This document shows positions 1 to 64,000 of a stretch of 64,000 nucleotides of DNA, one piece after another. The notes beneath the pieces are model-generated. The model had not been told where the DNA came from and ran no database searches. It saw only the letters and a list, made by a program, of their open reading frames with translations. The position numbers and the translations under genes were made by a program. Position 1 is the stretch's first letter. The number at the start of each line of letters is the position of its first letter. This DNA is from Cellvibrionales bacterium (GTDB taxonomy: Bacteria; Pseudomonadota; Gammaproteobacteria; Pseudomonadales; GM7GCV1): contig JACONM010000012.1 of the NCBI GenBank assembly GCA_014323765.1, positions 12,814 through 76,813 on the forward strand, given 5' to 3'.

Positions 1-496
1 TGACCACCACCCGCGTGGCCGAGGCCAGATCGTGCCAGGTGCGCCCTTGCCGATCGATGATGGCATAGGCAAAGCCCAGCCCGCCGGCGGCGAGTGACAG
101 TGTGCCGACGAGGGCGCGCATCGCCAGTTGTCGCCAGCTGGGGCGGGCACCGTGGGCATCGATCAGCCGCAGGTTCCACGTCTGCATGCCCAGAGTCGCG
201 CCGCGGGTGCGCCAAAACCAGAGGTAGAAGGCGATTAGCGACAGATACAGCCCTAGCTGATAGAGCGGGCCTTGCAACAGCGGTTGAAAATGCGGGCCGG
301 CCAGCAGCACTTCGGTGTCGCCGCGGGCCTGGATCTGCAAGCCTGATTCGCGCATCCCCAGCCGTTCGGCGAGGAGCGCGACGGCTAGGGTGTAAAGAAA
401 CGCCACCGCAAAGAGCAAGAAACTATCGTACATGCCGGCGGCTAGGCGGCGTAGCAGGCTGGCACTGGGCAGGCTGTGGAGTGCGGGTTGGGGCAT
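1..496 (-). CDS. RDD family membrane protein (C-terminus runs off the window start)
   Basis: Own translation of the minus strand from ATG at 496..494: MPQPALHSLPSASLLRRLAAGMYDSFLLFAVAFLY...WRTRGATLGMQTWNLRLIDAHG. This is the RDD-family pattern with hydrophobic helices. It is absent from the ORF track because there is no stop inside the window. Confidence 0.6.
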   Translation of the reverse strand, partial: MPQPALHSLPSASLLRRLAAGMYDSFLLFAVAFLYTLAVALLAERLGMRESGLQIQARGDTEVLLAGPHFQPLLQGPLYQLGLYLSLIAFYLWFWRTRGATLGMQTWNLRLIDAHGARPSWRQLAMRALVGTLSLAAGGLGFAYAIIDRQGRTWHDLASATRVVV

Positions 497-601
497 TTTC
501 TGCACGGTGGGCGGCGGGGTTGCGCAATTCTAGCAGAGGGCGCAAAGTGGGCCGCTTGCGGTATCATGGTCGCCAGCGAAATAGCCGGGCGGGGAAGACC
601 G

Positions 602-1390
602 ATGAGACTAAAACCGAATCTGAGATTGGCGGCAGTGCTGGTGCTGCTTGTGCTGCTCTTGGCTGCGCTGGTCTATCTTTTTGCCGACCGCGATTCGGAT
701 CCGCCGCCCCGCGAGCAGGTGCCCGCCGAAGTGCCGCCGGCAGTGCCCGCCCCGCCCCGTGAATTGCCGCCCCCGCCTGAGCAGGTCAGCGACACCTATC
801 GGCTGAGCGGCACCTTGCCGGCCCTTGATGCCAGCGATGAGGCCCTGTTCGGTCATCTGTCCCTGCTGCTCAGCGCGGTGCGGTTGGGGCTGTTGGAGGG
901 CGATCAATTTCTCCGCAAACTGGTATTGCAGATCGACAACGCGGCGCGGGGGCAGCTGATCTATCAGCACAGTCCGTTGCGGGCACCGGCGGCGGCATTG
1001 CAAGCGGTCGAGCGGGATGGCGGGTTATTTCTCGACCCCGCCAGCCACGCCCGCTACGCGCCCTATGCCGAATTGGCCACGGCGGTGGACCCGCGGCTGT
1101 TGGTCGCCTATTACCGTTTCTACGAACCCCTGTTGCAGGAAGCCTACGCCGAGCTGGGTTATCCGCCGGAGAACTTCCGCAGCACTCTGATCGCGGCTAT
1201 AGATCAGACCCTCGCCGCCCCGCTGGTGGAGGGCACGATCGAACTAAAACAGCCGGAAGCCAATTATTTGTACGCTGACCCGGCACTAGAATCGCTCAAT
1301 ATGGTGCAAAAACAGCTACTGCGCATGGGCCCCGAAAATACCGCCGCGATTCAACGTGCCCTGCAAGACTTCAAGGCGCGTATTCAATAA
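602..1390 (+). CDS. DUF3014 domain-containing membrane-anchored protein
   Basis: Track ORF 476..1390, trimmed to ATG 602 (MRLKPNLRLAAVLVLLVLLLAALV, an N-terminal TM). The body (LPALDASDEALF...VDPRLLVAYYRFYEPLLQEAYAELGYP...YADPALESLNMVQKQLLRMGPEN) matches my recollection of DUF3014. Confidence 0.65.
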   Translation: MRLKPNLRLAAVLVLLVLLLAALVYLFADRDSDPPPREQVPAEVPPAVPAPPRELPPPPEQVSDTYRLSGTLPALDASDEALFGHLSLLLSAVRLGLLEGDQFLRKLVLQIDNAARGQLIYQHSPLRAPAAALQAVERDGGLFLDPASHARYAPYAELATAVDPRLLVAYYRFYEPLLQEAYAELGYPPENFRSTLIAAIDQTLAAPLVEGTIELKQPEANYLYADPALESLNMVQKQLLRMGPENTAAIQRALQDFKARIQ

Positions 1391-1396
1391 GCTCGG

Positions 1397-2554
1397 CTAG
1401 TCGCGCCGCAGTCGCTCGGATACGGCGATCGGGTTGGGGTAGTTGAACACCACTATGTAGCTGGACACCAGAAAGGTAATGATCGCGGTCGCTTGCACCA
1501 GCAAGCTGGCGGGCTCGCCGATCAGGCGGGTGTCGAAAGCCAAAAAAGCAATCAGCAGGGAAAACTCGCTGATCTGTCCCAGGCGAAAACCCAAGTCCCA
1601 AGAGAGCTCGCGAGTGGCACTTTTTCCGCGCACCAGATAGCTGAAAATCACCGGTTTTAGCCCCAACATCAGGGCGGCCAGCAGCAGGGCTGGCAGAGCA
1701 ATCTCGCCAAGCATGTCAAAATTGAACCCGGCCCCCAGCGCAAAAAAGAACACCACCAGAAAAAAGTCGCGCAGTGGCTTCAGGCTGAGCGCGATGTACT
1801 GCGAGATGGGGCTGGTCGCTAGAGTAATGCCGGCGATAAAGGCCCCGATTTCCAATGCCAAACCTAGAGCCTGCGCCAGCTCGGCCACGCCCATGCACCA
1901 GCCGATCGCCAGCAAAAAGGTAAATTCTTGAATGCGGTCGAAGCGGGTGATAATCGGCAGCAGCAGATAGCGGGTGACCAGAAAAGCCGCGATGGTCACT
2001 GCCGGCACGGCCACCGCCGCCTTGGCCAGCGCGGCCAAGTCCAGCTGCCCGCCGGCACCACTGAGCAGCAGGATCAGCACAAAGATCGCCAGAAAATCCT
2101 GCAACAGCAGCAGGCCGACGATTAGCTCGCCGCTGTGGCGGTGGTGTAGCACGGTGGTCGGTAGCAACTTGATGCCGATGATGGTGCTGGAAAACATCAT
2201 CCCCGCGCCGATTACTAGGCTTTCGGTCAGAGTAAATCCCCAGAGCCAAGCAAAGCCCGCGCCGATGGCGAAGAAGGCGGCGGAGCTCAGCAGAGTCACG
2301 GTGGTGGCTTTGCGCAACACGGCGAGCAGGGCGGTCGGCTGCATGTCCAAGCCGATCAGAAACAGCAAAAAGATAATGCCGATCTCGGCCGCACCATCGA
2401 GAAGCTCCAGATTGCCGACCAGCCCCAACCCGTGCGGACCGATGAGTGCGCCGAGTGCGATGTAGGTGATGATCAGCGGTTGACGACCGTACATGGCGAG
2501 GCACCCCAGCAGGGCCGCGCCGGTGAAAACTAAGAAAATATATTCGGTCAGCAT
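1397..2554 (-). CDS. Cation:proton antiporter (CPA2/Kef-like membrane domain)
   Basis: 385-aa polytopic ORF. N-terminus ...ITYIALGALIGPHGLGLV...AEIGIIFLLFLIGLDM is typical of Na+/H+ exchanger family proteins. Confidence 0.8.
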   Translation of the reverse strand: MLTEYIFLVFTGAALLGCLAMYGRQPLIITYIALGALIGPHGLGLVGNLELLDGAAEIGIIFLLFLIGLDMQPTALLAVLRKATTVTLLSSAAFFAIGAGFAWLWGFTLTESLVIGAGMMFSSTIIGIKLLPTTVLHHRHSGELIVGLLLLQDFLAIFVLILLLSGAGGQLDLAALAKAAVAVPAVTIAAFLVTRYLLLPIITRFDRIQEFTFLLAIGWCMGVAELAQALGLALEIGAFIAGITLATSPISQYIALSLKPLRDFFLVVFFFALGAGFNFDMLGEIALPALLLAALMLGLKPVIFSYLVRGKSATRELSWDLGFRLGQISEFSLLIAFLAFDTRLIGEPASLLVQATAIITFLVSSYIVVFNYPNPIAVSERLRRD

Positions 2555-2639
2555 GCGGTGCTCGGCTTGCGCGTTATCCCCGCCACGGCGCGGGGTGCAA
2601 GCGGTTTGATGGGTTCGCTAAATTCAATGGAATCGATGT

Positions 2640-3131
2640 CTAGCCGCGCCGCCGAAATAGCGGCAGCGGTTGATCGGCTGCCGCCTGATAGCTGTCGCTA
2701 AAATCGGCCAATGAGGCCAGCGCGGCCTGCGGGTCGTAGTGCTCGGCCAGCTCGAAGGCGTTAAAACCGACTCGCACCAGGTAGCTGAGCTGATCGCGAA
2801 TGGGTGCGCCCACCGCCCGCAATTCCCCGTGGTAGTGGAAACGCTCGCGCAACAGGCGGGCCAGCGAAAAGCCACGCCCATCGGTGAAAGCCGGGAAGTG
2901 AATCGCGATCAGCGGAATATCGGTCAGCCCCCCTCGAATGGCGGCCGGGTCCTCGTCCGGTTGCAACAGCAGGCCGACGGAATCGGCGCGGGCGGTGATC
3001 TGCGCGGCGTTGGCATTCCAGTATTCCAAACTCACCAATACCGGTCCCGCCGGCAGCGGATCTTGCGCGGCCAACACCGGGCGCGTCCAGCGGTTATCGA
3101 TAACCGCGCCGTCTTTAATCAGGGCGGGCAT
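2640..3131 (-). CDS. DUF934 protein (sulfite-reductase-associated)
   Basis: 163 aa; HFPAFTDGRGFSLARLLRERFHYHGELRAVG is the DUF934 signature. It overlaps the stop of the upstream sulfite reductase gene by 17 nt, the usual cysI-DUF934 pairing. Confidence 0.8.
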   Translation of the reverse strand: MPALIKDGAVIDNRWTRPVLAAQDPLPAGPVLVSLEYWNANAAQITARADSVGLLLQPDEDPAAIRGGLTDIPLIAIHFPAFTDGRGFSLARLLRERFHYHGELRAVGAPIRDQLSYLVRVGFNAFELAEHYDPQAALASLADFSDSYQAAADQPLPLFRRRG

Positions 3132-4779
3132 AGACCACGCCTTTGAAATGTTCGTGGCCTAGACGCCGGTAGGCTTCCAGAAAGCTTTCCCCCTCGACCC
3201 GCTCGGCCACGTAGCTGGCGATGATTTTCTCGATGACATCGGGCACTTCGGATTCTTCAAAGGCCGGGCCTAACACTTTGGCCAGAGCCGCATCCTCGCC
3301 CGAATTGCCGCCCAGCTGCACCTGGTAGTACTCGCGCCCTTTTTTGTCGACCCCCAGAATGCCGATGTGCCCCACGTGGTGGTGTCCGCAGGCGTTCATG
3401 CAGCCGGAGATATTCAGATCGAGGTCGCCCAGATCGTAGACGTAATCGAGGTCCGCAAAGCGACGCTGAATGGTCTCGGCGATGGGGATGGATTTGGCGT
3501 TGGCCAGCGAACAAAAATCGCCGCCCGGGCAGCAGACCATATCCAGCAGGGTGCCCAGCGTGGGGGTGGCAAAGCCGAGCGGCGTGAGTTCCTGCCAGAG
3601 CGGATAAAGCTGCGCGGCTTCGACATCGGCCAGCACCATGTTTTGTTCGTGAGTGGTGCGCGCCTCGCCGAAGCTGTAACGCTCGGTCAAATCCGCCACG
3701 CTGTCCAGCTGCGCGGCGGTAATGTCGCCCGGCGGCACCCCAGTCGGCTTCAGCGACAGAGTGACCGAGCGATAGCCCGCCACCCGATGCGCATGGGTGT
3801 TGCGCTCCAGCCAGTTGGCGAAGGCTTTGTCGCCCGCCGCCTGCTCGGCCAGGGTGGCGGTGGTCGCGGCGGGGTCAACATTGGCGTAGGGCGGGGCGGT
3901 GAAAAAGCCCTTGGCGCGGGCGAGTTCCGCCTCGGTCAGGGTGCTGGGCCCGTCTTTTAGGTGTTGCCATTCGGCCTCGACCGCCGTGCGGAATGCCTCT
4001 ACCCCCATGGCGCGGACGAGGATTTTGATCCGCGCCTTGTAGCGGTTGTCGCGGTTGCCCTTCAGGTTGTAGACCCGCAGGATGGCTTCCAGATAGGACA
4101 GAATGTGGACGGCGGGCAAAAAGCGGCGAATTACCGAGCCGATGACTGGTGTGCGCCCCAGCCCGCCGCCGACCAATACTTCGAAGCCCGCCTCGCCCTG
4201 TTCATTTTGGCGCAGGTTTAGCCCGATGTCGTGGAAGCGCACGGCGGCGCGGTCGTGGGTCGACCCGCAGACGGCGATTTTGAATTTGCGCGGCAGGAAG
4301 GCGAATTCCGGGTGAAAAGTCGCCCATTGGCGCATGATCTCGCAATAGGGGCGCGGGTCGATCAGCTCATCGGGTGCGACCCCGGCGAATTGGTCGGTGG
4401 TGAAATTGCGGATGCAGTTGCCGCTGGTCTGCACCGCATGCATCTCCACCTCTGCCAAGTCCGCCAGAATGTCCGGTACGTCCTCCAAGGCTGGCCAGTT
4501 GAGTTGGATATTTTGCCGGGTGGTCAGGTGCGCGTAGCCCTTGTCGTATTGGCGGGTGATCGCTGCCAGACGGCGCAGCTGTGCGGCGGAGACTAAGCCG
4601 TACGGAATGCAAATGCGCAGCATGGGGGCCAGGCGCTGGATGTACAGCCCATTTTGCAGGCGCAGCGGCAGGAACTCCTCGTCCTTTATTTCGCCCGCCA
4701 AGTAACGCGCCGTCTGGTCGCGGAACTGTGCGACTCGGTCGGCGATGATTTGGCGGTCGGTCTGGTCGTAGAGGTACAT
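3115..4779 (-). CDS. cysI: Nitrite/sulfite reductase hemoprotein (assimilatory sulfite reductase, CysI-like)
   Basis: Track ORF 3115..4857, trimmed to ATG 4779 (MYLYDQTDRQ). Siroheme/4Fe-4S cysteine cluster CPGGDFCSLANAKS...SGCMNACGHHHVGHIGILG. Confidence 0.85.
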   Translation of the reverse strand: MYLYDQTDRQIIADRVAQFRDQTARYLAGEIKDEEFLPLRLQNGLYIQRLAPMLRICIPYGLVSAAQLRRLAAITRQYDKGYAHLTTRQNIQLNWPALEDVPDILADLAEVEMHAVQTSGNCIRNFTTDQFAGVAPDELIDPRPYCEIMRQWATFHPEFAFLPRKFKIAVCGSTHDRAAVRFHDIGLNLRQNEQGEAGFEVLVGGGLGRTPVIGSVIRRFLPAVHILSYLEAILRVYNLKGNRDNRYKARIKILVRAMGVEAFRTAVEAEWQHLKDGPSTLTEAELARAKGFFTAPPYANVDPAATTATLAEQAAGDKAFANWLERNTHAHRVAGYRSVTLSLKPTGVPPGDITAAQLDSVADLTERYSFGEARTTHEQNMVLADVEAAQLYPLWQELTPLGFATPTLGTLLDMVCCPGGDFCSLANAKSIPIAETIQRRFADLDYVYDLGDLDLNISGCMNACGHHHVGHIGILGVDKKGREYYQVQLGGNSGEDAALAKVLGPAFEESEVPDVIEKIIASYVAERVEGESFLEAYRRLGHEHFKGVVYARPD

Positions 4780-4901
4780 GTTTTTGGCGCGGGCGGGCGG
4801 CAGGCGGCGGGTTGCTGGGTGGTGCAAACTATACCAGTGCCGCGCCCTATTCGGCAAAAGAGCGGGTCGCGAATGGCGGCAGGGTTAAGCAGGGCAAGGC
4901 G

Positions 4902-5978
4902 TTACTTTGGGCGGCGATGCAGGCGGCGTGGGGAATTGAGCCGTGCGCCGCTGCGCCACAGTTCCCGCCAAGAGGCCGGTCGGTGGCCGCGGCGGCGACA
5001 TTGTGCGCCGACGCGAAAGGCCATGCTCCACTGCGCAAGCAGCACCCGATAGGCATGCAGCAGGCCGTAGGCCGGGTCGTAAATGTTGGCCGATTCCGAG
5101 CTAACGCCATTGACTTCTAAGACTTTGATATTGCGCCCGGCGCGTAGATCCTCTGCAGTCGGGGCGCGCAGGTCGTAGCGGCCAAAATAGTAGCCGCCGA
5201 TGGCTTTGCTTAGGGTGTCGATCTGCGCCTCTAGTGCGGGGGTGATCAGTTCCGCGCCATCGAAAAACACCGCGCCGCGACAGTGGCTGCCGACCTCCAC
5301 TAGGGGAATTTCCGTGCCCTGTGCCGGCACCTGCGCCAGCCGCTCGGCGTGGACGCGCAGAAAATGCGCTGGTCGGCAATGGGTGGGGGCTGCGGCCAGG
5401 ATAAGCTGCTCGACGCTGGAGGTGCCATCCCCACGCAGGCTGGGGAAGGTTTTTTTGTTTATCGAGAAAATTTGCCCCGCGGGGTTGTCCGGCTCGCGCA
5501 TATAAAAAACACCGAACTCCTCGCCCGCCACATATTCCTGCAACAGCAGCGCATGACCCGAATAGCGGGCGCAGTAGGCATCCAGGGTCGGCCGGTTGGC
5601 CACCACCTCCACCCCCAACCCGCGCTGGCCGCTGTTGGGTTTGAGCACCACTGGAAAATTGAGACCTGCTTCCGTCATAGTGGTCAGCGCATCGGCACCG
5701 CTAGAACCGGCGGGCAACAACCGGGTTTTTGCCACCGCTTGCGGAATGGCGCGTTGCAGGGCGAGCAGGTTGGCAGATTTGTCGATGTCCATTAGCCCGC
5801 CGACCGGCATGCCTGGGTTGGCGGCGGTGAACAGCAGCGGGCTGCGGTAGCGGAGACCGAGCAACAGAATCCACGCCGCCACCGGTAGATAAAACAGCCA
5901 CAGCGGCCAGAATTCCCAGCGCAGCATGCGGCGCACTTTGGCGGCCCCCAGCACCCGCATTTTGTGCCAGCGATTCAC
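4902..5978 (-). CDS. ATP-grasp domain protein with N-terminal membrane segment
   Basis: 358 aa. WEFWPLWLFYLPVAAWILLLGL is a TM helix, followed by an ATP-grasp-like core (FPVVLKPNSGQRGLGVEVV...LLQEYVAGEEFGVFY...VLEVNGVSSE). Confidence 0.6.
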   Translation of the reverse strand: MNRWHKMRVLGAAKVRRMLRWEFWPLWLFYLPVAAWILLLGLRYRSPLLFTAANPGMPVGGLMDIDKSANLLALQRAIPQAVAKTRLLPAGSSGADALTTMTEAGLNFPVVLKPNSGQRGLGVEVVANRPTLDAYCARYSGHALLLQEYVAGEEFGVFYMREPDNPAGQIFSINKKTFPSLRGDGTSSVEQLILAAAPTHCRPAHFLRVHAERLAQVPAQGTEIPLVEVGSHCRGAVFFDGAELITPALEAQIDTLSKAIGGYYFGRYDLRAPTAEDLRAGRNIKVLEVNGVSSESANIYDPAYGLLHAYRVLLAQWSMAFRVGAQCRRRGHRPASWRELWRSGARLNSPRRLHRRPK

Positions 5979-6153
5979 GGTGGAATGGCGCGGGCGGGTG
6001 AAAAGGGCAGGGCAGGGCAGGCGGACACGGGCGGGGCGCAGGGTGAGATTGGCAGACCGGGCGGGGTGGAAAGCAGATCCGATGCGACTTGGTGAGATAT
6101 CGGCGCGGCTAAGCCTGAATCATTGGGGCCCGATTCATCGAGGCCCGGCCTGC

Positions 6154-6684
6154 CTAGGCCGAGACCGGCGCACAGAGCGGCTCGTTGTATTGCAGGGTGG
6201 AGGGCGCGATGCCAAAGGCGGGCGGCACCTCGATATGTTGCATTTTTAGGATAGCGGCGATGAGGGCGTAATGATGCACCGTGTGGCCGTGGACGAAAAG
6301 CAGTTCGCGGCTCAGCGTGCTCGGCACTGGCGGGGCTGGCTGCGCATCCACCGCCAAGCGGACGTGCAAAGCGCATTCAGCGGCCCCCGCCAGCCCCTGC
6401 AAGCGGTGGCACAGTTGCCGCAGGCGCAACAGCATGGTGCTGCGCTCGGCTTCTTCCGGTTCGCCGCGCTGGCGGTTGTCGTAATCGATGAAAGCTGCTT
6501 CTGCGTCATTGAGACCATCGAGCAGCAGCTGATAATGATCGGCCACATGCCGCAAATGCTGCCCCACATTGGCGGCATAGGGCGGGATCAGGGCACAGTA
6601 CTGAGCGTCCGAGATGCGCAACAGCAGCGGCTCCACCGCTTGCAGGGCGCGGACATTGGCATCGATCAGGCGGGCGATGGGCAC
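6154..6684 (-). CDS. DinB-family (DinB_2-like) metal-dependent protein
   Basis: 176 aa with spaced His motifs typical of the DinB four-helix bundle: GQHLRHVADHY ... FVHGHTVHHYALI. Confidence 0.6.
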   Translation of the reverse strand: MPIARLIDANVRALQAVEPLLLRISDAQYCALIPPYAANVGQHLRHVADHYQLLLDGLNDAEAAFIDYDNRQRGEPEEAERSTMLLRLRQLCHRLQGLAGAAECALHVRLAVDAQPAPPVPSTLSRELLFVHGHTVHHYALIAAILKMQHIEVPPAFGIAPSTLQYNEPLCAPVSA

Positions 6685-6725
6685 GGTTTAGGGCACCAGT
6701 GGCGGGGTGTTTAGGGCGGGCGCGG

Positions 6726-7193
6726 CTAGTCGGCGGATCGAGTCGCAGCGCGGCGAGCGTCCCACCAGTGCATCGCAACCAGCAAAGCGCATGCCAGCCA
6801 CACCGAACAGGCCATCGCAAACAGTTCGCCATTATCGGTGTTGCCTGCCGCATCCACCACCCGCACCACGCCGAGCGGGGTGAACAGGTGGAAGAAAATG
6901 GCCCCAGAGAGCACCCCGATGGTCAGCAATGCCCCGTACAGGCGGGTCTTGGGCAGCAGCAACAACCCGGCGGCGACCAGTTCCGCACCGCCGATCACGT
7001 AGCCGCCGATCGACTCAAAGGGCGCATAAATGGCGGCGGGCAGGCCGATGCCGGCCATCCAGGCGGCGATGGTGGTGAAGATAATGCGCGTCTCTTCATG
7101 CCCGGAAAACTTAAAGAACAGCGACTGCACCAGCACGAAGACCGACCAGCCCACCAGCGCATAGCTGGCAATCTGCATTTGTTTGGGAGTCAT
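6726..7193 (-). CDS. DoxX-like small membrane protein
   Basis: Track ORF 6726..7340, trimmed to ATG 7193 (MTPKQMQIASYALVGWSVFVLV). Four hydrophobic helices, DoxX-like. Confidence 0.5.
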   Translation of the reverse strand: MTPKQMQIASYALVGWSVFVLVQSLFFKFSGHEETRIIFTTIAAWMAGIGLPAAIYAPFESIGGYVIGGAELVAAGLLLLPKTRLYGALLTIGVLSGAIFFHLFTPLGVVRVVDAAGNTDNGELFAMACSVWLACALLVAMHWWDARRAATRSAD

Positions 7194-7380
7194 TAGTGAA
7201 TTTTCCTTGTAGCGTGACGAATGATTTTGGGTGATAATGCGGCACTCATTGCCACCCGCCGCTATTCTAGCTAAATATCGCCTGTGGATGCCAGCAAACT
7301 TTGCCTTTTGGCTTTTTGTAGTGTGCCCGCCGCCGCGCATGGGCCGCCGCTACGCCTTAAAATAGGGCCTTAAAACAGGC

Positions 7381-7410
7381 TTGCACAGCCCTTGCGCACC
7401 CTGCTAGAAT
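7381..7410 (+). promoter_or_regulatory. Putative sigma70 promoter for the TonB-dependent receptor gene
   Basis: TTGCAC (7381-7386), 18-nt spacer, TAGAAT (7405-7410), about 80 nt upstream of the receptor start. Confidence 0.35.
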
Positions 7411-7487
7411 GCGCCGCCACAACGGTCACCTTGCGCCGCCACGCCTTCACAATTCACTACGAGGTAGATGTCGTGAACAACAAACTA

Positions 7488-9704
7488 ATGCAATTCCTAC
7501 TCACCGTGGGCCTGCTCAGCCCGCTGCTCTTCGGTGCCAACGCCGCCCTGTCGCAGTCTGCTTCCGCCGATGAAAGCATCGAGAGCATGACCGTGGTGGG
7601 CGCGCGCCAATACCGCGGCGACTTCGAGCGGATGGAAACCCCGCAGGCGGAGCTCACTATCGATGCCACCGTGCTACGCAATGCGGGTGCGCTGGATCTG
7701 GTGCAGGCGTTAGACCTGTCCGCCTCGGTGGCGCGGCAGAACAATTTTGGCGGTCTCTGGAATAGCTTCGCCCTGCGCGGCTTCGTCGGCGATGAAAACC
7801 TGCCCAGCAACTACCTCGTCAACGGCTTCAACGCCGGGCGCGGCTTTGGCGGGGCGCGAGATCTAGCAGGCATCGAGGCAGTCGAGGTGCTGAAAGGCCC
7901 CCGCGCCGCCCTCTTCGGGCGCGGCGAACCGGGCGGCACCGTCAACCTAGTCACCAAACGCCCCACCTTCGAATCCAAATCCAGCCTGCGCCATTCCACA
8001 GACCGCTGGGATCTGTTCCGCACCGATGTCGATGTGGATGTTCCGCTGGTGGCCGATACCCTAGCGGTGCGGCTAGTGGGCTTTTACGAAGACTCGGAAA
8101 GCTTCCGCGACACCGTGGAGACCGAGAAGCGCGGCTTTTACCCCTCGCTGGCATGGCGCATCAGCGATATGACCCAAGTCAGCCTAGAGGCAGAGGTTAC
8201 CGAGCAGCTGATTCCTTTCGACCGCGGCGTAGTGGCGGTCAATGGCGAGTTGGGGCACATTCCGCAAAGCCGCTTCCTCGGCGATGTAGAGGGAGATGGC
8301 CGCATGTTGGGCGAGGTGCTTGGTGTTCAGTTTGAGTTAAAACATGACCTAGGCAATGACTGGAACCTGCTGCTCGGTGCCAACTACCGCGGTACCTCGC
8401 TGGAAGGGCATGCCAGCGAGCCGCAGTTCGGTGGTCGACAAGCCCTCAAACAGGACCCGGACAGCGGCAACCTCTCGCGCTTCCAGCGTTACCGCGACTA
8501 CGACTCCACCTACACCGTATTCCGCGCCGAACTCAGCGGCAAGATGAATATCGCTGGCTACGAAAATCGCTTCATCGCTGGCATCGATCTCGATATGTTT
8601 GAAAATGAACAGTTTGCCCGCCGTCTCCGTGGTATCGACAGGGGAGCTTTATCAGACCAAGTAGTAGGGCAACAGTTGCGGGTGATCAACATCCATAACC
8701 CCACCTACGGTCAAGCACTGTTGCGGTACGACAGGGACATGCATCTGAATGATTTGACCGATCGCGAGGAGACCCAAGAATCCACCGGCATCTATGTGCA
8801 AAATCAGATTAGCCTGAATGAGTTCCTGCATGTCCGTTTCGGCTTGCGCTATGACGACTACGAACAGGAATACGAAGATCGCCGAGCGACCACCAGAAAC
8901 CCGGACGGCAGTCTGGCATGTTGCCATACACCCACCGATAAGATGAATATCAGGCCCGCCAGCACCACCAGCGATTCCAACCTAAGCCCACAACTGGGTG
9001 TGGTGTTCGAGGTCAATGACGATCTGTCTGCCTACGCCGTCTACGGGCAAAACTTCCGCCCGCTATCCGGTGCCGACACCAATAACGAAGGCTTTAGCCC
9101 CAACGAATCCACCTCCTACGAGTTCGGCGTACACTTCACCACGCTCAACGGCGCGCTGGATGGCACCGCGGCAGTCTTCTTTGTCGAGCAGGACAATCTC
9201 CTTAGTGGCCCAAGTGATGACCGCTCATCGATTGGCGAGGCGGAGAGCCAAGGATTGGAACTTGATCTCCACGGCGAGCTCGCCCAAGGTCTGAGCCTGT
9301 GGCTGTCCTACGCCTATGTAGATGCCGAAACCAAAAACGCCTATGTTGACGGCGTCTCTGAAAACCAAGTTGCGGCAGGTTCTCGACTGCTAAACATCCC
9401 CGAAAACCAGCTCAGTCTGCAACTGACGCAAGCGACTCAGATGTTTGGCAAAGATGCCACCCTTGGCTTCGGCCTGCTAAATGTCGGCGATCGACTCGGC
9501 GAGACCGGCACCGATTTTGAACTGCCCGAATACACCACCGCCCGACTCTTTGCCGATTGGCACATGTCGGAAAATGTTCGGTTGCGCATGGACTTGGACA
9601 ACATGTTTAATGAGAAGCACTACACCAACTCCTTCGCCGATGTCTGGGTGCAGCCCGGTGCCCCGCGCAACCTGCGCCTGTCGGCGGATGTCCGCTTCTG
9701 GTGA
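7488..9704 (+). CDS. TonB-dependent receptor (siderophore-receptor-like)
   Basis: Track ORF 7392..9704. Likely start is ATG 7488 (MQFLLTVGLLSPLLFGANAALSQSASA, a signal peptide) or GTG 7473. Plug motifs (IESMTVVGAR, IEAVEVLKGPRAALFGRGEPGGTVNLVTKRP) and a C-terminal aromatic residue (RFW). Confidence 0.9.
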   Translation: MQFLLTVGLLSPLLFGANAALSQSASADESIESMTVVGARQYRGDFERMETPQAELTIDATVLRNAGALDLVQALDLSASVARQNNFGGLWNSFALRGFVGDENLPSNYLVNGFNAGRGFGGARDLAGIEAVEVLKGPRAALFGRGEPGGTVNLVTKRPTFESKSSLRHSTDRWDLFRTDVDVDVPLVADTLAVRLVGFYEDSESFRDTVETEKRGFYPSLAWRISDMTQVSLEAEVTEQLIPFDRGVVAVNGELGHIPQSRFLGDVEGDGRMLGEVLGVQFELKHDLGNDWNLLLGANYRGTSLEGHASEPQFGGRQALKQDPDSGNLSRFQRYRDYDSTYTVFRAELSGKMNIAGYENRFIAGIDLDMFENEQFARRLRGIDRGALSDQVVGQQLRVINIHNPTYGQALLRYDRDMHLNDLTDREETQESTGIYVQNQISLNEFLHVRFGLRYDDYEQEYEDRRATTRNPDGSLACCHTPTDKMNIRPASTTSDSNLSPQLGVVFEVNDDLSAYAVYGQNFRPLSGADTNNEGFSPNESTSYEFGVHFTTLNGALDGTAAVFFVEQDNLLSGPSDDRSSIGEAESQGLELDLHGELAQGLSLWLSYAYVDAETKNAYVDGVSENQVAAGSRLLNIPENQLSLQLTQATQMFGKDATLGFGLLNVGDRLGETGTDFELPEYTTARLFADWHMSENVRLRMDLDNMFNEKHYTNSFADVWVQPGAPRNLRLSADVRFW

Positions 9705-9751
9705 GTTCGGGTTAATCTAGCCTGAGGCAAGAAAAGCAAGAGACCGGGGCC

Positions 9752-10480
9752 GTGCAGCCCCGCTTGCAGGCCGACCAACTGCGAGTCAGCCGCGCCGGAC
9801 ATGAAGTCTTGCGCGGCGTTTCCTTTGCGGTCGATGCGGGCCAAATCTACGCCCTGCTTGGCGGCAACGGGGCAGGCAAATCGACCACCTTGCTGACATT
9901 TTTAGGGTTTCTACCACCCAGCGGCGGCAAGGTATTGGTGCAGGGTGAAGAGGTCGGTGCAAACTTGTCCACCGTGCGCTCGGCCCTCGCCTATTTGCCC
10001 GAAGCGGCTTCCCTTTACGACCACCTCAACGCCTACGAAAACCTGCGCTATTTTTTGCGGTTGGCGGGTTTGCGCACCGCTCAAGCGGGGCTGGATGATG
10101 CGCTGGAGCAGGTTTCTCTGCCCGCCGAATCACGCCCCCGCGCCCTGCGCCACTATTCCAAAGGCATGCGGCAAAAGGTCGCCATCGCCCTAGCCTTGCT
10201 GCGCAACACCGAGATCCTGTTGCTCGATGAGCCAACCGCCGGGCTGGACCCTGCCGCCATCGATGAATTCCACGCTCTTGTCCGCGGTCTAGCGGATGCC
10301 GGCAAAACCATTTTGATGGTCACCCATGATGTCTATGGGGCCTGTCAGGTCGCCGACCGGATCAGTCTGTTACGCGCTGGCGAAATGGCGGGCGAATTTG
10401 CGGCGCAAAATGGCGAGCGCATCGCCACCGAGGCGGTGCATCGCGCCTTCGCCGGGCAGCGGGCAGCGCAGGCGGCATGA
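9752..10480 (+). CDS. ABC transporter ATP-binding protein
   Basis: GTG start. Walker A GGNGAGKST, signature YSKGMRQK, Walker B LLLDEPTAGLD. Confidence 0.9.
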   Translation: MQPRLQADQLRVSRAGHEVLRGVSFAVDAGQIYALLGGNGAGKSTTLLTFLGFLPPSGGKVLVQGEEVGANLSTVRSALAYLPEAASLYDHLNAYENLRYFLRLAGLRTAQAGLDDALEQVSLPAESRPRALRHYSKGMRQKVAIALALLRNTEILLLDEPTAGLDPAAIDEFHALVRGLADAGKTILMVTHDVYGACQVADRISLLRAGEMAGEFAAQNGERIATEAVHRAFAGQRAAQAA

Positions 10481-11928
10481 AGGCAACGCACCCGCCCGCC
10501 ATTCTGGTTTTGGCGGGTGAAGAATGGCGTTACTGGTGCCGCTCACGGCTGGTGTTGGCGGTCAGCCTGCTGTTTTTGCTGTTGTTAGTCGCCGTCAGCA
10601 CCCTCACCGCGGTGCAAATGACGGCGGAAAATGCCCACCGTGCGCAACATCAACGCGAATCTGAACAGCAATTTCTCGCCCAGCCCGACCGCCACCCGCA
10701 TCGCATGGTCCACTACGGGCACTATGTGTTCCGCCCCCCCGCCCCCTTAGCGATCTTTGACCCGGGCTTGGATGCGGTGACCGGCCAAGCTATGTTTCTG
10801 GAAGGCCACCGCCAGAACTCCGCGACCTTCTCGGCGGCGGCAGGCAGTGCTGCTATGACCGGCATCGCCCAGCTAACCCCGGCCCTGCTCTATCAGCTAT
10901 TCGCCCCGCTGCTGCTCATTTTGCTCGGCCACGGGGCCCTAGTGCGCGAGCGCGAGGCCGGTACCCTGTCCCCGCTGCTCGCGCAGGGGCTGAGCGATCG
11001 CGCTTTGTTGGCCGGTAAGGCATTGGCATTGCTTGGGGTTTGCCTGCTGCTGCTTATCCCCCTCATCGCCAGTGCGCTGGGTGCAGTGGTGCGCGGTGAA
11101 AGCATGCTCGCCGCAATGGCATTGGTCGGGGTCTACGGCCTCTATTTGCTAGGCTGGGCCGGGCTAACTTTGTTGGCTTCCTTTGTTTTGCGCCAGCGCA
11201 GCACCGTGTTGGCTGTGCTGGCCGCACTCTGGCTGGTTTTGACGCTGGTTTTACCGGCTATGGCGGTTAATATCAGTGCCCGCGCCGTGCCGCTGGCTGG
11301 CAAAATTGAAACGGAATTGGCCATGCTGGCCGAGAAACGAGATCTGAGTGACGGCCACCGCCTGCACGGTGCCGCCGCCGAGCAGCTGCGGGCGGACCTA
11401 TTCCAGCAGTACGGGGTGCAGCGGCTGGAAGATCTGCCGGTCAATATCCGCGGTCTTTTTGCGCAGCAGGCCGAACAGGCCCTGACCGCCAGCATGAACA
11501 AATACGCCGAGAAGCGTATGCAAAAGGAAACCCGCCAGGCCCAGTGGATGGCGACTCAGGGCTGGTTCGCGCCGCCCCTAGCACTCGCGATCGCTTCGCG
11601 CCGCATTGCGGGCACCGATCTGGCGCACCATCACCGCTTCCTGCGGCAGGCGGAAGCCTTGCGCTATGAATTTGTGCAGGGCTTGAATCGGGTCCATGCT
11701 GAGCAGCTGCCCTATATCGATGACATCAACCGCAATCGCGATGCGGCGGCCTACGATCGTACCCGCATGGCGGCCAGCAACTGGCGACTGCTCGATTCTT
11801 TTGCGCTCGACCGGGCGGATGCCGCCACCCGGTTGGCCCGTGCCGCCGCGCCCGTTGCCAGTCTAGCCGCTTGGCTCGGCCTGCTGGGTATTTTGCTGTT
11901 TTGGGTGGGCGGCAGGGTGCGGTTATGA
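10477..11928 (+). CDS. ABC-2-type permease, DUF3526-like
   Basis: 483 aa; start overlaps the ATPase stop (ATGA). Multi-TM N-terminal half followed by a soluble alpha-helical insert and a terminal TM, as in DUF3526 permeases found next to TonB-dependent receptors. Confidence 0.65.
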   Translation: MKATHPPAILVLAGEEWRYWCRSRLVLAVSLLFLLLLVAVSTLTAVQMTAENAHRAQHQRESEQQFLAQPDRHPHRMVHYGHYVFRPPAPLAIFDPGLDAVTGQAMFLEGHRQNSATFSAAAGSAAMTGIAQLTPALLYQLFAPLLLILLGHGALVREREAGTLSPLLAQGLSDRALLAGKALALLGVCLLLLIPLIASALGAVVRGESMLAAMALVGVYGLYLLGWAGLTLLASFVLRQRSTVLAVLAALWLVLTLVLPAMAVNISARAVPLAGKIETELAMLAEKRDLSDGHRLHGAAAEQLRADLFQQYGVQRLEDLPVNIRGLFAQQAEQALTASMNKYAEKRMQKETRQAQWMATQGWFAPPLALAIASRRIAGTDLAHHHRFLRQAEALRYEFVQGLNRVHAEQLPYIDDINRNRDAAAYDRTRMAASNWRLLDSFALDRADAATRLARAAAPVASLAAWLGLLGILLFWVGGRVRL

Positions 11929-13214
11929 ATGCTCTGAATATTGGTGCGTGGAGCGGTCTGCGCTCGCTGGTTCGTGAGGCCGGTTTTCTCGCCCGCGATC
12001 GCGCCTTGCTGCTGTGGGTTCTGGTCGTCTTGGGGCTGTCATCGGTGGCGGTTTGGGCGGGGCTGTCTGAGGTGCGTCAGCAACGCGCCAGCATCGCGCA
12101 GCTGCTAGAGGCTGATCGGCAAGACCGCCACAGCCAGTTTGCCGCGCAGAGCGATTGGGGCAGTGCGGCCTATTACAGCTTTCACCTAACTTACGACCCG
12201 CCCGCCGATTTTGCCTTTGCCGCGCTAGGGCTCCGCGACCTGCTGCCCTGGAAACACCGCCTGCGGATGCTGGCATTGGAGGGGCAGATTTACGAGCAGG
12301 ATGTTGGCAATCCGGTGCTGGCACTGGTCGGTCGCTTTGATTTCGCGTTTCTGGCCGCCATGCTGCTGCCGCTGATTCTGATTTTTCTGTTGCATGATCT
12401 ACGCGCCGCCGAGCGCACGGCTGGTCGCCATGATCTGCTGGTGGCGGTGGCCGGCAACGCCCGTACGGTTTGGTGGTGGCGCGCTGGGTTGAAATCTGCG
12501 GCCATTGGTGTCGCCGCGCTGCTGCCGCTGTGGGTCGCTGGGCTAGTTAGCGGCACTGCGCCCATGGTGTTGCTGGCTGCTACAGGTCTGGTGGCGGTGC
12601 ATTTGCTTTTTTGGATGGCGGTTTGCGTGGGGTTGGCTGCTTGGCAACGCCCGGCAGCGGTGATATTGACGGCACTGGTTGGCCTGTGGTTAGTGCTCGG
12701 CACCCTTCTGCCCGCCGCCGGACGCACCGCCATCGAGGCGGCGGTGCCCATTCCCAGCGGGGCGGAAATCCTGCTGACCCAGCGCGAGGCGGTCAACGAT
12801 GCCTGGGACCTGCCGGTGGCGGCGACCATGCGCCCCTTCCTCGCTCGCCACCCCGAATGGGCGGGCGAGCGACCCATCGGCGAGGGGTTTGATTGGGCGT
12901 GGTACTACGCTTTTCAGCAGGTGGGGGACCAGACGGCGGAGCCGTTGTCAGAACGCTACCGGGCCGGGCGCATGGAGCGCGACCGCCTGGCGGGGCTTTT
13001 AGCCTGGCTGGCCCCGCCGGCCCTAGTGGAGCGGGCACTGCAACGCCTAGCTCGTACTGACCTGCGCGCCGCTTTGGCTTATGAAGAGCGGGTGCGCGCC
13101 TTTCATGCTCGTCTGCGGGCCTTTTATTATCCGGGGCTTTTTCGCGGCGAGCCGTTCGAACCGTCTGCACTGGCGCGGCTGCCTGAGTTTTCTGCGGATG
13201 CGGCGGCGGACTAG
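11925..13214 (+). CDS. ABC-2-type permease, DUF3526-like (second paralogue)
   Basis: Track ORF 11871..13214, trimmed to ATG 11925, which overlaps the upstream stop (ATGA at 11925-11928). Same architecture as the preceding gene. Confidence 0.6.
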
Positions 13215-13324
13215 GGGCTAGAGGCGCATCCGTTTGTTATCGCGCCTCTTTATCCAGCCCGCCCCCCGGTCTTCCCCGCTCTTTGCTCGTTTCTCATTTT
13301 TCCCATCCTTTCCACCCTTCTCAA

Positions 13325-14914
13325 ATGACGGATATCGATCTGGCCCGTGAAATTGAGCGGCGGCGTACCTTCGCGATCATTTCCCACCCCGATGCGGGCA
13401 AGACCACCCTGACCGAAAAACTGCTGCTCTACGGCAACGCCATCCAAGTGGCCGGCGCAGTCAAGGCCAAGCGCACTGGGCGCGGTGCGACCGCCGACTG
13501 GATGGCGTTGGAGCAGCAACGCGGCATTTCGGTTAGCACGGCGGTGATGCAGTTTCCCTATCGCGGGCGGGTTCTGAACCTGCTCGATACCCCTGGTCAC
13601 GAGGATTTTTCCGAGGACACTTACCGCACCCTGAGCGCGGTGGACTCTGCGCTGCTGGTCATCGATGGGGCGCGCGGCGTGGAGGAGCGCACCATCAAGC
13701 TGATGGAGGTGTGCCGGCTGCGCGATACGCCGATCCTGACGTTCATCAATAAAATGGACCGCGAGACCCGCGACCCCATCGAGCTATTGGATGAAATCGA
13801 GCGGGTGTTGCAAATTCGCTGTGCCCCGATCAACTGGCCGCTGGGTAGCGGGCGTGGCCTGCTGGGGCTTTACGATCTGCACGGCGACCGCATCCACCGC
13901 TATCAGCGCGGCAGCGGCAGCCGCATTCCGGAGGATCTGCGGTTATCCGGGTTGGAGTCCGCCGCGGCCCGGGAGCTGTTGGCAGACCGCCACGCCGATG
14001 TTCTGGAGGAGGTGGAATTGGTGCGCGGCGCGACCCATGCTTTTGATCTGGATGATTATCTGGCGGGCCGCCTGACGCCGGTGTTTTTCGGCACTGCGCT
14101 GGGCAATTTTGGGGTGCGCGAGCTGCTCGACCAGTTCGTACAATGGGCCCCCGCGCCGCAACCGCGCGCCACGGATGAGCGCGATGTGCAGCCGCATGAG
14201 CCGCATTTTTCCGGCTTCGTGTTTAAAATTCAGGCGAATATGGACCCTCGGCACCGCGACCGTCTAGCCTTTTTGCGCATCTGTTCTGGCACCTATCGCA
14301 AAGGGCTGCGGGTGCGTCAGGGGCGCACTGGTAAGGAGGTGAAAATCGCCGAGGCGGTAACTTTTATGGCGGGTCAGCGCACGGCGACGGATGCGGCGGT
14401 GGCGGGCGACATTATTGGCTTGCACAGCCATGGAGCCATGCAAATTGGCGACAGTTTTAGCGAGAGGGGCGAGGCGGCGCGCTTTGTTGGCATCCCCAAT
14501 TTTGCGCCGGAGCTATTCCGCCGCGTGTCCCTGCGCGACCCGCTGCAAATGAAGGCGTTGCGCAAGGGGCTGCAGCAGTTGGCGGAAGAAGGCTCGGTGC
14601 AGGTATTTTTCCCCGTAAAAAACAACGACATACTGCTCGGTGCCATCGGCATGCTGCAATTTGAGGTAGTAGCTTTTCGGTTGCAGGACGAATATCGAGT
14701 CGCTGCGGCCTATGAGCCGGTCGATATTTACAGTGCCCGCTGGCTCGATTTCCCGGACGCGCCGACCGAGGCCGAATTCCGCCGCAAAGCCAGCGCAGGG
14801 CTGGCCATCGATGGAGCCAGCCACCCCACCTATCTGGCCAGCAGCCGAGTCAATTTGGCATTACTGGAAGAACGCTTCCCCACGGTGGCATTTCGCGCTA
14901 CCCGGGAGCATTAG
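13325..14914 (+). CDS. prfC: Peptide chain release factor 3
   Basis: Track ORF trimmed to ATG 13325 ([34 protein letters not shown]). GTPase G1-G4 motifs ([12 protein letters not shown]). Confidence 0.95.
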
Positions 14915-14936
14915 TCTGCCGCCTGCGTTTAATGGG

Positions 14937-15590
14937 TTACCCGGCTTCCTGCCCACAGATGGCCCGGCAGCCGGCGGCTAGAAAAGGGATCATTTTTTCA
15001 TAGGCGGTGGCGAAATCTGTCGATTTGCATAGGCCGCCAGAGAGCCGATCAATGCGCCCGGTCTGCGCCAAGGTTAGGGCTAGAGTCCCCGAAATATATT
15101 GATAGCACCAATGCAGATCTTCATCCCGAGCATGGGGGAATCTATCGCGGAGTGCCTCGATAAACTCGCCTACGCGCCGGTCTAGTACCTTGGGTAGCAG
15201 CTGCTTATTCCACTCGGCAGAGGTGATGACGTGCGCCAGTAGGGCTAGGTAGTGATGCCAGCCCGCATCGCCGCTTTCTTGAGCAATTTTTAGCGGTAGC
15301 AGAAAGGCGCGGATGATTTCTTCTAGGCTTTGTTCGGGGGATCCGGCTTCCGCCTTGGTTGCATTGAGGGCCTCTGTGCGCCAATTACTGAGAATTTCGG
15401 TACGCCGATCAAAGACTGCGCGGAACAGCTCTAGTTTTTTGCCGAAATAATAGTTGATCAATGCCACATCGATGCCGGCGGCCTGAGTGATTTGCCGGAT
15501 GCTGACCCCGTAGTAGCCGCGGGTGGCGAATAGTTCTTCGGCGACATCCAGAATGTGTTCGCGCATTGGTCCTTGCTCCGCATTGCTCAT
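14937..15590 (-). CDS. TetR/AcrR family transcriptional regulator
   Basis: Track ORF trimmed to ATG 15590 (MSNAEQGPMREHILDVAEELFATRGYYGVSIRQITQAAGIDVALINYYFGKK), which carries the TetR helix-turn-helix. Confidence 0.9.
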   Translation of the reverse strand: MSNAEQGPMREHILDVAEELFATRGYYGVSIRQITQAAGIDVALINYYFGKKLELFRAVFDRRTEILSNWRTEALNATKAEAGSPEQSLEEIIRAFLLPLKIAQESGDAGWHHYLALLAHVITSAEWNKQLLPKVLDRRVGEFIEALRDRFPHARDEDLHWCYQYISGTLALTLAQTGRIDRLSGGLCKSTDFATAYEKMIPFLAAGCRAICGQEAG

Positions 15591-15633
15591 TTTTTGCTTG
15601 CTGATGCCGCTGGCGCACATCGTCTTCGACTTG

Positions 15634-15657
15634 TATATTCAACAAATGTTGAATATA
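15634..15657. promoter_or_regulatory. Palindromic operator (site 1), presumed TetR-regulator binding site
   Basis: TATATTCAACA-AA-TGTTGAATATA: perfect 11-nt inverted arms with a 2-nt spacer, in the divergent tetR/symporter intergenic region. Confidence 0.65.
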
Positions 15658-15700
15658 TTGCTCGGTGCATTATATAGGCTGTTGCGGAAGCCATGCGTCC

Positions 15701-17131
15701 ATGTGGGTAGAAATTGTGAAGTACGGCCTAGTGCTGGCTTATGTAGCACTAGTGTATTGGCTGTCTTGGGTGGGCATGCGACGTACCGCGGATGTGCGTG
15801 GTTTTGTCATCGGCAATAAGGATATGAGCCCCTATGTTGTCGGTATTACGCTGGCGGCATCCATCGCTTCCACGGCCACCTTTGTCATCAACCCGGGGTT
15901 TGTCTACGTACATGGCTTGTCCGCCTATGTGCATTATGGGGTGGCGGGTTCGCTGGGGGTGCTCGCCGCTTTTTTGGTGCTTTCTAGGGGCTTTTTGCGC
16001 CTCGGTGAGCAGTCCCAAGCGCTGACCATCCCAGCCTGGATTTATCACAGATACCAGAGTCGCGGCTTCAGTTTGTTTTTCGCCCTGCTCAATCTGCTTT
16101 CCATCACCTTTGTGGTGCTGATTTTGGTCGGTTGCAGTTATCTGGTGGCCGGGCTCTTTCCGGTGGGGCAGAAAACGGCGTTGGTGCTAGTGGTGCTGTT
16201 CGTTTTTTCCTATGTGTTGTTGGGCGGCACCTACGCCCATGCTTACACCAATACGCTGCAAGGGTTGATGATGCTCTGCGTGACGGCTTTCCTGCTGCTG
16301 CATGGGCTGCCCAATTTTGATGGCGGGTTTTTCGCCGCGCTCAAACAGGTAGGACCCAACTATGCCGCGCTTTACAACCCGGAAAGCGACCTCTACTACA
16401 GCTTTTTCTCGGTATTTGTGAGCGGTTTTGTGGTGACTTTCGCGCTCATGCTGCAACCCCATATACTGACCAAAGTGCTCTATTTGCGGAGCGAGCACGA
16501 CCTCGGCAAGTTTATCGCCACCACTGTGCTGGTGGGGGCATTTTTTGCGCTCATGCTTATGGTGGGATTTTTCGCACGCTTGCAGGGCTACGAAATTGCG
16601 CAGCAAGATGCCGTGGTGATGCGTTACCTAGCGTTTAGTTTGAACGACGGGGCACTTGAGCAGGTTTTGCACATCTTTATTTTGCTGGCCTTGTTGGCGG
16701 CGGGGATGAGTACCCTGGATGGCATTCTGGTGTCGCTGTCGGCCATGGTGGTGAATGATATTGCTAAGCCCATGCTTGGGGCAAGGCACAGCGGCCTAGC
16801 TTGGTCGCGTTGGGTGTTGGTGGGCCTAGGGCTGGTGGGACTGGTGCTGGCTTGGAACCCGCCGGAACTGGTCGGCTTGTTTGCCCAGAAGGGGGTCTAT
16901 GGGCTGGCGGCTGCTTCTTTGGTGCCCATCCTGTTCGGTGTGCTGTTCAAGGCTACACCGCTTTGGCTGGCAGTCACGTGCGCTGCTACCGGGCTGCTTG
17001 TGCATTTCTATTTGCACCTGTTCGCTGGGGTGACTAACCCGGCGGTGGCGGCGACTTGGGCCATTTTCGCCGCCCTGGGTATTGCCTGTATCGGGATGTT
17101 GGTGCGCTCGGTCGGCGGCGGCAAAAAATAA
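15701..17131 (+). CDS. Sodium:solute symporter (SSF) family transporter
   Basis: Track ORF trimmed to ATG 15701 (MWVEIVKYGLVLAYVALVYWLSWVGMRRT...FVIGNKDM). About 13 TM helices; SSF-like start. Confidence 0.75.
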   Translation: MWVEIVKYGLVLAYVALVYWLSWVGMRRTADVRGFVIGNKDMSPYVVGITLAASIASTATFVINPGFVYVHGLSAYVHYGVAGSLGVLAAFLVLSRGFLRLGEQSQALTIPAWIYHRYQSRGFSLFFALLNLLSITFVVLILVGCSYLVAGLFPVGQKTALVLVVLFVFSYVLLGGTYAHAYTNTLQGLMMLCVTAFLLLHGLPNFDGGFFAALKQVGPNYAALYNPESDLYYSFFSVFVSGFVVTFALMLQPHILTKVLYLRSEHDLGKFIATTVLVGAFFALMLMVGFFARLQGYEIAQQDAVVMRYLAFSLNDGALEQVLHIFILLALLAAGMSTLDGILVSLSAMVVNDIAKPMLGARHSGLAWSRWVLVGLGLVGLVLAWNPPELVGLFAQKGVYGLAAASLVPILFGVLFKATPLWLAVTCAATGLLVHFYLHLFAGVTNPAVAATWAIFAALGIACIGMLVRSVGGGKK

Positions 17132-17151
17132 AATTTAATTTGCTATTGAAA

Positions 17152-17169
17152 ATTCAACAAATGTTGAAT
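17152..17169. promoter_or_regulatory. Palindromic operator (site 2)
   Basis: ATTCAACA-AA-TGTTGAAT, the same core as site 1, about 90 nt upstream of the second TonB-dependent receptor gene. Confidence 0.6.
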
Positions 17170-17185
17170 ATCTTGCGCGGTACGT

Positions 17186-17203
17186 ATTCAACAATCGTTG
17201 AAT
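17186..17203. promoter_or_regulatory. Palindromic operator (site 3, one mismatch)
   Basis: ATTCAACA-AT-CGTTGAAT, 34 nt centre-to-centre from site 2. Confidence 0.5.
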
Positions 17204-17254
17204 TAAGGGCACACATTGTGTCGAACTTAGCAAGACTCAAGCAGGGGTGAAGCC

Positions 17255-19615
17255 ATGATGTATATTCAGATCGCGCAAATGCTGCGCACTCACTGTGGGC
17301 CGGGCGGTGCCATGCTGTTGGCAGTCCTCGCCGTTCTGGCGGTGCCTGCGTTGGCGCAGGATGGAGCCGGACCGGTTTTGGAAGAGGTGATCGTCACGGC
17401 GCAAAAGCGGGAGCAGAATCTGCAGGAGGTGCCGGTGTCCATCACCGCATTTAGCGAAGCGGAGTTGGCTCGTGCCGCCGCCTTGACTCTGGTTGATCTG
17501 GAGAAAAACTCGCCCAATACACAGCTGCGGGAGAGTCGCGGTACCAATTCCACTCTGACCGCCTTTATTCGCGGTATCGGCCAGCAAGATCCGCTTTGGG
17601 GGTTTGAACCTGGGGTCGGTCTCTATGTGGATGATCAGTATATTGCGCGTCCGCAGGCTGCCGTTCTGGACCTGTTTGATGTCGAGCGCATCGAGGTGTT
17701 GCGCGGGCCGCAAGGCACCCTGTATGGCAAAAACACCATTGGCGGGGCGGTGAAATATGTCACCCGCTCGATTGTGGGGCCCCGCGGATGCGCAGCTTCG
17801 TTGACGGTGGGCAGCTACGGTCAGCAAGAAATCGGGCTGACCGGTAGCTTGCCAGTCGTGGACGGCGTATTCTATCTGGGCGGGGGGTTTAAGCTCTTAG
17901 AGCGCGATGGCTACGGCACCCAATTCAAGGATTACGATAAGGATACCGGCGATTTTGGCCGTACCGCAGAGAACTACAACAAGGACGTGAAAACAGGTCG
18001 ATTGCGCGCCGAAATTTTGCCGGCAGATAGTTTTTCCATTCTGTTATCGGCGGATAAAACTCAGGATGATTCCAACAATCGTTGCGGCTCGCGCTTTGCT
18101 GCGAATCGGATCCCTGCGCCCAACGGCGAATTCTTCGGGCCGCTTGGCAGCGTCTACGATTCCGCATGCGGAATGACTGAGGTCAGCAACGTTGAGTCAT
18201 CGGGCTACTCGGCCACTTTCCAATACGAGCACAGCGATGCCATGAGCCTGAAATACATCTTTGCCGACCGCGAGGGGAATACCGAGACCTTCATCGATTT
18301 TGACGGCACTCCATTGGATACTTTTGAGGTGCCGGCATTTTACCGGGATGATCAGACGACGCACGAATTGCAACTCAGCTATCTGTCCGCCAACATTAAG
18401 GCGGTCGGAGGGCTTTACCACTACAAGGGCAATGCGGCCGGTGCCTTTGATGCCCTGTTTGCGCAGTTCGGTGGCGGGGTGCTCAGCGGTTCGCAGTTTT
18501 CCAACGCCGTGTTTGGGGATGTGGACACCACCAGTAAAGCCGCCTATTTGAATGTCGAATTTGCTCTGGCGGACGATTTCACTCTCATCGCTGGTGCCCG
18601 CTATACCGATGATGAAAAGGCCGCCTCCGTCAATCGGCAATTTGTGATTACTTCCGAATCCGTGGCGGGCACCACCACTCAAGGCTCTGGCCTGACCTTT
18701 GGTGACCCGGCCAACGACACAGTGACGGCAATCCGCACCAATTTCAGTAAAGAGGATGCCAACAACAGCTGGAGCGAGTTCAGCCCAACTCTGAAATTTG
18801 CCTGGGATGTTTCTGCCGATACCATGCTCTACGGCGGCTGGTCGCGCGGCTTCAAGTCCGGCGGTTTTGACATGCGGGCGGATGCTGTGGATGAACCCAA
18901 TGTCGTCGAGGGCTACGACCCGGAAATTGTGGATACTCTAGAATTCGGGGTGAAAGCAGATATAGCCGCGGGACGAGTGCGGCTGAATGCCGCCATCTTC
19001 CGCTCGGAATTTGAAGACATGCAGCTGACTGTGCAAACCACGGTGGACACTCCTGCGGTTTTCTCTTCCACTGTACTAAATGCTGGCAAAGCGGAAATAC
19101 AGGGCGTTGAATTGGAAGGCACGGCGCAGATCACACAAAATCTGACCGCCAAATTGGTGTTGGGGTTCCTAGATGCCGAATTTATTGAAATTAACGATGC
19201 CGAGTTAGGCAATGTCGCTAGGCCGCACGAGGATGACGAAGGGAATGCGCTGCCGCCGTGGGAGATGCAGAATGCGCCGGATTGGAATGGCCAACTATCT
19301 TTGAGTTATTCGCAGGAATTGGGCGGCTACGGCAACCTGTCCTTGACGACTGCGCTGGCCTATCGAGATGCGGTGCGCATTTTTGACCAGACCGCCAGTG
19401 TCCTCGACCAGCCATCTTATTCCCTGTGGGATGCCAGCGCAGTTTGGGATTCGCCGGGTGAACAGTGGCGCGCCGTCCTGTTGTTGAAAAACATCAGAGA
19501 CGAGGAGTACCGCACCGGCGGTTACAACTTTCCCGCGACCGCTGGCGAGGATGCTATTGTCGGTTTTTACGGTGCGCCGCGCACTTGGACCGCTGAGCTT
19601 AGCTATCGTTTTTAG
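17255..19615 (+). CDS. TonB-dependent receptor
   Basis: 786 aa. Signal peptide ending ALAQDG, plug (EEVIVTAQKREQNLQEVPVSITAF, IEVLRGPQGTLYGKNTIGGAVKYVT) and terminal ...LSYRF. Confidence 0.9.
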   Translation: MMYIQIAQMLRTHCGPGGAMLLAVLAVLAVPALAQDGAGPVLEEVIVTAQKREQNLQEVPVSITAFSEAELARAAALTLVDLEKNSPNTQLRESRGTNSTLTAFIRGIGQQDPLWGFEPGVGLYVDDQYIARPQAAVLDLFDVERIEVLRGPQGTLYGKNTIGGAVKYVTRSIVGPRGCAASLTVGSYGQQEIGLTGSLPVVDGVFYLGGGFKLLERDGYGTQFKDYDKDTGDFGRTAENYNKDVKTGRLRAEILPADSFSILLSADKTQDDSNNRCGSRFAANRIPAPNGEFFGPLGSVYDSACGMTEVSNVESSGYSATFQYEHSDAMSLKYIFADREGNTETFIDFDGTPLDTFEVPAFYRDDQTTHELQLSYLSANIKAVGGLYHYKGNAAGAFDALFAQFGGGVLSGSQFSNAVFGDVDTTSKAAYLNVEFALADDFTLIAGARYTDDEKAASVNRQFVITSESVAGTTTQGSGLTFGDPANDTVTAIRTNFSKEDANNSWSEFSPTLKFAWDVSADTMLYGGWSRGFKSGGFDMRADAVDEPNVVEGYDPEIVDTLEFGVKADIAAGRVRLNAAIFRSEFEDMQLTVQTTVDTPAVFSSTVLNAGKAEIQGVELEGTAQITQNLTAKLVLGFLDAEFIEINDAELGNVARPHEDDEGNALPPWEMQNAPDWNGQLSLSYSQELGGYGNLSLTTALAYRDAVRIFDQTASVLDQPSYSLWDASAVWDSPGEQWRAVLLLKNIRDEEYRTGGYNFPATAGEDAIVGFYGAPRTWTAELSYRF

Positions 19616-19626
19616 CGTTTCTGGAC

Positions 19627-20484
19627 ATGCAATCCTTCGCAGACCTCTGGTACCAGAGCAAGGACGGCTTGCGGTTGTACGCTCGCGACTATGGCAATTC
19701 GACCGCGGAGATTGCGGTGGTGTGCCTGCCGGGGTTGACGCGCAACGCTAAAGATTTCGCGCCCCTCTGCGAGCTGTTGCGGGTGGATTTTCGGGTGCTG
19801 GCGGTGGATTTGCGCGGGCGCGGGCGTTCCGCTTACGACCCGGATCCGCAAAATTATCATCCGGGAACCTATGTGGAGGATATTCAGCAGCTTCGCCGTC
19901 AGCTGGGTGGGCAAGATCTGGTGTTTATCGGCACCTCGCTTGGGGGCCTGGTCGCGATGTTGGCGGCGGCTATGGCACCGACCGGCATCCGCGGTTTGAT
20001 CATCAATGACATAGGCCCGGAGGTGAACCCTGCGGGGCTGGAACGGATTCGCTCTTACATTACTGAGTCGCGCCCGCCCTGTGATTGGCAGGAGGCCGTC
20101 GCTCGCACGAGCGCACAGCTGGCACCGGCGTACCCCGCTTTTCAGCAGAAAGAGTGGGAGGCTCTCGCCGATTGCTTATATATAGAAGACGAGCAGGGGC
20201 TGCGTTTGAATTATGACCCGGCGATCGCTGTGTTGTTCGAGAAGTCTGAAGCGGGGGTGGCGTTGCCGGACATGTGGCCAATGTTTGCCATGTTGAGTGC
20301 ATTGCCTATGTTGGTGGTGCGCGGTGAGCTTTCGGATATTTTGTTGCCGGAAACCCTAACCAAGATGCGCCGCAATCACCCTGCGCTGACGTGCATTGAG
20401 GTGGCGCAAGTGGGGCATGCGCCGCTGCTCAGTGAGCCACAGGTGCTTGCCGGCATTCGCGCTTTTTTTAGAGGCATTCGATAG
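19627..20484 (+). CDS. Alpha/beta hydrolase fold protein
   Basis: 285 aa. VVCLPGLTRNAKDF and the nucleophile elbow GTSLGG, with a distal VGHAPLL histidine. Confidence 0.8.
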   Translation: MQSFADLWYQSKDGLRLYARDYGNSTAEIAVVCLPGLTRNAKDFAPLCELLRVDFRVLAVDLRGRGRSAYDPDPQNYHPGTYVEDIQQLRRQLGGQDLVFIGTSLGGLVAMLAAAMAPTGIRGLIINDIGPEVNPAGLERIRSYITESRPPCDWQEAVARTSAQLAPAYPAFQQKEWEALADCLYIEDEQGLRLNYDPAIAVLFEKSEAGVALPDMWPMFAMLSALPMLVVRGELSDILLPETLTKMRRNHPALTCIEVAQVGHAPLLSEPQVLAGIRAFFRGIR

Positions 20485-21199
20485 TGTCGGTTCGAGGGGT
20501 GCCGAGCAGGGTAAAGAGTGTGGTGTGTAGGTGGTTGGCTTGGGGTTGGTAGGGCGTGGGGGGGGTTGAGGTGGTGGTTGGGGTTTTTAGCTCGGCGGTG
20601 TTTAGGTAGTCGGGGTGGTAGAGCTCGGCGATTAGGGCGTAATCTAGGGCGTGATCTGGGGAGGGTCCGGTGGCGGTCTGGCTTGCGATCTGGTGGGCGG
20701 GGCTGTGCTTGCTCAGGCGTAGCAAATATAGGCGGAGGGCTAGGGGTTGTGGGTGGGGGGTGAGTCGCATGTGGTGCTGGACCGTCTGGTTGAAACGCCG
20801 CGAGCTTGGGTTTTCGGTGCGTAGGGTTAGTTTGTGGGGGTGCCAGCCGGCGTTTTTTAACAGGGCACCGATTGAGCCGCCGGCCCGTATTTTTTGTTGG
20901 GTAGCGGCGAGCGGCGGGGTCGCGGGGAGGAAGCGGGTGAGGGCTAGGGTGCGGGCGGTGCGCTGGCCGCGGTGTTCGGAATATAGGCTGGACAGGCGCA
21001 GGTCGGCGGTCTGTTGCAGGATTTCGACACCGTAGCTGCCGTAGCGGCGGGCGATGCGCTCGCTGTTGAGTGGGGGGAGGGGAGATGCGGCGGGTGTGGT
21101 CGCAAAAGCCGGCGGCGCGGCACTGGGGTGCGGTGTTTTCAAGGGTGGCGCACAGGGCAAGGGCAGGGGGGGGTCAGGGCGTTCGTAGCACCATATCAT
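20468..21199 (-). CDS. Hypothetical protein with Thr/Pro-rich C-terminal tail (start uncertain)
   Basis: Track ORF 20468..21325. The upstream part overlaps the DUF3108 gene, so I suggest a start at ATG 21199 or an internal alternative codon. The middle (ERIARRYGSYGVEILQQTADLRLSSLYSEHRG...) looks protein-like. No family recognised. Confidence 0.35.
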   Translation of the reverse strand: MIWCYERPDPPLPLPCAPPLKTPHPSAAPPAFATTPAASPLPPLNSERIARRYGSYGVEILQQTADLRLSSLYSEHRGQRTARTLALTRFLPATPPLAATQQKIRAGGSIGALLKNAGWHPHKLTLRTENPSSRRFNQTVQHHMRLTPHPQPLALRLYLLRLSKHSPAHQIASQTATGPSPDHALDYALIAELYHPDYLNTAELKTPTTTSTPPTPYQPQANHLHTTLFTLLGTPRTDTIECL

Positions 21200-21863
21200 A
21201 GTCTGCGCCGGACTCGTCGCGGTGGTGGATGCGCAGCATTTCGTAGCCCATTTCTGGGGCCAGCCAGAGGGTGGTTTGGCGGCTTTCATCCTCGCTGGTG
21301 CGGCGCAGCAATACGGTTTTGACATCCTGCCCGCCCCAATCGATCAGCTCGGCGCCGCTGATCTCGAACTCGTAGGTCTTCGGTCGGCCGCGATTGATGA
21401 AGTGGTAGGTGAAGGTCGAACTTTCGCTGGTGGCGAGGTCGCGGGGGATCAGCAGCTGATAGAGGAGGCGGTCGAGGGTGCCGGGTTTTAATTCGGCAGT
21501 GCGGGTGGTTTTTTTGCGCTGCCAGGTGGCGGTGCCGGCCTGCCAGTCGAAGTGGGTGGTTTCGGTGCGGCGCGTTAGGCGGAGATAGCGCGCCTTGAAG
21601 CGGTGTTTGAGTGGCACGGGGTAGCCGGCCTCGTTTAGTCGGAAATGGCTGACTTCCTCGTAACGCCCCAGCAGGTTGCGCGCCGCCATTTTGAATTGCC
21701 AAGTGCCGTCTTCCATCTGTGTGAGCGAGCGCGTTGCCTTGGCGGTAAAGCCCGCAAAAGTGCTCTTGTAGCTGTGGGTGAACGGCTCTAGTGCGCTGGC
21801 TGTGGCGGCGCATAGCAGCAGGGCGAGGCCGGCTAAAAGTGGCAGGTAGGTGGAGCGGCGCAT
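21174..21863 (-). CDS. DUF3108 domain-containing secreted protein
   Basis: 229 aa with a signal peptide (LLLCAATASALEP). Beta-rich body, and the usual position next to purN. Confidence 0.7.
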   Translation of the reverse strand: MRRSTYLPLLAGLALLLCAATASALEPFTHSYKSTFAGFTAKATRSLTQMEDGTWQFKMAARNLLGRYEEVSHFRLNEAGYPVPLKHRFKARYLRLTRRTETTHFDWQAGTATWQRKKTTRTAELKPGTLDRLLYQLLIPRDLATSESSTFTYHFINRGRPKTYEFEISGAELIDWGGQDVKTVLLRRTSEDESRQTTLWLAPEMGYEMLRIHHRDESGADYDMVLRTP

Positions 21864-21875
21864 CTGGTTATTCCC

Positions 21876-22622
21876 CTAAACCCTATTCCAACTTAGAAGC
21901 CCATGATCCGCTCTGGTTCCCTCTTTTTGGGGTGGGTTTTTTGGGTGGGGCGGTGTGGCTGGCGCGTATATTTGGCCAGTGGGCGGTAGTGGCGCGCCGT
22001 CTAGCTCGGCCCCGCGGGCGGTCAGGTGCAGGCGATTTTGCAGGTGCCAGCGGATCGCGAGCGGGTAGATGCGGTGTTCGACGGTGGTGCGTACTCGCTC
22101 GCCTAGCGATTCGGGGTCGTCGCCGGGCCGGATCGGCACCTTGCCTTGCAGGATGGGCGGGCCGCCATCGAGCGTGGCGGTGACGAAATGCACGGTGGCG
22201 CCCTGTTCTGTGTCGCCCGCTTCGAGGGCGCGTTGGTGGGTGTGTAACCCGCGGTATTTGGGCAGCAGGGAGGGGTGGATATTGAGAATTTTGCCGGCGT
22301 AGCGGCGGACGAAATCGGCGGAAAGAATGCGCATAAAGCCGGCCAGTGCGATTAGGCTGGGGGTGTAGCGGTCGATGATCTGCGTCAGCGCGGCATCGTA
22401 GGCTTGGCGGGTGGGGTAATCGCGGTGTGGCAATTCCAGCGCGTCTATGCCGGCCCGTCTAGCGCGTTCCAGCCCGCCGGCACCCGCGATATTGCTGATG
22501 ACTGCGCAGACCTGCGCCGGTATGTGCCCCCGTTGGCAGCCATCGATAATGGCTTGCAGGTTGCTGCCGTTGCCGGAGATGAGCACCAGAATGGAGTTTG
22601 GGTTTTGCTGTCGATTTGGCAT
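21876..22622 (-). CDS. purN: Phosphoribosylglycinamide formyltransferase
   Basis: ILVLISGNGSNLQAIID...LAGFMRIL...NIHPSLLPKYRGLHTHQRALE...GATVHFV. Carries about 30 extra C-terminal residues compared with a typical PurN. Confidence 0.92.
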   Translation of the reverse strand: MPNRQQNPNSILVLISGNGSNLQAIIDGCQRGHIPAQVCAVISNIAGAGGLERARRAGIDALELPHRDYPTRQAYDAALTQIIDRYTPSLIALAGFMRILSADFVRRYAGKILNIHPSLLPKYRGLHTHQRALEAGDTEQGATVHFVTATLDGGPPILQGKVPIRPGDDPESLGERVRTTVEHRIYPLAIRWHLQNRLHLTARGAELDGAPLPPTGQIYAPATPPHPKNPPQKEGTRADHGLLSWNRV

Positions 22623-22649
22623 TCGCCACTTCCGGCTCGCTTTTGGCGG

Positions 22650-23708
22650 TTAGTTGAAAACCACTTGCGGCGCGCCGGGATCGCGCCGCGCAACCTGGCC
22701 GATGTGCAGGGCCTTTTCGCCGTTGGCCTGTAGCAGGTCCAGGGCCGTTTGCGCCTGCGCCTCGGGCACCACTAGGACCATCCCGATGCCGCAGTTGAAG
22801 GTGCGGCGCATTTCCGTCTCGTCAAGGTCGCCTTGCTCTTGCAGCCAGCCGAACAGCTGTGGCACCCGCCAGCTGGAGCGGTCGATGCGGGCGCAGGTTT
22901 TTTCCGGCAGGATCCGTGGCAGGTTTTCCAGCAGGCCGCCGCCGGTGATGTGCGCTAGGGCTTGGAGCTCGATATTTTTGCGCAGTTGCAGGATTTGTTT
23001 GACGTAGATGCGGGTCGGTTCCAGCAGGACATTGGCTAGGGGGCGGCGACCGAGTCGGGCGGTGAGCGGGTCGATCTTGCGATGTTGCAGGATCTTGCGC
23101 ACTAAGGCATAGCCGTTGGAATGCAGGCCGCTGGAGCGCAGTGCCAGCAGCTGGCTACCGGCGCGGACCTCGACTCCGGAGATAATTTCCGCCTTTTCCA
23201 CCACCCCTAGGCAGAAGCCGGCCAGATCGTAATCGCCTTTTTTGTACATGCCCGGCATCTCGGCGGTTTCGCCGCCCACCAGTGCGCAGCCGGCTTGTTC
23301 GCAGCCGGCCCCTATGCCGGCGATGACTTGGGTGGCGACCTCTATATCGAGTTTGCCGGTCGCGTAGTAGTCGAGAAATTGCAACGGTTCGGCGCCGGTG
23401 ACCAGCAGGTCGTTGACGCACATGGCGACCAGATCGATGCCGATGTTCTGGTGCTGATGGCAGGCGATGGCCAGTTTGAGCTTGGTGCCTACGCCGTCTG
23501 CGCCGGTGACCAGCACGGGATTCTTGTAGTGGCCGGGGATCTGGCAGAGGGCCCCGAACCCGCCGAGGCCGGACATGACTTCCGGGCGGCGGGTTTTGGC
23601 GGCGATCGGGCGGATATGCTCCACCAGCTGGGCGGCGGCATCGATATTCACGCCGGCACTTTTGTAGGTTAGGCGGGTTTGGGTGCCGCTTTGCTTTTTT
23701 TGGTTCAT
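22650..23708 (-). CDS. purM: Phosphoribosylformylglycinamidine cyclo-ligase (AIR synthetase)
   Basis: [13 protein letters not shown]...GGFGALC...[14 protein letters not shown]...[23 protein letters not shown]. Confidence 0.95.
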
Positions 23709-23781
23709 AGGGCGGGGGCGGGTTGTGGAGGGCGCATTTTAGCAGTAAGCGGTCGGGGGCTAGGTGTGCTTTTGCGCTAAA

Positions 23782-25035
23782 ATGACCGCTTTGCTTGCGG
23801 AATTGCCCGTGCCCCGCTGCGTCTTGTTCGTTTTGTTGGCCCTGTTGGCGTCGCCGCCGGGGTGGGCGGCGGAGTCGGTTGAGCGGCTCTATGAGACGGT
23901 GGTGCGCATCGCCGATCGGACGGAGGCGACCCGCCAGCAGGCGGTGCGTGATGGGTTTGCGCAGGTGCTGGTGCGCCTGACTGGTTACAGCCGGGTGGCG
24001 CAGCTGGCGGGGGTGGCGGGCGAGCTGGCGCGGGCGCAAACCTATTTGCTCGAATCCAGCGTGGAGCGGGCCCCGGTGGTGGCCGCCGATCGGCTCGGCA
24101 CGGAGCAGGGCGACCTGCTTTGGGTGCGCTTTAATCGCGCCTTGGTCGATGCGCTGGTCGAGCGGTTGGAATTGCCGGTCTGGCCCGCCTTGCGCCCGAG
24201 CTTGGCTTATGTGGCGGTCAGCGACCATTGGGGGGTGCCGGCGATTCCCACCGCTGCAGAGCATCCGGCCCTCTGGTTGCGGTTACAAAGCCTGTTTGCT
24301 GGGCGCGGTTTGGTGGCGGGGGCGTTGGACGTGGCACAGCTTGGTGGGTTGGCGGCGGCAGATCTGTGGAATCTGGATGCGCGGGGTGTGCGGCGATTGC
24401 GGCGGGTGCGTGAGCGGGCTGGGGTGGATATTCTGGCATTGGTGCGCGCTGAGCGGCTGGCGGGCGGGGCGCGAGTCGATTTTTTGTTTTTGGCGGCGGA
24501 CGGTGCGACCGTGCGGGGTTCTGGGCTGTATCCGGATCTGTTGGCCGGTTTGGCGGCGGGGGTGAACTCCTATATCGATGATCTGGCGTTGGGGCTGTCT
24601 TTTGTCGGCGGTGCGACGGCGCAGCGGGCGTTGCGGGTGCGGGTGGAGGGGGTGCGCACGCGGGCGCAATATCGGCGAATTTTGCGGCTGGTCGCCGGGC
24701 TGGAGCAGGTGAGCGCGGCGCATTTGCATAGCATTGACGACCGCGGCATGACCTTGGCGGTGCGCTATCAATCGGACGTGCGGCTGTTGCAGGATGCCAT
24801 TGTCGAGCTGGCCGGGCTGGAACAGGCTGCGCCCGCGGCGGCGGAACAGTTCGCCGTGGATCTTGGCGGTCGCCCGCGGATGTTGCGGTTTTATGATCCA
24901 AGCTCGGCGTTTTTGACCCGCGAGCAGTTTAAGGCCGGGCCGCAGGGTGCTGGGCGCATTGCGTTTGAAGACCTGCCGCAAGAGTCGGGCACCGAAGCGG
25001 GGCCGCGGCAGGGTCGCCTTGAACCGCCCCCATGA
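23782..25035 (+). CDS. DUF2066 domain-containing protein
   Basis: Track ORF trimmed to ATG 23782. Signal peptide followed by ESVERLYETVVRIADRTEATRQQAVRDGFAQVLVRLTG. Conserved position between purM and hda. Confidence 0.7.
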   Translation: MTALLAELPVPRCVLFVLLALLASPPGWAAESVERLYETVVRIADRTEATRQQAVRDGFAQVLVRLTGYSRVAQLAGVAGELARAQTYLLESSVERAPVVAADRLGTEQGDLLWVRFNRALVDALVERLELPVWPALRPSLAYVAVSDHWGVPAIPTAAEHPALWLRLQSLFAGRGLVAGALDVAQLGGLAAADLWNLDARGVRRLRRVRERAGVDILALVRAERLAGGARVDFLFLAADGATVRGSGLYPDLLAGLAAGVNSYIDDLALGLSFVGGATAQRALRVRVEGVRTRAQYRRILRLVAGLEQVSAAHLHSIDDRGMTLAVRYQSDVRLLQDAIVELAGLEQAAPAAAEQFAVDLGGRPRMLRFYDPSSAFLTREQFKAGPQGAGRIAFEDLPQESGTEAGPRQGRLEPPP

Positions 25036-25730
25036 ACCGCCCCCATGAGAGGCAGTTGCCGCTGGCGGTGCGCCTCGATGACAGCGCGACCTTCGCCAAT
25101 TTTTACGCCGGCCCGGAATCGCCCAATCGGTTGCCGCTGCATGCCTTGACCGCGGGGGGTGCTGGGCAGCTGCTGTATTTGTGGGGGGAACCGGGGGCCG
25201 GGCGTTCGCACCTGTTGCAGGCGGCGGTGCGCGAACAGGCTGGGCAGGCCCTCTATTTGCCATTGGCTGAGCTGGCCGCGGCGGATCCTGGGGAGGTGCT
25301 GGCTGGGCTGGAGCGGTGCGTTCTGCTGGCGTTGGATGACCTGCACAGCGTCTGCGCCCGTCCTGCTTGGGCGGTGGCACTTTTTCACCTTTACAACCGT
25401 TTGACGGAGGCGGAAGGTCGGCTGCTGGTCAGTGCTGCTTGCGCACCGGCGGCGTTGGATTGTGCGCTGGAGGATTTGCGTTCGCGACTGGCGGCGATGC
25501 AGGTGCATCGGTTGCATGCGCTGGACGATGCGGGCAAGCGCGAGGCTCTCATAGTGCGGGCGCGCAACCGTGGGCTGGTATTATCCGCGCCTGTGGCCGT
25601 TTATCTGCTGACCCATTTTCCGCGCGGCATCGGCGAGCAAATGGCTTTTCTGGAGCGGCTGGACCGTGGCTCGCTGGTCGCTAAAAAGGGGCTGAGCCTG
25701 GGGCTGGTAAAGCAGATTTTGGGAGGGTGA
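25032..25730 (+). CDS. hda: DnaA regulatory inactivator Hda
   Basis: QLPLAVRLDDSATFANFYAG...LLYLWGEPGAGRSHLLQA...LALDDL; AAA+ Hda pattern. The start overlaps the upstream stop. Confidence 0.88.
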   Translation: MNRPHERQLPLAVRLDDSATFANFYAGPESPNRLPLHALTAGGAGQLLYLWGEPGAGRSHLLQAAVREQAGQALYLPLAELAAADPGEVLAGLERCVLLALDDLHSVCARPAWAVALFHLYNRLTEAEGRLLVSAACAPAALDCALEDLRSRLAAMQVHRLHALDDAGKREALIVRARNRGLVLSAPVAVYLLTHFPRGIGEQMAFLERLDRGSLVAKKGLSLGLVKQILGG

Positions 25731-25736
25731 TGACGC

Positions 25737-26141
25737 ATGGCGGAGCCAAAATCAAAGACCGATTGGCGCGACCGACTCAGTGCCGAGGAATACCGCGTTT
25801 GCCGTGAGCGCGGCACCGAGCGTGCCTTCAGTGGCAAATACTGGGACCACTGGGAGCCGGGCGAATACCGCTGCACCTGCTGCGGTGCTCGGCTGTTCGA
25901 TGCGGACAGCAAGTTCGATGCGGGCTGCGGTTGGCCTAGCTTCTCTCAGCCCGCCGCGGGGGCGGACATCGCCGAACATGCCGATGACAGCCTAGGGATG
26001 CGCCGTACCGAGGTACGCTGCGCCAAATGTGACTCGCACCTAGGGCATGTGTTTGCCGATGGGCCGGACCCGACGGGCTTGCGCTACTGCATCAATTCGG
26101 TTGCCATCCGCCACCAGTCCGAGGGCGGGTCGGGCGACTAG
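25737..26141 (+). CDS. msrB: Peptide-methionine (R)-S-oxide reductase
   Basis: [25 protein letters not shown]...[11 protein letters not shown]...CGWPSF...[19 protein letters not shown]. Confidence 0.95.
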
Positions 26142-26165
26142 TGTCGTATTTGCCGAGTCTGCGGC

Positions 26166-26194
26166 TTGACAGGGCCGGGGGCAGTTCATAGAAT
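26166..26194 (+). promoter_or_regulatory. Sigma70 promoter of the tRNA-Glu/tRNA-Gly operon
   Basis: TTGACA (26166-26171), 17 nt, TAGAAT (26189-26194), about 60 nt upstream of tRNA-Glu. Confidence 0.65.
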
Positions 26195-26255
26195 GGCGGT
26201 CTCTCGCGGTGGGGTTTGGGAAGGTTGGACATGGGGCCCCATCGCGAGAGCTTAG

Positions 26256-26331
26256 GTCCCGTTCGTCTAGTGGCCTAGGACCCCGCCCTTTCACGGCGGT
26301 AACAGGGGTTCGACTCCCCTACGGGACGCCA
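26256..26331 (+). tRNA. tRNA-Glu (anticodon TTC)
   Basis: GTCCCGTTCGTCTAGTGGCCTAGGACCCCGCCCTTTCACGGCGGTAACAGGGGTTCGACTCCCCTACGGGACGCCA. Cloverleaf with anticodon loop CTTTCAC and encoded CCA; near-identical to enterobacterial tRNA-Glu. Confidence 0.95.
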
Positions 26332-26394
26332 TTTCCGCCCGTGCGCACAATGGGCTTGGTGGCTTAGCAGTTTGGTAGATCGCATCGCCGCATT

Positions 26395-26470
26395 GCGGGA
26401 ATAGCTCAGTTGGTAGAGCGCAACCTTGCCAAGGTTGAGGTCGCCGGTTCGAATCCGGTTTCCCGCTCCA
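26395..26470 (+). tRNA. tRNA-Gly (anticodon GCC)
   Basis: GCGGGAATAGCTCAGTTGGTAGAGCGCAACCTTGCCAAGGTTGAGGTCGCCGGTTCGAATCCGGTTTCCCGCTCCA. Anticodon loop TTGCCAA, encoded CCA. Confidence 0.95.
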
Positions 26471-26481
26471 AGGAATAATTC

Positions 26482-27270
26482 ATGCAATTAAGCAGTTTGC
26501 TCGCGCAGAAAATTGCCGCCACTGCGATTATTCGTGCGCCAGTGCGGCATCTGATTATCGATGAGATGTTGCCGACGGAGTTTGCCGAGACGCTATCCGC
26601 CGAATTTGGCGATTACACCGGCGAGCATTGGCACCGATACAGCAATAGCATTGAAGAAAAACGCACGTGCAATCAATGGAATCTATTTGGCAAAACCACC
26701 TATCAATACTTTCAGGCCATGTGTTGCCAAGCGGTGAGTGCGGCGATCGCTGAAAAATTTGCTATTGAAGTGGCGGCGGATTTTGGCCTGCACGGCGGCG
26801 GGCAACATATTCACGCCCGGCTGGGCAACTTAAATCCGCATCTGGATTATGCCATTCATCCTAAATTAGGTTTGGAACGGCGGTTGAATGCCATCTATTA
26901 TTTGACCGATGATTATCGGGAAAGTGACGGGGGGCATTTTGGCCTCTGGGACAATGATTCTGCCGAGTCGCCCGGCGAATTGGCGCAAGAATACGCGCCG
27001 TTTTTCAATCGTTTCATATTATTTGATACCAGTGAAAATTCTTGGCATGGGCTGTCGCGCATTTATGCCCCACCGCATGCGGCAAAGCGTTATCGCAAGA
27101 GTCTGGCAACCTATTATGTCGCCGCTGTAAGAGCCTGTGCATTCACGCATTCACGTGCCCGCTTTGCGCCGCGCGAAGAGCAAAAGGGCAGGGCGGAGGT
27201 CATGCATGAAATTGCATTGCGCGCCGATGAACGGACCTATCGGCAGGCATATAGAATTGCGCAAAAATAG
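26482..27270 (+). CDS. 2OG-Fe(II) oxygenase superfamily protein (prolyl-hydroxylase-like)
   Basis: 262 aa. HxD...H facial triad candidates (NPHLDYAIHP ... NSWHGLS) and FNRFILFDTSE. Starts 11 nt after tRNA-Gly. Confidence 0.6.
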   Translation: MQLSSLLAQKIAATAIIRAPVRHLIIDEMLPTEFAETLSAEFGDYTGEHWHRYSNSIEEKRTCNQWNLFGKTTYQYFQAMCCQAVSAAIAEKFAIEVAADFGLHGGGQHIHARLGNLNPHLDYAIHPKLGLERRLNAIYYLTDDYRESDGGHFGLWDNDSAESPGELAQEYAPFFNRFILFDTSENSWHGLSRIYAPPHAAKRYRKSLATYYVAAVRACAFTHSRARFAPREEQKGRAEVMHEIALRADERTYRQAYRIAQK

Positions 27271-27331
27271 CCTGAACGCGGGCAGTTTTCGCAAGTTTGT
27301 ATTCGTGCGCTGTATTGGCTGAGATTTTATT

Positions 27332-28870
27332 ATGCAACCGCTCGTTTCTCCTGCATCGGATACCCGGTTTTTCGGCCATCCCCGCGGTTTAGCGGTGTTG
27401 TTTGCCGCCGAGATGTGGGAGCGTTTTTCTTATTACGGCATGCGCACGTTGTTAATTTTTTACCTGACCCAGCATTTTTTGTTTGCCGATGAAAAGGCGT
27501 ACTTGATTTACGGTGCCTACACGGCGTTGGTGTATGTGATGCCGGTTATCGGCGGCATTCTAGCAGACCGCTATTTGGGGGCGCGTAAGGCGGTTACCTT
27601 TGGAGCTTTGCTACTGGTTATTGGCCACTTCGGTATGGCTTTTGAAGGGCCGGCGGCAGTGGCCGATGGCGAGACCGTTGCCCGGCACCCAGTCTATTTG
27701 CAGATATTTTATTTATCGCTGGCTTTTATTATTGCCGGGGTCGGATTCCTCAAAGCCAATATCTCTACCCTGGTCGGTTTGCTCTATGAAGCTGGCGATA
27801 CGCGCCGCGATGGCGGTTTTACCATTTTTTATATGGGCATCAATATCGGGGCCTTTTTTGCGGCACTGCTATGCGGTTGGTTGGGGCAGACTTATGGCTG
27901 GGCTTATGGATTTGGGGTGGCTGGCATCGGTATGTTATTTGGGATGCTGATTTTTCTGCGTGGGCAGCCTTTGCTTGCCGGCCGCGCGGATCCGCCTGAT
28001 GCCGAGCTATTGCAAGAGCGGGTATTTTTGGGGGTAGATCTCGAGCGAGGTATTTACCTTGGCGGGTTGGCTGGCGTGGTAATTTTGTGGCAGCTCATTC
28101 AGCATCAAGAATTGGTCGGTAATTTGCTGTTTGGTTTTGGCGGGCTGATGCTGCTGGTGGTGTTGGTTTATTCCTTCACCCGCTGCACCCCCATCGAGCG
28201 CGATCGCATGCTTACCGCCGCCGCACTGATTTTGTTTTCTATCTTATTTTGGGCCCTGTTTGAACAGGCGGGATCTTCGCTGAACCTATTTGCGGACCGC
28301 TCGATTGAGAGAAATCTGTTTGGCTGGGAAGTGCCGGCTTCCATGTTTCAATCGCTCAATGCCCTATTTATTTTTCTTTTGGCACCGCTGTTTGCATGGG
28401 GGTGGACGCGATTAGCGGCGCATAACCGGGAGCCATCGACACCGGTTAAATTTGCCCTGGCTATTTTGCAGGTGGGTCTGGGTTTTCTGGTGCTAGTCTG
28501 GGGAGCGGGTTTAGCTGGGGAGGGCAAGACGGCCATGCTCTGGCTGGTGCTGATTTACTTGCTGCACACCACCGGTGAACTCTGTATTTCACCGGTGGGG
28601 CTGTCGATGGTTACTAAGCTGAGCGTGCGGCGGGTCGTGGGTATGATGATGGGGGTGTGGTTTTTGGCTGTGGCGGCGGCGAGTTATATCGCCGGACAGA
28701 TCGCGGGCTTTACTGGTTCGGCGGCACCGGCAGAGACTCTAGACGCAGCGGTTGCAACGGCGCAGGCGGTGGAAGTCTACACTCGGGTCGGTTGGTTGGC
28801 GGTAGCGGTGGCAGGGATCCTCTTTCTGCTAGCGCCCATCCTGCGCCGCGGCATGCACGGTGTGCGCTAA
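27332..28870 (+). CDS. POT/PTR2 family di-/tripeptide:proton symporter
   Basis: FFGHPRGLAVLFAAEMWERFSYYGMRTLLIFYL carries the ExxERFxYYG motif. About 14 TM helices. Confidence 0.88.
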   Translation: MQPLVSPASDTRFFGHPRGLAVLFAAEMWERFSYYGMRTLLIFYLTQHFLFADEKAYLIYGAYTALVYVMPVIGGILADRYLGARKAVTFGALLLVIGHFGMAFEGPAAVADGETVARHPVYLQIFYLSLAFIIAGVGFLKANISTLVGLLYEAGDTRRDGGFTIFYMGINIGAFFAALLCGWLGQTYGWAYGFGVAGIGMLFGMLIFLRGQPLLAGRADPPDAELLQERVFLGVDLERGIYLGGLAGVVILWQLIQHQELVGNLLFGFGGLMLLVVLVYSFTRCTPIERDRMLTAAALILFSILFWALFEQAGSSLNLFADRSIERNLFGWEVPASMFQSLNALFIFLLAPLFAWGWTRLAAHNREPSTPVKFALAILQVGLGFLVLVWGAGLAGEGKTAMLWLVLIYLLHTTGELCISPVGLSMVTKLSVRRVVGMMMGVWFLAVAAASYIAGQIAGFTGSAAPAETLDAAVATAQAVEVYTRVGWLAVAVAGILFLLAPILRRGMHGVR

Positions 28871-28930
28871 AAATAAACTCGCCTATTCAATGACGCAATA
28901 AAAATAGCAATTTCCGCTAAAGTCTGAGCA

Positions 28931-29872
28931 ATGTCCGCAGCACTTTCCATAACCGGTCTATGCAAAACCTATGAAAATGGTTTTGTCGCCTTGGACGATC
29001 TCAATTTGCAGGTAGAAGAAGGCGATTTCTTTGCGTTGCTTGGTCCCAATGGCGCGGGTAAATCTACCACTATCGGGATCCTCTGTTCGTTAATTCGCAA
29101 AACCAGCGGGCAGGTAGCAGTCTTCGGAGTGGATATCGACCGCGACTTTTCCGCCGCCAAAAACAATATTGGCGTGGTGCCGCAAGAGTTTAATTTTAAT
29201 ACTTGGGAGAAAACCTACGACATCTGTGTAACTCAAGCCGGCTATTATGGGCTGCCACGCTCGCTGGCGCATGAGCGTGCCGCTAAATATATAAAGCTAC
29301 TAGGGCTGTGGGACAAACGCAACAGTATTTCCCGCGGCCTATCAGGTGGAATGAAACGGCGATTAATGATCGCACGGGCACTAGTCCACGAGCCGCGCCT
29401 GCTGATATTAGATGAGCCGACCGCCGGGGTGGACATTGAGTTGCGCCGTTCCATGTGGGATTTTCTGCGCCAGATTAACGCCGCCGGTACCACCATTATC
29501 TTGACGACCCATTATTTGGAAGAGGCCGAGTCGTTGTGCCGCAATCTGGCTATTATCGACCGCGGGCGAATTGTGCGTGACACTAGCGTCCGCGCTCTGC
29601 TACGTGAGCTAAATCGTGAGACCTTTATTTTTGATATGGAAGGCAACTTGAACGCACCGCCAAATATTGATGGATATACCGCTCGCCTGATCGATGCCAA
29701 TAGCTTTGCGGTCGATCTATTGAAGGGGCAGGCACTCAATGACGTTTTTAGCGCGCTCAATAATCAGGGAATAAAAATTACCAGTATGCGCAACAAAGCC
29801 AATCGCCTAGAGGAAATGTTCATTGCTATGACCGGTAGCGGTGACGGCAGCGATGGAGAGTCGCCATCATGA
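28931..29872 (+). CDS. ABC transporter ATP-binding protein (YadG-like)
   Basis: Walker A GPNGAGKST, signature LSGGMKRR, Walker B LLILDEPTAGVD. Confidence 0.88.
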   Translation: MSAALSITGLCKTYENGFVALDDLNLQVEEGDFFALLGPNGAGKSTTIGILCSLIRKTSGQVAVFGVDIDRDFSAAKNNIGVVPQEFNFNTWEKTYDICVTQAGYYGLPRSLAHERAAKYIKLLGLWDKRNSISRGLSGGMKRRLMIARALVHEPRLLILDEPTAGVDIELRRSMWDFLRQINAAGTTIILTTHYLEEAESLCRNLAIIDRGRIVRDTSVRALLRELNRETFIFDMEGNLNAPPNIDGYTARLIDANSFAVDLLKGQALNDVFSALNNQGIKITSMRNKANRLEEMFIAMTGSGDGSDGESPS

Positions 29873-30642
29873 GTCCTATCGAGCAGTGGAATGCCTTCGC
29901 CACTATTGTGATAAAAGAGGTGCGCCGATTTATGCGTATCTGGACGCAGACGTTGCTGCCACCGGCGATTACTATGGTGCTTTATTTTGTTATTTTTGGG
30001 CAGCTTATTGGAGAACGCATCGGCACCATGGATGGCTTTGCCTATGCGCAGTTTGTGGCCCCGGGGCTGATTATGTTGGCGGTTATCACCAATTCCTACA
30101 GCAATGTGGTCTCCTCTTTCTTCAGCAATAAGTTCATCCGCTGTATTGAGGAATTATTGGTCTCACCCACTCCCAACTATGTGATTTTGACCGGTTACGT
30201 CATCGGCGGGGTCGCTCGCGGTTTGGCGGTGGGGGCGGTAGTAACCTTAGTCTCGCTATTTTTTACCGACCTGCAAATTCATAGCCTTCCCCTGGTGGTG
30301 ATAACAGTTATTTTGACTGCGGTGATGTTTTCTTTAGCCGGGCTAGTAAATGGAGTCTACGCACGTAATTTCGACGATGTGAACATTATCCCGACTTTTA
30401 TCCTGACTCCGCTGACCTATCTAGGGGGTATTTTTTATTCCATTTCTCTATTGCCAGAATTTTGGCAGGGCGTTTCCAAACTCAACCCTATTCTCTATAT
30501 GGTCAATGCGTTTCGTTACGGGTTTTTAGGGGTTGCCGATATTTCGGTTGGCCTTGCCCTAGGGATGATTAGCGTTTTTATTTTTATCTTTGGCGGTTAT
30601 GCCATGCATCTGTTGGCGGTAGGCAAAAATCTGCGAGCATGA
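29869..30642 (+). CDS. ABC-2 type transporter permease (YadH-like)
   Basis: 257 aa with 6 TM helices. Start overlaps the ATPase stop (ATGA). Confidence 0.8.
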   Translation: MSPIEQWNAFATIVIKEVRRFMRIWTQTLLPPAITMVLYFVIFGQLIGERIGTMDGFAYAQFVAPGLIMLAVITNSYSNVVSSFFSNKFIRCIEELLVSPTPNYVILTGYVIGGVARGLAVGAVVTLVSLFFTDLQIHSLPLVVITVILTAVMFSLAGLVNGVYARNFDDVNIIPTFILTPLTYLGGIFYSISLLPEFWQGVSKLNPILYMVNAFRYGFLGVADISVGLALGMISVFIFIFGGYAMHLLAVGKNLRA

Positions 30643-31475
30643 CTGTGGGCGTGAATAAAAATCAACCAGATAAAGAAAGCCGCTATCCGTGCGAATATGA
30701 TCCGTGCCTGCTACAAAAAATCGCCCGTGCCCCGGCGCGTGAGACACTGGGGCTGAGCGCAAATCCGGATTTTATCGGCTATGATGACTGGACACTTTAT
30801 GAATTGGCTTGGCGCGATGCGACCGGCAAACCACATATGGCTATTGGTCATTTGCAGGTACCGGCGGATTCGGTTTTTATGGTTGAATCTAAATCTCTGA
30901 AGCTCTATGTCAATAGCCTGTTTTACTGTTTTTTTGATAGCCCGGACGATCTAGTCCGACAGCTATCGGAGGATCTAAATCAACTTCTCGAAACTAAAGT
31001 GCGGCTGGAATTGCTGCCGCTCGTGGGGCGGGCGCAAAAACGAGTGGAAGGGCAGGGCGATTGGATATATATCGACGAGTTTGATGTCTCGCCAGCCGAG
31101 GGGCCCGATGCGGGATTGTTGCGACGGGGGGATATTGGTGCGAAAAATACTGTTCCGCACCGCTACGCCACCCACTGTTTCCGCAGCCGGTGCCCGGTCA
31201 CTGCGCAGCCGGATTGGGCCAGCGTCTATGTGCGCATCGATGGTGGCGTGCCCGATGCTAGGCAGCTGGCCCGCTATCTGTGGAGCTTCGCCGAACATCG
31301 CGCCTTCCATGAAAATTGCGTGGAACGCATTTATCGCGATATCTGGCAACGCCTGCGCCCGACCGGGCTATCGGTCGCAGCCCGTTTTACTCGTCGTGGC
31401 GGCATCGATATTAACCCGGTACGCGCTTCATCCGCTACCGTATTGGAATTACCGGAACGTGATTTTCGACAATGA
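30639..31475 (+). CDS. queF: NADPH-dependent 7-cyano-7-deazaguanine (preQ0) reductase, two-domain type
   Basis: DDWTLYELAWRD...VESKSLKLYVNS...CPVTAQPDWASVYVRIDG...HRAFHENCVERIYRDI...RFTRRGGIDINP; aligns along its length with E. coli YqcD/QueF. Start overlaps the permease stop (ATGA at 30639-30642). Confidence 0.9.
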   Translation: MTVGVNKNQPDKESRYPCEYDPCLLQKIARAPARETLGLSANPDFIGYDDWTLYELAWRDATGKPHMAIGHLQVPADSVFMVESKSLKLYVNSLFYCFFDSPDDLVRQLSEDLNQLLETKVRLELLPLVGRAQKRVEGQGDWIYIDEFDVSPAEGPDAGLLRRGDIGAKNTVPHRYATHCFRSRCPVTAQPDWASVYVRIDGGVPDARQLARYLWSFAEHRAFHENCVERIYRDIWQRLRPTGLSVAARFTRRGGIDINPVRASSATVLELPERDFRQ

Positions 31476-31534
31476 TTCATTTTGCCGGCACAGTGCGTTA
31501 AACTATGGCGATTCAACTCTTTGAGGATTTCGCT

Positions 31535-31927
31535 ATGTCCATTGCTCTCTGGTGCCTGTTTGCCGCAGGCGTGTTGCATTTTGCCTCTAAGCTTCCACTG
31601 ATTTACGCTCAGACGCAGGAAAGTGGTGGTTACGACAACCGCAATCCGCGCGCCCAACAGGCGGCATTGCAAGGCTGGGGCGAGCGGGCGTTGGCGGTGC
31701 ATAAAAATCAGATGGAAAGTTTTCCACTGTTTGCCGCCGGTATTCTAGTCGCGCTGTTCACCGATGCGGCTCCCAGCGCAGTCGATTATTTGGCATTGGC
31801 CTATATCCTAGCACGACTGGCCTATCTTTATTTTTACCTGACAAATGCCGCCACCGTTCGCAGCTTGGTTTGGCTGGTGGGGCTGATTAGCAGTCTGGCA
31901 CTTTTGTGTAGCCCGATTTGGGGCTGA
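31535..31927 (+). CDS. MAPEG family membrane protein
   Basis: Track ORF trimmed to ATG 31535 (MSIALWCLFAAGVLHF). ...YDNRNPRAQQAALQGWGERALAVHKNQMESFPLFAAGILVA is MAPEG-like. Confidence 0.65.
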   Translation: MSIALWCLFAAGVLHFASKLPLIYAQTQESGGYDNRNPRAQQAALQGWGERALAVHKNQMESFPLFAAGILVALFTDAAPSAVDYLALAYILARLAYLYFYLTNAATVRSLVWLVGLISSLALLCSPIWG

Positions 31928-31932
31928 GAAAA

Positions 31933-32898
31933 ATGTTAGGTGGGAGGCGCAAGCCGCGGCTGGTTTTCGTGGCGCGTCGATCGGCGCGTAAGTGGGGCAG
32001 TCAGAATATGCGTGTCTATCAGATGGCGCGGCACATGCAGCGTTTCTATGGCGATGTCTACGAGGTTTGCATTAGTTTTATTAGCCGCCGTTTTTGGAAG
32101 ATCGGGAGCAAAGCATGGGTGGCGATGCAACCGCGTGACAGCATTTATTTTATTTCTAAACATGTGGTGTGCGCTTGGGATTCAGAGGATTTGGATTGTC
32201 TGCGCCGCAAAGCCATGGCGGTATTGGTCGATTATGTCGATTTAGAAGTGCGGCACATGCGGCCCAGTGGTGTCGATGCCCATATCGCGGCGAGTTTTGC
32301 CGGTGCCCGTGCTTTGCAAAAAAAGCAGGAACGGATGCGGGCTGCCGGACAAAAAGTGGAAGGCAGTATTCATACTGTTTTGCACAACTATGATTCGGCG
32401 ATTGATGGCCTACAATTTCCCCCCACGCCAAAGTTGTCGGCGGTATTTCTAGGCGCAATGCATAATTTCGTAACCACACCGCAAATTGCGCCGGAGATAA
32501 CCGTTCTAGATGCCTACCAAAGGGCTGCATTCAAACGCAATGTTGGTCGTCTAGCCCAGTTTAATTGTCATTGGTGTGTGCGCCCCGATCAGGGTGCCGA
32601 TCCGGATAGACAGGTTTCGCCTTTTACCAAGGGTATTACCGCAACGGCCTGCAACGCGGTTATTATCACCAATCACCAAGTGGATGATGCGCTGGAACTT
32701 TTAGGGGGGGATTATCCCTATATGTTGGATTCCATTGACGCTAAAACTCTAAACGAAGGCTTCCGCCGGCTGAAGGAAACCTATGGCGGCACACCGTGGC
32801 GATCGGCATTAGAGCGAGTTATGCCCCTGAAGGAGCACACTTCACACCAAAGCATCGCGGGGCAACTGCATGCTGTTATTCAAGAAGTTAGGAGGTAA
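31933..32898 (+). CDS. Hypothetical protein (possible glycosyltransferase-like fold)
   Basis: Track ORF 31918..32898 (TTG); first ATG at 31933. No family recognised. The C-terminal half (SPFTKGITATACNAVIITNHQVDDALELLGGDYPY) weakly recalls GT-B C-domains. Confidence 0.4.
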   Translation: MLGGRRKPRLVFVARRSARKWGSQNMRVYQMARHMQRFYGDVYEVCISFISRRFWKIGSKAWVAMQPRDSIYFISKHVVCAWDSEDLDCLRRKAMAVLVDYVDLEVRHMRPSGVDAHIAASFAGARALQKKQERMRAAGQKVEGSIHTVLHNYDSAIDGLQFPPTPKLSAVFLGAMHNFVTTPQIAPEITVLDAYQRAAFKRNVGRLAQFNCHWCVRPDQGADPDRQVSPFTKGITATACNAVIITNHQVDDALELLGGDYPYMLDSIDAKTLNEGFRRLKETYGGTPWRSALERVMPLKEHTSHQSIAGQLHAVIQEVRR

Positions 32899-33232
32899 AA
32901 TATCCATGGTCACCGTGCCGAACTACCGAGCAATCCCCAGTGGTTGCTATTTGGCTATATCCGCGAGTGCCTTATCTGAATTTGGAAGTGGCGGTAGCAG
33001 ATGCGCTGGGGCTACTGAGTGGCACAAGTTTGGTTGGTAGCATATCAACTCCTCACCCACATGCTTAGATGGTATAACGGGATGGATAGCATTGAACGGG
33101 CTAACTGGCTGCATGACTTGGTTGGTTTAGTCGAAAACTAGCTGGCCAGATCTCGCTCTGGTTTTGCGTTATAATAGTGATGAGTGAGCAATACGATTTT
33201 TCCATAAATGAAAGAAATCTGGAGACATAGCG

Positions 33233-34063
33233 ATGCGAAATATCATTGTATGCATGCGTGACAAAGCGGCATCTTGGTGGAGGCCTGGGTGGTTGGTGGT
33301 TTGTTATGTTGCGGTTTTACTGGTTGGAATCGCTATCGTTTCTTATTGGTGGGACGAAATCAGCAGCGATATTCGTGTATTGACTCAAATTGGGTTAGGG
33401 TTTTTTATTAGCCTGTTGGGGCTGTTTGGCTTGATCAATAGTACCATGCAGAGGATAAATACCGAAGCTCAGCTGCAAAATGCACGATATGATTCGAAGA
33501 AACGCGATATTCTGTCGGCGTGGGAAACATTGCGGGTACCGACTACGGCTGACGGTGGAAAAATTGCGGCGTTGGAAATGCTAAACGATACTCAGATTGG
33601 TAAAGAAGGCGTATGTGTTCCGGGTGAAAACCAGAAAAGCCTAGCAGGCATAGATCTTTCCGCTCAAACCATGGGTGCGCAGGATGAACAACAGCGCACT
33701 TATCTGGTAGGGGTGCGTTTACCGGGAGCAAATTTACAATTTGCCAATCTCAGTCGTGTCAATTTTACGGGCGCGGACTTCAGTGGCGTAAATCTTTCTG
33801 GTGCGGACCTTAGCAATGCAGATCTTTCGAATGCTAACCTCAGCAAGACATGTTTTTGTGTTTACGATACACAGAACATACAAGTCAAACAGTCCGATGA
33901 TAAAGGGTATCATAGTATTGCTAGACCCTTAGATATAGAGAACCAAATTGCTAATCTCAGTCACGTGAATCTATCGGATGCCAATGTTAGCGATGCATGT
34001 TTCTTGCTAGCAGCATCCGTCTTATTGGAGAATATAGACAGTGTAAAATTTTCAGGATCTTGA
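33233..34063 (+). CDS. Membrane-anchored pentapeptide-repeat protein (ends at an in-frame TGA; see findings)
   Basis: Two N-terminal TM helices, then GANLQFANLSRVNFTGADFSGVNLSGADLSNADLSNANLSKTCF and HVNLSDANVSDACF pentapeptide repeats. Confidence 0.75.
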   Translation: MRNIIVCMRDKAASWWRPGWLVVCYVAVLLVGIAIVSYWWDEISSDIRVLTQIGLGFFISLLGLFGLINSTMQRINTEAQLQNARYDSKKRDILSAWETLRVPTTADGGKIAALEMLNDTQIGKEGVCVPGENQKSLAGIDLSAQTMGAQDEQQRTYLVGVRLPGANLQFANLSRVNFTGADFSGVNLSGADLSNADLSNANLSKTCFCVYDTQNIQVKQSDDKGYHSIARPLDIENQIANLSHVNLSDANVSDACFLLAASVLLENIDSVKFSGS

Positions 34064-34251
34064 GCGTGGGAAGATCGCCCGCCGCTTGTGCATGGAGAGG
34101 TAAAAATAGCAAAGTACATATTCAATAAATCAAAAAAAGATCAACGAGATAAGCGGCCAAATCGAGATCCAGACGGCTTTTTTACCACTAGAGAGCTTGA
34201 GGATGCGATTCAAATTTTTAATCACAAGAAATTTCCGCGCTAGCCAAAAAT

Positions 34252-35256
34252 TTAGTTGCGCAAAAGGATGAAATGCTCGATTAGTCGCACCATTATTTCT
34301 TTTTGCTCAGGTGGGCTTGCGGCTACTAATAGGGCTAGGGCTACTAGGGTGTTGTCGTTTATTAGTTGCTCGACTGGTTTGGCTAGTAGCGGTTGGTTTA
34401 GGCGTAAATACCATAAGAATAGAAAGGAACCGATGCGCTTGTTGCCGTCTGTTAGCGAGTGATTTTTAATTACAAAGTACAGTAAATGGGCGGCGCGGCT
34501 GGCTATGTTGGGGTAAAAGACGCTATCACCGAAGCCCTGCTCAATGGTTTCTAATGCCGAAGCTAGGCCATCGCCGCGTAGGTTACCGAATAGCTTGGTG
34601 GCTTCGCCTTTCATAATCAATGTCTTTTTAAGCTCGGCAATGGCCTTTATTACCTCTTCCAGTTTTAATGCCCGCATATTGGCCTGTTTATCTGGTAGCG
34701 CGTTTAGGGTTTGCTCATCGTAGTTTTGTAATAGACTCCAGCTGCGGGCGTATTCGTCGATTATTGATAGCATGGCCGAGCCTTCGGCGTTTTCTAACGG
34801 CTGATCGCTCAGGCTGCGGGAAAGTTTGCGAACCTGCCGCACCGCTTCTTCGAGCTCGGCACTGTCGCTCTTGCGCAGGCTGGGTTCATTCAGACTGTGG
34901 CCCTCCGTTAGGTGCTGTTTTAAGGTGCGGGTGGCCCAGATGCGGAATTGTGTTGCGCGGGACGAGTTAACTCGGTAGCCCACCGAAATAATGGCATCAA
35001 GGTTGTAATGGCGTAATTTTCGCCTGACTTGGCGCCGGCCCTCGCGCCGAACTATTGAAAAATTCTCGGTAGTTGTCTTTTCGTCAAGCTCTTGATCGGC
35101 AAAGATATTTTTTAGATGGAGGCTGACGTTGTCAGTGCCAGTGGCGAATAGTTTGCCGATCTGCGATTGCGATAGCCAGACGTTGCCCTGCTCAAAGGTT
35201 ACCTCCATCTGGGTCTCGCCATCCTTGGATTCGTAAAGATAAATGCTTTGATTCAT
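34252..35256 (-). CDS. RhuM-family N-terminal domain fused to a Fic/Doc domain
   Basis: The N-terminus (VWLSQSQIGKLFATGTDNVSLHLKNIF...HYNLDAIISVGYRVNSSRATQFRIWATRTLKQHL) is RhuM-like. The C-terminus has the Fic/Doc core motif HSLTDGNKRIGSF (HxFx[D/E]GN[G/K]R). Confidence 0.8.
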   Translation of the reverse strand: MNQSIYLYESKDGETQMEVTFEQGNVWLSQSQIGKLFATGTDNVSLHLKNIFADQELDEKTTTENFSIVRREGRRQVRRKLRHYNLDAIISVGYRVNSSRATQFRIWATRTLKQHLTEGHSLNEPSLRKSDSAELEEAVRQVRKLSRSLSDQPLENAEGSAMLSIIDEYARSWSLLQNYDEQTLNALPDKQANMRALKLEEVIKAIAELKKTLIMKGEATKLFGNLRGDGLASALETIEQGFGDSVFYPNIASRAAHLLYFVIKNHSLTDGNKRIGSFLFLWYLRLNQPLLAKPVEQLINDNTLVALALLVAASPPEQKEIMVRLIEHFILLRN

Positions 35257-35260
35257 GATG

Positions 35261-36691
35261 CTATTTCACCATCTTTATCCAAGTACCCGGCTCCGGTTGG
35301 CCGCTGGGGTAGTAACCGTTAATTAGGCGTAGCTGCAATTCGGTGTGGCGGCCTAGAGTGCGGTTAGCGGCTAGATCCGCAAAAGTCTCGCCCGGTTGCA
35401 AGCGATGGTAATAAATGCGCTTAATTCGCTCTGGTGGGAAGTCCTGCTCCGTGGCGCGGCGGAAACTTTTAATTAGAGCCAGCACTGCCTTATCCTGCGG
35501 TTTGGCGAGCGGCACCGGGGCGGCGGCGGTGAAATAGTATTCGTAGGAACCGGATTTAATGACTGCTACCCGCTTGCGCCCCGCTGCCGTGTCTAGCTGC
35601 GCATAGACGGCATCCCCTTTGCGCTGCGGTTCCTCGTACAGGGGGCGAGGGCGGCGCAATTTATCGACCCCGTGGCGGGTCTTTAACATCTCCTCGGCAT
35701 CTAGGGCGAGGTTTTTAGGTTTGGCGACATCGAGTTCCACCCGTAAATTATCCGGGCCGCTCAACACAATCGTGGAACCTTGGGTGGTTTTGTTCCAAGT
35801 ATCCGGAAAGACAAAAGTAACACCAAGCACCTCGCTGGCGTAACGCTGATAGCCGGGCGGCGCAAGCATGCTCTCGCTGGGGCCGAACACCATATTATCC
35901 AGGTGCTGACGATAGACATCGCGCCCGCGGAAATCCTCGCCGGGCGGTAATTCGCCCGCCTGCTCGACCGCCTCCCGCAGGCGTTTGTCGTTTTTTGGGT
36001 GAGTAGCGAAAAGACCGTGATAAGTGACGGGGCGTTCGCCCGCTTCACGCGCTTGCATGCTGCTGAACTTCTCATGGTCTTTGAATACCGAGAGAACTTC
36101 GATGACAGCGGCGGGGTCGTAACCGGCGCGGTGTAGGGTGCGGGCACCGTGTTCATCGGCCTCCAACTCCATCTCGCGTCCGTAGCCGCTGACCCGTGCG
36201 GCGTTTTCCAGCTGAATGGCCCCGCCGACTCGGGAACTTACGGTCGCGCTGGCGACAAAGGCGGCGACATCGCCGAGCCGTTGTTGGCGGCGCCGGCGTT
36301 GCGCGTGGCGTTCGGTCACATGCGCGATTTCATGCGCGAGCACGGCGGCTAATTGCGCCTCGGAATTGAGATAGCTGAGCAAGCCGCGGGTGATGTAAAT
36401 GTAACCACCGGGCAGCGCGAAGGCATTGATGCCGGGGCTGTCGACGATAAAAAAGTGGTAATCGATTTCCGGCCAGTCGCCGTGCGCAGCCAGCTTTTGC
36501 CCCACCCGATCGATGTACGCATTGAGGGCTTCATCGCGATAGAAGTGGGTGGTTTTCAGCAGTTTCTCGTGTTCCTTGCGCCCGATTTTGACTTCGCTGT
36601 TTTCGCTTTGTGCGGGCAGGGCTAGGCCGAGCGCGGGCAACAGCCACACCCAAGCCCAGAGATGCGCACGCGATCTGCCGCCTCGCCGCAC
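35261..36691 (-). CDS. M48 family zinc metalloprotease with C-terminal LysM-like domain
   Basis: Signal peptide, HEIAHVTERH (HExxH), downstream EADEHG, and a C-terminal YYHRLQPGETFADLAANRTLGRHTELQLRLINGY (LysM-like). Confidence 0.8.
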   Translation of the reverse strand: MRRGGRSRAHLWAWVWLLPALGLALPAQSENSEVKIGRKEHEKLLKTTHFYRDEALNAYIDRVGQKLAAHGDWPEIDYHFFIVDSPGINAFALPGGYIYITRGLLSYLNSEAQLAAVLAHEIAHVTERHAQRRRRQQRLGDVAAFVASATVSSRVGGAIQLENAARVSGYGREMELEADEHGARTLHRAGYDPAAVIEVLSVFKDHEKFSSMQAREAGERPVTYHGLFATHPKNDKRLREAVEQAGELPPGEDFRGRDVYRQHLDNMVFGPSESMLAPPGYQRYASEVLGVTFVFPDTWNKTTQGSTIVLSGPDNLRVELDVAKPKNLALDAEEMLKTRHGVDKLRRPRPLYEEPQRKGDAVYAQLDTAAGRKRVAVIKSGSYEYYFTAAAPVPLAKPQDKAVLALIKSFRRATEQDFPPERIKRIYYHRLQPGETFADLAANRTLGRHTELQLRLINGYYPSGQPEPGTWIKMVK

Positions 36692-36694
36692 TGG

Positions 36695-37372
36695 TCAGTC
36701 GCCCTCTGTTGCCGGTGCGAACAGGTCGGCCAGCTGCTTGGCTAGGCCGGTGCAGGCACTGCTTTGCACCCGCGCGATGAGCGGGACGGGCACCACCACG
36801 GCCGGAATGTAGGAGGTGCCCGTCGCCTCGGTGCCGATGCGCCCGACCTCGCGGGCGTGGGCGACATCCCAGATATTGGCTTCGTAGGTGCTCTCTTCTT
36901 CGCGCATGCCGAAACCGAAGCAACCGCCGAGGCCGATGCCGATGGAACAGGCCATGGAGCCGCGCTGGCGGGTGGTCTCAGTCGCGCCCTCGACCCACAC
37001 CAGATAGCGGACATTTTGCGCCTCCAGCCGCTCGCGCACCAGCGGTTCGTCCAGCGTTTGCAGCAGCTTCGGTAGGCTCAGGGGCGCGGTGCGCGGTTCA
37101 AACCAAGGGTACATCTGGTCGGTAAATTGCTCGGCGGGGATGACGCTGAGACCCGCAATATCCTGGCGCAAATTGTCGCCGATGCAGGCCAGCAACTCAT
37201 CTTCGGTCTCGTATTCCGGCGAGTGGTGGCGACCGAGGACCACCACGGCCTCGGAGTCGGGATCGATCTGCGCATCCTGCCAGCGGACATCGTCCACGGT
37301 GACGCTGGCGCAGCCGGCCACCAGCAGAGCGGGGCTGGCGAGGGCGATAAAAGCGAGCTTGCGCCAGCTCAC
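36695..37372 (-). CDS. Putative lipoprotein, unknown function
   Basis: LLVAGC lipobox after a short basic N-terminus. Start overlaps the upstream stop by 4 nt. Confidence 0.6.
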   Translation of the reverse strand: MSWRKLAFIALASPALLVAGCASVTVDDVRWQDAQIDPDSEAVVVLGRHHSPEYETEDELLACIGDNLRQDIAGLSVIPAEQFTDQMYPWFEPRTAPLSLPKLLQTLDEPLVRERLEAQNVRYLVWVEGATETTRQRGSMACSIGIGLGGCFGFGMREEESTYEANIWDVAHAREVGRIGTEATGTSYIPAVVVPVPLIARVQSSACTGLAKQLADLFAPATEGD

Positions 37373-38046
37373 GGGGCACCTCGGCGGCTGCGCAATTCCT
37401 GCTGGCGCAGCCAGGTTTGGATGGGCGGTTGGCGGCGCAGGCCGATGCTCAGCTGGGCACCAGTGTCGCGCAGGGCCATGGTGGCGGCGGCATTTAAGCC
37501 CGCCTGCGGCGATTGCAAAAAGGCACTCGGGGCCTTGCCGTAGCCGGTCAGTAACCAGTCGGCGATTAGCTCAGGTTCGGCGTCCGGTTCGGGCGGATCG
37601 GCGGTCACCTGCACCCGGTATTTCAGCCAAACTTCGTAGATTTCCGCCCGTGTCTCGCGGGGCATGGCGTATTGCAGGTCGACAATTTGCGGGTGGAGGT
37701 GCAGGTGCGGGGCAGATTTATCCGCGCTGGATAGCTGATCCGTCACCGAGCGGAACAGAGCCACCTGCGCCGCGCCCAGACTCAGGCTGATTTTGCGGCG
37801 GTCCTTGCGCTGCTCGGTAAAAACATAGCCGCTAAATTCGTCCGACAAATGCAAATGCGCCACCACCGGCAGGGCGGGCACCAGCGGCGCGGGGAACTGG
37901 GCATCGACCACGTAGTGGGTGCTGCAAGCGGGCAGTAGCAGTAGCCAAAGAATGCCGAGCAGCGCGGCGGCGAACAGGCGGCGGCGGGGATTGGGCGCGC
38001 GGGTGGGCATAAGGGTGGTCATAAGAGTCGGCGTAGCAGTCGGCAT
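37369..38046 (-). CDS. Putative lipoprotein, unknown function
   Basis: Hydrophobic signal ending LLLPAC. 225 aa; 8 nt downstream of the vWA gene. Confidence 0.55.
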   Translation of the reverse strand: MPTATPTLMTTLMPTRAPNPRRRLFAAALLGILWLLLLPACSTHYVVDAQFPAPLVPALPVVAHLHLSDEFSGYVFTEQRKDRRKISLSLGAAQVALFRSVTDQLSSADKSAPHLHLHPQIVDLQYAMPRETRAEIYEVWLKYRVQVTADPPEPDAEPELIADWLLTGYGKAPSAFLQSPQAGLNAAATMALRDTGAQLSIGLRRQPPIQTWLRQQELRSRRGAP

Positions 38047-38054
38047 AGCGGGGC

Positions 38055-39050
38055 TCAGCGAAAGTCGTTCAGGCCAACAAAGGTGCCGGCATTTTGGTGG
38101 GCCAGCTCGCGCATCAGGGCGGCGAAACGCTCGCCGGAATGGTGCCCGGCGTTGTCCGCAAACAGCACCGGGAAGCCGATGGCGTGGATCCGCACTCGCG
38201 GTTCGCCCTGGCCACGCTCGCTGTTGAGGGCGCGGACGGTGTCCAGCACCGGGGCTAGGCTGTTGCCAGTGTAATCGTCGCCGAAAACATAGAGGCTGAT
38301 TTTATGCTCCGGCGAGTAAAAGTTGCGGATGGCGGCGGTGATGCCTTCCACCGGGCTGCTGTTGCTGAATGGGTTCCAGACGCGCAGCTGCTCGACCAAG
38401 ATCTGCCGACGGCCCGGGGTGTCGGGAATCCACTGGCCACGGTGGCTGCTGAACATGTACTGCCCCATGTCGTTCATTATCTGCATCCCCTTGAGGTTGG
38501 GGTAGATGTCGAGGATATTGACCACCTCTTCCATCACCCGATTCCACGCATAGTGATACATGGAACCGGAAGTGTCGATGATAAAGATGACGTATTCCGA
38601 GTCCACCGGAATGCCGCCGATGACATTGTTGCGGCGTTGGTAGGCGGCACCGAGCAGGCGGCGCATCTCGGCGGACAGGCTTTGCAGGGCCAGCTTTAAT
38701 TCCGCCTGCCGCTCGGTCTCGCTGATATTGGCATTTTGCAGGCGGGCTAGGCGGTTGCCGCTTTGCTCGAGCTCGCCGTGTAGGATGGCCACGCGCTCCT
38801 GCTGCACGTCCAGCTGCTCGCGCTTGCTGCGTAGCTCGCGTTCCAGATAATCGATCTCGCCGCGCAATTCAAACAACTGTCGCTGCAATGCCTTGATGCT
38901 GCCACCCTGATTGGTGGTGGAGGCTTCCAATGGCTCCTCCGCGCCGCTTTGCACGATCACCAGTAGCAGCACGATGGCCCCGAACCCGCAGCAAATGATA
39001 TCCAGAAAGGCGATGCTGGTGTCCTGTCCGCGCTCGCGTTTGCGCCTCAT
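38055..39050 (-). CDS. Single-pass (Asp-in-TM) coiled-coil vWA domain protein, paralogue 1
   Basis: MRRKRERGQDTSIAFLDIICCGFGAIVLLLVIV is a basic stretch plus a TM with Asp17. It is followed by a heptad-rich segment of about 110 aa and a vWA domain with the MIDAS motif VIFIIDTSGSM. Confidence 0.8.
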   Translation of the reverse strand: MRRKRERGQDTSIAFLDIICCGFGAIVLLLVIVQSGAEEPLEASTTNQGGSIKALQRQLFELRGEIDYLERELRSKREQLDVQQERVAILHGELEQSGNRLARLQNANISETERQAELKLALQSLSAEMRRLLGAAYQRRNNVIGGIPVDSEYVIFIIDTSGSMYHYAWNRVMEEVVNILDIYPNLKGMQIMNDMGQYMFSSHRGQWIPDTPGRRQILVEQLRVWNPFSNSSPVEGITAAIRNFYSPEHKISLYVFGDDYTGNSLAPVLDTVRALNSERGQGEPRVRIHAIGFPVLFADNAGHHSGERFAALMRELAHQNAGTFVGLNDFR

Positions 39051-40105
39051 GGCCAGTCCTCAGACGGGGCGATGAAGCTGCCGCGAGTTTCCAGCGCGAT
39101 GCGCCAAAAAGCCGCCGCCGCCAAGGGGTCGCCTTCCATCGGCAGCAGCAGGGTGTTGACCGGAATTTCCTTCGGCAGGGCCCGCATCGCCTCGTTGAAA
39201 AACCCAATGCGCTGGCGGCCGGATACCGTGTTGCCCTTCGGTTTTTTTTCACCCTGAGTCGGCAGGCCATCGGTGATCAAAAAGACATTGTCCGGCAGCG
39301 GGCGCAGTTCGCGGATGACCTGCACCGCCGCCAGCAGGTTAGTGCCCCCCGCCGGCACCCGCTGGCGCAGGGCTTGCAATGCCTGCTCCAGATCCTCGGG
39401 CGCACTGGCCGCCAGCCATTGACCGGCCTGCGAGTCCGCCGCCGCCTGGGCAGTCTCGGCGAAAGTGTAGATCTGAAACCGGCTATCGGGCGAGAGGTTG
39501 GCCGCCAGCCAATCGACCATGGCGAGGGCCTGCTGCCACTTGGGTGCCGCCTGCTTGACCGCGTCCGGGCGGTTGCGGCGGCGGATAATGTTGACGATGG
39601 TTTTATCCAGCATGCTCGCCGAGCTATCCAGCAAAATCAGGGCCCGCCGCCCGCCCATGTGCAGTCCGGTCAGATACTGGCGCTCACCCTGGCCCAAAGT
39701 GGCGCGCACCCGGTTGCCGCCTCCCCGTTTTTGCAGGGCTTGTTTTTGCTGCTCTAACTGGGCGATCTGCCGTTCAAGCTGTTCGATCTGCTCGTTTTTT
39801 TGCGGTCCCAACGCGGTGATCTGCCCGCGCAATGCGTCAATTTGTTCCTGAATCTGCCGCGCCAGCCCCTGCGCACGGGCCAGGGCCGCATCGGCCGCGG
39901 ACAGACTATTGCGAATGCGCGCCAAATTTTCTTGGCCGATGCGGATTTCCGTGGCCAGCAGGCGGGTCTCACTGCTCGCCGCGCTGCCGGTGTGTACCTC
40001 GCTGCTGTGCTTGATCAGCAAAAACAACAACACCGCCGCGCCCAAACCGCAGGACATGATGTCCAGGAAGGACAGGTTGAAGGTGGATGCCTGCCGCCGG
40101 CGCAT
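39047..40105 (-). CDS. Single-pass (Asp-in-TM) coiled-coil vWA domain protein, paralogue 2
   Basis: Track ORF trimmed to ATG 40105 (2 nt after the upstream stop). MRRRQASTFNLSFLDIMSCGLGAAVLLFLLI, a coiled coil (QIEQLERQIAQLEQQKQALQ), and a vWA domain with ALILLDSSASM and FLITDGLPTQG. Confidence 0.8.
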   Translation of the reverse strand: MRRRQASTFNLSFLDIMSCGLGAAVLLFLLIKHSSEVHTGSAASSETRLLATEIRIGQENLARIRNSLSAADAALARAQGLARQIQEQIDALRGQITALGPQKNEQIEQLERQIAQLEQQKQALQKRGGGNRVRATLGQGERQYLTGLHMGGRRALILLDSSASMLDKTIVNIIRRRNRPDAVKQAAPKWQQALAMVDWLAANLSPDSRFQIYTFAETAQAAADSQAGQWLAASAPEDLEQALQALRQRVPAGGTNLLAAVQVIRELRPLPDNVFLITDGLPTQGEKKPKGNTVSGRQRIGFFNEAMRALPKEIPVNTLLLPMEGDPLAAAAFWRIALETRGSFIAPSEDWP

Positions 40106-40107
40106 CG

Positions 40108-41382
40108 TTATTCCATCAGCCGCACGGCCAGCAGGGCGTGGCCGGCGACCTCCAGCCGGTCGCCCGCTACTAGCGGCTTGGCGCGATCCGCCGGCTGCCC
40201 ATTGACCCGAAAATCGGGGCCGGTCACACAAATGCCGTCCGCGGCGAATTGAATAGCGGCGAATTCGGCGGCTAGATCCTGCGCTTTGCTGAAATTTGCC
40301 GCGGCGTAGACTAGTCCCCGGTGAACCAGCGCATTGGCCAGCGGCGGGGACTCGGCGGCGGGTGCCGTGGGGGGCGGAGTGCTGTTTGCCGGCGGGCCGA
40401 GAGTCGTCTGGCTGATGTAGGCTGTGCCGGCACCGGGCTCCAGATCGGCGAGCAGGGCGGCAGCACCCGCCGCGGCGGCAGCACCATCGATAATTTGATA
40501 AGTGCTTGGCTGGGCTTTTTTTTGCACTCCGGGCAGTGGGGCGAAGGCGGGAGCCAGCACAGTGTAACGGGCGGAAACCTTGCCGAGCAGATCATTCACA
40601 AAGCCGTCCACCGTCGCCTCGATATCGGCCTGATTCATGTCGAGCGAATGGCTGGCCGCGCCGCTGTCCACCGTAAAAGCCGCCAGCGACTGCCCATCGA
40701 GCACCTTGCGCACCTGATCGAACAGCTGCTGCTCGGTGCCGCCGCTGTGCAGGGGGTCAAAGCGCGAGCTCTGAATAAACCGCTCGCTCAGCCCTTGCAA
40801 CAGGCGGTCGACTAGGCGCAAAAAGCCGTGACTTAGCAATACCTCATGCGACCGCAACGCAAGCTGCCCCTGCCCCTGTTCATGGGGGTCATGGGCGTAT
40901 TCATAGCGTGAAATAACCGTTTGATGTAGCTGCAGATCGACATGGCATAGCGATTCACCCGGCGGCTGCGCGGCCATCTGCGCTAGGCCCAGATTGAGGA
41001 TGGCTTGAACCTCGATATCGAGAGAGCGGCAGATACCGGCCAGCAGTTCCAGCTGTTCGTGGCTCAGATGGGAGGGCACACAAAAAACGAACGGTGCGCC
41101 GCCCGCCGCCGCCTTAATGTCTGCTAATTGGTGCCAGACCAGGTCCGCGCTGTGGCGCACTCCGGCCTTTTTTATGGGAATGGGGCGGGTGTCGAGTTCC
41201 TGCCAGAAGCGGCTGTGGACCCGCCCCGGCTGCTGGCGCAGGGCTTGCAGGGCTGCGCTACCGAGCACCGGCGGTTGGCCCGCCAGCAGCAGTGCCATAC
41301 CCGGCTCGGCGTAGACGGTCTCGCCGCCGCGGGTGGCGCGGATGCAGAGGTCGCAAAGCTCGACAAGGACGGCATCTGGCAT
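40108..41382 (-). CDS. Cytoplasmic protein: degenerate Hsp70/actin-like fold with FHA-like C-terminus
   Basis: 424 aa, no TM. Segment order resembles DnaK nucleotide-binding-domain landmarks (VELCDLCIRAT; FVFCVPSHLSHEQLELLAGICRSLDIEVQAILNLGLAQMAA; CHVDLQLHQTVIS), but the glycine-rich phosphate loops are lost. The tail ICVTGPDFRVNGQPADRAKPLVAGDRLEVAGHALLAV is FHA-like. Confidence 0.5.
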   Translation of the reverse strand: MPDAVLVELCDLCIRATRGGETVYAEPGMALLLAGQPPVLGSAALQALRQQPGRVHSRFWQELDTRPIPIKKAGVRHSADLVWHQLADIKAAAGGAPFVFCVPSHLSHEQLELLAGICRSLDIEVQAILNLGLAQMAAQPPGESLCHVDLQLHQTVISRYEYAHDPHEQGQGQLALRSHEVLLSHGFLRLVDRLLQGLSERFIQSSRFDPLHSGGTEQQLFDQVRKVLDGQSLAAFTVDSGAASHSLDMNQADIEATVDGFVNDLLGKVSARYTVLAPAFAPLPGVQKKAQPSTYQIIDGAAAAAGAAALLADLEPGAGTAYISQTTLGPPANSTPPPTAPAAESPPLANALVHRGLVYAAANFSKAQDLAAEFAAIQFAADGICVTGPDFRVNGQPADRAKPLVAGDRLEVAGHALLAVRLME

Positions 41383-41398
41383 GACGGGTGCCTAAAGC

Positions 41399-42193
41399 CT
41401 AGATTTGCACATGCCGCAGCAAATTGCGGTCGCAGTAGCGTTGCGCATCCAGCACCAAGCGTTCCTGATGCAGGGTCAGCTGGTGCGACAGAAACATGAC
41501 GATAATGCTAATCAGCAGCGCAATAAAAGTGGAATTGAACGCCACGCCCAAGCTGGCGGTCACCCCGGCGATGTTGCCGGCCACCGCCTCGTGCGCGTTG
41601 GCCAGGGCCGCGCCTATGCCGCGCACGGTGCCGATAAAACCGATCGATGGAATCGCCCAGGCGATGTAGCGAATCATGGAAAGCTCGGTGTCGAGCCGCT
41701 GCGATTCCGCCTCGCACAGGTCGCGCACGGCACTGGCAATATCCTGCACACTGCCGGCGGTGCCGAGGCGTTGCAGGGCGGCGGTGATAGCGCGGGGCAG
41801 CAAATAATCCTGCTGTTCGGCGGGCAGGCTTTCCAGATTGCGCCCCAGTGCCCGCGAGTCCTCCGGCAACACCCGCGAGCCGGCGGGCACTTCAATTAGC
41901 GGCAGGCGCAACAGCCGCTTTTCCGCACTGACTCGCACCGCCTTGTAGCCCATGATCGCCAGTGCCCAAAACGCCAGCACAAAGCAGGCTTGCTGCTCGT
42001 AATCTTTCAGTACCACCCAAAGCGAGCGTTCCGCCCCGGTGGCAGTGCCCGCCTGCTGCGCCAATTCCGCCGCCAACAATAGGGCCTCGGCATTAGGCCG
42101 CACTAGGCCGATGTAAAACAGATGCACCAGAATAAAGGCGGCGAGCAGGGCCCCTAGCTGGAAGAGGAATTCGTTGGAGAGGGATTTGGGCAT
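41399..42193 (-). CDS. MotA/TolQ/ExbB proton-channel family protein
   Basis: 264 aa, 4 predicted TM helices. IAWAIPSIGFIGTVRGIGAAL...GVAFNSTFIALLISIIVMFL matches the conserved TM3/TM4 core of ExbB/TolQ/MotA. Confidence 0.85.
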   Translation of the reverse strand: MPKSLSNEFLFQLGALLAAFILVHLFYIGLVRPNAEALLLAAELAQQAGTATGAERSLWVVLKDYEQQACFVLAFWALAIMGYKAVRVSAEKRLLRLPLIEVPAGSRVLPEDSRALGRNLESLPAEQQDYLLPRAITAALQRLGTAGSVQDIASAVRDLCEAESQRLDTELSMIRYIAWAIPSIGFIGTVRGIGAALANAHEAVAGNIAGVTASLGVAFNSTFIALLISIIVMFLSHQLTLHQERLVLDAQRYCDRNLLRHVQI

Positions 42194-42270
42194 GGGGCGG
42201 GCCTAGGTTTTTGGCGGCTGCGACGGTGAGGGGCAAGCGTCGGGGAAGAAAACTGGTGTAAGGAGTTAGT

Positions 42271-42798
42271 TTATGGAAACCACTTGAGGTCGCTTTTGGA
42301 GCAGCGGTAAAGCTCGCTTGGTTTTACTGCATCGCCCTCCTTGGACATCGAAAAATCGTAGTATGCCGCATCACCACTTGCATCTAACGTAAGGGAGTAT
42401 TTAAAACCGTCTTCACCTATCCCCCAATTCCAACGTTTCTTCAAGCCCTCCATAGCGACAAATGCCTCGAAGGTCTTATCAAAAACCTTGACATGCCCCA
42501 GATCAAGAAGCCCCGATTCACCCGGATCAAGAAGCCCCGATTCGCCGAGCCAGAGTATATTTTCGCCGTTATATGCAAAACGGTCTTTGCATGCCCAGAT
42601 CGATCCATAGGAGGCTTCTTCACCTGAGGAAGTATTAAGATCTTCGCCTACAGTAGCATCGGTTTCTTCGTTCGGAGCAGTGCTGTCTTCTTCTCCCAAA
42701 GCGACATCATTTTCTCCGCTTGAGCCAGTATAAGTCGCAAGCTCCGCACAGGATGACAGCGCAAGGGAAAGGATGGCGAGTAGGGCGATTTTTTGCAT
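42271..42798 (-). CDS. Lipoprotein, unknown function (lower GC than its neighbours)
   Basis: MQKIALLAILSLALSSC is a lipobox. Acidic/Ser-rich linker. Contains an 8-aa tandem duplication, GESGLLDP/GESGLLDL. Confidence 0.65.
   Translation of the reverse strand: MQKIALLAILSLALSSCAELATYTGSSGENDVALGEEDSTAPNEETDATVGEDLNTSSGEEASYGSIWACKDRFAYNGENILWLGESGLLDPGESGLLDLGHVKVFDKTFEAFVAMEGLKKRWNWGIGEDGFKYSLTLDASGDAAYYDFSMSKEGDAVKPSELYRCSKSDLKWFP
42501..42548. repeat. 24-nt perfect-frame tandem duplication inside the lipoprotein gene
   Basis: gatcaagaagccccgattcacccg / gatcaagaagccccgattcgccga: two adjacent copies with 2 mismatches. Confidence 0.85.
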
Positions 42799-42835
42799 GG
42801 TTTGGCTCCCGATTGGGCGGCTGGGATGGCAGGGA

Positions 42836-43138
42836 TTATATATCGGTGGGGAAGGGCACGGCTAAATCCTCGGCGAGTTCCTCCGAGGGGCGGAAGACCG
42901 AGAAATCGGGGTCGCTCGCTCGCTGGCGGGCAGGCGGTTTTTTATTGGCGGGGCGGTCGGCTGTCGGAGTGGCGGGGGCAGGTTGCGGGGCGGGTGGCGG
43001 GCTGTCAATTTGCGAATTTTCGCCGCCGGTTGCCGCATTTTCTTGCGTTGTCGAGTTTTCCGGTGTCACCGCGTCGTCGTTCGCCTGCGCCTGCACAGTG
43101 CAAGTAAAAAAAATAGCTAAAACAATAAAATACCGCAT
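42836..43138 (-). CDS. Small secreted Pro-rich protein (100 aa)
   Basis: Only the last 100 codons of track ORF 42836..43867 are credible. ATG 43138 gives MRYFIVLAIFFTCTVQAQA (signal peptide), then a Pro/Ala/Thr-rich region. The upstream part of that ORF overlaps the FGE-domain gene in another frame. Confidence 0.55.
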   Translation of the reverse strand: MRYFIVLAIFFTCTVQAQANDDAVTPENSTTQENAATGGENSQIDSPPPAPQPAPATPTADRPANKKPPARQRASDPDFSVFRPSEELAEDLAVPFPTDI

Positions 43139-43149
43139 TTTCCTAGAAA

Positions 43150-45240
43150 TCACTTTGCATAGCGGGCGACGCGGAAGCCGAGGTCCTGCCGCCCCTTGGA
43201 ATCGTAATCGCGATAGGCGAGGCGCAGCTGCGGCAGGTGGCCGCGGGCCCAGCTGGCCCCGCGGATGACGTGGAACTCGCCCTCGGCTGGGCCCAGCGGG
43301 TCCGCCACCGGATCCGCGCCGCTGTAGGGCACCGGCTGATACCAGTCGTGCATCCATTCCATCACATTGCCGCCCAAATCGTAGAGGCCGCGGGCGTTGG
43401 GCGCAAAGCTGGCTACGGCGGCGGCGGCGGGGTGGCCATCGTTGATATCGGCGACCACAAAGCGGATTTTGGCGGCGATGCTTTGGTCGGCGAAGTTGGC
43501 GACCGGGCCGGGCACGGCATCGGCATCGCCCCAGATGTAGCGTTGCTGCGGGCCGGCCGGTAGGGTGCTGGCGGCGAAAGTCCATTCCGCCTCGGTGGGC
43601 AGGCGGTAGCCGGTGGACTCGGGGTTGCTGCCGGACACCGCCCCTTTTTGCGTTTGATAGAAGGGCGGTAGGCCAGCTTGTTTGCTGAGCCAGTTGCAAA
43701 AGAGCGCGGCTTGTTGCCAGCTTAGGCGCACGGCAGGCTGGTCGGGGCCGTCTAGGCTGTGGGATTCGAAGTGCCCGGAGCTGTGCGTGGCGGCGAACTG
43801 GCGGTATTGGCGGTTGGTGGTCTCGGTTGCGCTCAGGTAAAAGGGGCGATTCAGCTGCGCCTGCCATTGTGCTTCGTTGGCGCGGCGGTTGGGTTCGCGG
43901 CGGCTGGAACCCATGGCGACCAGGCCGGCGGCGCGAAATAGCCGCATGGTTGCGCCGACCTTGTTTTGATAGCGGGCGGGGATGCGGGCCCAGGCGGCGG
44001 CTTCATCGGTCAGCAGGCGCACTTGCAGCAGTTGCGCCGAGCCGGTTAGCGGCAGAAAATCCAGCGTTTTGGCGGCATGCCCCGGCGCGGTGACGCGGAT
44101 CTGCTGGCGCACGGCGGGCAGTTGCAGCGATTTGACGGCAGTGCCCTGGTCCGCGCCATTGACGTAGAGTCGAGCGTTGGCCGGGTGGAGGCTGACCCGC
44201 ACATCGACTAGGTTCGGTTTTAGCGTATAGGCGAGCGGCTTGGCATTGCCATCGCCATCGCCGGCGGCGGGCGCGGTGATCCGGTGGCGTTGGCTTTGGT
44301 AGCCGGCTTTGTGGAGCTGCAATTCGTGTTCTTGGCCCGGGGTTAAGGGTAGCTGGAGGGGGGTTTGCCCCAGATAGTTGCCGTTTAGGGTAACCGCCAC
44401 GTCCGCCGGGCGGGTGCTGAGCGGGACCTGAATATCTTGCGGTTTTAGGCGGAGGGTGTCAGGCCATTCTAGGGTGGTGCCGGCACGGATTTCGATGGGT
44501 TGCTGCCATGATTTGTAACCGGGGGCGGTGATCTGCAGGCGGGGGGTGCCTTGCTCGATGCGATAGGTGCCGCGGGTTGGATCTTTGGTTAGGGGGTGAT
44601 CATCGGCGGTAAGCTGCGCCGTCGCTGGCTCGACTTCGATGGCCAGATAGCCCCAGTTGGGGGCCAGTTCGATGGGCAATTCTTCGGTGAGGCCGCGCCC
44701 GCGCACCTCGACTTCGAAAGTGGCGGGGCGGTAAAGCGGGGCATCGGCATGCAGGCGGTAGGAGCCGGCCGGCAGGTCGACGAAGGTGAATTGGTTTGCT
44801 GCCGCGCCCGGCTCGCTGCCCTCCAATGCCACCTGCCCCTCGATGCCGGCCGACGCAAAATAGGCGCGAATCTGGCCGGGGAGCGGCTCCAGTGCGATGT
44901 GCAAATTGGCTGGGCTATCGGCGGTTACTTCGATGCGCTGCTGTTGCGGGTGGTACCCCGCTGCGCTGATGTCCAGCCGATAACTGCCGCGCAATAATAG
45001 AAAGCGACCGCCGCCGATCGGCAGGGCCGCCCCCGACAGGCGCACTTGCGGGTCGCTGGCATTGCTGGCGACCACGATGGCGCGGGCGTTGAAAATAAAC
45101 AGCAGTGCGGCGGCGAGCACCAGCGCAGCCAATAGAGCCAAGCCGTGCAACGGGTGCCAGCGAAAGCGGGGCGATGCCGCGCCCCCCGCCGGTGCATTAA
45201 AGCGCGCGGGGACGATGCGGTCTGGCGGTGGTTGCGGCAT
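43150..45240 (-). CDS. Membrane-anchored protein with about 5 PEGA-like repeats and a C-terminal formylglycine-generating-enzyme (SUMF1/FGE-sulfatase) domain
   Basis: N-terminal TM (LHGLALLAALVLAAALLFIF). Five repeats of about 75 aa of the PEGA type (e.g. RPADVAVTLNGNYLGQTPLQLPLTPGQEHELQLHKAGY). C-terminal FGE-type motifs YRLPTEAEWTFAA, GGNVMEWMHDWY, VIRGASWA. Confidence 0.8.
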   Translation of the reverse strand: MPQPPPDRIVPARFNAPAGGAASPRFRWHPLHGLALLAALVLAAALLFIFNARAIVVASNASDPQVRLSGAALPIGGGRFLLLRGSYRLDISAAGYHPQQQRIEVTADSPANLHIALEPLPGQIRAYFASAGIEGQVALEGSEPGAAANQFTFVDLPAGSYRLHADAPLYRPATFEVEVRGRGLTEELPIELAPNWGYLAIEVEPATAQLTADDHPLTKDPTRGTYRIEQGTPRLQITAPGYKSWQQPIEIRAGTTLEWPDTLRLKPQDIQVPLSTRPADVAVTLNGNYLGQTPLQLPLTPGQEHELQLHKAGYQSQRHRITAPAAGDGDGNAKPLAYTLKPNLVDVRVSLHPANARLYVNGADQGTAVKSLQLPAVRQQIRVTAPGHAAKTLDFLPLTGSAQLLQVRLLTDEAAAWARIPARYQNKVGATMRLFRAAGLVAMGSSRREPNRRANEAQWQAQLNRPFYLSATETTNRQYRQFAATHSSGHFESHSLDGPDQPAVRLSWQQAALFCNWLSKQAGLPPFYQTQKGAVSGSNPESTGYRLPTEAEWTFAASTLPAGPQQRYIWGDADAVPGPVANFADQSIAAKIRFVVADINDGHPAAAAVASFAPNARGLYDLGGNVMEWMHDWYQPVPYSGADPVADPLGPAEGEFHVIRGASWARGHLPQLRLAYRDYDSKGRQDLGFRVARYAK

Positions 45241-45275
45241 TGGGCGGCGTTCTAGTGGCGGGCAGGGCAGGGCGG

Positions 45276-46796
45276 TTAAATGGGGGTGTCGCAGACGACT
45301 AGCAGATCGATTTCCGGCTTTGAGCCATCGATGAGCAGTTCGATGCGCTGATCGCGGAAGCCGGCGCAGCGGCCGATGACCACGTAGCGACCGGGGTACA
45401 GGTTGAGGGCTTGCGCGGTGAGGGTACCCAGTTTGCCGACTCGGTAGATTTCGATCTCGGTTTGCTGGTCCGAGCGCAGCCTAACCACCACCGGGGTGCG
45501 CGCCCGCCGCAGGGTTTTCGCCAATTCTTCAATCTGCGCTGCCAACCGCGGGCCGCGCTCGCGCACCGCCTGCGCATCGGTCAGCACTTGGTTGGCGGCG
45601 CGCCAGGCGGGCTCGGCGTTCAGAGCCAGCGGTTCGGCTAGGATGGCTTGGATGCGATTATCCAGATTCAGCCGCGCTTCCGAGCGCAGTTGACCGAGAC
45701 GAGCGGCGGACAGGCTTGTATCGGCGGCCAGCAGGGCGGCGTAGGCATCGAGCGCGGCCTGCCAATTTTCATCTTGTTCCAGCCGCTGCGCACGGGTCAG
45801 CTTGCGCTCACGCTCGCCGCCGAGCTTTGCCGCCTCCACCTGCCGCAATGCCTCGGTCGCCGCCAGATCGTCCGGTTTCAGCCGGGCGGCGGCGGTGAAG
45901 GCGCGGGTGGATTCACGGTAGTTGCCGGCACTCAAAGCGGCAAAACCCGCCGACATTTGGGCGGTGAAATCGCGCTCGGTGATCGCCTGTTCGACCGCGG
46001 CCAGCCGGGCGGCGAGCGGCGGATAGGCGGCATCGAGGGTTTGCGCCTCCAGCAGGGCTTGGCGGGATTCTGGCAGGGTTTGCGGATCTGCTTGCAGGGC
46101 GGCACTGCGTTCCATCAGGGCGAGCACTTGGGGGCGCACTTCGGCGCGGGCTAGGGCGGTGTCGATGGCGGCATCGGCAGGAGCCAAGCGGTTGGCCAGC
46201 AACAACAGTTCGGTCGCTTGCTGCGGCTGATTTTGCGCCAGCCGCGCCAAGCCCTCGTCGTAATAACGTTGCGCCGTGGCGGGGATTTGCGCTTCCAGCT
46301 GCTGGGCCAATTCTAGGGCTTGGCGGTAAGCGGCGATGGATTCGGCAAACTGGCGTTCCTGGTAGGCGCGGTCGCCGGTGCTGGCCAATGTCGCCAGCTG
46401 CGCGATCTGTTCGGCGGCCCAGATGTCCGCCTGCGCTTTTTCCAGCCGCTGCTGGCTGGCCAGCAATTCGGCGAGCACCTGCTGGGCATCGCGCCTTGCT
46501 TTGAGTAGCTGGGAATCGGCCCAGGGGGATTCGCTCGGCGGGCGCAGGTTTGGACGCGGCGGTTCAGGTTGCGCACCTTCATGTTGCGTGACAGGTTGCG
46601 CGACTGAAGGGACGGGCGCGGGGCGATCTGGCTGCCAGAAAACCAGAATCAACGCCAGCAGAGCCAGGATGAGCAGCACCCCCAGCCCCCATTTTTTGGC
46701 ATTCGGCGGGCGTTGCGCAGTGGATGCGGTCGATCTGACCGCCCCCTGCGGGCTGAATTCGGCAGGCTCGATCTGCTGCCTGTGGCCGTCCTGCAT
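45276..46796 (-). CDS. Membrane-anchored TPR/helical-repeat protein with C-terminal PEGA-like domain
   Basis: TM (WGLGVLLILALLALILVFW), a long Ala/Leu/Gln-rich helical repeat region, and a C-terminal VVRLRSDQQTEIEIYRVGKLGT...LYPGRYVVIGRCAGFRDQRIELLI. Confidence 0.65.
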   Translation of the reverse strand: MQDGHRQQIEPAEFSPQGAVRSTASTAQRPPNAKKWGLGVLLILALLALILVFWQPDRPAPVPSVAQPVTQHEGAQPEPPRPNLRPPSESPWADSQLLKARRDAQQVLAELLASQQRLEKAQADIWAAEQIAQLATLASTGDRAYQERQFAESIAAYRQALELAQQLEAQIPATAQRYYDEGLARLAQNQPQQATELLLLANRLAPADAAIDTALARAEVRPQVLALMERSAALQADPQTLPESRQALLEAQTLDAAYPPLAARLAAVEQAITERDFTAQMSAGFAALSAGNYRESTRAFTAAARLKPDDLAATEALRQVEAAKLGGERERKLTRAQRLEQDENWQAALDAYAALLAADTSLSAARLGQLRSEARLNLDNRIQAILAEPLALNAEPAWRAANQVLTDAQAVRERGPRLAAQIEELAKTLRRARTPVVVRLRSDQQTEIEIYRVGKLGTLTAQALNLYPGRYVVIGRCAGFRDQRIELLIDGSKPEIDLLVVCDTPI

Positions 46797-46805
46797 CGGC
46801 GGGTT

Positions 46806-48041
46806 TTAGCGGCTGGCGGGCGGCAGGTTTGCGGTGTCTGGCCGCGGATAGCCGGTCTCGGCGTAGTACATATCTGCCAGCAGCACCCGCCATTGGGCGT
46901 ACTGATCGCGCACGGTGCCGGTCAGGGTGATGGTGCGATCTTGCAACTCCACCACGCTGGGGGCCAGTTCGGCCTCCAGCGACTCGCCCAACTCGCTCAA
47001 AGTGGCGATGTGCAGCTTGGCCTCCTCGCGCTGTTCAAAGCTGACGGAGATCTGCTCGCTGCCCGCCAGAATGCCGACCGTGCCCGCCGCCCGATAGTAT
47101 TCATTGCCCTCGACGGCCGCCGCGGTGCCGGCAATAATCGCCAGCCAGCCGATCAGTCGCCGCCGCCGCGCACTGTTTTCTAGGTCTTCGATAAGTTGAG
47201 TTTCCCGATAACTCTGCGCCCGCCACTCGCGGTAGGGGTCGTGCATATTGGCGGCGAAGCCTTGGTAATAATCCTGCAACAGGTCGACGAAAAGCTGGTC
47301 TCGCGACTGAATGGCCTGCACCCGCGCCAGCAGTGGGTCGCCAGCGGCAGGCAGGCGCACCAGCTGCGCTAGGCCCTCCTCATCGCGCTCGAGGTACTGA
47401 TCAAACGCCGCGGGCGAGAAGGATTGCGCAAACCGCATGGCACTGACCGCCCGCAGGGCTTCGCGCTGTGCCAATTCGGTGGCCTGCAGCTGGCGCAACA
47501 GGTCGTTGGCGATCTGGTTGTACATACTGCGAAACGGCTCGCGCTCGCGTTGGGTGAGGTCGTAGGCATATTTGCTGACCTGCTGCTGGTAATTTTGCTC
47601 CAGCCAGACACGCCCGGTCTGGTCCACTGCCCGCACCTGCAACGCGAGGGTTTCGCCGTCCGATTGCAGGATTTTGCCAGCCAGTTGTAAATCCATAATG
47701 ACCTGGTCATCCGGGGCAATGCGCACCGCCCCCCAAGCGTTGCTGGCTTGCAGCGATTCTTTCAGCCGCTGCGCCACCCAGATGGATTCGGCACTGCGCA
47801 CGGCGGCGAAGGTGGTCTCATCGTCTTCCGGTATGCCCTCCAGATCAGGGTCGAAAATCTCGATGGCGACATCCAGCAGGTACTGCTCCGGTGTGTCCAC
47901 CGCCAGCCGCTCGGCGGGCTGCTCATCGACGCTACGCACATCGTAACTGGCGCAACCACCGAGCAGCAGCAGGGCGCAAACTAGGGGGCGGAATGGCTTA
48001 GTGGGCATATTGGTGAAGGGCCTAGCAGGCAGATCGAACAT
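46806..48041 (-). CDS. Putative lipoprotein, unknown function
   Basis: LLLLGGCAS lipobox. 411 aa with a hydrophobic patch near the C-terminal third (LIGWLAIIAGTAAAV). 2 nt downstream of the preceding gene. Confidence 0.6.
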   Translation of the reverse strand: MFDLPARPFTNMPTKPFRPLVCALLLLGGCASYDVRSVDEQPAERLAVDTPEQYLLDVAIEIFDPDLEGIPEDDETTFAAVRSAESIWVAQRLKESLQASNAWGAVRIAPDDQVIMDLQLAGKILQSDGETLALQVRAVDQTGRVWLEQNYQQQVSKYAYDLTQREREPFRSMYNQIANDLLRQLQATELAQREALRAVSAMRFAQSFSPAAFDQYLERDEEGLAQLVRLPAAGDPLLARVQAIQSRDQLFVDLLQDYYQGFAANMHDPYREWRAQSYRETQLIEDLENSARRRRLIGWLAIIAGTAAAVEGNEYYRAAGTVGILAGSEQISVSFEQREEAKLHIATLSELGESLEAELAPSVVELQDRTITLTGTVRDQYAQWRVLLADMYYAETGYPRPDTANLPPASR

Positions 48042-48043
48042 CG

Positions 48044-49114
48044 CTATTTCTCGCCTTTGTAGCGTTTGTATTCTTCCCAGAGCAGGGCGCGTTGGGCCGG
48101 ATCCGGCTCGTTCAAAGCCGCCTCGCGAATCTGGCGGGCGACCACATCATCGTCCGGCGAAGGCGGCGGAATATCGGCGGACTCTAACCCAGCGGGGGCC
48201 GCTGCACCGTCTGCATTACCCCGATTAGATGGGGCACCATCAGTGGTGGCAGAAGAACCGGCACCGGTGCTGGACGACGGCAGGGCAGGGGGGCGACCCG
48301 CCGGCCCATCGTAGACGGCAAACTCGCCCACCCCAGCGACTTTGGCGATGCCCGCACCGCCCGCCTCCCCCGCACCGTCAGATTTAACCCGCACATTTTC
48401 CTGCTCGCGGAGAATTTGCGCATCAAAGGTGCCCAATGCCTCATCGAGGGTTCTTTCTAATTCTTCTAAGTCGACTTCCGCCCCCGTCCCTTGCCCGCCA
48501 TCGCCCCGCCCCGCCCCGGAACTCTGAGCCTGTCCCTCACCGCTCTGATCGGCACCATCGCCACGCCCGGCGGGAGACTCCCAAACCGGCAGATCTGCAC
48601 CATTTCCCACCGTCGCGGATTTCTGCCCGGCACCGCCCGCCGGCGCACCGCTGCCCGATGTGCCATTTGCTACGCCCCCGGCAGTCTCCCAAACGGGGCC
48701 ATCCGTCGCCGCTCCGCTGGTGGCGGCACCGTTACCGGAACTGCCCGCACCCGCTCTACCGCCAGCCGGCCCACCGGGCATGCCCGCCCCAGATCGTCCA
48801 ATGCCCACGCCCCCGACCTTCGGACCGCCACTCGCCCGGTCTACGCCGCCGCTACTTCCGGCTCCCGCATTACCGCGATTCGCACCGCCCGATTTGCCAT
48901 CGGTTCCCACGCCCACTCGACCGCCGGGAGTCGGCAGACCCGCACCGGGCAGGTTTGCCCCCGGAAGAGTCGCGCCAGGCAACCCTGCGCCCACCCCACC
49001 GCCCGCACCGGGGATGGACGAGCCGCTCTTCGCGCTAGTCTTCACACAGCCCGCCTGCAACATAGCCAGCGCGCAGACCACGCCGAAGAAAGCGGTGAAT
49101 TTGAACCTAGGCAC
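48044..49114 (-). CDS. Gly-rich low-complexity probable lipoprotein
   Basis: Signal ending AMLQAGC, about 200 aa of G/A/S/P-rich sequence (GAGLPGATLPGANLPGAGLP...), then an ordered acidic C-terminus (DDDVVARQIREAALNEPDPAQRALLWEEYKRYK). Confidence 0.6.
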   Translation of the reverse strand: MPRFKFTAFFGVVCALAMLQAGCVKTSAKSGSSIPGAGGGVGAGLPGATLPGANLPGAGLPTPGGRVGVGTDGKSGGANRGNAGAGSSGGVDRASGGPKVGGVGIGRSGAGMPGGPAGGRAGAGSSGNGAATSGAATDGPVWETAGGVANGTSGSGAPAGGAGQKSATVGNGADLPVWESPAGRGDGADQSGEGQAQSSGAGRGDGGQGTGAEVDLEELERTLDEALGTFDAQILREQENVRVKSDGAGEAGGAGIAKVAGVGEFAVYDGPAGRPPALPSSSTGAGSSATTDGAPSNRGNADGAAAPAGLESADIPPPSPDDDVVARQIREAALNEPDPAQRALLWEEYKRYKGEK

Positions 49115-49134
49115 AACAGCCTCCTATAAATCGG

Positions 49135-50358
49135 CTACAGATTGACGATAACGACCTGCTGCACCCCGACCCGCTCGACCAGCCGCCCATCGACGATCGC
49201 CGGGCGGTAAGTGGCCGAGCGAATAGTGCGCAGGGCGGTGCGGCGGGCGAGCTTGTTGGCACTCGCATCGGGCGCGATAAACACATTGCGGCTGACCCCG
49301 GCCGGGCTGACATCGAAGGTAGCCGCCACCGGCACCGTCGCGGTCGCCGGATCGACGAAGCCATATTCGTCGATCCGGAAATCCGGCAGCTGATGTGGAT
49401 TATCAAAAGAAAGCCGCAATAAATTGTTTTCATTAAGATTTTCCGCCAAATTCCAGGCTTGAAAATAAAGCTGTCGCGCCGCCTGCCGCCGATCGAACAG
49501 CTGCTCCCAATCGCCGTACAGCAAAGTAGCGCGCACCTGCTGCTCGATATCTCCAGTGGCGCGGGCGCGTTCCAGCCCCTGCCGCAACCGCTCCTTACCG
49601 CGCCGATACGACTGCGTAATAAGCCCCTCCAAGGCCAAAGCCTTGTTCTGGTCCGTCTCGCGCACCGACTCCTCGCCCGCCGCCCGTGACAGGCTGTAAT
49701 TGACCATACTCAGGGCGCGGTGCAAGGGATAATCGTAGCCCGACGAAGCCATCTCCAGAGCCTCGGTCAGGGCGGAATTGGCCGCCACCAAGTGCGCCAA
49801 CCCGTCCTTGTCCACTTCAAAATGATAAGCCGCCAGATGCCAGCGACCGATGCGCTCCAAGATCTCGCCCAAGTCCGCATCCGTAGCGCGCTCATTCTGC
49901 CGATGAACCCGCAGCATGGCCTCCAGATTCTGCCGCGCCCCCGCAGTGCGGATATTTTCGCTGTTGATCGCATACATAGCCTCCAACACGGGCAGCTGTC
50001 GCACCGAATCCAGCCCATGATTGATGCGCAACAGGTGCAGGGCCCGCCGATAGGCTTGCAAAGCCTCATCCGTCCGCCCAAGGGCATTGTAGGCGGTGGC
50101 CAGTTGCAAACTAAGCTCGCCAAACTGCGGGTCGTAGGCATCCGCCTGTTCGGCTAAGCGAGCCAGCTGACCCAGCAGCCGCTCACGATTGCTCACCGCC
50201 GCCTGAATCCGCCGCGCGTCCACCGCCCCGCCCCCATCGACCGCCGCCGGCTGGCCAAACAAAGGCATCGCCATCGCCCACAGAGCAAACAGCGCACCAA
50301 CAGGCAAGATCCCGCAACCCATCGGCGGAATTCGGCAAAGGAAAGCCAAGCGCACCAT
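49135..50358 (-). CDS. Secreted TPR-like protein with TonB_C-like C-terminal domain
   Basis: Signal peptide; TPR-like helices (LQLATAYNALGRTDEALQAYRRALHLL). C-terminal VAATFDVSPAGVSRNVFIAPDASANKLARRTALRTIRSATYRPAIVDGRLVE fits the TonB C-terminal pattern. Confidence 0.55.
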   Translation of the reverse strand: MVRLAFLCRIPPMGCGILPVGALFALWAMAMPLFGQPAAVDGGGAVDARRIQAAVSNRERLLGQLARLAEQADAYDPQFGELSLQLATAYNALGRTDEALQAYRRALHLLRINHGLDSVRQLPVLEAMYAINSENIRTAGARQNLEAMLRVHRQNERATDADLGEILERIGRWHLAAYHFEVDKDGLAHLVAANSALTEALEMASSGYDYPLHRALSMVNYSLSRAAGEESVRETDQNKALALEGLITQSYRRGKERLRQGLERARATGDIEQQVRATLLYGDWEQLFDRRQAARQLYFQAWNLAENLNENNLLRLSFDNPHQLPDFRIDEYGFVDPATATVPVAATFDVSPAGVSRNVFIAPDASANKLARRTALRTIRSATYRPAIVDGRLVERVGVQQVVIVNL

Positions 50359-50437
50359 AACCGCCTATTCTTATCGAAAAAGCCCCCCCATTGCCAGCAC
50401 TAGTTACACCCAAAAAAACACAATTTCCCCACCGCCC

Positions 50438-50468
50438 CCCTTGAAAAACCCACCGCCACCTACAAATA
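50438..50468 (+). promoter_or_regulatory. Possible sigma32 (heat-shock) promoter for the Hsp20 gene
   Basis: CCCTTGAA at 50438-50445 matches the sigma32 -35 element well. The downstream -10 candidate (CCTACAAATA, 50459-50468) matches CCCCATnTA only loosely. Confidence 0.3.
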
Positions 50469-50553
50469 GAGCGGCAGGGTGCTCACCCGAGGCCCGCTAA
50501 CCCGCCCGTCCACACGGAGGGCACAACCCATATCGCTTGAGGAGGATATGACC

Positions 50554-50997
50554 ATGAGGACTCTAGATTTAACCCCCCTATACCGCAGCGTTATCGGCGT
50601 CGACCGCATGGCGAACATGCTAAACAGTGCCGATTTCACCGAGGCGAACGGCTTCCCGCCCTACGATATAGAGGTGGTAGACGACAACCACTACCGCATC
50701 ACCCTGGCACTGGCCGGTTTCACCCTGGACGACCTCGAAATCGAACAGGAAAGCAACCGCCTAAAAATCGCCGGGCATCAGGGCGAAGGCGACGAAGACG
50801 CCGCAGCCGGCAACTACCTGTACAAGGGCATTGCCAAGCGCGACTTCGAACGCCGCTTCCAACTGGCCGACCACGTACAGGTCACCGGCGCAAACTTCGC
50901 CAACGGCCTGCTACAGATCGACCTAGTGCGCGAAATCCCGGAGGCGATGAAGCCCAAGCAAATCGCCATCAAAACCGCCGAGGTGATCGCCAACTAA
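50554..50997 (+). CDS. Hsp20/alpha-crystallin family small heat-shock protein (IbpA-like)
   Basis: Track ORF trimmed to ATG 50554, 8 nt after GAGGAGG. MRTLDLTPLYRSVIGVDRMANML...PPYDIEVVDDNHYRITLALAGF parallels the IbpA N-terminus. Confidence 0.88.
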   Translation: MRTLDLTPLYRSVIGVDRMANMLNSADFTEANGFPPYDIEVVDDNHYRITLALAGFTLDDLEIEQESNRLKIAGHQGEGDEDAAAGNYLYKGIAKRDFERRFQLADHVQVTGANFANGLLQIDLVREIPEAMKPKQIAIKTAEVIAN

Positions 50998-51036
50998 GCG
51001 GCAAAACCCCACCGGCCTCTCACGGGGCCACCAACC

Positions 51037-51066
51037 AGAAAGGTGCCGTTCGGCACCTTTCTTTTT
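51037..51066 (+). terminator. Rho-independent terminator
   Basis: AGAAAGGTGCC-GTTC-GGCACCTTTCT stem-loop followed by TTTT, 40 nt after the Hsp20 stop. Confidence 0.8.
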
Positions 51067-51160
51067 ACCGCATAAAACCCCACTGCCAAACAAAGCAAGC
51101 AAAAAAATAAAAAATGCTAAAGTGCGCAACTGCCCCAACCCAACTTCCATAAAACAAAAG

Positions 51161-51958
51161 ATGAAACACCGACTGACCGCAGCCCTAATCGCCCTCATTC
51201 ACCGGAAACCGCTACACTTTGCAGCAGCCAAAGGCAAAGCAAAAGCGATTAAGTTCCTGCTCAAAGACGGAGCCGACATTGAAGCCCGAGACGACAGCGA
51301 CCGGACACCGCTACAGGTTGCCACGAGCGAAGGCACCCCCGAAGCCATCCGCGCCCTGCTTGACGCAGGAGCCAACACTGAAGTACGAACAACCAAATAC
51401 GGCTGGACACCGCTATACCTTGCCATAAACCACGGCACCCCCGAAGCCATCCGCGCCCTGCTCGAGGCCGGAGCCAACATTGAGGCGCAAGACAAAGGCG
51501 GCTGGACACCGCTACACCTTGCCGCATTACTAGGCACTTCCGAAGCCATCCGCGCCCTGCTCGATGCCGGAGCCAACATTGAAGCACAAGATGAAAACGG
51601 CCAGACACCGCTACACGTCGCCGTACGCTGGGCACCCCCCACAACCATCTGCACCCTGCTTATCGAAAGCGGCTGGACTTCACTACGCCGTCTCGTACGC
51701 CACGGCACCCTCGAAGCTATCCGCACTCTACTCGAGGCCGAAGCCAACATTGAAGCTCGAGACGAAGACGGCGGCACCCCGTTACACCATGCCGCACAAT
51801 ACGGCACCCCCGAAACCATCCGCGCCCTGCTTGACGCAGGAGCCAACGCCAAAGCACAGACCAGAGACGACGAGTTTCCCGCCGACCTTGCGGAAAATAA
51901 CGAACACATCAAAAAAGATCCAATCTACCAGAAACTAAATGAAGCCCGGTTCGAATAA
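51161..51958 (+). CDS. Ankyrin-repeat protein (about 7 repeats)
   Basis: Track ORF trimmed to ATG 51161. Repeats of the form G(W)TPLH.A...GT.EAIRALLDAGANIEA.D, repeated at 99-102 nt with high nucleotide identity. Confidence 0.85.
   Translation: MKHRLTAALIALIHRKPLHFAAAKGKAKAIKFLLKDGADIEARDDSDRTPLQVATSEGTPEAIRALLDAGANTEVRTTKYGWTPLYLAINHGTPEAIRALLEAGANIEAQDKGGWTPLHLAALLGTSEAIRALLDAGANIEAQDENGQTPLHVAVRWAPPTTICTLLIESGWTSLRRLVRHGTLEAIRTLLEAEANIEARDEDGGTPLHHAAQYGTPETIRALLDAGANAKAQTRDDEFPADLAENNEHIKKDPIYQKLNEARFE
51332..51880. repeat. Tandem 99/102-nt coding repeats (ankyrin units) with long identical nucleotide blocks
   Basis: The block ggcacccccgaagccatccgcgccctgct recurs at 51332 and 51434, and with slight variation at 51533 and near 51800. 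Confidence 0.8.
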
Positions 51959-52017
51959 CAGCCACCGCGCCCCAACCCAAAAAACCAACCATAACCACCG
52001 ACCACCGCACCAAATAC

Positions 52018-52404
52018 CTACCCCAACCCCCCAAAATAAACACACCCACTAGTACAGGTCTCCCGCACCTCCACCTTACTAAGCCCGGCCAACACCGGCC
52101 GCAGCCGCTCCCAAATCCACACCGCCAAATTCTCACTGGTCGGATTCTCCAGCCCCTCCACCTCATTCAAATACCGATGATCCAACCGCTCAAACAACGG
52201 CTGAAACGCCGCCCCAATCTCATCAAAATCCATGATCCACCCCGTCGCATCCGGCTCCCCCGCCACAGTCACCCGCACCACAAACGAATGCCCGTGCAAC
52301 CGCGCACACTTGTGCCCAGCCGGCACATGCGGCAAGCGATGCGCCGCCTCAAAACGGAATTCCTTAAATATCTCCACGCGACCAGCCGCCCAAAACCCAA
52401 GCAA
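52018..52404 (-). CDS. queD: 6-carboxy-5,6,7,8-tetrahydropterin synthase
   Basis: [37 protein letters not shown]...MDFDEI. The true start may be the internal GTG at 52377. Confidence 0.88.
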
Positions 52405-52466
52405 AACGGGCGGCGAATCCTACCCCCACCCCCCAACCATGTACAGAACGCCCACCACAAAAAGCA

Positions 52467-52494
52467 TTGACAGCACCGCCGCACCCGCTAAAAT
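52467..52494 (+). promoter_or_regulatory. Sigma70 promoter of the tRNA-Val/tRNA-Asp operon
   Basis: TTGACA (52467-52472), 16 nt, TAAAAT (52489-52494), 16 nt upstream of tRNA-Val. Confidence 0.6.
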
Positions 52495-52509
52495 GCGCCC
52501 TCCTCTGAG

Positions 52510-52585
52510 GGGTGGTTAGCTCAGCTGGTAGAGCATCGCCCTTACAAGGCGAGGGTCACTGGTTCGACTCCAGTACCACCCACCA
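52510..52585 (+). tRNA. tRNA-Val (anticodon TAC)
   Basis: GGGTGGTTAGCTCAGCTGGTAGAGCATCGCCCTTACAAGGCGAGGGTCACTGGTTCGACTCCAGTACCACCCACCA. Anticodon loop CTTACAA. Confidence 0.95.
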
Positions 52586-52600
52586 GTGTCGCAAGGCCGC

Positions 52601-52677
52601 GGACCGGTAGTTCAGTTGGTTAGAATGCCGGCCTGTCACGCCGGAGGTCGCGGGTTCGAGTCCCGTCCGGTCCGCCA
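52601..52677 (+). tRNA. tRNA-Asp (anticodon GTC)
   Basis: GGACCGGTAGTTCAGTTGGTTAGAATGCCGGCCTGTCACGCCGGAGGTCGCGGGTTCGAGTCCCGTCCGGTCCGCCA. Anticodon loop CTGTCAC. Confidence 0.95.
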
Positions 52678-52754
52678 TCCCTTCCGCCATCCCCGCCAAA
52701 CCCCGCTCTGCCAATTTCCCACCGCCAATTTGCCTTAGAAAAAAGATTAATAAA

Positions 52755-53531
52755 ATGCCCCATCCCCCCGATTATCAACACATTCTGACCGATCTATCCG
52801 GCGGAATTTTAAGCCTAACCCTGAACCGCCCCGACCGCAAAAACGCCCTAAATCTCGGCATGTACGCGGCCCTAGCCGAGCAACTATCGACCGCCCAAGA
52901 ACAAGGTGCCAGAGTCATCCTCATCCAAGGCACCGCCGGCTGCTTCACCAGCGGCAACGATCTCGCCGATTTCGCCGCCGACACCCCGCTAGACGAAAAC
53001 CACCCCGGCACCATTTTCATGCACCGCCTACTCGCCTGCCCGCTCCCCATCATCGCCGCCGTCGAGGGCCTCGCCATCGGCATCGGCACCACCATGCTGC
53101 TCCACTGCGACCTAATCTACGCCCACCCCCAAACCCGCTTCAAACTCCCCTTCGTCAGCCTCGGCCTAGTCCCCGAATTCGCCGCCTCCCACCTGCTACC
53201 ACTCCAAGTCGGCCACCGCAAAGCCTGCGAATGGCTACTATTAGCCGATTTTTTCTCCGCCGCTGAAGCACTCGATGCCGGCCTACTCAACGCCGTAATC
53301 GAAGCCCCCGCAGAACTAGCCCAAAAACAAGCCCAAAAAATGGCCGCCCTCCCCCCCGCTGCCCTACGCACCTCCAAATCCCTAATCAAAGCCGCCCAGC
53401 ACAAGGCCACCAAGCAAGCAATGCAAGCAGAATCCCCAGCCCTAAACCAAGCCCTAAAAGCCCCCGAATTCGCCGAAGCAATAACCGCCTTCAAACAAAA
53501 ACGCCCCCCAAATTTCTCAACATTCAACTAA
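52755..53531 (+). CDS. Enoyl-CoA hydratase/isomerase (crotonase) family protein
   Basis: LTLNRPDRKNALN...FTSGNDLADF...PIIAAVEGLAIGIGTTMLLHCDLIYA. Confidence 0.88.
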   Translation: MPHPPDYQHILTDLSGGILSLTLNRPDRKNALNLGMYAALAEQLSTAQEQGARVILIQGTAGCFTSGNDLADFAADTPLDENHPGTIFMHRLLACPLPIIAAVEGLAIGIGTTMLLHCDLIYAHPQTRFKLPFVSLGLVPEFAASHLLPLQVGHRKACEWLLLADFFSAAEALDAGLLNAVIEAPAELAQKQAQKMAALPPAALRTSKSLIKAAQHKATKQAMQAESPALNQALKAPEFAEAITAFKQKRPPNFSTFN

Positions 53532-53647
53532 GCCCCCGGCAATAAGTCGCGAAGCGGGGGCTTGCCGCCTACTGCTTGACCCGCTCGCTCCGCTTAGGGC
53601 AGGGCGGGGGTCTCTTGGCGATCGGTAATCTGGGAAGGAGCGGCGGC

Positions 53648-54775
53648 TTAGGGGCGGTAATTGGGCGGTTCCTTGGCGACTTTGGCGCGGGTGAGCATGT
53701 CTTGGGCGGGTGGGGCGAACATGGTGTAGGGGAAGGTCGGATGCGGGCGGCTGACCTCTTCCAGTTTGGCGGACCATTCCGCCGGTAGCTGAACATCGAG
53801 GGCGGCCATGTTGCTTTCCAGCTGCGCTTGGCTGGAGGCACCGATGATGGTGGAGGCCACGCCGGGGCGGTTGCAAACCCAGTTTAGCGCGATCTGTGCG
53901 GGGGGCACACCAGTGGCTTTGGCGACCTCCTGCAGCGTGTCCAAAATCCGCCAGTCGCGCTCGCCGAATTGGTACCAGCTTTGCTTGCTCAGGCGGCCTT
54001 CGGTCTTCTCATCGGCGATGGATTCGCGGCTGTATTTGCCGGTTAGAAACCCTGCGGCCAGCGGGCTCCATGGGGTGATGCCGGCTCCGAGTTCCAGCGC
54101 GGCGGGCACATGTTCGCGCTCGATGCTGCGCTCGGTCAGGGAGTATTGCAGCTGCAGGGCGATGACCCGCGGCATGCCGCGCAATTCGGCCAAGGTTTGC
54201 GCCCGGGCGAAATACCAGGCGGGCACATCGCTCAGGCCGAAGTAGCGCACTTTGCCGGCCTTTATCAGGGCTTCCATGGTTTCCATGAGCTCTTCGATGG
54301 GGGTGAGCATGTCCCAGAAGTGGAGCCAATAGAGGTCGAGGTAGTCGGTTTGCAGGCGTTTGAGGGATTTTTCCAACGCCTGATAGATGCACTTGCGCCC
54401 GTTGCCGGCTGCGTTGGGGTTGCCGGGGTCGGTGTTGATGCTGAATTTGGAGGCCAGCACCACTCGGTCGCGGCTGTTTGAGGCGGCGATAAATTTGCCG
54501 AGCAATTCTTCGCTGTCGCCGCCGGTGTAGACATCGGCGGTGTCGATAAAATTGCCGCCAGCGGCGAGGAAGCAGTCGAAAATGCGCCGCGATTCGGCGG
54601 CCTTGCTGCCCCAGTCGGCACGGGCGATGGCCGGACCCATCTTGGTGGCATCGCCGAAGGTCATGGCCCCTAGGCAAAGCCGAGATACCCGCAAGCCGCT
54701 GCGGCCTAGCAGAACGTAATGGGCTAGGGAGGAGTCGGTAGGCGCGGATTGGCTAGGTTGGCTAGATTCGTTCAT
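53648..54775 (-). CDS. Aldo/keto reductase
   Basis: LGRSGLRVSRLCLGAMTFG...GGNFIDTADVYTGGDSEELLG...YLDLYWLHFWD...KVRYFGLSD. Confidence 0.9.
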   Translation of the reverse strand: MNESSQPSQSAPTDSSLAHYVLLGRSGLRVSRLCLGAMTFGDATKMGPAIARADWGSKAAESRRIFDCFLAAGGNFIDTADVYTGGDSEELLGKFIAASNSRDRVVLASKFSINTDPGNPNAAGNGRKCIYQALEKSLKRLQTDYLDLYWLHFWDMLTPIEELMETMEALIKAGKVRYFGLSDVPAWYFARAQTLAELRGMPRVIALQLQYSLTERSIEREHVPAALELGAGITPWSPLAAGFLTGKYSRESIADEKTEGRLSKQSWYQFGERDWRILDTLQEVAKATGVPPAQIALNWVCNRPGVASTIIGASSQAQLESNMAALDVQLPAEWSAKLEEVSRPHPTFPYTMFAPPAQDMLTRAKVAKEPPNYRP

Positions 54776-54834
54776 CGGTTTTCCTCAGGTTGATTTTAGG
54801 CGGGTGAAAACGTGGAGAAAATGGAGAAATTGCA

Positions 54835-55608
54835 TCAGCGCGCCGTCCAGGCACCGTCCAGCACCAGAGTCTGCGCGCTCACATTGCGCGCCGCATCGCT
54901 CAATAGGAAGCCTAGCGCACCGCAGACCTCATCGGTGGAGATAAAGCATTTTTTTGGCATGGGGGCCAGCATGATCTGATCGATAACGTCTTCTTCGGCC
55001 ATACCGTGGGTGCGCGCTTGCTCGGCGATCTGCTGTTTCACCAGCGCGGTTTTCAAGTAGGCGGGGCAGAGGGTGTTGATCGTGATGTCCTGCTCGGCGA
55101 CCTCTAAGGCGACTGTTTTGGCAAAGCCAAGCAGCCCGTGTTTGGCGGCGACATAGGCACTTTTATAGGGCGAGGCGACTAGGCTGTGAATGGAGCCGAT
55201 GTTGACGATGCGCCCATATCCTGCGGCGCGCATTAGCGGCAGGCAGGCGCGGGTTAGCATGGCCGGGCCCACCAGCATTACCGCGATGATGTGTTGCCAC
55301 ATGTCCACCGGAAAGTCTTCCAGCCGGGCGACGTGCTGGAGGCCAGCGTTGTTGAGCAAAATATCCACCCGCCCGGTCGCCGCCTCTATGGCGGTCACCG
55401 CCGCTTCGATGTCGCGCTGTGAGCTAAGATCGAGGCGCAGCGGCACCAGGCGTGGGTCATCGCCGGCTATTTGCCGGGCGGCCTGTTGGGCGGCGGCCAC
55501 ATCCAGATCGGAGAGCCAAACTTGGCAACCCTGTTGATACAGATACTCGGCCAGCGCAAACCCAAGGCCGCGTGCCGCACCGGTGATTAGGGCTGTTTTG
55601 GGTTGCAT
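54835..55608 (-). CDS. SDR family oxidoreductase (3-hydroxybutyrate-dehydrogenase-like)
   Basis: Track ORF trimmed to ATG 55608 (MQPKTALITGAARGLGFA). NNAG motif and catalytic YxxxK (YVAAKHG). Confidence 0.85.
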   Translation of the reverse strand: MQPKTALITGAARGLGFALAEYLYQQGCQVWLSDLDVAAAQQAARQIAGDDPRLVPLRLDLSSQRDIEAAVTAIEAATGRVDILLNNAGLQHVARLEDFPVDMWQHIIAVMLVGPAMLTRACLPLMRAAGYGRIVNIGSIHSLVASPYKSAYVAAKHGLLGFAKTVALEVAEQDITINTLCPAYLKTALVKQQIAEQARTHGMAEEDVIDQIMLAPMPKKCFISTDEVCGALGFLLSDAARNVSAQTLVLDGAWTAR

Positions 55609-55826
55609 GGGGGTGGGGCAGGGCGGAGGAGGTTGGGAAGGGAAAAATGAGGAGCCGTTCATTATAGACTGCGGCGGCGGTTGCATGGTGCTTCTGGACC
55701 TGCCCGCCGGCCATGTGCAAAAAATGCTCAGTCGGGCATAATCGCCGCTGCAAAACAAGGGGCAGGGCAGGGGGGCATAAAACCGCCTGTTAGCTTAGAT
55801 ATTTGCTCAGGCAAGAACGGAGAACC

Positions 55827-56708
55827 ATGCAGCAATTTCAGCGAGTCGGCATACTCGGCTTCGTCGACCGCGCCTCGGTGCGCAGCACTGTGTTGCGGCT
55901 GGTCGAACTGCTGGCGACCGGCGATCGAGTCGTCTATTTGGAAGAGGGTGCGCTGCGGGCGGAGTGCGCCGGCACGGCTGGGGTGCATCATTGCCCGCGG
56001 GCGGCACTCGGGGCGCACTGCGACTTGGTGATCGTGGTTGGCGGCGATGGCAGCCTGCTGCATGCGGCGCGGGATCTGGTGGAGTTCGGTGTGCCTATTC
56101 TGGGGGTGAATCGCGGGCGATTAGGGTTTCTGGCCGATATTCACCCGGAACAGGGGCTGCCAGAGAGCATCGGCGCGGTGTTGGCCGGTCGGCATGTGCG
56201 CACCGAGCGTTCCATGCTGGTGGCGGAAATCCACCGCAATGGGCAGCCGGTCGATAGCGGCACGGCCCTGAACGATGTGGTCTTGCAGGCCAACGGCTCG
56301 ATTCGCATGCTGGAGTTTCGGCTGCGCATCGATGGCCAGTTCGTATGCCGCCAACGCTCTGATGGCATGATTATTTCCACTCCCACCGGCTCGACCGCCT
56401 ATGCGCTTTCCGGCGGCGGTTCCATCGTCCATCCGGCCCTCGATGCCATTAACTTGGTGCCGATCAACCCGCACACCCTGAGCGGGCGCCCCATGCTGGT
56501 GGGGCCGGAGTCCCGCTTGGAGGTGCAGGTGCTGGACAGCAATGCGGTGGAGGCGTTGGTGGTCTGCGATGGGCAAAATCATCTGGATGTGCGGCTTGGC
56601 GACAGCGTGCAGATCCGGCGTTTTCCGAAAAAGCTGCTGCTGTTGCACCCGGAGAAACATGATTTTTACGCCGCCTGCCGCTCCAAACTCGGCTGGGCGA
56701 GCGACTGA
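55827..56708 (+). CDS. nadK: NAD(+) kinase
   Basis: Track ORF trimmed to ATG 55827. DLVIVVGGDGSLLHAAR...GVNRGRLGFLADI...DGMIISTPTGSTAYALSGGGSIVHP. Confidence 0.92.
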   Translation: MQQFQRVGILGFVDRASVRSTVLRLVELLATGDRVVYLEEGALRAECAGTAGVHHCPRAALGAHCDLVIVVGGDGSLLHAARDLVEFGVPILGVNRGRLGFLADIHPEQGLPESIGAVLAGRHVRTERSMLVAEIHRNGQPVDSGTALNDVVLQANGSIRMLEFRLRIDGQFVCRQRSDGMIISTPTGSTAYALSGGGSIVHPALDAINLVPINPHTLSGRPMLVGPESRLEVQVLDSNAVEALVVCDGQNHLDVRLGDSVQIRRFPKKLLLLHPEKHDFYAACRSKLGWASD

Positions 56709-56713
56709 TCGCC

Positions 56714-57565
56714 GTGGCTGGGGATGAGCGCGGTGGAGATTATGTGGCCGGTGCCTTTCCCGTGTGCGCCGATCTGCGGGCGGTGGCGCAACATCTGCAT
56801 GCGTTGGATATTCCGCACCGTTTTGTGTTGAGCGGGGTCGAGCAGCGGCTTATTTTGGAACGTGAGGCCGATTGCGCCGCGACCGAACAGTTGTTGGCGC
56901 ACTGGCGGGCTGGAGAATTGGAATGCCCGGCCCTGCAAGCGGCCCCGCCGTCCCGCAGTTGGCGACCATCGCCCCGCCCGGCCCCGCTGACCCTGTCCAT
57001 CATATTTTTAAGTTGCGTCGGTTTCGGCTTGGCGGCGAGCGGTGCCGCCTTTATCGAGCCTTTCGTGTTTGCGAGCGGCGGAGGATCGTCCCCCTGGCGC
57101 GATATTCTGGCTGGCCAATTTTGGCGGCTGCTCAGCCCGATCTTCTTGCATTTTGGCCCCATTCACCTGCTGTTCAACGCGCTCTGGTTTTGGTATCTGG
57201 GCACCTTGGTCGAGCGCGGGCAGGGTAGGGCGCATTTGCTGTTGGCGGTGGGGCTGATCGGGGTGCTGAGCAATGCGGCGCAGGCTTGGGTGAGCGGGCC
57301 GGTGGTTTTTGGTGGGCTGTCCGGGGTGGTCTATGGCTTGGTGGCCTATGTTTGGGCCTATGGTCGCTTGCGACCGGGGTCGCCGGTCGCTTTGCCGGAC
57401 GGGTTTTTTATCGCCATCACGGCGCTCATGCTCGTTAGCGTTACCGGGCTGTTCGATATTATTGTCGGCGCGGAGATTGCCGACACGGCGCATATTTCGG
57501 GCTATCTGACCGGTTTAGTCCTGGCTCTAGCGGTGCAAGCCGCCGACCGCTGGGCAGCAAAATGA
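56714..57565 (+). CDS. Rhomboid family intramembrane serine protease (GlpG-like)
   Basis: Cytoplasmic GlpG-like N-domain followed by 6 TM helices. Catalytic GLSGVVYGL and HISGYLTG. The start could be GTG 56744. Confidence 0.82.
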   Translation: MAGDERGGDYVAGAFPVCADLRAVAQHLHALDIPHRFVLSGVEQRLILEREADCAATEQLLAHWRAGELECPALQAAPPSRSWRPSPRPAPLTLSIIFLSCVGFGLAASGAAFIEPFVFASGGGSSPWRDILAGQFWRLLSPIFLHFGPIHLLFNALWFWYLGTLVERGQGRAHLLLAVGLIGVLSNAAQAWVSGPVVFGGLSGVVYGLVAYVWAYGRLRPGSPVALPDGFFIAITALMLVSVTGLFDIIVGAEIADTAHISGYLTGLVLALAVQAADRWAAK

Positions 57566-57819
57566 AACTGGATTGCCTGCTCGACAGCATGAATGCCGAG
57601 CTCCGCGCTCGCTTGCAACGGGCGGTGGAGACCGGCAAATGGGACAACGGCTTGCCGCTAAGCACCGAGCAGCGCGAGCAGGCGATGCAGCTATTGATCG
57701 CCTACGATCGCCGTCATAAAAGCGGAAATCCGCGCATTGGCCCTATTGTTGCCAGGCCGGCCCAATGCGGCAGCACTGCCGCGGCGGACGCAATGCAGCC
57801 CCTCTCCATTCAGGATTAA
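57562..57819 (+). CDS. DUF1315 (YeaC-like) protein
   Basis: 85 aa. LLDSMNAELRARLQRAVETGKWDNGLPLSTEQREQAMQLLIAY. Start overlaps the rhomboid stop. Confidence 0.7.
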   Translation: MKLDCLLDSMNAELRARLQRAVETGKWDNGLPLSTEQREQAMQLLIAYDRRHKSGNPRIGPIVARPAQCGSTAAADAMQPLSIQD

Positions 57820-57823
57820 ACCG

Positions 57824-58849
57824 TTGTCTCGCTTGGCAACTCTACGGCGCAGCCTGCTGGCTGGCCTGTTGGCCGCGGCGGTCGGGTGCAGCGGCGGTCT
57901 TAGGCAATACGATCTGCACGGTGCCAGCATGGGCACCAGCTGGCGAGTCACAGTGCTGACCGAGCCGGGCACGGCGGAGCCTTTGCAGGCGGCGCAGGTG
58001 CAGGCGATTCTCGATAGAATCGAGCAGCGCATGTCCAACTGGCGAGCCGATTCGGAAATCAGCCGCTTTAACCGCCACCCGGCTGGTTGCATGGCGGTTT
58101 CAGTGCCCACCCGTGAAGTGGTACGCGCCAGTCTGGATTTGAGTGAACGCAGCGGCGGCTATTTCGACCCGACCTTGTCTGCGCTCATCGACCTCTGGGG
58201 TTTTGGCGTGGATGCCGCCCCGCCTGCGCCGCCCGCCGAGCCGCTATTGCAGCGGCTGCGCGCCCAGAGCGGTTATCGCAACATTGCTTTGCGCGGCGAG
58301 CGGCTGTGCAAAGCGCAGGGTCCAGTTGCGCTCAATCTGTCGGCCATTGCCAAAGGGTATGCGGTGGACCGGGTGGCCGCGGCCCTGCGGCAACTTGGTT
58401 ACCGGCGCTTTCTGGTCGAGGTCGGCGGCGAGCTATATGGGCAGGGGCGCAATGGCCGCGGCGAGCCGTGGCAAATCGGCATCGAGCAGCCGCAAGCGAG
58501 GCTGGGGCGCAACCTGTTGGCCACGGTCCGCCTAGATGGGCGCGGCGTTGCCACCTCCGGCGATTACCGCAATTATTACGAGCTAGATGGCAAGCGGTAC
58601 AGCCACCTTATCGACCCGCTCAGCGGTCGCCCGGTGCGCCATCAGGCGGCGGCGGTCACCGTGCTGCATGCGAGCACCATGCTCGCTGATGGCTGGGCCA
58701 CTGCGTTATTGGTCGCCGGCCCCGAAAAGGGGCGCGAGCTGGCCCAGCGCGAGAACCTAGCTGCCCTGATGGCGGTGCGCGATGGCGACGGGTTTGCGGT
58801 CTGGAAAAGCCCGGCCTGGCCGCCGGCTGAGCCTGCGCCGACAAACTGA
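57824..58849 (+). CDS. apbE: FAD:protein FMN transferase (ApbE family lipoprotein)
   Basis: Track ORF 57737..58849 overlaps the upstream gene. Likely TTG start at 57824, giving LSRLATLRRSLLAGLLAAAVGCSG (lipobox). GASMGTSWRVTV...AIAKGYAVD...TSGDYRNY...YSHLIDP...ADGWATA. Confidence 0.85.
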   Translation: MSRLATLRRSLLAGLLAAAVGCSGGLRQYDLHGASMGTSWRVTVLTEPGTAEPLQAAQVQAILDRIEQRMSNWRADSEISRFNRHPAGCMAVSVPTREVVRASLDLSERSGGYFDPTLSALIDLWGFGVDAAPPAPPAEPLLQRLRAQSGYRNIALRGERLCKAQGPVALNLSAIAKGYAVDRVAAALRQLGYRRFLVEVGGELYGQGRNGRGEPWQIGIEQPQARLGRNLLATVRLDGRGVATSGDYRNYYELDGKRYSHLIDPLSGRPVRHQAAAVTVLHASTMLADGWATALLVAGPEKGRELAQRENLAALMAVRDGDGFAVWKSPAWPPAEPAPTN

Positions 58850-58900
58850 ACGGCAATCGGCTAGACTCGCCCGTTCATTGCCGCCGCCTGTTTTTCGATA

Positions 58901-61564
58901 ATGCGCCGCCATAGCCCGCCCCAGACCATCCGCCTAGCCGATTATCGACCGCCGCCTTTTTTCATCCGCCAGACGCGCCTGTGGGTCGACCTGCATGCAA
59001 GCCGCACCCGGGTCCGCGCCCGGCTCGATCTGGAGCGCAACCCAGACCCGGCGGCCCCCGCCGCCTCCGATCTGCGGTTAGATGCGGAGGATTTGCGGCT
59101 GTGCTCGGTGGCAGTGGATGGCCGCACGTTGCAAGCTAGGCGGGATTATCAGTACGCCGAAGATGGGCTGAAAATTTTCACGGTCGGCGAGCGGTTGCAA
59201 TTAGAGACCGTAGTAGAAATCTGCCCGCAGGAGAATCGCTCGCTCATGGGGCTGTACCGCTCGCGCCAGCTGCTCTGCACCCAATGCGAGGCCGAAGGCT
59301 TCCGCCGCATCACCCCCTACCTCGACCGCCCGGATGTGCTGAGCCGTTTTACCACCACCTTGACCGCCGACCGCAGCGCCTATCCGCTGTTGTTGGCCGG
59401 CGGTAACATGCTGGAAGCGGTCGAACAGGAGGATGGTCGCCATTCGGTGACCTGGCAAGACCCCTTCCCCAAACCCGCCTATCTGTTCGCTCTAGTGGCT
59501 GGCGACCTCGCCTGCTTGGAAGACCGCTTCACCACCCGCTCCGGCCGCGAGGTCGCGCTGCGCATTTTTGCCGAGGAGAAAGACCTAGAGAAATGCGGGC
59601 ATGCCATGCGCTCCCTCCAAGCGGCCATGCGCTGGGATGAGCAAACTTACGGGCGCGAATACGACCTCGACACTTTCATGATCGTCGCCGTGGACGACTT
59701 CAACATGGGCGCGATGGAAAACAAGGGGCTGAACATTTTCAACACCGCCGCGCTGCTGGCACACCCGCGGACCACCACCGATACGCGCTTTCAATGGGTG
59801 GAGGCGGTGGTGGCGCACGAGTATTTTCACAACTGGTCGGGCAACCGCGTCACCTGCCGCGACTGGTTTCAGCTGAGCCTAAAAGAGGGCTTTACCGTCT
59901 TCCGCGACAGTGAATTTTCCGCCGCCATGAACTGCCGCACGGTCAAGCGCGTGGAAGATGTGCGCACCCTGCGCGATCGCCAATTTGCCGAGGATGCCGG
60001 CCCGCTGGCGCACCCAGTGCAGCCGGATTCCTACATGGAAATCAATAACTTCTACACCCTGACCGTCTATGAAAAGGGCGCAGAAGTGGTGCGCATGCAG
60101 GCCAATTTGCTGGGGGCCGAACAGTTCCGCAAGGGCACCGATCTGTACTTCGACCGTCACGATGGGCAGGCGGCGACCATCGAAGATTTTCTCGCCTGCA
60201 TGCAAGAGGTCTCCGGGTTGGATTTGACGCAATTCAAACGCTGGTACAAGCAAGCCGGCACCCCGCTGGTACAGGCGAGCGGTCGTTACGACCCCCGCGC
60301 CCGCACTTATACCCTCGAACTGGCGCAACAGTGCCCGCCCACGCCGGAATGCGCCGCTAAAAAGCCCTTTTTGATCCCTATCCGCATGGGGCTGCTTGGG
60401 CGCACTGGTCCGCTGCCGCTGCACTGTACGGCAGCCGGGCTGAGTGGCGCGACAGAGGGCATGCTGCATCTAAATAAACGCACCCAAACCTTTGTTTTTA
60501 CTAACATCGATGAGCCACCCGTGCCCTCGCTGTTGCGCGGATTTTCCGCCCCGGTGCGCCTGCACTTTGCTTATCAGCCCCAAGAACTGGCGCATTTGGC
60601 GCACCAAGACAGCGATGGCTTCAACCGCTGGGATGCCATGCAACAGCTGTTTGTGCGGGAAATTCAGGCGCAGCAGCAGGCGATCGAACAGGGCACTGAG
60701 CGGGCCATTTCAGCCGACTTGGTCGACCTGCTCTCCAGCCTGACCGCGGATGCCAGCCTAGACCCGGCCACGCTCGCGCTGCTGCTCGCCCTGCCCTCGA
60801 TCGACTATTTGGCGGGGCCAGCGTGTTCAGCCGAGTCGGTCGCTCTGGACTCGCTTTGGCCAGCGCGACAAAGCACCCGCCGCCAGCTGGCCGCAGCGTT
60901 GCACGCCCCATGCAAGCGGCTGTATCAGCAAAACCAGTCGCCGCAACCCTACGCGCCCGAGGCCGCGCAAATTGGCCAGCGTAGCCTAAAAAACACCGCC
61001 CTAAATTACTGGGTGCAGAGCGGCGACGAGACGGCCATTGCCGCCTGCGAGCAGCAGTTTGCCGCGGCGGACAATATGACCGACCAGCTCGCCGCGCTCA
61101 GTGCTCTAGTCAATGCGCCCGATGCGCCGCAGGCGGCGGAGGATGCGCTGGCGCAGTTTCACCGACAGTGGCAGCACGAAGCCTTGGTGGTCAACAGCTG
61201 GTTCCATATTCAGGCAGCCGCCGAGTCACCGGGCGGCTTGGCGCGGGTGCCGGCATTACTGCAGCACCCGGATTTTGACCGCCACAACCCCAACAAGGCA
61301 ATGGCCCTGCTCGGCGGCTTTTGTACGCTGAATCCGCACAACTTCCACCAGCGCGATGGGGCCGGTTATCGCCTGCTCGCCGATCAGGTGCTGGACATCG
61401 ACCGCTTTAACCCGCAGCTGGCGGCGCGGCTGCTCGACCCTTTAACGCGCTGGCAACGGATGGACAAGGGCAGGGCAGGGCAGATGCGCGCCCAGCTGCG
61501 GCGGATGGGGGAGGCCAGCGGGCTGTCCGCCGACTTGCAAGAAATTCTCATTAAATCGCAGTAA
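58901..61564 (+). CDS. pepN: Aminopeptidase N
   Basis: 887 aa. [25 protein letters not shown] (HExxH), LKEGFTVF. Full-length M1 architecture. Confidence 0.95.
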
Positions 61565-61574
61565 CACATTGAAT

Positions 61575-62549
61575 ATGCTAATAAAACGCCGCACCGCCCA
61601 CGAATTGCGTGAATCCGCGGTTACTGCTGAACGGCTATTCCAGCAACGCCGCCGCTTCCTAAAAAATGGGGTCTACGCCGGCGGCATGCTCGCCACGCTA
61701 GGCATGCTGCCCGCCACCGCCTGGGGGTTGGCTGCCCGCTTCGTCGAGCAGATTGGCAGCGCGCCCAACACTGTCGCCATGGATGCGGGCGATGAAGAAC
61801 TCACCAGCTGGGAGGCCATCACCGGCTACAACAATTTTTACGAGCTCGGCACCGGCAAATCCGACCCCAAACGCAACGCCGCCGCGCTGGTAACCGAACC
61901 GTGGTCGGTGCGCGTGGCTGGCGAATGCGGCAAACCGGGCACCTATGCGCTGGAAGATATTCTCCGCCCCCACAAGTTCGAAGAGCGCGTCTACCGGCTG
62001 CGCTGCGTGGAGGCATGGTCGATGGTGATTCCCTGGGTGGGCTTTCCGCTGGCCGATTTGCTGCGGCGGTTTGAACCGCACAGCGCAGCCAAATACGTCG
62101 CTTTTGAAAGCCTCTACGACCCCAAAAACCCCTTGCCTGGCCAGCGTTTCCCGGTGCTGCGTTGGCCTTACCGCGAGGGGCTGCGGATGGACGAGGCCAT
62201 GCACCCGCTGACTTTTATAGCGGTGGGGGTCTACGGCAAACCGCTACCGAACCAGAACGGCGCACCGCTGCGGCTGGTGGTGCCCTGGAAATACGGCTTT
62301 AAGTCGATCAAATCCATCGTCAAAATTAGCTTTGTGCGCGAGCAGCCGCCGACCTCTTGGAATATGTCCGCGCCGCACGAATACGGCTTTTATTCCAATG
62401 TGAATCCAAAAGTCCGCCACCCGCGCTGGAGTCAAGCCCGCGAGCGGCGCATCGGCGAATTTTTCAAGCGCAAAACCCTGCCTTTTAACGGCTACGCCAA
62501 ACAGGTCGCCAGTCTCTATCAAGGCATGGACCTGCAAAAGCACTTTTAG
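61575..62549 (+). CDS. msrP: Protein-methionine-sulfoxide reductase catalytic subunit MsrP (YedY)
   Basis: The track ORF starts at TTG 61569; the ATG is at 61575. Tat signal [16 protein letters not shown]...[19 protein letters not shown]...[21 protein letters not shown]. Confidence 0.9.
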
Positions 62550-62564
62550 GGCAGGGCAGGGCAG

Positions 62565-63227
62565 ATGCGCTCCAATCCCACCAATGCCACGCTCGCCTGG
62601 CGCATCAAGCCCCTGATTCACGCGCTGGCCCTAGCCCCCTTCGCGCTGCTGGTCTATCGGCTGCTCGGCGGCACTTTGGGCTTTAATCCGGTGGAGGACC
62701 TGACCCGCGAGACTGGCATCTGGTCGCTGCGTTTTCTGCTGCTGTGTCTGGCCATCACCCCGCTGCGCACCCTGACCGGCCTATATTGGCTGACCCGCCT
62801 GCGGCGGATGCTGGGGCTGTATGCGTTTTTCTATGGGCTGTGCCATTTTGTGGTCTATTTTCTGTGGGATCAGAGCTTGGATCTGGCGCGGGTGCTGGAC
62901 GATATTTTGGAACGCCCCTACATCACAGTGGGCGCGGCCGCGCTCGGTTTGATGGTACCACTGGCGGTGACCTCCACCCGCGCGCTACGCCGCCGACTGC
63001 GCCGCCACTGGAACCGGCTGCATCGGCTGATTTACCCGATCGGCGGGCTGGTGTTGCTGCATTATTTCTGGCTCACCCGCGCCGATTATCGCGAGCCGGC
63101 GGTCTATGCGGTCATTTTTGTGCTCTTGCTGGGGTTGCGGTTGGGGTCCATGAGTCGCCGCCGCAGCTGGGCCCCGACTAAGCGGCAGAGGCGGCGGAAT
63201 AGAGTGGTGGGCGATGAGTCGGAATAG
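62565..63227 (+). CDS. msrQ: Protein-methionine-sulfoxide reductase heme-binding subunit MsrQ (YedZ)
   Basis: Ferric-reductase-like TM protein immediately after msrP. LGLYAFFYGLCHFVVY...HRLIYPIGGLVLLHYFW. Confidence 0.88.
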   Translation: MRSNPTNATLAWRIKPLIHALALAPFALLVYRLLGGTLGFNPVEDLTRETGIWSLRFLLLCLAITPLRTLTGLYWLTRLRRMLGLYAFFYGLCHFVVYFLWDQSLDLARVLDDILERPYITVGAAALGLMVPLAVTSTRALRRRLRRHWNRLHRLIYPIGGLVLLHYFWLTRADYREPAVYAVIFVLLLGLRLGSMSRRRSWAPTKRQRRRNRVVGDESE

Positions 63228-63233
63228 GGCGCA

Positions 63234-64000
63234 TCAACCGTAACGGGCGCGCAGCACATTTTTCTGCACCTTGCCCAGCGCGTTGCGCGGCAGGGAATCG
63301 ACCAGTTCCACCCGGCTCGGCTGCTTAAACTTCGCCAATTTGCCGCCAAGTGCCCGCCGCACCTCCGCCGCCGACAGGGCCGGGTCCGCCGCCACCACGA
63401 TCGCACAGACGGACTCGCCAAAATCCGGGTGCGGTAAGCCAATCACGGCGGATTCGGCCACCTGCGGCATGGCATCGAGCAGGGTTTCGATCTCTTTCGG
63501 GTAGACGTTGTAGCCGCCGGTGATAATCAGATCCTTGGCCCGCCCGACAATCGCGATGCGCCCGTCCGCGGCCATGGTCGCCAGGTCCCCGGTGATGAAG
63601 TAGCCGTCCGCGCGGAATTCGGCGGCGGTCTCCGTCGGTCGCTGCCAATACCCACGGAACACATTGGGGCCTTTGACTTCCAAGGTGCCGATGCTGTCGC
63701 GCGGCAATTCCTGCCCGTCTGCATCGGCGACTCGTACCGCGATGCCGGGCAGGGCATAGCCCACAGTCCCGGCGATGCGCTCGCCGGCGTAGGGGTTGGA
63801 GGCGACCATGCCTAGTTCCGTCATCCCATAACGCTCCAAGATCCTATGCCCAGTGCGGGCGAGCCAATCCCGATGCAAGGGCGCACTCAGCGGTGCCGAG
63901 CCGGAGATAAACAGGCGCATCCGGGCACAGTCGGCGGCCCCAAATTCGGGGTCGGCCAGCAGGCGGCTGTAAAAGGTCGGCACCCCCATCATCACGCTGG
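63234..64000 (-). CDS. AMP-dependent acyl-CoA synthetase (malonyl-CoA-synthase-like); N-terminus beyond window end
   Basis: C-terminal half of an adenylate-forming enzyme: ERYGMTE...GYFITGDLA...GRAKDLIITGGYNVYPKEIE...LAKFKQPSRVELVDSLPRNALGKVQKNVLR. Confidence 0.85.
   Translation of the reverse strand, partial: SVMMGVPTFYSRLLADPEFGAADCARMRLFISGSAPLSAPLHRDWLARTGHRILERYGMTELGMVASNPYAGERIAGTVGYALPGIAVRVADADGQELPRDSIGTLEVKGPNVFRGYWQRPTETAAEFRADGYFITGDLATMAADGRIAIVGRAKDLIITGGYNVYPKEIETLLDAMPQVAESAVIGLPHPDFGESVCAIVVAADPALSAAEVRRALGGKLAKFKQPSRVELVDSLPRNALGKVQKNVLRARYG

Follow-up and report, generated by a model that had tools for sequence, protein, structure and literature searches.

Two adjacent genes in the window, i.e., the whole stretch of 64,000 nucleotides that was analyzed, encode related vWA proteins, vWA-A and vWA-B, which probably constitute the central dimer (the B subunit, or axle) of an ion-driven motor of the 5:2 type, together with a pentamer of a MotA-like protein encoded nearby. 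The original prediction that these proteins are B-subunit analogs is supported, since all checks that were run turned out favorably: a membrane-embedded Asp and the MIDAS residues are conserved, the pore threonines are present in the MotA-like protein, the cluster contains no ExbD, TolR, or MotB, and published AF3 models agree with it (PMC12204202).

The reading of such a pair as a motor axle is already known. The "TPH-vWA" family, its Asp, and its heterologous pairs were described by computer analysis (Mol Biol Evol 2025; PMC12204202). According to that study, these proteins occur in Proteobacteria and Verrucomicrobia and have a trans-pore helix that resembles those of TolR/ExbD and contains a conserved Asp, the TM-tethered vWA pairs are tightly linked to a tolQ-like gene in the absence of a tolR or exbD gene, and both Asp residues lie within the threonine ring of the pentamer in AF3 models. 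Measured against this description, the pair in the window looks like an ordinary TPH-vWA member that shows no difference in kind. The text of the paper is silent on the conserved 11-gene cluster described below, to which the pair belongs, and on its Hsp70-NBD/FHA and FGE-fold/PEGA proteins, lipoproteins, and M48 protease.

The vWA Pair

All details originally given for the pair, i.e., coordinates, Asp codons, the 4-nt gene overlap, MIDAS motifs, and gene order, proved correct. The pair and the two genes preceding it have the following features:

41399..42193, minus strand: MotA/ExbB-family membrane protein, 264 aa, PF01618
40108..41382, minus strand: Hsp70-NBD-like protein with a C-terminal FHA-like domain, 424 aa
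40105..39047, minus strand: vWA-A, 352 aa
40013-40069, minus strand: candidate trans-pore helix of vWA-A, residues 13-31
40063-40061, minus strand: D15 of vWA-A, codon GAC
About residues 45-135 of vWA-A: heptad stalk
39614-39628, minus strand: MIDAS of vWA-A, LLDSSASM, D160/S162/S164, plus T255 and D279
39050..38055, minus strand: vWA-B, 331 aa, paralog of vWA-A
38952-39008, minus strand: candidate trans-pore helix of vWA-B, residues 15-33
39002-39000, minus strand: D17 of vWA-B, codon GAT
38625-38906, minus strand: single long helix of vWA-B in an AF2 model, residues 49-142
38562-38576, minus strand: MIDAS of vWA-B, IIDTSGSM, D159/S161/S163, plus D258

The two proteins, whose N-termini read MRRRQASTFNLSFLDIMSCGLGAAVLLFLLI and MRRKRERGQDTSIAFLDIICCGFGAIVLLLVIV, are, judged by their similarity, true paralogs as had been proposed: they find each other in BLASTP (E = 4e-8), and a profile-profile comparison with hhalign gave a probability of 99.2% (E = 1.3e-19). 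The stop codon of vWA-A and the start codon of vWA-B overlap by 4 nt in the ATGA at 39050-39047. Such an overlap, by either 4 or 1 nt, was found in 53 of 69 scored loci, and judged by it the genes are usually translationally coupled. Both paralogs are present together in all 80 genomes compared. This constant co-occurrence and the frequent gene overlap fit a 1:1 heterodimer, in line with the earlier suggestion that the B unit is heterodimeric.

The Membrane Helix and Its Aspartate

Each protein has a basic N-terminus followed by its only TM helix, in which an Asp lies close to the cytoplasmic side. The clusters of Arg and Lys residues at the N-termini favor an N-in topology, which would place the head in the periplasm. 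When homologs were aligned, the check proposed with the original prediction, the Asp was found to be kept in 228 of 230 scorable relatives of vWA-A, including those from Verrucomicrobia, and in all 120 relatives of vWA-B. Among 27 homologs of vWA-A, the N-terminal residues F13, L14, D15, M17, S18, C19, G20, G22, and A23 are invariant. In both helices, the Asp is followed by a small-residue face (C-G-F/L-G-A), and this CG(F/L)GA stretch, like the Asp and the MIDAS residues, is invariant or nearly so over hundreds of homologs, which exceeds chance. In an AF2 monomer model of vWA-B, confidence in the TM helix is low (pLDDT 39-56).

The anchor had been called ExbD/TolR-like. This holds as far as a favored N-in helix with a conserved Asp is concerned, and a local motif, (S/T)-x-(F/L)-(L/I)-D-(I/V)-(M/L), is common to the vWA helices and ExbD/TolR, with Asp matching Asp; homology, however, could not be demonstrated. 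In hhalign, the Asp of the vWA profile was placed on that of ExbD/TolR over 7 columns with a probability of 3.8%, and 1 of 200 column-permuted control profiles reached the same score. A search of all PDB sequences with a profile of the N-terminal 39 residues returned no ExbD, TolR, or MotB at E ≤ 10, Pfam yielded no match to the first 60 aa at E ≤ 10, and the full-length proteins matched neither ExbD nor TolR in Pfam or NCBIfam, including the ExbD/TolR periplasmic domain (PF02472). Because the PDB and Pfam searches were empty, we rejected the idea that such homology can be demonstrated, and the resemblance of the helix to ExbD/TolR, as it appears from the sequences, is one of motif.

Stalks and Heads

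A coiled-coil stalk was predicted for both proteins, and in both the heptad a/d periodicity indeed exceeds that of shuffled sequences by ~4 sd. The heptad helix measures ~95 residues in each protein and corresponds in vWA-B to the single helix modeled at residues 49-142.

As to the vWA heads, that of vWA-A was recognized directly by Pfam VWA_2 (33.8 bits vs. a threshold of 27), whereas that of vWA-B stays below the Pfam threshold (PF00092, 17.1 vs. 23.8). A vWA-B profile retrieved from the PDB sequences just coiled-coil noise and a faint integrin match. As the sequence search was uninformative, the fold was established by modeling: the AF2 head (pLDDT 77-92) was matched by Foldseek to ITIH1, TFIIH p44, Rpn10, vWF-A3, integrin I, and ANTXR, with E-values from 5e-7 to 1e-4. 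The model suggests that vWA-B carries a divergent vWA head with a Rossmann-like α/β fold. The MIDAS residues reported as intact are invariant in both paralogs, i.e., D160, S162, S164, T255, and D279 in 27 homologs of vWA-A, and D159, S161, S163, and D258 in the homologs of vWA-B. The position of the MIDAS Thr is probably taken in vWA-B by the invariant S231/S232.

A MotA/ExbB-Family Protein as Probable Partner

The vWA pair is located two genes downstream of the MotA-like gene, with the Hsp70-like gene in between. The assignment of the former gene as MotA/ExbB-like was confirmed by its match to PF01618 (E = 6.8e-15; 55.4 bits, threshold 22.9) and by the retention of both pore threonines. In a 75-sequence alignment with TolQ and ExbB of E. 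coli, T189 (41627-41629) and T222 (41528-41530) are invariant and sit in the columns of TolQ T145/T178 and ExbB T148/T181. The column of ExbB E176 is occupied by an invariant Val (V217) and TolQ P187 is not conserved, and thus the channel differs in detail from those of ExbB and TolQ. The protein is not an ortholog of either, as its scores for TIGR02796, TIGR02797, and TIGR02805 are far under the equivalog cut-offs. It has four hydrophobic segments with a cytoplasmic domain of ~80 residues between the second and the third, and it is presumed from its family and residues to form a pentameric proton channel.

Of the 80 gammaproteobacterial loci, 75-80 have the order MotA-(Hsp70-like)-vWA-A-vWA-B, as do the distant loci L084, L086, and L088. 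The cluster of the window contains no ORF for ExbD, TolR, or MotB, and the same applies to the cluster in all 80 genomes. MotB of E. coli used as a query found no relative in the window or in any locus, and no OmpA-like or MotB family of Pfam or NCBIfam was matched by the scanned cluster proteins. A separate TolR/ExbD-like ORF lies 8-10 kb away in five of the 80 loci, in three of them with TolQ/ExbB- and TolA-like ORFs alongside; the other 75 loci have no TolR or ExbD within 10 kb.

A Conserved Envelope Cluster

The vWA pair is part of a conserved cluster of 11 genes, a core of which also occurs in Verrucomicrobia. The same order of the 11 genes is found in most full-length loci among the 80 genomes, and for nine of the 11 products a periplasmic location or a lipoprotein nature is predicted. 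Besides the genes listed above, the region contains:

48044..49114, minus strand: probable lipoprotein, 356 aa, first gene of the conserved order
46806..48041, minus strand: lipoprotein 411, 411 aa, lipobox LLGGC, conserved
45276..46796, minus strand: TPR protein, 506 aa, inner-membrane anchored, conserved
43150..45240, minus strand: FGE-fold/PEGA protein, 696 aa, periplasmic, with an N-terminal TM segment as inner-membrane anchor
42271..42798, minus strand: small lipoprotein, 175 aa, between the FGE-fold and MotA-like genes
37369..38046, minus strand: probable lipoprotein X, 225 aa, directly after vWA-B
36695..37372, minus strand: lipoprotein Y, 225 aa, lipobox VAGC
35261..36691, minus strand: secreted M48 metalloprotease, 476 aa, HEIAH, last conserved gene

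Ten cluster proteins were scanned with Pfam and NCBIfam and the two remaining conserved genes with Pfam. The FGE-fold/PEGA protein consists of PEGA/carboxypeptidase-regulatory-like β-sandwich repeats (PEGA, 1.1e-27) followed by a C-terminal FGE-sulfatase fold (1.2e-38). When aligned to FGE (6MUJ), this fold lacks the two catalytic cysteines, and its PDB matches include PorK chains (E = 6.5e-15). The gene accompanies the motor genes also in a Verrucomicrobial locus. Lipoprotein 411 has a Gly/Ala-rich hydrophobic segment at its C-terminus and matches no family in Pfam or NCBIfam. The 356-aa protein is Gly-rich with a conserved C-terminal segment and is found in 57 of 80 loci; its hydrophobic N-terminus ends in LQAGC, outside the strict lipobox pattern. 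The same applies to the LLPAC of lipoprotein X, which is found in 77 of 80 loci and matches no Pfam or NCBIfam family. The gene for lipoprotein Y (71 of 80 loci) overlaps that for X by 4 nt, and its product contains four invariant Cys residues and a GGGGCFGFG motif; profile searches found no relative in Pfam, NCBIfam, or the PDB. The M48 metalloprotease (PF01435, E = 2.3e-35) is found in 53 of 80 loci, many loci ending before it. A LysM domain at its C-terminus, suspected by eye, found no support in Pfam. The 175-aa small lipoprotein has no match in any of the 80 loci; it is specific to the window and lies outside the conserved system. The GC content of the cluster equals that of its surroundings, and a scan of the cluster for promoters and terminators gave no more than the shuffled expectation.

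The gene between the motor and vWA genes had been described as Hsp70-like, and its product indeed has the fold of an Hsp70 NBD: the AF2 model (pLDDT 90.8) was matched by Foldseek to the NBDs of DnaK (best, E = 5.7e-16), Ssz1, and mortalin. Pfam HSP70 did not match the protein. The C-terminal domain gave FHA matches at E ~1e-3, and Pfam FHA was found in nine of 33 homologs. As neither a TM segment nor a signal peptide was detected, the protein is predicted to be cytoplasmic. The gene evolves fast; it is missing, according to ORF and gene lists, from the otherwise intact clusters L037, L051, and L086, and BLAST found no match to it in L052. By eye, the segment that seemingly matches the phosphate loop DLGGGT of DnaK reads DLQLHQ.

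Proposed Mechanism

In the motor proposed here, the two vWA helices would be placed next to each other within the pore of the MotA-like pentamer, with D15 and D17 in the proton-transfer role of ExbD D25, TolR D23, or MotB D32. Proton flow would turn the pentamer relative to the vWA dimer. The coiled-coil stalk, ~14 nm long if straight, would allow the two heads to reach into the periplasm, where their metal sites may grip an acidic residue of a partner, most likely the co-conserved FGE-fold/PEGA protein, the TPR protein, or lipoprotein X, Y, or 411. Force or torque derived from the PMF would in this way be delivered to an envelope machine. The Hsp70-NBD/FHA-like protein would be a frequent but dispensable accessory, probably at the cytoplasmic face of the pentamer.

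A wider proposal, which we put forward tentatively and with less than even confidence, is that the 11-gene cluster represents a complete, hitherto undescribed PMF-driven trans-envelope machine with a layout analogous to that of PorK-L-M-N of the T9SS in that it combines a catalytically dead FGE-fold protein, a 5:2 motor, and a dimer spanning the periplasm. The vWA pair and the MotA-like protein would be its engine, the integrin-like MIDAS heads of the heterodimeric axle would grip a lipoprotein or scaffold partner and bear the force, and the Hsp70-NBD/FHA-like protein might regulate or localize the motor. As PMC12204202 covers the motor pair only, both the surrounding machine and its output would be novel. 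The motor itself, if the prediction is true, would add a further class of 5:2 ion-driven motors to MotAB, ExbBD, TolQR, GldLM, AglRQS, and ZorAB, the first with an obligate heterodimeric axle and the first whose working end is a metal-dependent adhesion domain. For experiments, the 11-gene context supplies a defined set of parts and candidate ligands of the MIDAS sites.

Alternative Explanations

Within the same 5:2 build, the roles might be reversed, with the vWA heads serving as anchors and the pentamer working on the Hsp70-NBD/FHA-like protein as a cytoplasmic client. A precedent is found in the flagellar motor, where MotB is fixed to peptidoglycan by its OmpA-like domain and MotA acts on FliG. 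In most clusters, a gene for a cytoplasmic protein separates the motor gene from the vWA genes, and the layout of the MotA-like protein, with its four segments and ~80-residue cytoplasmic domain, is that of MotA rather than ExbB. We nevertheless consider a reversal unlikely: a fast-evolving gene that is missing from intact clusters (L037, L051, and L086, and L052 by BLAST) cannot encode the essential output, and the nine envelope products out of 11 indicate that the output is in the envelope. Equally improbable in our view is that the vWA helices are plain anchors, or bind the outside of the channel like TolA or TonB, with the Asp serving some other use; the MotA-like protein would then pair with an ExbD/TolR encoded elsewhere and the vWA proteins would form a Bat-like periplasmic scaffold or adhesion device. 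BatA and BatB exemplify membrane-anchored vWA proteins that work without motors, the likeness between the helix and ExbD/TolR cannot be demonstrated statistically, and five loci have a TolR/ExbD-like ORF 8-10 kb away. However, a passive anchor would not be expected to retain a charged Asp within its single-pass helix in ~350 sequences from two phyla, with an invariant small-residue face behind it. Furthermore, the cluster contains no MoxR or DUF58 genes and no BatA_N domain, and 75 of 80 loci lack a TolR/ExbD inside 10 kb. A SHLS/His motif of the TonB/TolA type is also absent, the helix of vWA-B being devoid of His; the absence of this motif was likewise stated in PMC12204202.

The third possibility, that the cluster is an anti-phage defense system of the Zorya type in which the MotA-like channel senses perturbation of the envelope, is very improbable. 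A weak match of the MotA-like protein to ZorA2 (E = 0.0027) stands against the absence of matches to ZorB, ZorC, ZorD, or any other PADLOC family and of a nuclease or other effector domain in Pfam and NCBIfam. Also, the GC content resembles that of the surroundings, and the 11-gene order, constant in most full-length loci of the 80 genomes, is unlike that of a mobile defense island. The PADLOC defense models gave nothing significant on the cluster, and the core components of the MoxR-vWA, GTPase/Hsp70, and FGS conflict systems (eLife 2020;9:e52696) are absent from it; that paper mentions neither MotA nor TolQ.

Comparison with Known Systems

The proposed motor shares with ExbB-ExbD and TolQ-TolR an A subunit of the Pfam MotA_ExbB family with both pore threonines, and vWA proteins that are single-pass, N-in by the favored topology, and equipped with an Asp toward the cytoplasmic side of their helix. 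In contrast to ExbD and TolR, they carry a coiled-coil stalk and a vWA head in place of the periplasmic domain, and two paralogs would pair to form a heterodimeric B unit, instead of the homodimer of ExbBD and TolQR. Also, no TonB or TolA partner is encoded in the cluster, and the A subunit deviates from ExbB/TolQ by the Val at ExbB E176 and its low equivalog scores. The combination of an Asp-bearing single-pass B subunit with a MotA_ExbB-family A subunit is likewise found in MotA-MotB and PomA-PomB, and the A subunit resembles MotA and PomA in its four hydrophobic segments with the cytoplasmic domain between the second and third. However, unlike MotB and PomB, the vWA proteins have neither an OmpA-like peptidoglycan-binding domain nor a plug, and, unlike for flagellar stators, there are no flagellar genes nearby.

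The order of an FGE-fold protein, a motor A subunit, and a single-pass, periplasm-spanning, dimer-forming protein is reminiscent of GldL-GldM and PorL-PorM with PorK/GldK. Like GldK/PorK, its best NCBIfam match, the FGE-fold protein lacks the catalytic cysteines, but it scores 96 bits, far short of the cut-off (350), and it is TM-anchored with PEGA repeats whereas GldK/PorK is a lipoprotein. No GldL, GldM, or GldN families were found in the scanned cluster proteins with Pfam and NCBIfam, and, instead of an Asp, GldM relies on an Arg that pairs with a Glu of GldL. The likeness to the T9SS/gliding machinery is an analogy of layout, not membership. With BatA/BatB, the cluster has in common adjacent inner-membrane-anchored vWA paralogs and a TPR protein in the operon, but it differs from the bat operon by the absence of the MoxR ATPase, DUF58, and the BatA_N domain. 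Bat proteins are not known to be linked to a MotA/ExbB gene or to possess an Asp-bearing helix or a coiled-coil stalk.

Distribution of the Family

The vWA family comprises 495 clusters at 50% identity (E ≤ 1e-30), and a pattern scan of GTDB species-representative genomes yielded at least 588 confirmed matches. The loci compared here are from Gammaproteobacteria and Opitutae/Puniceicoccaceae. Many members are found in marine Gammaproteobacteria (e.g., Cellvibrionales, Microbulbifer, Colwellia, and Pseudoalteromonas), and others in Verrucomicrobia.

The vWA-A and vWA-B Proteins

The two proteins with a putative trans-pore helix, a stalk and a vWA head are encoded by adjoining genes:

40105..39047, minus strand: vWA-A, 352 aa
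39050..38055, minus strand: vWA-B, 331 aa, adjoining vWA-A

The start codons, the codons of the helix residues D15 (vWA-A) and D17 (vWA-B) and the ATGA stop/start overlap of the original prediction were all found to be exact when the sequence was read again. The two proteins are true paralogues according to BLASTP (E=4e-8) and hhalign (probability 99.2%, E=1.3e-19). At the N-terminus of both, an Arg/Lys run is followed by a single hydrophobic helix with the segment FLDIMSCGLGAAVLLFLLI in vWA-A and FLDIICCGFGAIVLLLVIV in vWA-B. Heptad a/d periodicity in the stalk regions of both proteins lies ~4 sd over that of shuffled sequence, and the AF2 model of vWA-B shows its stalk as one unbroken helix (residues 49-142).

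The sequence S-F-L-D-I-M of the vWA proteins is, by eye, similar to P-L-L-D-V-L in TolR and P-F-I-D-V-M in ExbD. When the profile of the N-terminal 39 residues was searched against the PDB, the ExbD, TolR and MotB chains all remained unmatched at E<=10, and Pfam ExbD was not matched either. Profile-profile comparison with seven ExbD/TolR N-termini placed Asp on Asp, over 7 columns only (score 13.6, HH probability 3.8%); this score was equalled by 1 of 200 column-permuted controls. Thus, the resemblance is real at the level of the motif and its register is correct, whereas homology to ExbD/TolR is not demonstrable. The functional reading of the pair is based mainly on context and conservation.

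vWA-A exceeds the Pfam VWA_2 threshold. vWA-B does not reach a Pfam vWA threshold from its sequence, and when its family profile was run against PDB sequences, only coiled-coil noise appeared; the head in its AF2 model (pLDDT 77-92) matched many solved vWA domains with E values from 5e-7 to 1e-4. Alignment of homologues, which had been called for earlier, revealed invariant MIDAS residues in both families, i.e., D160, S162, S164, T255 and D279 in vWA-A and D159, S161, S163 and D258 in vWA-B. The C-termini are also acidic and invariant, ending in D-W-P in vWA-A (39047-39058) and in N-D-x-R, with x being F or Y, in vWA-B (38055-38069). As pure speculation, the Asp of either tail might act as a MIDAS ligand, for head-to-head pairing or auto-inhibition.

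Conservation and Distribution of the Pair

The vWA-A family comprises at least 4,596 and the vWA-B family at least 7,999 clusters at 90% identity; an exhaustive profile search yielded 495 clusters at 50% identity (E<=1e-30). A scan of GTDB species representatives gave at least 588 confirmed matches, 80 loci of which were kept. Genetically tractable carriers of the cluster are Microbulbifer, Pseudoalteromonas, Colwellia and Thalassomonas (L027-L030, L033 and L042). The helix Asp, whose conservation was proposed as a check, is present in 228 of the 230 vWA-A relatives and in all 120 vWA-B relatives that could be scored, the sequences that could not be scored being fragments or gene calls from the internal Met of MSCGFGA, by which the Asp is cut off. 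In many public gene calls of vWA-A orthologues, the start is placed on the Met within MSCG(F/L)GA, so that the basic N-terminus and the Asp are lost (P0009, P0012, P0014, P0018, P0040, P0069, P0075, P0304, P0320 and others among the database homologues). Hence, for some members of the family, the key feature is concealed by automated annotation.

Both paralogues are found in 80/80 loci. Of the 69 loci scored, 41 have a 4-nt and 12 a 1-nt overlap between the stop of vWA-A and the start of vWA-B, an arrangement that fits equimolar synthesis. Distant members in Opitutae/Puniceicoccaceae (Verrucomicrobia) have kept the MotA-like gene and both vWA genes, the latter with an SF(L/M)DCICCGFGAV motif in both paralogues. 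The finding of the vWA pair is real, and the locus in the window is typical of the family, which is large.

The Probable MotA-Like Partner

Two genes upstream of vWA-A, a MotA-like protein of 264 aa is encoded (MotA_ExbB family, PF01618, 55.4 bits), which scores far under the TolQ and ExbB equivalog cut-offs. In an alignment with 74 orthologues and with TolQ and ExbB of E. coli, the pore threonines of TolQ (T145/T178) and ExbB (T148/T181) correspond to the invariant T189 and T222, whereas the position of ExbB E176 is taken by an invariant Val. With TolR, ExbD and MotB of E. coli as queries, no relative was detected within the cluster of the window, nor within those of the 80 related loci. TolQ/ExbB-, TolR- and TolA-like ORFs are located 8-10 kb downstream of the cluster in L019, L061 and L074 (~18000-21000), and L027 and L029 contain a TolR/ExbD-like ORF only, on the opposite strand. 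As the other 75 loci have none, these are probably coincidental neighbours.

A published study described vWA proteins that tightly co-occur with tolQ homologues without tolR/exbD, that possess a TolR/ExbD-like trans-pore helix with a conserved Asp and that are found "predominantly in heterologous pairs" in Proteobacteria and Verrucomicrobia (PMC12204202). In its AF3 models, both Asp residues lie within the ring of conserved threonines; this reading is a computational prediction (PMC12204202). The taxonomic range found here agrees with that report, and the family in the window is very likely the Idiomarina family described there. The proposal, made from raw sequence, that the vWA proteins are analogues of motor B subunits was sound and coincides with the published reading point for point. 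No other paper on the family was found.

Proposed Mechanism and Alternatives

The data show the domain anatomy, its conservation and the absence of a canonical B subunit from the cluster. In the most probable mechanism, of which we infer the stoichiometry, pore location, proton coupling and ligand, a pentamer of the MotA-like protein would enclose a vWA-A/vWA-B heterodimer, in which D15 and D17 would shuttle protons past the threonine ring, whilst the coiled-coil stalk would take the two MIDAS heads into the periplasm, where they would hold on to one of the co-conserved envelope proteins.

Alternatively, the vWA heads could constitute the anchor, with the output on the cytoplasmic side, which we consider unlikely. 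A similarly low likelihood is assigned to the option that the vWA helices are passive or TolA-like peripheral anchors, and a Zorya-like role in defence seems highly improbable.

The Eleven-Gene Cluster

With the motor reading already in the literature, the main addition of this analysis is the conserved context of eleven genes, and the remaining interest lies in what the putative machine does. When the proteins of the window were compared by BLAST with the six-frame ORFs of all 80 loci, a conserved, co-directional order was found, listed here with minus-strand coordinates for part of the genes.

Gene 1: Gly-rich lipoprotein
Gene 2 (46806-48041): 411-aa lipoprotein
Gene 3: TPR protein, TM-anchored
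Gene 4 (43150-45240): PEGA/FGE-sulfatase-fold protein, TM-anchored
Gene 5 (41399-42193): MotA-like protein
Gene 6 (40108-41382): Hsp70-NBD/FHA-like protein
Gene 7: vWA-A
Gene 8: vWA-B
Gene 9 (37369-38046): lipoprotein X
Gene 10 (36695-37372): lipoprotein Y
Gene 11: M48 protease, secreted

In the window, these genes overlap or are spaced by <=17 nt, except for the gap between the FGE-fold and MotA-like genes, which holds one further gene:

42271-42798, minus strand: non-conserved 175-aa lipoprotein

Since the latter has a counterpart in 0/80 related loci, it was apparently inserted into the operon in this lineage only.

The 424-aa product of gene 6 has no Pfam match. Its model (pLDDT 90.8) shows the fold of an Hsp70 nucleotide-binding domain (Foldseek to DnaK, E=5.7e-16), and it ends in a C-terminal FHA-like beta-sandwich, the profile of the protein matching FHA domains at ~E 1e-3; Pfam FHA was found in 9/33 homologues. 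The protein is presumably cytoplasmic, because neither a TM segment nor a lipobox was detected. In L037 (8700-10000), L051 (8800-10000) and L086 (9063-10001), the ORF or gene lists show otherwise intact clusters without the Hsp70-like gene, and in L052 it is apparently missing as judged from gene spacing and the lack of a BLAST match only; in these four clusters, the MotA-like gene runs nearly straight into vWA-A. Thus, the Hsp70-like gene is accessory. At its position in Opitutae/Puniceicoccaceae lies a 499-aa gene without homology recognizable by phmmer, and the gene is not mentioned in the text of PMC12204202. The family diverges fast, with only 33 matches and <=41% identity outside this genome. 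By eye, the apparent counterpart of the DnaK phosphate loop DLGGGT reads DLQLHQ, and the FHA-like domain in the window lacks the Ser and His kept in the family consensus (vsrahc). Judged from its sequence, the protein appears degenerate; it may be unable to bind ATP or phospho-threonine.

Alignment to 6MUJ showed that both catalytic cysteines of formylglycine-generating enzyme are missing from the FGE-fold domain. The FGE-fold protein has GldK/PorK as its best NCBIfam match, far under the cut-off, and its PDB matches include PorK chains. In L086 and L088, which are distant loci, the motor genes are likewise preceded by the genes for the 411-aa lipoprotein, the TPR protein and the PEGA/FGE protein. 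The layout parallels that of PorK-L-M-N of the T9SS, which is a lead and does not imply membership; no cluster protein that was scanned matched the GldK, GldL, GldM or GldN models above cut-off.

Lipoprotein Y is highly conserved, with four invariant Cys and the motifs YPWFEPRTAP, GGGGCFGFG and GTSYMPA, and no relatives were found in Pfam, NCBIfam or the PDB; it therefore represents an uncharacterized family tied to the motor-cluster system. Towards the C-terminus of the 411-aa lipoprotein lies a conserved hydrophobic stretch rich in Gly and Ala (e.g., IAGTAAAVEG...AGTVGILAG), which by eye recalls the glycine zippers seen in certain outer-membrane lipoproteins.

Directly beside the end of the cluster lies a block in which the GC content is reduced (~26000-36000; 0.48-0.54 vs. 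~0.63 in the surroundings). It includes two genes:

33233-34063, plus strand: membrane protein
34252-35256, minus strand: RhuM/Fic-domain protein (Pfam 1.5e-23 and 7e-9)

In other loci, conserved neighbours of the cluster include neither the Fic gene nor the block, which is probably an acquired island. The C-terminal half of its membrane protein resembles pentapeptide repeats by eye.
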